From IMG/VR virus record IMGVR_UViG_3300020451_000536: DNA of 20,000 nucleotides; one strand, 5' to 3'. Position 1 is the first letter of the stretch, and each line of letters begins with the position of its first letter. Below the pieces are notes generated by a model, which was not told where the DNA came from, searched no databases, and worked only from the letters and a program-made list of their open reading frames with translations. A program made the position numbers and the translations under genes. Below, piece by piece: positions 1 to 20,000 of the stretch. Origin of the DNA: an uncultured virus (IMG/VR IMGVR_UViG_3300020451_000536). Lineage: Duplodnaviria > Heunggongvirae > Uroviricota > Caudoviricetes.

Positions 1-293
1 GCTGTTGACTGTGAAGTTCCGTCTGCAAAAGTTAATGCACCAGAACTTAATGTCACACCAGCAAAAGTGCTACTACCAGAAAATGTATTATTACCACTAA
101 AAGAAATATTTGCAGTTGCATCAAAAGCAACAGCATTTAGTGCCACTATCGCTTCTACTATATCTGTTGAAGATGCAATAGTACCAGTTGCAGCTAGTAA
201 ATCTGCAATATCACCAACATCACTCGCAGTTGAGTTAAATGTTGTTCTGAAAGTTTCAAACGAATTTGATGCTAGTACACTTCTATCAGCCAT
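1..293 (-). CDS. Putative virion fibre-like protein, N-terminal part (runs off the window edge; not in ORF track)
   Basis: Manual translation from ATG at 293..291 gives MADRSVLASNSFETFRTTFNSTASDVGDIADLLAATGTIASSTDIVEAIVALNAVAFDATANISFSGNNTFSGSSTFAGVTLSSGALTFADGTSQST..., open to base 1. It overlaps the stop of the 76-aa gene by 8 nt. The 'FETFRTTFN' N-terminus and 'LTFADGTSQST' motif resemble marine T4-like phage fibre proteins (recognition, not search). Confidence 0.8.
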   Translation of the reverse strand, partial: MADRSVLASNSFETFRTTFNSTASDVGDIADLLAATGTIASSTDIVEAIVALNAVAFDATANISFSGNNTFSGSSTFAGVTLSSGALTFADGTSQST

Positions 294-516
294 TACTCTT
301 CTCTAATATTTGTTTCATCATACTTTTCATTTCATGCATTTCCGACTTAATAGTATTTATCTCACGAACTGCATTTCTTAATTCATCTCTTTGTCTTTGT
401 GCTTCCATTCTAATTTTTCTACTTTTATTAAATGCACTTTCATCTGTATTTAATATTGCACCAGAGTAAGTATCTCTTACTAAATGGTCTTTATCTTTTA
501 CTTTTAATTCTGACAT
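286..516 (-). CDS. Conserved small hypothetical protein (76 aa) with C-terminal coiled coil
   Basis: 'KVKDKDHLVRDTYSGAILNTD...EINTIKSEMHEMKSMMKQIL' matches the small protein I recall following VrlC-like genes in marine T4-like phages. It starts 3 nt after the upstream stop. Confidence 0.85.
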   Translation of the reverse strand: MSELKVKDKDHLVRDTYSGAILNTDESAFNKSRKIRMEAQRQRDELRNAVREINTIKSEMHEMKSMMKQILEKSNG

Positions 517-519
517 AAT

Positions 520-3500
520 TTATCCAGTTGCAACAACCCTTAATCTTTTTAAGATTGGTGGGTTAGTAGAATCCGTTCCTCTCATTCTTATTTTTATTTG
601 GAACGCATTAAAGTCTGCAAGGTCTTTCGCAGAGTATTCGTGTTCTATGAAGTCATCTCTTGTAGTAGATGAGTTAGTAGTAACATCTGGTTGTCCGTTT
701 GTATTAAAGAAAGTATAACCGACATCATTAAAGTCTGATGAGTCATCTGTTCTTAATGTTTTAAACATTACATCAATAGTTGATGTTGCTGGTCTAACTG
801 CATCAAATTTAACATTTATCTGATTAGCTGCACTCTTCATCTGAACTTGTCGTGTTAGATATATTGCTTCTAAACTATCACCTTCTGGTTCAGTTGCTGG
901 AACAAACAATGTAGTTGGATAGACATCTGATGAACTTTGAATATTATTCAGTCTATGAGTTACAGCTGCAATAGATGCTCTATCTAAATCAACGACTGGT
1001 GTTAAGTTATCAAACTCTGAAGTCATAGTCAAAGTTAAGAAGAAAGATTTAGATGAGTTTAATTCATTTGTTTCATTAATAGTAGATGCAACCATTCTTG
1101 GTACATCGTAATAATAGTTTCTACCTAATACTATCGGTCTAGATGCACTGGTCGCTTGTAAATTAAATGATGTTTGTGTACCATCAACAGATGTTGCAGT
1201 TGTCGTTCTGATGTTTGCAGTAATTTTTGTATTAGGATATTCAACATTACTTACAAGTGGTTTCATAACATCCATCATTGCGTTTTCAGTTGCAATAGTT
1301 GTACTACCACCAAATTTAATACCAGCGGTTGCAGTTGCAGCTGTTGTTGCAGTTGCAGTTTGAGTTGCAACTGAATTTGCAGTTGTAATTGTATACGAAT
1401 CAATTCCTACATTTCCAACTGCTGTGTGAGTTCTATTAATCTGGTCTAATGGTATTCCATCTATTTCATATAGTTCAATAGCAGCACCAGAAGTATGTGC
1501 AATCGCACCAGTGGGTCTTGTTATACTGGTTACAGAAGAACCAGAAATAGTACCACTAAAGATTTCATCTTCTCTTATTGCACCAGTAGTTGAATCTCTT
1601 GGAACTGTAATTTTTAATCTTACTGAACCACTGCCTGGAAACCCAGTATTACTAGTTAATGTAAGTGAAGTATCTGAAGCACCAAAAGCACCGTTAAGAG
1701 TTGTATTAACTCCAGAAGATACACCACTTATATTAACATTGTTTGTTGTTGCATACATATGGTGATTTCTATGTGTAATTTTTACAACACCAGAACTTGC
1801 TAATGATTCTAATGGATTTTCTTTTAATGTTCTATTTTCTGTTGGTGCATTTGTTAATACTAGATTTGATGTTTTACTTGTATCAAATTTTGCACGATAA
1901 ATTGTAAACTTAACATCTTCATCTTGATATGCGTTCCAAGTTCTATTGTTTTGAGATTTAAATAACACACCAAGATATGGTTGGTCATTCACAATCGTTC
2001 CACTATCAATATCTGCATCACCTAATTTAGAAATCCATAACTTATAATCTCTTGAGTCTGTTTTGATAACTAATGCATATTCACTATGGTCTGCAACATA
2101 AATTGGTGATTCAAATTCAAATGTTGTAGCTACAGTTGCATCATCCGATAATAATATTTCAGAAGATTCTAATGTTTTAGATGCAAGTGGTAATAGTTTT
2201 TCAGTTGGATAACCATCTCTCATTTCTCTAATTTGAATGGTTACTGGAACTCTTTCATCTTTTTCTTGAAAATATAAATCTACTTTTGTGATGAATTCAC
2301 CACCAACACTGTCAACAATAAATGATTGAGCAAGGGGATCCCACGGTTGTATCAAAGTTCTACCTCTGTGTTGGAATTGTCTTGCTTCAAAAACTTCTTC
2401 TTGGAATAATTGTCCGTTTCTTGTTCTTGTAACAGTTTCTTCAATAGTGTTTAAGAAACCTCTTGCAGTATAGATACCCTCTGCATATGTTTCAACACCC
2501 TCTAAATTAACATCATCTGCTTCATTTATTCTAGATGAAGTCAATCTGAATTGTCTTTCACCAGTTTTAAATGATGGATTGCCTGGAGCATTAGGGTCTG
2601 GTATACTAAAGACACCACTTATTGAACCAGTTGGGCCTGTGATAAATACAGAACCATCTTCGCCAGGTGGTAATAGTTTCTGAACAGTTCCACTTTCTGG
2701 AGTTTGTGTTCTTGTTCCAGTAAATAAGTTATATGTAATCTGAAGAACAGAATCTCTCATTTCTTCTGCAACACCAATATTACCAGGCGTTACTGCACCA
2801 ACTGGAGGAACTATACCATCTATACTCGCACTTGGATTTGTTAAGTTTTGGAATTGTACAACAGAACAGAATTGTGTTAAATCAATATTAGTTGTTGCAT
2901 CTGCATTAAAGAATTCTACACCATATAATCTGTGTCCAGCACAAGTATGAATAGGGTCTACTGCTCTTTCAATTTGGATTCTCCAAAACTTTTCACCTTG
3001 AATATTTGGGCCAACAACACCCTCAGCTGCAGTTGTAAAGTCATAACTATAAAACGCATTACTTCCTCTTGCAATATTAATTGTAGTGTGTAATGAAAAT
3101 TGTCCTACTGTATTGAATCCGTACTCTGAATCAGAACTCATAATTTTTGCAACATAATCGTTTGCTTGGTCTGTGTTATCATAACCAAATCTAATTTTAC
3201 CTACGGCAGTCCAGTTTGGAGTCTCTGGTAAAGTTATAGTTGTTAGTGTACCACCAGGCTTACCACCGTCTGGAGTACAGAAAGTTCCAATAAATTGTCT
3301 ATCAAAGAAAGGATAAACTCTTGTTTTAGGTTTCATTTTAGATGCTCTAAATGTTACATTTCTAGAACGAATAAATGGAACTACATCTTGTCTAATTAAT
3401 TCATTACCGATAGGTTTATGGTCATTAACTTCAGTTACAAAAGTTCTTGTACCAGTTCTAACTTGGTCTGTTAAAACTAATTCCCAAAGACCACCTCGTC

Positions 3501-6500
3501 CCCAACCAGAACTAGTTGTTCCGATAACACCAGATGAAATAGTTTCCCAAGCATTCCAAATAGTACCTAATGCATCTTCACCACCAGCAGCTTGTAATAT
3601 TTGGTCAAAGTTACCTTCTAAATTAATTACAATCTGTGGAAGTTTATTTACTTCAAACCACTCATCACCAGATGGGTCTAATTCTAATACACCAACCCAA
3701 GTAAAGAAAAATGCAGCTTGGGCACTTTCTACTCTAGTTGCAAATTTATTTTCAACAGTTGAAACAGAAGTAAATGGTAACATACACTGGTCACCAATTT
3801 TAGAATAACCGTCATTTGTTCTTGCAGTAGTATTTGTATTTTGTTCAATAAGTGCTACATTTTTCATAGAGTATTTTGGTCTTAATGTTCTATTTTCATA
3901 ATCTATTGAACAACTGTAATCTTGGTGAGATACATCACCAGTTTTATGTCCAGTAAAGTTATCAACAACAAAACCAGATTTAAATCTATCAAATCCATTT
4001 GCATCTAATACTTGGAAGTTTTCTGTTTCTGCTTCTAATAAGTTAAGAGTTGTGTAATCTTCTAGTCGTTCTATTCTATTTTCTAAACGACCAATATCTC
4101 TCATTGTAAATCTATTATTTTTTTGTATTCTTAAAAATATATCTTGTTCTGGTTCTTTAACATAAGGTTGCATTAACACATCAACTATTTTCATAGCTTC
4201 ATTTTCTGCAAGAGGTTTAGGAGGTTCTGTTATTTCTGTTTCAACATCTAAACCTTCTTTGACTACAAATTCCATATCCTTTGTTAAGAATACACTATCT
4301 GTTCTACCTACATAAAAATCTAAATCATATTGAAAATTAGAATTATCTTGTGGAATATTTGAAACTATTGAACCAGATGCAGAAAAGTTTCTTTGTGCAA
4401 AGTTAAATGTAAAATCATTTACTCTTTCAGTAGATAAACTTTGTGATGATGTTGTTACAGTAGATATTGTATCATCATTTGCAACAGTAGGTCTAAAATC
4501 TATTGAGTCGTGTAATAAGAATCTACCTCTAGGTTGTCTTTGTTCTGTATCTACTCTTGTTGCAAGGTATGTTGGTATATCTTTGTAATCTATATTTGAA
4601 TACGAATCTACATTGAAGAAATCACCAGTACCGTGAGTAAAGTGGTCACACACAATTAATAATTTACCAATAGGAACATCAACATTTGTTTTTCTAATTA
4701 TTCTAGAAATATCATAGTATGAATCTCTCATACCATCATCTAGAACATAATTATTTGTAACAACTGCATCACCAGCAGTTACAGTGGTTGTTGTACCAGT
4801 TGCACCACTTGTTAAACCAGTAAATGTTTCACCATCAGAAAAGTTTGTAGTAGATAATAAAACATAAAAGAAAGTAGTTGGGCCTGTATTAATAAGAGAA
4901 CCTATCGCACCACTAGTTGTACCTTTTATTCTTTCACCTTTAGTAAATGTTCCACTTGCAACTGTTCCAGTAAATTGAGGAACTATTGGGTCAGTAGATG
5001 AGTTTGCAGATTCGTATATTGCTCTTATTTTATATACATCAGTTCTACCTAAAGAAATCTCTTTGTGATGTGCAGATGTACCATATTGTACACCACCACC
5101 AACTCCGTTATTGTCTACAATAACTAAGTGAGCAGGATTGTTTGTTTTGTTTTTTTGTTGTGCAGAAGTTTTAGTAATTGTTGCAGTAACTTTAACTACA
5201 CAATCTGAAGATGTTCCGAAAACAGTTGTATCTGTAAATGTTGCAGTTTTAGAATCACCAGCTAATACAGATGATGTCATATCATCAATATCAATGATAT
5301 CACCATCATTACAACCACCAGAACCATCATCTAAAACAGTAATTGTGTAATTTGTATTAGATAATGCATTGAATGTTTCATTAGTTCCAGCAGTTATTAC
5401 TATTTGTCCAGATGCATTTGATGTAATGATAAATTGTTTTTTAAATGTATATGAAGTTTGTGATACACCATCGTTGTCAACAGTTAACATTGATTTTGCA
5501 TATTTTTTTACTGTTTTTCTTAAAAGAATATTTTTATTTACATCATTAATTTTTGTTCTTGTTCTAACTGCACCAACACTTGACACAGTTGAAGAGATTA
5601 AAATTACTTCTGCAACACCAGCACTAGCACCATCTGTGTTAGCAACACCAGAGTTAACTGGATATGTGCCTGTGTTATTACCAGTTCTTGTTAATGTCGC
5701 TTTACCATTATATCCGTTATCTGCGTGGTCTTTAAATACAACCGTTCTACTTCCAGAACCACTTAATATTGAACCAGTAGTTGCAGTGAACGCTCCAGTT
5801 GCAGTAAATGTTGCAGTACCAGTGCTTTCAGTTGTTGCAGAAGTTGTAACAACTGCACCACCTTGAATACAAAAGTAAGTTGCAGTAGTATTATCTGTTA
5901 CACTTTCAATAACAATTTTTTCTGTTGCACTATTAGCACCAGTTGGAACTTCTAAAACATCACCAGCTCTCAATTCAGTATTAAATAAAGTGTTTTGTCC
6001 AACTAAAGTATCTGTATTTCTTGTGAGTGATACTGTACCAGTTAAATTAAATCTACTTTGCATAACACAATCAGCACTAAAGTTTGCTTGATTTGAATCA
6101 TCATCATTCATAAAGATTTGTCTTACTTGACTAATATTAAATGACTCTACTGCACTAATTGTTAAATCTGTTGTTGTACCATTTTCGTGTACTAATTCAT
6201 CTGATTGAGTTGATGCACTTGATTTTGCTTTCTCACCACTTGAGAATATACCATTAACATTTGTAAGATAAACTGCATCAGAACTAACAGAGTGAACAAA
6301 TCCAGTTGCACCAGAATTCGCACCAGTTATTTTTGCACCAGCAACAAATTCAGATGTAGTTACAACTCCACTAAAATCTATCTCTGTAAACATTTTAATA
6401 TCAAATAATCCAAGATTAAATTGTGAATCATTATCTGCACTATTTGATAAAAAGTCAGTTACTGTGGAATTGTTTGCAGCTGTATCAAAACTTCTTACTC

Positions 6501-7863
6501 TTGCAACACCAATTTTACCACCGTCTTCTGTTAAAATACTATCCGTTTCTATTCCTCTTGCAGGCCCACCAGTTGTACCAGTTGATTTTGATATTGTGAA
6601 ATTATCGTGAAGTGAAACTTCCATAAATGGTTCATCAATAGAACCAGGCGTTTCTGGAGTTAAATCTGGAGAACCAAATGCATTTTCAACTACGATTGTA
6701 TTACCAACTTCAACTGGTGTGATTGCATTATCAACATTTTCAGTTGTTCTTGGTTTTCTTATATCAATGAATGTTGGGTGACTTTTTTCTATTTCATAAC
6801 CAGCAACATATGCTTTACCTGGCGTTAGATGTAAAGTAAGTAAATCTTCTGAGGCTGCATTTCCACTATCAGTTGTAGTTCCAGATGCAAACACACCATT
6901 GTTAAGACCATCATCTAAAGTTTCTCTAGCATCTGGTTTAAAATCTCTAACAATGTAGTGTCCAGATTCATCATAAGTTCTTCTTGCAAGTGTTTCACCT
7001 AATACTGCATATTCTGTATTTCTTGATGCAGATAAAACATTACCAAGATTAACTCTCATAATCTCAACAAAGTTTGTATCATTAGTATCTGTTAAAGATA
7101 ATTTTGCAAGTGTTAATGAAATTTTTAATCTATGAGCACCAGCAGCATTTTCATTTGATGTACCAGTTGCGTTATCATATAATGTACTATCTTCTTCTGG
7201 GGTTACTAAATCTTCTGTAACTGTAAAACCAATTCTGTATGATGGTGTATTAGTATATTTGTCTAATACTAATGTTTGTTCTGAAACATTTACAAAATGA
7301 CCTCTAACAAAATATGTACCAGCTGCAACAGTTACTGCTGAACCAATCGCAGTTGCATCTGATGATTGAATAGTTAATGATTCTTGACCAGCAATAAAAG
7401 AACCGATTGCACCGTCAGCAAATAAATTTTCTCCATCAGTAAATACAAATTGTTCACCAGTTAAATCTGGATTTAAGTATTTAACAAATAAAGTTATTGG
7501 GTCATCACCACTTGCAGCTGCAGTTCCTACAACTGTTCCAGCTACACCAGATGTTGCACCAGTGACGATTTTGTCTTTATAAGATGAAATGTTTGATGTA
7601 ATGTCTGTGGTATTAAAAGTACCTTGAATTTTAACAGCATAATACTGTTTATCCATTCCAACTTCACCACCAGATATAATCGCACCTTCTTTGAAGATGT
7701 TTCTACCCATTTCTTCAACTTGATTTTGAAGTATAGATTGTTGTGAAGTTAATTCTCTAGCTTGTACTGCGAAGCCAGGTCTATATAATACTTTATGAAA
7801 ATTTTTACTTGTATCAAAATCATCATAATATGGTGATACATTTAGATTTGTTTTTTGTGCCAT
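520..7863 (-). CDS. Large virion structural protein, VrlC-like / DUF4815 family (2447 aa)
   Basis: Characteristic motifs include the N-terminus MAQKTNLNVSPYYDDFD...KVLYRPGFAVQARELT, 'LARRTYDESGHY', 'RFTMRDIGRLENRIERLE', 'DRFKSGFVVDNF', 'DPLAQSF' and the C-terminus 'FNAFQIKIRM...P.LKRLRVVA'. It lies directly downstream of gp8. Confidence 0.92.
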   Translation of the reverse strand: MAQKTNLNVSPYYDDFDTSKNFHKVLYRPGFAVQARELTSQQSILQNQVEEMGRNIFKEGAIISGGEVGMDKQYYAVKIQGTFNTTDITSNISSYKDKIVTGATSGVAGTVVGTAAASGDDPITLFVKYLNPDLTGEQFVFTDGENLFADGAIGSFIAGQESLTIQSSDATAIGSAVTVAAGTYFVRGHFVNVSEQTLVLDKYTNTPSYRIGFTVTEDLVTPEEDSTLYDNATGTSNENAAGAHRLKISLTLAKLSLTDTNDTNFVEIMRVNLGNVLSASRNTEYAVLGETLARRTYDESGHYIVRDFKPDARETLDDGLNNGVFASGTTTDSGNAASEDLLTLHLTPGKAYVAGYEIEKSHPTFIDIRKPRTTENVDNAITPVEVGNTIVVENAFGSPDLTPETPGSIDEPFMEVSLHDNFTISKSTGTTGGPARGIETDSILTEDGGKIGVARVRSFDTAANNSTVTDFLSNSADNDSQFNLGLFDIKMFTEIDFSGVVTTSEFVAGAKITGANSGATGFVHSVSSDAVYLTNVNGIFSSGEKAKSSASTQSDELVHENGTTTDLTISAVESFNISQVRQIFMNDDDSNQANFSADCVMQSRFNLTGTVSLTRNTDTLVGQNTLFNTELRAGDVLEVPTGANSATEKIVIESVTDNTTATYFCIQGGAVVTTSATTESTGTATFTATGAFTATTGSILSGSGSRTVVFKDHADNGYNGKATLTRTGNNTGTYPVNSGVANTDGASAGVAEVILISSTVSSVGAVRTRTKINDVNKNILLRKTVKKYAKSMLTVDNDGVSQTSYTFKKQFIITSNASGQIVITAGTNETFNALSNTNYTITVLDDGSGGCNDGDIIDIDDMTSSVLAGDSKTATFTDTTVFGTSSDCVVKVTATITKTSAQQKNKTNNPAHLVIVDNNGVGGGVQYGTSAHHKEISLGRTDVYKIRAIYESANSSTDPIVPQFTGTVASGTFTKGERIKGTTSGAIGSLINTGPTTFFYVLLSTTNFSDGETFTGLTSGATGTTTTVTAGDAVVTNNYVLDDGMRDSYYDISRIIRKTNVDVPIGKLLIVCDHFTHGTGDFFNVDSYSNIDYKDIPTYLATRVDTEQRQPRGRFLLHDSIDFRPTVANDDTISTVTTSSQSLSTERVNDFTFNFAQRNFSASGSIVSNIPQDNSNFQYDLDFYVGRTDSVFLTKDMEFVVKEGLDVETEITEPPKPLAENEAMKIVDVLMQPYVKEPEQDIFLRIQKNNRFTMRDIGRLENRIERLEDYTTLNLLEAETENFQVLDANGFDRFKSGFVVDNFTGHKTGDVSHQDYSCSIDYENRTLRPKYSMKNVALIEQNTNTTARTNDGYSKIGDQCMLPFTSVSTVENKFATRVESAQAAFFFTWVGVLELDPSGDEWFEVNKLPQIVINLEGNFDQILQAAGGEDALGTIWNAWETISSGVIGTTSSGWGRGGLWELVLTDQVRTGTRTFVTEVNDHKPIGNELIRQDVVPFIRSRNVTFRASKMKPKTRVYPFFDRQFIGTFCTPDGGKPGGTLTTITLPETPNWTAVGKIRFGYDNTDQANDYVAKIMSSDSEYGFNTVGQFSLHTTINIARGSNAFYSYDFTTAAEGVVGPNIQGEKFWRIQIERAVDPIHTCAGHRLYGVEFFNADATTNIDLTQFCSVVQFQNLTNPSASIDGIVPPVGAVTPGNIGVAEEMRDSVLQITYNLFTGTRTQTPESGTVQKLLPPGEDGSVFITGPTGSISGVFSIPDPNAPGNPSFKTGERQFRLTSSRINEADDVNLEGVETYAEGIYTARGFLNTIEETVTRTRNGQLFQEEVFEARQFQHRGRTLIQPWDPLAQSFIVDSVGGEFITKVDLYFQEKDERVPVTIQIREMRDGYPTEKLLPLASKTLESSEILLSDDATVATTFEFESPIYVADHSEYALVIKTDSRDYKLWISKLGDADIDSGTIVNDQPYLGVLFKSQNNRTWNAYQDEDVKFTIYRAKFDTSKTSNLVLTNAPTENRTLKENPLESLASSGVVKITHRNHHMYATTNNVNISGVSSGVNTTLNGAFGASDTSLTLTSNTGFPGSGSVRLKITVPRDSTTGAIREDEIFSGTISGSSVTSITRPTGAIAHTSGAAIELYEIDGIPLDQINRTHTAVGNVGIDSYTITTANSVATQTATATTAATATAGIKFGGSTTIATENAMMDVMKPLVSNVEYPNTKITANIRTTTATSVDGTQTSFNLQATSASRPIVLGRNYYYDVPRMVASTINETNELNSSKSFFLTLTMTSEFDNLTPVVDLDRASIAAVTHRLNNIQSSSDVYPTTLFVPATEPEGDSLEAIYLTRQVQMKSAANQINVKFDAVRPATSTIDVMFKTLRTDDSSDFNDVGYTFFNTNGQPDVTTNSSTTRDDFIEHEYSAKDLADFNAFQIKIRMRGTDSTNPPILKRLRVVATG

Positions 7864-7865
7864 TC

Positions 7866-9383
7866 TTAAAACTCAACTATGATTTTAACATCCTCTGTTT
7901 GGTCAGATGCTCGTGAAATAGGTCTTCTATTTTCTATATAAATTATGTCTCCACTATCTGGGTGCATTTCTGGATTTGCATATCCACTTGAAAATGCGAT
8001 ACTATCAACTGTTTCAGAACTAGTAGAAGACGGTGTTCCAGATGCACTAGAGTCTGCACCAGATATTGCATTTGCACCAGAAAATAAAACTGTATTACTT
8101 GCAGTATTGACACCATAGTTTGTAAATCTTTCTTGTTGATAATATAAAATTTTATTTGTTGCATCCCATTCAACAACTCTACCTACTGCACCAGTAGTTG
8201 CTTGAGTTATTTTTTCATCTGCATCAAAATCTCCACTTGGTGAAGGAATATAAATTGCATATGTATTTCTTGCAGTTGAGGCAGAAAATAATGTTGAACT
8301 GTTAAACTGAGTTGGATTTTTCATAATACCAACTTGTCTGAAATCATTTGCAACTGTAATATCATTACCTTCTTCTTGTTCAAACTTTGTGTTTAAAATT
8401 ACAAAGTGTCCACCTAATTCTTCTACTGCATCGTGTCCGTGTCCAACTTGAGGTGATATAATTGGAGTTATAGTTCCAGCAGTTGCAGAGTTCCAAGTTG
8501 ATAGAGTAGAACCACTGATTAAAGATGTTGCACCAGTGTCTGTATAAACATTAGTTCCTGCTAAATCTACGGTTGCAAAAGTATACTTTGAACCACTAGC
8601 TTGAACTGATGATACACCAGTTTCACCAAATCTTGTAATTACATTTGAACTCACAACAACTTTAAGTATTGCACCACTTCCATCACCAGCAACCTTTACA
8701 TAATAAGTTCCGTCTGGATAACCACTACCTTGACTTGTTACTAAGAAAGTATCAATCGGAGCACCATTAAAAGGTGCAGAGTCTGAACTTGTTGTTACTG
8801 CACCAGACGATACAGTTGAGTCTGTTGCGACTGCCATAAAATCAGTTGTCAAAAACTTATCTACTTGAGTAGTTGTCAATGTGTACATATATTGTAAATA
8901 ATATCCACCAACAAATTGTTTTACTGGGGAAGTAAAAGTAGGTTCAGTTGAAAGTGCAATTTTTACTCCAGAAGAATTTAGGTTATATAAAACTTTATAA
9001 ACTCTAAAATCTGAAGTTATGAAAAAAAATGTAGAATCAAAAAGATTACTTGCACCAGTTTGATTTGAAGGATTAGCTGCACTGATGTTATGTTCGTACA
9101 TATCATAAGTAGTACCAGATGTATATGTTCTTCTAGGAACACCTCTTGATACATCAGAAGCTGCAATCGCATTTGCACCTAACATTGAGTCCCATCTATA
9201 ATTTTCTGATGTGATATCATCTACTGGAGTTGGTGGAGAAGTATCACTTCCACCAGAAGTTCCACTAGTAAAAGGAGTTGATTTTCCTACAAACATATAA
9301 TAGTTTTCGTTTGTTTCAGAAAATGATTCCTCAAACTGAGCGGCGTTTGTTTGTCTAAATTTTTCTGTAATAATCGCAGCCAT
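7866..9383 (-). CDS. gp8: Baseplate wedge subunit, T4 gp8-like (505 aa)
   Basis: Motifs 'MAAIITEKFR', 'YYMFVGK', 'GTTYDMYEH', 'DFRVYKVLYN', 'GHGHDAVEELG', 'NDFRQVGIMKNP' and the C-terminus 'SGDIIYIENRRPISRASDQTEDVKIIVEF' are typical of marine T4-like gp8. An AGGA RBS lies upstream. Confidence 0.92.
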   Translation of the reverse strand: MAAIITEKFRQTNAAQFEESFSETNENYYMFVGKSTPFTSGTSGGSDTSPPTPVDDITSENYRWDSMLGANAIAASDVSRGVPRRTYTSGTTYDMYEHNISAANPSNQTGASNLFDSTFFFITSDFRVYKVLYNLNSSGVKIALSTEPTFTSPVKQFVGGYYLQYMYTLTTTQVDKFLTTDFMAVATDSTVSSGAVTTSSDSAPFNGAPIDTFLVTSQGSGYPDGTYYVKVAGDGSGAILKVVVSSNVITRFGETGVSSVQASGSKYTFATVDLAGTNVYTDTGATSLISGSTLSTWNSATAGTITPIISPQVGHGHDAVEELGGHFVILNTKFEQEEGNDITVANDFRQVGIMKNPTQFNSSTLFSASTARNTYAIYIPSPSGDFDADEKITQATTGAVGRVVEWDATNKILYYQQERFTNYGVNTASNTVLFSGANAISGADSSASGTPSSTSSETVDSIAFSSGYANPEMHPDSGDIIYIENRRPISRASDQTEDVKIIVEF

Positions 9384-9399
9384 TGTTATTCCTTCTTAC

Positions 9400-9407
9400 T
9401 ATTTAGT
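9400..9407 (-). promoter_or_regulatory. Putative T4-type late promoter variant (ACTAAATA) upstream of gp8
   Basis: The minus strand reads ACTAAATA-gtaagaAGGAataacaATG in a 29-nt intergenic gap. It shares the TAAATA core of the T4 late consensus TATAAATA. Confidence 0.55.
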
Positions 9408-9412
9408 CCATC

Positions 9413-9706
9413 TTATGATGGTTCTGTTGGCCAAGTAACTTTATTTACCTTGTCTTCAGTATCTAATCCATTGGTCAAGTCTCTTAAACTTTGTCTATAA
9501 GTTTTCCAATCAGAACTCATAGTTACATCAGAGTTTGCTCTCCAATCTGATTCACTTAATTTATTATTTCTATCTTTTCTTAAACCAGCAATAGCTCTAT
9601 CGTAAGCTCCTTTTGCCCACTCTACATCTCTTGCTTCAAGTTCTTTTATTTCTGAATCGGTCAAAGGTATTTTTTCACCATTAACCATTTTGTGCGTGTA
9701 TGCCAT
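9413..9706 (-). CDS. Tail fibre assembly chaperone-like protein (Phage_tail_APC-like, 97 aa)
   Basis: It has the pattern 'LRKDRNNKLSESDW...WKTYRQSLRDLT...VTWPTEPS'. It follows a fibre-like gene and has an AGGAGA RBS overlapping the upstream TAG. Confidence 0.85.
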   Translation of the reverse strand: MAYTHKMVNGEKIPLTDSEIKELEARDVEWAKGAYDRAIAGLRKDRNNKLSESDWRANSDVTMSSDWKTYRQSLRDLTNGLDTEDKVNKVTWPTEPS

Positions 9707-9715
9707 TAGTATCTC

Positions 9716-10732
9716 CTAAATGATTCCGTATATTTTTACATTACCGAAAACATTATACCCAGTTGTGGTATAATCCATATTACCACCACCGCCACCGCCA
9801 CTAACTTTGATTTCAAAAGATACATCAGTAAAATTATTATTATTTTGTAATATATTATGACCTTTTTCAAAATAATCAGTATTGCTGCTTCCGTGCATTA
9901 TTGTTTCAGAAATGGAGAAAGCTGGTATGTCAGTAGTTTGAAAATTATGAAACTCGCAAGTACCCATAGCTAACATATCTTCATTATTAGAAAAGTTTTG
10001 ACAAAATACTAATAAGTCATCACTATCACCATATACAACAGAATTAGTAGTTTGGTCTGCTCTAATATAATGTAGTGTATGTTTAACAGTTGATGATGTT
10101 CCAGTTGATAATGTACCACCAGTACCTAATCTTACAATCAATCCACAGTTAGAATTATTTGCTTGACTTTCTGTTTCTTTAACTGTGTATATTGCTTTAT
10201 ATGTTCTATATGTGGAAGAAAAAATATTTTGAAAATGAAAAGGTTGTGCAGCTGCAGAACCAGATGCAACATCTTTTTCTTCTAACAAAACTAATCCACC
10301 AGCTGCACCAAATTCCAATCCAGTTCCACCAGTATTAACTTTAACTGCTTGTCCAGCAGAACCTAAAGTATTAATATTAAACAATCCAATTTTATCTACA
10401 AAAGTTTCGTCAAATAATATTCTGTGATTTGCATTTGAACTAGAACCATCAGTACCATCTAAAACTAAAAAATCACCAGCATCTGCTGTTCCATTTGTAG
10501 AATTTAAAATAATAGAATCTGATGAAATATTATTTACTGCAGCTGATTGTAACTCATCACGAGTAACTGCATTAGCAGATATTTCTGTTGAACCAACTGC
10601 ATCATTTGGAATTTTTGCAGAGGTGACATTATCATCTAAAATCTTTGCAGTGGTGACAGCATTATCTGCAATCTGTGTTGTTGCAATCGTTCCAGATTGT
10701 ATTGCACCTACTGGTATTTTACTTATTGGCAT
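9716..10732 (-). CDS. Short tail-fibre-like protein (338 aa): 10-aa shaft repeats plus C-terminal head domain
   Basis: It has about five tandem 10-aa repeats (IADNAVTTAK/ILDDNVTSAK/IPNDAVGSTE/ISANAVTRDE), a 'GSAGQAVKVNTGGTGLEFG' fibre linker and a C-terminal domain ending VKIYGII. A chaperone gene follows it. Confidence 0.75.
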   Translation of the reverse strand: MPISKIPVGAIQSGTIATTQIADNAVTTAKILDDNVTSAKIPNDAVGSTEISANAVTRDELQSAAVNNISSDSIILNSTNGTADAGDFLVLDGTDGSSSNANHRILFDETFVDKIGLFNINTLGSAGQAVKVNTGGTGLEFGAAGGLVLLEEKDVASGSAAAQPFHFQNIFSSTYRTYKAIYTVKETESQANNSNCGLIVRLGTGGTLSTGTSSTVKHTLHYIRADQTTNSVVYGDSDDLLVFCQNFSNNEDMLAMGTCEFHNFQTTDIPAFSISETIMHGSSNTDYFEKGHNILQNNNNFTDVSFEIKVSGGGGGGNMDYTTTGYNVFGNVKIYGII

Positions 10733-10900
10733 CTATGAAACCTTCTTTCCAAAATATCCAGTTGTTTCATCAATCTTTCTTGTTTCACCTTCTTTGTTTG
10801 CATCAAAAGGTGTTTCTGGTAATTCTATGTAAGTAGAACCATCTGGTTTTTTTAATTTTGCACCACCAGTCGGTGATTGTTTTGTAATTCTAGTTACCAT
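10733..10900 (-). CDS. Small hypothetical protein (55 aa; below ORF-track cutoff)
   Basis: Manual translation gives MVTRITKQSPTGGAKLKKPDGSTYIELPETPFDANKEGETRKIDETTGYFGKKVS*. It has an AGGA RBS (aaaAGGAattaagATG) and fills the gap exactly, with its TAG abutting the next ATG. Confidence 0.75.
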   Translation of the reverse strand: MVTRITKQSPTGGAKLKKPDGSTYIELPETPFDANKEGETRKIDETTGYFGKKVS

Positions 10901-10912
10901 CTTAATTCCTTT

Positions 10913-10929
10913 TATTTATTATATTTATC
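10913..10929 (-). promoter_or_regulatory. Two tandem ATAAATA late-promoter-like motifs
   Basis: The minus strand reads GATAAATA-t-AATAAATA-aaAGGAattaagATG in the 34-nt gap before the 55-aa gene. The AT-rich background makes chance matches possible. Confidence 0.55.
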
Positions 10930-10934
10930 ACAAT

Positions 10935-12500
10935 TTATTTCCATTGTAAAGACACTCCGTGTATTTTATTTGCACCTTCAAGAGATGAACCAACAATTTT
11001 CCAACGAAGTCTAACTTGTGGTGATGCACTTCCAGTCAATGGAGTAGAACCACTGAAAATTTTAATTCCACTAGAACCAGCAGAATATCCTTCATCTGTT
11101 AATGTAACAGAATTAAATGTTGTATTATCTCTAGTTACACTTGCACTAATCTCTGAATTTATATCATCACCTAATTCTGCAAAAATTACAATCCGTGCTG
11201 TACTTGGTGCTGTATTTGCAGTAAATGTGTCTGATATTAATGTCATACTTGAACTTGAAACTTGTTGTTGTGATGCAGATACGATAACAATTCCAGAACC
11301 ACCAGTACCACCAGTGCCTGGGGGCCCACCGCCTGTACCACCATTACCAGTATTTGCAGATGCATCTGCACCAGCACCACTAACACCTTCTGGGCCACTA
11401 TTACCACCAGTTGCATAAGTTACTGGACTAGAACCATCTGCAATAGTATATGCAAGACCAACACCGCCTGGATTTAATGAATTTTGTGGTTCAGTTGGTA
11501 AGTTATCATTACCTATTGCACCAGCTCCTCCACCGCCTCCACCGTCTCTGTGTCCATCTGGTGGAGTTTGTGGTGTTGCTTGTGAACCAGCACCACCTCT
11601 GTTTCCAAAACCACCAGGCGAGTTTACTGGTAATACACTTGGTGATAACCCAGTTGGGTGATTTGAAACTTGTGTACTTGTTCCAATGTAATGTGGGCCT
11701 TGAGGTGACGGAGTAGTTGGTAAACCAGTTGCTGGTAAGGGTAATGCATCTGAACCAAATTTTTCACCAACTGGTTGATATGCTGGAACAACACCCATAT
11801 CTGGAACTTTACCACCAATACCACCACCAGAACCACCAGGCCTTCCTAAAAAATGACTTTGTGGAAAACCTTGTGAATCTCCACCTTTACCTCCACCTTC
11901 ACCTACCAAGGGTAAAGGACTTGGGTGATTAAAACTTGAGTCTGCACCATTGTAACCAAATGTTGGGTGAGGGCCACCAGGCGCAGGCGTTTCTCCCATA
12001 CCAGCACCAACAACATATGCATAACTATTACCACCAGTAACTGGATAATTTGGATAATAAATTAAACCACCAGCTCCACCTCCACCAGTTCCATCTGATG
12101 CACTTCCACCTCCAGCACCCCCACCACCTACAATGAGAACATTAACATTTGTAGTTGTTGGTTCTGCTGTATAGTTTCCACTACCAGAAGTATAAGAAGT
12201 TATTTCGGTTGTATTAGGAACAGGCCCTGCTGATTTATTTTCAAAGAAATCTGAAGTTGCATCATATATTGCGTTTGAATTTTCAGCAGTATCTACACCA
12301 GTATTGTCGTGAAATTCGTCTACTACACCATCTATTAAATTGAACACAGTCAAACCATCATTAACTGCGACTTTGAAACCTAATACACCAATGTTAAATG
12401 CATTACTATCTATTGTACCAGATGGATTTAAACTTGTTTGTAATTTTGCTTCAGTGATATCACCATCTTTGATATTAATACCATCAACTCTTGTTGTCAT
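10935..12500 (-). CDS. Glycine/proline-rich virion fibre-like protein, paralog 2 (521 aa)
   Basis: It has a glycine-rich core ('VLIVGGGGAGG...GGGGAGGLIY', 'GGGGGAGAIG', 'ANTGNGGTGG...GGSGIVIV'). Its N- and C-terminal domains clearly align with those of 12504..14156. Confidence 0.8.
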   Translation of the reverse strand: MTTRVDGINIKDGDITEAKLQTSLNPSGTIDSNAFNIGVLGFKVAVNDGLTVFNLIDGVVDEFHDNTGVDTAENSNAIYDATSDFFENKSAGPVPNTTEITSYTSGSGNYTAEPTTTNVNVLIVGGGGAGGGSASDGTGGGGAGGLIYYPNYPVTGGNSYAYVVGAGMGETPAPGGPHPTFGYNGADSSFNHPSPLPLVGEGGGKGGDSQGFPQSHFLGRPGGSGGGIGGKVPDMGVVPAYQPVGEKFGSDALPLPATGLPTTPSPQGPHYIGTSTQVSNHPTGLSPSVLPVNSPGGFGNRGGAGSQATPQTPPDGHRDGGGGGGAGAIGNDNLPTEPQNSLNPGGVGLAYTIADGSSPVTYATGGNSGPEGVSGAGADASANTGNGGTGGGPPGTGGTGGSGIVIVSASQQQVSSSSMTLISDTFTANTAPSTARIVIFAELGDDINSEISASVTRDNTTFNSVTLTDEGYSAGSSGIKIFSGSTPLTGSASPQVRLRWKIVGSSLEGANKIHGVSLQWK

Positions 12501-12503
12501 AAC

Positions 12504-14156
12504 TTATCCCCATTGTAATGCAACACCGTGTATTTTATTTTCAGCTGTTTGATTACTTCCAACTATTTTCCAACGAACTTGTACTTGAGGACTTGCAGTT
12601 CCAGTTAATGGAGTAGAACCAGTAAATACTTTTGTACCACTACTTCCACTTACATAACCAGTGTCTGTTAATGTGATTGCATTAAAGGTTGTGTTATCTC
12701 TCGTTGCAGAAACTGTTACATCTGTATTTAAATCATCACTTATCTCTGCAAATAAAACTATTCTTGCTTTTGTTGGTACTGAGTTTGCAGTAAATGTATC
12801 TGATATCAATGTGCTACTTGCAGATGTAGCTAAACTTTCCATTTCTAATACGACTATTTGTCCACTACCACCATCACCGCCTGGAATATTATAATAAGAG
12901 GGGCCTGAACCACCTGGCCCACCACCGTGTGAACCACCTCCACTACCAGTGTTCACAGCACCAGCATATCCAGTATCAGCTGCTAAAGTATGTGTGTTCT
13001 GTGGATTGTGGTTTCCATCACCACCACCACCTTCACCACCTTCTGTTTCACCGCCTGGTGCATATCTACCACCAGAACCACCACCAGCAACCTTACCGTC
13101 TGGATGACCATAACCAGCAGGAAACCAATTTAATTGTGGGTTAGGAGGCCCTACTGCAATACCATCACCACCAACACCAGCATTTGCACCACTAGCAGCT
13201 GTTCCGACTGCACCAGCACCACCTCCACCTCCACCAGCATAACCTGGCCCAGAGGCATATAAAAGACCACCGTCAAATCCTTGTTGTGTGAAATCTCCAG
13301 CAGGGTGTCTATTTTCTCCAGTTTCACCTTCACCTACTGTACCATGTTCATATCCAGCACCCCCACCAGAACCACCAGGCAATCCGTCTACTAATTCTTG
13401 GCCAGGAAAATCTGGGTCAGATGCAGATGGGTCAAAAGTATATCCGTGTCCACCAGCACCACCACCTTCTGCTGTAATTGTTGGGCCGAAAGTTGAATCA
13501 TTGCCTGGTCGTGAGTGTCTTCCGCCTGGATATTGAGGATTTGTTAATGAAAGAGGAAAGATAGTTGGAGCATCGCCAGGAAAATATGGTTGTATTGCTG
13601 TTGGATAAGATGGGTGATAAGGATGAAATCTACCTTCACCACCAGCACCAACATTTACTGCAACACTAGCACCACCAGTTACTGGAACATCAGCATCTAA
13701 AACGACACCACCAGCACCACCACCGCCGCCTCCACCAATACCCATTCCACCACCACCACCAGCACCACCACCAGCGATTGCAAAAACTTTAACGACAGTT
13801 GTAGTTGGTTCATTTGAAAATGTACCAGGCCCAGTTGATGTTATTTGGGTTAAACCTGCTTGTGGAGATGGAATAGGATTAGGGCCATCTAAATTTGAAT
13901 AGAAATCAGAAGTTGCATCATATTGATTGGTTACATTTTCTGCTGTGTCTATACCACTTTCATTGTTAAATTCATCAACAATACCATCAACTAAATTAAA
14001 GATTGTCAAACCTTCATTGACTGCAATCTTAAATCCTAATACACCAATATTAAAAGCATTACCATCTGTTGCACCACTTGACTTTGCAGCTGCATTTAAA
14101 TCATCTGTTGTGACTGAACCATCGGTAATATTGTCACCAGTAATTTTTGTAGTCAT
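12504..14156 (-). CDS. Glycine/proline-rich virion fibre-like protein, paralog 1 (550 aa)
   Basis: It has the same architecture as 10935..12500: 'NAFNIGVLGFKIAVNEGLTIFNLVDGIVDEF', a Gly-rich core, and the C-terminus 'RWKIVGSNQTAENKIHGVALQWG'. Confidence 0.8.
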   Translation of the reverse strand: MTTKITGDNITDGSVTTDDLNAAAKSSGATDGNAFNIGVLGFKIAVNEGLTIFNLVDGIVDEFNNESGIDTAENVTNQYDATSDFYSNLDGPNPIPSPQAGLTQITSTGPGTFSNEPTTTVVKVFAIAGGGAGGGGGMGIGGGGGGGAGGVVLDADVPVTGGASVAVNVGAGGEGRFHPYHPSYPTAIQPYFPGDAPTIFPLSLTNPQYPGGRHSRPGNDSTFGPTITAEGGGAGGHGYTFDPSASDPDFPGQELVDGLPGGSGGGAGYEHGTVGEGETGENRHPAGDFTQQGFDGGLLYASGPGYAGGGGGGAGAVGTAASGANAGVGGDGIAVGPPNPQLNWFPAGYGHPDGKVAGGGSGGRYAPGGETEGGEGGGGDGNHNPQNTHTLAADTGYAGAVNTGSGGGSHGGGPGGSGPSYYNIPGGDGGSGQIVVLEMESLATSASSTLISDTFTANSVPTKARIVLFAEISDDLNTDVTVSATRDNTTFNAITLTDTGYVSGSSGTKVFTGSTPLTGTASPQVQVRWKIVGSNQTAENKIHGVALQWG

Positions 14157-14165
14157 TTAATTATC

Positions 14166-14963
14166 CTATACTACTAAATATCTGACACCAATCTGTACTG
14201 TATTTGCTGGTGCAGTTGTAAAAGTTAAAGTTGTACCAGACACACCATAATCGGTAGTTGGTTTTTGAACAATTCCATTCTCTGTTACGATAACACTGTT
14301 AACTGTATGTCCTGCTGTAACTGTAAATGCAGTTGTAGAACCATCACCAGTAAAATATGATGATGAATAAGTAAATGCAGCTTTAGCGTTTGTTACTGCA
14401 TCATCTTGAATTTTTGCAGTAGATATTCCACCATCACTTACAGTTCCTAAATTAACTTCGTTTGTTGTTGATAAGTGAACTACTACTATGACAGCAGATG
14501 TTCCTGGCGCAGAAGTAAAAGTTATTGTTGAACCAGATATTGAAAAGTTGGTTGTATATTTTTGAAACACACCATTTACAAATGCAATTACTGTTGATGA
14601 TGCATTAGCAGGAACTCTTGATAAACTAAATCCAGTTGTTGAATTATCACCAGTGAAAGTGTCTATTGTTGGAGTTGTATCTGTTGCAGTTCTAGATGCT
14701 ACTAATTGTTGTCTACCAAGATAAATAACAAAACATCTTACAGAGTTTGCTGGTGCAGATGCAAATGTAATTTTTTGAGAACCACTAACCATTGCAATAT
14801 CATATGCACTACCAGGCTCTTGAATAACACCACCTAAAGAAACTATGATTGAAGTTGCAGATGCCACTACATGAGTAAGTGTAAATTGTGTAGTTGAACC
14901 ATCACCAGTAAAGATGTCTTTTTCAAATGCACCAAATGAAGGTTCTTTTCCAATATATGCCAT
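14166..14963 (-). CDS. Virion structural protein with three 'FTGDGSTT.FT' beta-repeat domains (265 aa)
   Basis: It contains three ~65-aa units (FTGDGSTTQFTL...ITFASAP; FTGDNSTTGFSL...ITFTSAP; FTGDGSTTAFTV...LTFTTAP) and a MAYIG..P N-terminus, which is common in marine phage tail/baseplate proteins. Confidence 0.8.
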   Translation of the reverse strand: MAYIGKEPSFGAFEKDIFTGDGSTTQFTLTHVVASATSIIVSLGGVIQEPGSAYDIAMVSGSQKITFASAPANSVRCFVIYLGRQQLVASRTATDTTPTIDTFTGDNSTTGFSLSRVPANASSTVIAFVNGVFQKYTTNFSISGSTITFTSAPGTSAVIVVVHLSTTNEVNLGTVSDGGISTAKIQDDAVTNAKAAFTYSSSYFTGDGSTTAFTVTAGHTVNSVIVTENGIVQKPTTDYGVSGTTLTFTTAPANTVQIGVRYLVV

Positions 14964-15284
14964 TTACGATTCCTTTGGATATTTCTTTTTTATAGCATCA
15001 ACTTTCTCTTTCCACTTGTCAATACCGTTTTCTGTAATATATTCTATCTGTGATTCTAATGAACCATATTCTGATTTTCTACTATCTATTGCAACTTGAT
15101 TTTTTTCTTCTTTATCTGCATCAGATTCTACAGCTTTAAGTTGAGTATCTGTTGGTTTAGTTTTTTCTTCAATATTCCATTCAGCAATATATACACCTTT
15201 ACCATCATCTTGAAGTGTTACTTCAAAAGGAAAGTTTACTTCTCTACCCATATATTTTTCTATTTTTGTTTTTAAAGATGCCAT
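14964..15284 (-). CDS. XkdW-like small tail-associated protein / putative fibre chaperone (106 aa)
   Basis: 'VTLQDDGKGVYIAEWN...KPTDTQL' resembles XkdW-type proteins. The C-terminus is 'RKSEYGSLESQIEYI...WKEKVDAIKKKYPK'. It follows the C1q-like gene. Confidence 0.7.
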   Translation of the reverse strand: MASLKTKIEKYMGREVNFPFEVTLQDDGKGVYIAEWNIEEKTKPTDTQLKAVESDADKEEKNQVAIDSRKSEYGSLESQIEYITENGIDKWKEKVDAIKKKYPKES

Positions 15285-15288
15285 AATA

Positions 15289-15810
15289 TTATCCTATTCT
15301 AAATGCTCCAAAAAAAGTATGAGGTGTTGTTGCATTACCATAAGCTGTGGGAGTTCCACTTGCTAAGCCTGGATATGAATAAAACTCAATGTAATCACTA
15401 GAGCCATTCATATCAAAAAGACCAGAAGCTATTATGTTACCACCATTACCACCATTATTTCTTAAATCGCTATAACCATATACTCTTGAATTACTTGATG
15501 TTCCATTCTTAAAAATTTCATTTAACATCCAATTTACAGTTCCTTGACCCTCACTAGCAATATCGCAATTTGCAAATACATAATATTTACCAGCAGTTTG
15601 TGGTGTAAACCTATAATTTGATGAATTATCGTATTGACCAGCAGAATCATAAACTTCAGTATTGCATAAAAGTTTATTACGAGCATTATTAGTCAATGTT
15701 TGATTTGCACTTAAATATGCAAAAAATGATGGAGTTGCACTTGTTATTAAAGGTGCAGCTGAACCAATAATCGTATTTGTATTTAAATTATCTACTGTTA
15801 ATGTACCCAT
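15289..15810 (-). CDS. C1q/TNF-like domain protein, putative receptor-binding head (173 aa)
   Basis: 'PSFFAYLSANQT...LCNTEVYDSAGQYDNSSNYRFTPQTAGKYYVFAN...DYIEFY...TFFGAFRI' follows the C1q globular-domain pattern (F.A..., FT.P..G.Y.F, terminal F.GF). Confidence 0.75.
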   Translation of the reverse strand: MGTLTVDNLNTNTIIGSAAPLITSATPSFFAYLSANQTLTNNARNKLLCNTEVYDSAGQYDNSSNYRFTPQTAGKYYVFANCDIASEGQGTVNWMLNEIFKNGTSSNSRVYGYSDLRNNGGNGGNIIASGLFDMNGSSDYIEFYSYPGLASGTPTAYGNATTPHTFFGAFRIG

Positions 15811-15811
15811 T

Positions 15812-16441
15812 TTATTTTATTATCCCATATACTGATATATTATTTACTGTAATATTTCCACTAGCAAAATATAATGTAAATCCGTTTACAACTAATGCTC
15901 TTTGTGCAAGTATAAATCCACCGTTAACAAAACCAAATTGTGTGTCACCAGAATTTGTATTCATAGAAGCGTGTCCGTGAAGTTGACAAGCGTGTGTTGA
16001 ACTGTTAACATTTAAAAGATGAAAAGAATTAGTTTGACTTTCTCCAGTAGCATTTCCTACTGATTGGTATGCTAAAGGTATATAAGCTGCACCAGTGTGA
16101 TGATACCCATATGTTGAACTACTACCAACCGAAGTTTCATAAGCATAATAACTATTTGTGTTTTGAGAACCACCAGTATTAAAATTTAATCTTAATTGTT
16201 GAGTATCAGTTGCTGGACTTGCGTTTAAAGTTACAAAGTAATCGTCATAAGTAGAATTAATATAAGTTTCATCTATTTCAAAAGTAGCTGCAGCTGTGCC
16301 ACTACCAACAAAAAGTTTAATCATACCCACACCAGCACTTCTTAATGCTGCTGGAGTCAGTAAACCACTTTGTGCAACACCATCTGTGATAAGTGCAGTA
16401 CCATCTCTTTTTTGTAAGTTGTTTACTTTTAATGTACCCAT
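15812..16441 (-). CDS. Short fibre/head-domain protein with MGTLKV leader (209 aa)
   Basis: It has a beta-rich C-terminal domain ('INSTYDDYFV...FTLYFASGNITVNNISVYGIIK') similar in pattern to the C-terminus of the 338-aa protein. An AGGA RBS lies upstream. Confidence 0.75.
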   Translation of the reverse strand: MGTLKVNNLQKRDGTALITDGVAQSGLLTPAALRSAGVGMIKLFVGSGTAAATFEIDETYINSTYDDYFVTLNASPATDTQQLRLNFNTGGSQNTNSYYAYETSVGSSSTYGYHHTGAAYIPLAYQSVGNATGESQTNSFHLLNVNSSTHACQLHGHASMNTNSGDTQFGFVNGGFILAQRALVVNGFTLYFASGNITVNNISVYGIIK

Positions 16442-16451
16442 TTTATTTTCC

Positions 16452-16820
16452 TTAACTAGGTTCTGTTGGCCAAGTAACTTTTTTTACTTTGTCAACAGTA
16501 TCTAATCCTTTTGTTAAATCTCTCAGTTCTTCTCTATACACTTGCCATTTACCTTTAGTTGTACTATCCATTCTAGAGTCACTTATGTCTGGCATTTGTG
16601 TCCAATCACTTTCTCTTAAAAGTCTATTTCTTATTGGTCTTATTTCATCTAATGCTTCACGAAGTTCACCCTCATCTTTTTTTGCTAATAATTCTGATTC
16701 TGTTGGTTTCGTTGTTGATTTGTCTAACCAAGTTAAATTTTTATAATCAGTTTGGTCATTACCCACTAACTCCCATAAACAACCAGGCCAATAGTATTCT
16801 AATAATTTTGCTATGTTCAT
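16452..16820 (-). CDS. Tail fibre assembly chaperone-like protein (Phage_tail_APC-like C-terminus, 122 aa)
   Basis: It contains 'IRPIRNRLLRESDWTQMPD...WQVYREELRDLT...VTWPTEPS' and is paralogous to 9413..9706. Confidence 0.85.
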   Translation of the reverse strand: MNIAKLLEYYWPGCLWELVGNDQTDYKNLTWLDKSTTKPTESELLAKKDEGELREALDEIRPIRNRLLRESDWTQMPDISDSRMDSTTKGKWQVYREELRDLTKGLDTVDKVKKVTWPTEPS

Positions 16821-16824
16821 ATTA

Positions 16825-17361
16825 CTAACCTTTTATCTCTTGAAGAGTTACAGAATTTAAAGCCATTGTTCCATTATATTTTTCTGAACTTCTTCTTTGT
16901 ACATAAATTGCTGAAGACCCTGCCATACAACCAGCTCTAATTGAATATGTTACTGCTGATGTTGAACTAGGTGAATCTAAAACATTAATATTACATTGGT
17001 CAGGCTGACCACCACCTTCAGCATTACTATCGTGTACAGTTAATATACAAGTGCTATCTCTAAAAACAGCTATTCCCCATCCATTAGCAGCAGAACTTGA
17101 ACCCTCAATAGAACCAGTTATAAAAATTTTATTTGAAGTAGAGCTCGGTGTTATTGCTTGTGAGTAAATTTCTGTTCCTTCTGAAACTGTGGGAGTTGTA
17201 TCATCATCTGGTATTGAAGAAGTAAAAGTTGCTTTTGCAACTGCAACTGTTATTTGTTGTAGAACTATTCCTGCTCCACTAACACTTGAACTAAAAACAC
17301 CATCAGTAAGAATAGCAGTTCCGTCTTCTTTTTGTATATTATCTACTTTTAATGTACCCAT
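16825..17361 (-). CDS. Short fibre/head-domain protein with MGTLKV leader (178 aa)
   Basis: 'GIVLQQ...SIPDDDTTPTVSEGTEI...ITPSSTSNKI...LDSPSSTSAVTYSIR...VTLQEIKG' resembles a small uncharacterised marine phage tail-associated family. A chaperone gene follows it. Confidence 0.75.
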   Translation of the reverse strand: MGTLKVDNIQKEDGTAILTDGVFSSSVSGAGIVLQQITVAVAKATFTSSIPDDDTTPTVSEGTEIYSQAITPSSTSNKIFITGSIEGSSSAANGWGIAVFRDSTCILTVHDSNAEGGGQPDQCNINVLDSPSSTSAVTYSIRAGCMAGSSAIYVQRRSSEKYNGTMALNSVTLQEIKG

Positions 17362-17370
17362 AAAATCTAC

Positions 17371-17757
17371 CTAAAGTATAACAACATCTCCCTCTATTGT
17401 CAATGTATTACCAGAAGTAACCGTAAGAGGCCCTACTGCTACTGCATTGACTCCTTGAGGAATTGTAAGTGTTTCATTTAAAAATTTAGTGTTTGCTCTA
17501 AACTGTGCTGATTGTCCAAAAGTTTGGGGAATGGCATTTGCATCTAGGACATCATTATATTGAACTTTATCACCAGCATTAGAACTAGAATTGTCTGTTC
17601 CATCAAGAATTAAATTATCACCAGCATTTGAACCTCCACCATCTGTTCCGTCAAGTATGACATTTACAGATGCACCGAGACTAACTGACGCATTAATCTT
17701 TGCAGTTGTGATGGCACCGTCTGCGATACCATCAGTTGGAAGTTGAAAGACAGCCAT
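17371..17757 (-). CDS. Short fibre/adaptor-like protein (128 aa)
   Basis: It has an 'IADGAITTAKI' repeat, two LDGTD..SNAGD repeats, and the C-terminal motif 'TLTIPQGVNAVAVGPLTVTSGNTLTIEGDVVIL'. Confidence 0.75.
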   Translation of the reverse strand: MAVFQLPTDGIADGAITTAKINASVSLGASVNVILDGTDGGGSNAGDNLILDGTDNSSSNAGDKVQYNDVLDANAIPQTFGQSAQFRANTKFLNETLTIPQGVNAVAVGPLTVTSGNTLTIEGDVVIL

Positions 17758-17765
17758 AATTTATC

Positions 17766-18677
17766 CTATGATATGGTTGCACCGTTTACTGAAACTACAT
17801 TCCAGTTTGAACCGTTGTAAATTAATACTACACTTTCACCAATCGCATTAAATAAAATACTTGTTGAAACATTGGTGGAATTTAAGTTACCATTTGATTG
17901 TGTCATTGTTGCATTGTTACCAGCAACAGTCATAATGATTATTTTTCTTTGACCAACAAAACGACCAGCAGAAAGAGTTAGTGATGCAGTACCACTAGCT
18001 GTATTTAAAAGTGATACTTCAACATCATCATCTAGTGCATTAGAGCCACCAGCACCAGTTATGGTTTCAGTTGATGAACCTTGAAGTGTTGATGTTTTGT
18101 TTGGTAAAGTAACTGTGACATTACCAGAGTACACAGCGTGAGCTGGAGATTCTATTGCAACATAGTGTGCATTTGAACTCTCACAATATAATCTCACTTG
18201 TGATTTTGAACCACTATTCTTTACATCAATAACACCAGTTGTAAAAATAATATCATCATCACCATTTATTTTAAAGTGAATAGTATCATCTGTGTCAGCA
18301 GTGATAGATGTATCAGCATCTGCATCTAAAACTAATTCTTTACCATTAAGGTCAAGTTTAGTTGCAGTCATCTGAAATATATCAGCACCACCTATTTTGA
18401 AATCTATTGTATCATCTGAATCAGCAGTTATTGAAGTATCTGCATCAACATCTAATATTAGTTCAGAACCATTAAGGTCTAAACTTGTAGCGATTACTGG
18501 GGCTGTTAATGTAACTACGGTTGCAGTTGAACTCATCCCAGAAGTTAAAGCAGAACCAGTACCTAATAATGTGTACAGTTCTACAAAGTTATCGTTTACC
18601 TTGTCACCTCCAGCTCTGAGGGTATCGCCTGTCCCATCATTCGCTGAACTTCCAAGTCCGATAGATTGATATGCCAT
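17766..18677 (-). CDS. Baseplate/tail-fibre connector with T4 gp9/gp10-type N-terminal domain (303 aa)
   Basis: The N-terminus 'MAYQSIGLGSSANDGTGDTLRAGGDKVNDNFVELY' matches the gp9/gp10 N-terminal motif (G...DGTGD.LR.GG.K.N.NF.ELY). An AGGAGA RBS lies 7 nt upstream of the ATG. Confidence 0.85.
   Translation of the reverse strand: MAYQSIGLGSSANDGTGDTLRAGGDKVNDNFVELYTLLGTGSALTSGMSSTATVVTLTAPVIATSLDLNGSELILDVDADTSITADSDDTIDFKIGGADIFQMTATKLDLNGKELVLDADADTSITADTDDTIHFKINGDDDIIFTTGVIDVKNSGSKSQVRLYCESSNAHYVAIESPAHAVYSGNVTVTLPNKTSTLQGSSTETITGAGGSNALDDDVEVSLLNTASGTASLTLSAGRFVGQRKIIIMTVAGNNATMTQSNGNLNSTNVSTSILFNAIGESVVLIYNGSNWNVVSVNGATIS
18231..18482 (-). repeat. Two-copy 126-nt (42-aa) tandem repeat inside the gp9/gp10-like gene
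   Basis: The copies are LDLNGSELILDVDADTSITADSDDTIDFKIGG and LDLNGKELVLDADADTSITADTDDTIHFKING. The sequence 'cattaaggtc' recurs at 18344 and 18470. Confidence 0.85.
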
Positions 18678-18702
18678 TCCTATATCTCCTATTTTCTACT
18701 TT

Positions 18703-18710
18703 TATTTATA
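18703..18710 (-). promoter_or_regulatory. T4-type late promoter (TATAAATA)
   Basis: This is a perfect match to the T4 gp55-dependent late consensus on the minus strand. It lies in the gap between the gp7-like stop and the AGGAGA RBS of the next gene. Confidence 0.8.
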
Positions 18711-18714
18711 AAGG

Positions 18715-20000
18715 TTAAGTTGCAGTATTATCAAAAGTTAATCCCATATCTGATAATGTTGCATCAAATCTAAATACACTTGCATCAAATGTAGTTGTTA
18801 TGTTTGCAGTTTGTGAAACACTAAAGTCTGCATCAAATCTTGCATAATCACCACCTAGTGTATCATCAAATTTGTATAGTGTTTGTGAGAAGTCTAGTGG
18901 ATTAGTTAATCCAGCAAAACCTACATCAAACTTAACACTATTTGAGTCAAATGTTTTATGTGTCTCAGAGAAGTCTAAGAAGTCTTGACCCAATGTATCT
19001 ATTGTCTTACCACCAGCATTATCTTCATCAAATGTTTGTCTAATATCATCAAATGTTCTGAAGTCCATATCAAATGTTTGGAACATTCCAGTTTTAGTAA
19101 TTCTTAACTCACCTCTTGGTGGTACATTAATTCTTGTAGTAAATGCAGATGGTGGAATAAAGTTTCTACTTTCATCAAAGAACCTTGTCGTGGAATCAAA
19201 GTTCTCTTCATCAGTATCACTAAATCCACCAGTAACAGATACTTCATTTATTTTAACATCTTTAAATTGGTCAATGGTAAAGTATGTATCTACATTTTCA
19301 TCATCACTTAAAAATCCCTCTTGCATAAATCCATATTTCGCAAGGTTAACTAAGAAAGGTGAAAAAGATGATGATGTTGCACCACCCATAGTAATAGAAA
19401 CAGAACTTGATAATGTTACCTCTCTTTTACCAGATGGTAATAATGTTCCACCACCACTTGTATTTTCTTGATAACCAATAGCTGGATTTGGATTTAAAGT
19501 TGTTCCGTCACTTGTTGTTCCTAATCTACGACCAAATACAGTTGTGAATAGAGTTGTAAGTGTAGATGCAAGTTCTGGAGTAAATGTTTCGGTATCACCC
19601 ACATATCCAGAAATTTCAGAACCAGTAGGTATTGTAAGTTTTGCATTGACTAATGATGCAATAGTAACTTGTCCGAATACTGCAAATCCAGCAGGGTGTG
19701 TTGCAGTTCTAATACTATCACGCCACTCATTAATTGATTCACCTATTTTTACAACATATGAAAAATCTTGATAGTAATATGAATCTTGGATTCTCATAGT
19801 ATCTTCAGATACAAATCCTTTTGAACCTATGAAGTTACCAGTTGTTCTACCAGTTGCACCAGTTGTTAGTTCACCATCAGCAGTCAAACATTGAACTACT
19901 ATTGCACTTGCAGTACCAGTTGTAATTAAATCGCCCTCTTCTGGTGTATGTAATGAGTTTATTTTTACAGTTTGTTTTCCACTATCAAAAGATACAACCG
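18715..20000 (-). CDS. gp7: Baseplate wedge initiator, T4 gp7-like, C-terminal part (true start is outside the window)
   Basis: It contains the hallmark 'RIQDSYYYQDFSYVVKIGESINEWRDSIRTATHPAGFAVFG'. The frame stays open upstream of the TTG at 19887 to the window end (...VVSFDSGKQTVKINSLHTPEEGDLITTGTASAIVVQCLTADG). Confidence 0.8.
   Translation of the reverse strand, partial: VVSFDSGKQTVKINSLHTPEEGDLITTGTASAIVVQCLTADGELTTGATGRTTGNFIGSKGFVSEDTMRIQDSYYYQDFSYVVKIGESINEWRDSIRTATHPAGFAVFGQVTIASLVNAKLTIPTGSEISGYVGDTETFTPELASTLTTLFTTVFGRRLGTTSDGTTLNPNPAIGYQENTSGGGTLLPSGKREVTLSSSVSITMGGATSSSFSPFLVNLAKYGFMQEGFLSDDENVDTYFTIDQFKDVKINEVSVTGGFSDTDEENFDSTTRFFDESRNFIPPSAFTTRINVPPRGELRITKTGMFQTFDMDFRTFDDIRQTFDEDNAGGKTIDTLGQDFLDFSETHKTFDSNSVKFDVGFAGLTNPLDFSQTLYKFDDTLGGDYARFDADFSVSQTANITTTFDASVFRFDATLSDMGLTFDNTAT

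Follow-up and report, generated by a model that had tools for sequence, protein, structure and literature searches.

The gp38 protein on the gp37 tip of T2-, T6- and S16-type T-even phages is a single monomeric glycine-rich adhesin. Other phages carry several receptor-binding proteins (RBPs) by means of an adaptor, as in K1-5/SP6, where the adaptor bears two tailspikes, and in the dual-RBP phages of Klebsiella. Adaptor or 'anchor-branch' systems with multiple RBPs are treated for dual-RBP Klebsiella phages (PMC13579863) and for the branched tailspike complex of the Ackermannviridae (PMC11414711), and chain-like fibres are described for the podophages GP4, VP1 and A1002 (PMC13730344). Pelagiphages and cyanophages count among the ocean's most abundant viruses, and their RBPs are mostly annotated as hypothetical; the latest cryo-EM study of P-SSP7 modelled gp17 no further than residue 117, and the distal fibre is unresolved. 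We have analysed a stretch of 20,000 nucleotides from an uncultured virus, called the window throughout, in which a small fibre gene is followed by three genes that begin alike. We consider it likely that their products form a split fibre joined end to end, in which a plug at the start of each head protein would dock on a socket at the end of the fibre stub, and the heads would be exchangeable.

Results

The genes of the window make up the baseplate and fibre module of a marine, T4-like myophage; this phage is probably a pelagimyophage with SAR11 bacteria as hosts. The features of the locus are as follows.

17766-18677, minus strand: 303-aa protein with a T4 gp9/gp10-like N-terminus (PF07880 T4_gp9_10_N, PF25692, phrog_677)
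17371-17757, minus strand: 128-aa adaptor, a stub fibre, ending ...GPLTVTSGNTLTIEGDVVIL (ORF list)
17374-17502, minus strand: socket domain, residues ~86-128 of the adaptor, FRANTKFLNETLTIPQGVNAVAVGPLTVTSGNTLTIEGDVVIL-stop (conserved C-terminal domain)
16825-17361, minus strand: head 1, 178 aa, starting MGTLKVDNIQKEDGTAILTDG and containing ITPSSTSNKI (ORF list)
17299-17361, minus strand: position-1 plug of head 1, residues 1-21 (leader alignment)
16452-16820, minus strand: 122-aa tail-fibre assembly chaperone between heads 1 and 2 (PF16778)
15812-16441, minus strand: head 2, 209 aa, starting MGTLKVNNLQKRDGTALITDG and ending YGIIK (ORF list)
16379-16441, minus strand: position-2 plug of head 2, residues 1-21, with invariant QKRDGTALIT (leader alignment)
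15289-15810, minus strand: head 3, 173 aa, starting MGTLTVDNLN (ORF list)
15781-15810, minus strand: short position-3 plug of head 3, MGTLTVDNLN (leader alignment)
14964-15284, minus strand: 106-aa XkdW-like protein (PF09636 XkdW, 37.1 bits)

The gene for the 303-aa protein adjoins the adaptor gene on its upstream side in every sister contig. Its product matches PF07880 over residues 4-40 (30.8 bits, above the Pfam gathering cut-off of 25), PF25692 Phage_depo_C (28.1 bits) and phrog_677, 'baseplate wedge tail fiber protein connector', and by synteny it is likely to be the baseplate attachment point upstream of the adaptor. The nearest record (G001), an 18.8-kb fragment, has the same three leaders again. 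Contigs from RNA libraries (4 runs, 3 studies) overlap parts of positions 14900-18700, and three of them (X15, 17022-17438; X17, 17296-17535; X18, 17243-17588) span the stretch from the adaptor stop to the start of head 1; because such contigs do not prove transcription, they were left out as evidence of expression, and no weight attaches to the parts left uncovered.

The leader MGTL(K/T)V(D/N)N begins three minus-strand genes of the window. A degenerate DNA pattern for it has three matches in the window, each at one of the three head-gene starts, with a mean of 0.03 expected by chance and none of 200 shuffles reaching 3. In a protein alignment M1, G2, T3, L4, V6 and N8 are invariant among the three proteins, whose overall identity is only 22-25%, and in a profile-profile comparison of the 209-type with the 178-type family only residues 1-19 align (probability 91%, E 9e-7). 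It is because of these DNA matches at the gene starts, the invariant leader residues and the restriction of the alignment to residues 1-19 that we uphold the initial annotation, which had seen a shared leader in front of three dissimilar domains. Across sister contigs the leaders differ by position: position 1 reads ...Q(K/T)E(D/S)G, position 2 has the invariant decapeptide listed above and position 3 is MGTLTVDNLN, the first two differing at residue 12 (E vs R). In the AF2 monomer model of the 209-aa protein the leader is of low confidence (residues 1-30, pLDDT 46-54; head, ~90).

The upstream gene proved to be as first described: the 128-aa product consists of an N-terminal I.DGAITTAKI-type segment, two LDGTD...SNAGD repeats and a conserved C-terminal domain of ~45 residues, for which we use the name socket. 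Its N-terminal half shares homology with the N-terminal stretch of a 338-aa fibre encoded elsewhere in the window (E 2e-8), and it matches phrog_5342 'tail fiber protein' at profile positions 3233-3311 of 3319. The socket motif, F-R-x-N...T-I-P-x-x-x-N-A-x-x-x-G-P-[LI]-T-[VI]-x-S-G-x-T-[LV]-T-[IV]...[IV][LV], lies at the extreme C-terminus, with N-A, G-P and T invariant in 57 sequences; the adaptor matches the socket profile (A5) at E 3.7e-22, and the match ends on its last residue. The window has one socket gene only, against three plug genes, and the head-1 gene starts 9 nt downstream of it with MGTLKVDNIQ. No match to the socket was found in Pfam, NCBIfam or the PDB, nor a public accession for the family; among PDB sequences nothing fell below E 0.23, the best being a 21-residue match to 9ki1, 'baseplate protein gp47'. 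T4 gp35 and gp36 were ruled out as socket homologues (hhalign probability 0.1-0.2%). A rope with three docking sites, made of the two shaft repeats and the C-terminus, was also considered; the adaptor of one sister contig (L026) is without 8 residues of the first repeat, and the contig still has three heads.

No Pfam family reached its cut-off on any of the three heads. Head 1, in which the ITPSSTSNKI motif noted initially is present, consists of the plug, a short linker and a head of the 'ILQ...ITPSSTSNK...LDSP...EIKG' type. It is probably TNF/Pgp3-like: it scores 23.1 bits (E 6.6e-5) against the Pgp3 C-terminal domain PF05475, below the gathering cut-off of 25, and E 0.017 against Pgp3 itself (PDB 4jdn), a resemblance only. 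Podophage LME-1 has a homologue of this head in the last 170 residues of its tail fibre orf22 (PDB 9efk, E 0.0035; E 6.6e-30 with the family profile). The 122-aa protein that follows is a PF16778 Phage_tail_APC chaperone (49.3 bits, gathering cut-off 26.6), an identity absent from the initial annotation. Head 2, the YGII-ending type of that annotation, gave an AF2 model with a mean pLDDT of 82.6 that suggests a lectin-like beta-sandwich: Foldseek matched it in the PDB to a levanase beta-sandwich domain (8aa2_E, E 2.2e-4), a NanA carbohydrate-binding module, legume lectins and galectins, all at TM 0.3-0.37, and in BFVD to 144 viral models at E<=0.001 (TM up to 0.75), long tail fibres among them. 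Head 3 had been called C1q-like, and is probably so. In favour are its nearest ESM-Atlas clusters, with PF00386 C1q on 14-15% of members, and one tblastn relative annotated as a C1q globular-head-like protein; against it, no Pfam family matched even at E<=5, PF00386 included. Its tblastn relatives (29-44% identity) come from 7 Pelagibacter phage records and 1 Methylophilales phage record. The XkdW-like protein is a probable assembly factor that would travel with head 3; its gene is 74% identical in DNA to podophage HTVC010P, and a relative 81% identical in another contig (L004) is again paired with a head-3 relative.

An unsplit counterpart of the adaptor and a head is encoded in the same window.

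9716-10732, minus strand: 338-aa unsplit fibre, an adaptor-like N-terminal shaft fused to a YG-type head (homology to the adaptor)
9413-9706, minus strand: 97-aa PF16778 chaperone after the 338-aa fibre (46.4 bits, cut-off 26.6)

A 226-aa protein of the sister contig L026 is 50% identical to the head of this fibre (residues 146-338); in it this head type stands behind a plug, MSTLRVDNIQKENG, at position 1. BLASTP found no significant similarity between the head of the 338-aa fibre and the 209-aa head (E 0.11), and the relation of the two rests on a family alignment (A7) with the L026 protein as intermediate. Elsewhere, long fibres end distally in heads of the same folds and families as those of the window.

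Comparison of sister contigs separates what is kept from what is replaced. The adaptor is 80-97% identical across 8 of them and the first ten leader residues are 60-100% identical; the head at the same position is only 17-47% identical in most. Exactly three leader genes are found in 10/10 sister contigs with a complete region, and in one (L015) they abut or overlap (2752-3375, 3375-4001, 4001-4513). Heads change position and leader: L025 has a 178-type head at position 3, followed by the 122-aa type of chaperone that goes with it. Chaperones track head type, and leaders track position. On this comparison, heads are swapped between sister phages together with their chaperones, and the adaptor and leaders are kept.

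The socket is, to judge from profile matches, widespread in ocean phages together with its plug genes, and not special to the phage of the window. Profile A5 finds 9,632 protein cluster representatives at E<=1e-3 (5,759 at E<=1e-10), and in 148 of the best 150 hits, from proteins of 60-665 aa, the match lies at most 1 residue from the C-terminus. The socket ends P-SSP7 gp17 (715 aa), a 3,219-aa fibre of the cyanomyophage S-WAM2 and the 115-aa Melnitz _193, and behind each come 2-4 small genes with starts such as MATLNATNL, MSTLKVNSI or MASTLTVDTI, and an XkdW-like or PF16778 gene (XkdW-like in P-SSP7 and S-WAM2). The order of a socket and then small MSTLxVxxI-type genes recurs in pelagi-, cyano- and methylophages, both myo- and podoviruses. 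In Melnitz ~29 kb separate the module from the gp9/10-like baseplate gene, and the podovirus P-SSP7 has no gp9/10 homologue adjoining its module, so that the constant neighbour of plug genes is the socket and not the baseplate.

The co-occurrence of adaptor motif and leaders that the initial annotation proposed to survey was scored at 66 unique socket loci. An ORF starts within 60 nt downstream in 62 of them, and it has the strict leader motif in 36/62 and a loose motif in 46/62, compared with 6/643 and 16/643 for the other ORFs of the same loci. By eye, several loci scored 'none' have leader-like starts (MASILNVDQI, LSEIRATTIS). The loci have 0, 1, 2, 3 or 4 plug genes in 7, 22, 25, 9 and 3 cases. 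The socket C-terminal subtype co-varies with the leader subtype, and both this co-variation and the adjacency are confounded by shared ancestry and conserved synteny. Mini-proteins of 71, 99 and 108 aa that have a plug-like N-terminus and a socket stand between a socket-ended fibre and plug-bearing genes. In the reverse direction the association of leader with adaptor motif stood in part: among 47 real-looking MST[LF]xVxN[IM] ORFs found independently of the socket, 26 have a profile-level socket in the upstream sequence covered, at most 5 kb for each ORF, and 21 do not; for 11 of these 21 the upstream ORF was inspected, and it ends in a similar, sub-threshold C-terminus in 7 and not in 4.

Discussion

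The putative split fibre with interchangeable tips that the initial annotation put forward is well supported by comparative genomics, through the C-terminal socket family, the adjacency of plug genes, head swaps, subtype co-variation, plug-plus-socket mini-proteins and heads that are fused to fibres elsewhere. In our model the 128-aa adaptor would be a short stub, trimeric and probably attached to the baseplate by way of the gp9/gp10-like product of the gene directly upstream, and its last ~45 residues would make up a small, beta-rich socket. The three downstream proteins would each be a receptor-binding head with almost no shaft, of TNF/Pgp3-like, lectin-like beta-sandwich and probably C1q-like type. 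The plug, the first ~10 residues of the head protein (MGTLxVxN), would be disordered in the protein alone and dock on the socket, most likely by strand addition or by extension of beta-helix-like turns. Recombination at the leader would exchange heads, and virion assembly would be undisturbed, since plug and socket stay constant and each head has a gene of its own and brings its chaperone. In this way one virion would display several receptor specificities, and its sockets may be shared among the three heads. Simple competition of three tips for one site does not explain the position-specific leader variants beside a single socket gene.

A wider reading, which we regard as doubtful, makes of the ~45-residue socket and ~10-residue plug a universal, stackable connector across ocean-phage morphotypes, with tri-specific 1:1:1 tips in the present phage; it would take in T4-like myophages and T7-like podophages, hosts from cyanobacteria and probably SAR11 to OM43, and the plug-plus-socket proteins as extension pieces. 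Taken by itself, the tri-specific tip is unlikely. The three heads would co-assemble 1:1:1 on each adaptor trimer, or one on each adaptor chain, and every fibre would bear all three binding domains instead of alternative homotrimeric tips. This would suit the fixed number of three leader genes in the complete sister contigs, with type set by position, their abutment or overlap in L015, the single socket gene of the window and two cyanomyophage-like loci (L078, L088) with three equal-length paralogues of 249-254 aa; E and R at residue 12 of the position-1 and position-2 leaders could also pair. However, the heads of the window come from unrelated families and are of unequal size, and because TNF- and C1q-type domains normally require three like chains for folding, a mixed head is unlikely. 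Since the number of plug genes per socket ranges from 0 to 4 over the 66 loci, 'three' is particular to the lineage of the window.

It is improbable that the leaders dock on another virion protein, such as the 303-aa gp9/10-like protein, a 265-aa fibre or a baseplate wedge, in which case the socket would be a mere folding or capping element and the adjacency a matter of conserved fibre-gene order. The 21 leader ORFs without a profile-level socket would fit such a partner, and a head-3 relative with its XkdW gene occurs in a different neighbourhood, a 35-kb myophage fragment with no socket in 34,987 bases (a 23% complete record). Against it, adjacency is kept both in Melnitz, where the module is apart from the baseplate genes, and in the podovirus P-SSP7; socket and leader subtypes co-vary; and the 71-aa protein, which is plug and socket only, is hard to explain otherwise. 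Very improbable is a shared start without a docking role, either left over from tandem duplication or gene conversion or serving to start or couple translation at the RNA level. The three tightly packed head genes are almost the same over their first 24 nt, synonymous positions included, but the bodies are not paralogues beyond residues 1-19, the leader is conserved as protein with different codons and residues (MSTL, MASTL, MATL) in cyano-, methylo- and pelagiphages, and it persists while heads are replaced.

If a plug does dock on a socket in a split fibre, host-recognition genes could be found by a simple sequence rule, a gene that ends in a socket followed by one that opens with a plug, in thousands of marine phage genomes and metagenomic contigs. 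Such docking would account for the transfer of head types between myophages and podophages with a common host, and would offer a natural plug-in point for the study of host range in laboratory marine phage-host pairs.

The locus had been proposed as an undescribed system. Within the reach of our searches this holds for the particular parts, for which Pfam, NCBIfam, the PDB and the literature returned no entry or description; it does not hold for the general principle, which is known from other phages. Gp38 is likewise a small, separately encoded and highly variable RBP at the distal fibre end, and its gene lies directly downstream of a conserved fibre gene and is a hotspot of modular exchange. 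Adhesins of this type are treated by Trojet et al. (2011; PMC3157838). No sequence similarity to it was detected, with no gp38-type Pfam family on the three heads and no gp38 chain in the PDB searches. In contrast to gp38, there are here one to four head genes of unrelated folds, probably trimeric or lectin-type, and the conserved parts are a ~10-residue N-terminal plug and a ~45-residue C-terminal socket. The long tail fibre of T4 (gp34, gp35, gp36, gp37) also consists, in a T4-like phage, of separate proteins joined C-end to N-end, and gp37 starts MATLK..., a superficial likeness to the plug; T4, however, has one fixed chain of parts, and several alternative heads are found here.

The adaptor or 'anchor-branch' systems share with this locus several RBPs, a conserved N-terminal docking part, a conserved scaffold and a modular host range, and differ in having larger structured N-terminal domains and big enzymatic tailspikes, in enterobacterial phages. 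Here the plug has ~10 residues and the scaffold ends in a 45-aa domain with no earlier annotation, in phages of marine oligotrophs; searches of Pfam and the PDB gave no hit to indicate homology. The chain-like fibres (PMC13730344) are built of small proteins of 140-171 aa, each with its own gene and in A1002 of two kinds, that join the carrier by beta-sheet augmentation; their chains (GP4 gp80, VP1 gp11, A1002 gp40/41) were absent from the PDB sequence matches of the three heads and the socket. Those proteins are dimers in series along a 'rope' region (PMC13730344), whereas the heads of the present locus resemble trimeric TNF/C1q-type or lectin domains, and their predicted docking element is the extreme C-terminus of the carrier.

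Gene content of the fibre module

Every gene of the window lies on the minus strand, and the predicted gene set is that of a baseplate and fibre module of a T4-like myophage:

18715-19998 (-), baseplate-wedge-like protein
17766-18677 (-), 303-aa protein with a T4 gp9/gp10 N-terminal domain
17371-17757 (-), 128-aa adaptor, whose last ~45 residues we call the socket
16825-17361 (-), head 1, 178 aa
between heads 1 and 2, 122-aa fibre chaperone (PF16778)
15812-16441 (-), head 2, 209 aa
15289-15810 (-), head 3, 173 aa
after head 3, 106-aa XkdW-like protein
10935-14156 (-), two adjacent glycine-rich paralogues of 521 and 550 aa with N- and C-terminal ends in common
9716-10732 (-), second fibre unit, an unsplit 338-aa protein with an adaptor-like N-terminus and a YG-type head
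9413-9706 (-), PF16778 chaperone of the 338-aa fibre
7866-9383 (-), gp8-type baseplate wedge protein (phrog_438, E 3e-122)
520-7863 (-), 2,447-aa DUF4815 protein

The source is most likely a pelagimyophage-like marine phage, since its closest named relatives, at both the DNA and protein level, are phages of Pelagibacter, Methylophilales and marine cyanobacteria; its host is presumptive. The G+C content is 31-37%, except in the two glycine-rich genes (0.44-0.46 locally vs 0.31-0.35 nearby). Both glycine-rich proteins match phrog_2295, the 521-aa one also matches PF21722 (Gly_rich_2), and the pair resembles fibre proteins or adhesins in which the middle part varies. Their identity in sister contigs is 77-87%.

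A common leader on three dissimilar heads

The initial annotation described three genes that start with a common leader and continue into dissimilar domains, and both points were borne out. The ORF listing of the window gave exactly the ORFs and sequences described, and the degenerate DNA pattern of the leader has three matches, all at these gene starts (0.03 expected by chance). In a protein alignment, the heads are 22-25% identical overall, with the invariant residues M1, G2, T3, L4, V6 and N8 clustered, and in a profile-profile comparison of the 209-aa and 178-aa families, residues 1-19 alone align. The relatives of head 1 include the tail fibre of podophage LME-1 (PDB 9efk, orf22), whose C-terminal ~170 residues are matched by the family profile at E 6.6e-30 and whose proximal part alone is modelled in the structure paper, as excerpted; head 1 also has a below-threshold relation to the TNF-like Pgp3 C-terminal domain in Pfam. 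The predicted model of head 2 is a beta-sandwich (pLDDT 82.6) that recovers lectins and carbohydrate-binding modules from the PDB at low TM scores (0.3-0.37). Many viral proteins are close matches to it: BFVD gives 144 at E<=0.001, with TM scores reaching 0.75, and some are long tail fibres. Eight pelagi- and methylophage records contain relatives of head 3, which may, on indirect hints, be C1q-like. No gp38-type or other curated family in Pfam or NCBIfam fits the heads.

The socket is a widespread C-terminal domain

The ~45 C-terminal residues of the adaptor align with the extreme C-terminus of gp17 of the T7-like cyanopodophage P-SSP7 (resolved for its first 117 residues only, according to the excerpt of a 2026 cryo-EM preprint), with a 3,219-aa fibre of cyanomyophage S-WAM2 and with a 115-aa protein of the OM43 myophage Melnitz. 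Scanning IMG/VR for the socket returned at least 76 loci; in an alignment of 57 C-termini from such loci, N-A, G-P and T are invariant. Among 1.84 billion cluster representatives, the socket profile had 9,632 matches at E<=1e-3 and 5,759 at E<=1e-10; in 148 of the 150 best hits, the match ends at most one residue from the protein end, the proteins there being 60 to 665 aa long. With one 60-aa member as query, 180 isolated phage records were retrieved (158 Synechococcus, Prochlorococcus or 'Cyanophage'), the listed matches being annotated mostly as hypothetical, structural or tail fibre proteins. No Pfam family covers the socket: of 18 long members scanned, 16 were without hits, another carried Mtd_N at the N-terminus, and the hit of the last was spurious. 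No entry was found in NCBIfam and no matching chain in the PDB, and every one of the 30 closest Atlas clusters is labelled 'hypothetical protein'. These searches argue that the socket is a widespread domain, for which no curated annotation was found.

Plug genes follow socket genes

Defined by the socket end and the start of the next gene, 66 of the at least 76 IMG/VR loci are unique. An ORF starts within 60 nt downstream of the socket gene in 62 of them; of the remaining four, three reach the end of their sequence within ~50 nt of the socket gene's stop, and one lacks a called ORF in the 60-nt interval. This next ORF carries the leader motif in 36/62 loci under a strict definition and 46/62 under a loose one, vs 6/643 and 16/643 for the other ORFs of the same loci, and several loci scored as 'none' have plainly leader-like starts (MASILNVDQI, LSEIRATTIS). 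All nine leaders of the '...GDTSG / MSTISAGT' type come after sockets ending in ...R(W/L)V(V/I)(L/I) or ...NWVIL, and MSTLxVxxI-type leaders follow 25 of the 35 sockets without tryptophan near the end; this co-variation, in raw counts that ignore shared ancestry, is compatible with co-evolution of two contacting parts.

Named phages have similar arrangements. In P-SSP7, four 'tail fiber' genes of ~190-213 aa (MPITLNGSG, MSQLKLTAD, MATLNATNL, MSRIIVDAI), between which lies an XkdW-like gene, come after gp17, and in S-WAM2, the fibre precedes three genes of ~182-190 aa (MSTIRCNEV, MSTLKVNSI, MSQIRTNTI) and an XkdW-like gene. In Melnitz, genes starting MASILKVNEL, MASTLTVDTI and MSTLAVNTI, together with a chaperone gene, surround the gene of the socket protein, and this module is ~29 kb from the gp9/10-like baseplate gene.

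A DNA scan for MST[LF]xVxN[IM] starts that was blind to the socket found at least 79 loci, giving 47 real-looking ORFs; for 26 of these, the same strand of the locus holds an upstream socket that reaches profile level. Eleven of the 21 without were inspected: seven have an upstream ORF ending in a related, sub-threshold C-terminus (e.g. ...DIESGSTLSVGNGVFFSIIDI) and four do not, so plugs without a recognisable nearby socket occur.

Some small proteins combine a plug-like start with a socket, with little in between, and lie in socket-plug clusters:

L125:3654-3869, 71 aa
L130:3119-3418, 99 aa
L075:5909-6235 and L079:5907-6233, 108 aa

In L125 and L130, the protein immediately follows a socket-ended fibre and immediately precedes a plug gene. 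Such proteins may be extension or coupling pieces and have the look to be expected of stackable connectors. In two cyanomyophage-like loci (L078:3689-5990 and L088), three tandem paralogues of near-equal length (249-254 aa), starting MS(S/V/T)L.VN.(I/L), stand behind socket-ended fibres longer than 1,227 aa, an arrangement that would suit a heterotrimer. A further family of ~108-121 aa (MANTFKLKTKANVGV...LTIMEMT) adjoins plug-type fibre genes (L171:3637-3963, L196, L209, L223; L144:5551-5916 (-)) and resembles HTVC010P gp24, annotated 'virion structural protein'.

Heads are exchanged behind conserved leaders

The exact leader pattern occurs in 58 IMG/VR loci, many of them sister contigs of the window, in which a wedge protein, a gp9/10-like protein, the adaptor, three leader genes, an XkdW-like gene and a 265-aa fibre follow one another. 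All ten contigs with a complete region have exactly three leader genes, and leader type corresponds to position:

position 1, MGTLKVDN(I/L)Q(K/T)E(D/S)G...
position 2, MG(T/I)LKV..(L/I)QKRDGTALIT...
position 3, MGTLTVDNLN....

In eight sister contigs, the adaptor is 80-97% identical to that of the window and the first ten leader residues 60-100%, vs 17-47% in most cases for the remainder of the protein at the same position, which therefore carries a different head. In L025, a 178-type head (85% identical) occupies position 3 behind the MGTLTVDNLN leader, with its PF16778 chaperone still downstream of it. The head of the window's 338-aa fibre recurs in L026 (50% identical), at position 1 behind MSTLRVDNIQKENG; the phage thus keeps fused and split versions of one design. 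The podophage HTVC010P has the same three head types with quite different N-termini (MAYIG.EP..., MALVKYNN...). These head movements argue that the mobile unit is the head with its chaperone, the leader belonging to the phage's own scaffold. The 74% DNA identity, over 294 bases, of the XkdW-like gene (window 14964-15301) to HTVC010P (L144, 3460-3790) points to recent exchange of head/chaperone cassettes between myophage and podophage, probably of one host group.

A head-3 relative (58% identical, MGTLTVDNLN start) with an 81%-identical XkdW-like gene occurs at L004:4001-4849, and also in L022, L054 and L061. In L004, its myophage neighbourhood is different (baseplate hub, PAAR and gp25-type genes by eye), and no socket was found in this 35-kb fragment (23% complete). 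RNA-library contigs of related phages, which are single and of low depth, match the window to the leader/head boundary and then diverge, with a loose end in X17 ahead of 17296 and others in X16 flanking 15781-15811; these breaks are consistent with leaders as conserved islands between variable cassettes.

A model for the probable split fibre

Socket-plug adjacency, fixed leaders and swapped heads are independent comparative evidence in favour of the split fibre with exchangeable tips put forward in the initial annotation. We consider a plug-and-socket fibre with recombining heads probable, its docking step being inferred. By synteny, the gp9/10-like protein would anchor the 128-aa stub, whose C-terminal socket would take the N-terminal plug of a head, probably via strand addition to a beta-helix-like end, given the end positions of both elements, the strand-rich model and the disordered leader (residues 1-30 of the 209-aa head model, pLDDT 46-54). 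Chaperones would fold particular heads, because they track head type and not position, and heads would be swapped by recombination at the conserved leader. This reading leaves unexplained why one socket gene in the window faces three position-specific plugs. A fixed 1:1:1 tri-specific tip is an alternative, but an unlikely one, as the heads probably have unrelated folds and the number of plug genes per socket varies from 0 to 4 across the 66 loci in other phages. Docking of the leader elsewhere on the virion fits the data less well and is improbable, and a non-structural origin of the leader, also a poorer fit, is very improbable.

Comparison with known systems

The system of the window belongs to a large plug-and-socket family of aquatic phages that is apparently uncurated. 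The suggestion that the system is undescribed stands insofar as no description of the socket or plug was found in the openly accessible literature; the system is, however, not peculiar to the window, and its general principle is known. A pelagimyophage genomics paper, as excerpted, describes hypervariable host-recognition regions only. Homology of the socket to T4 gp35/gp36 was rejected, there being no resemblance. A conserved scaffold with exchangeable, separately encoded receptor binders is already familiar from the gp38 adhesins on gp37, and the same principle underlies the separately encoded fibre parts of the T4 gp34-37 chain, the scaffold-mounted receptor binders of the K1-5/SP6 adaptor and the Ackermannviridae tailspike complex, and the separate receptor binders of the chain-like fibres of GP4, VP1 and A1002, which, in the excerpted report, dock by beta-augmentation (PMC13730344). 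The parts of the present system differ from those.
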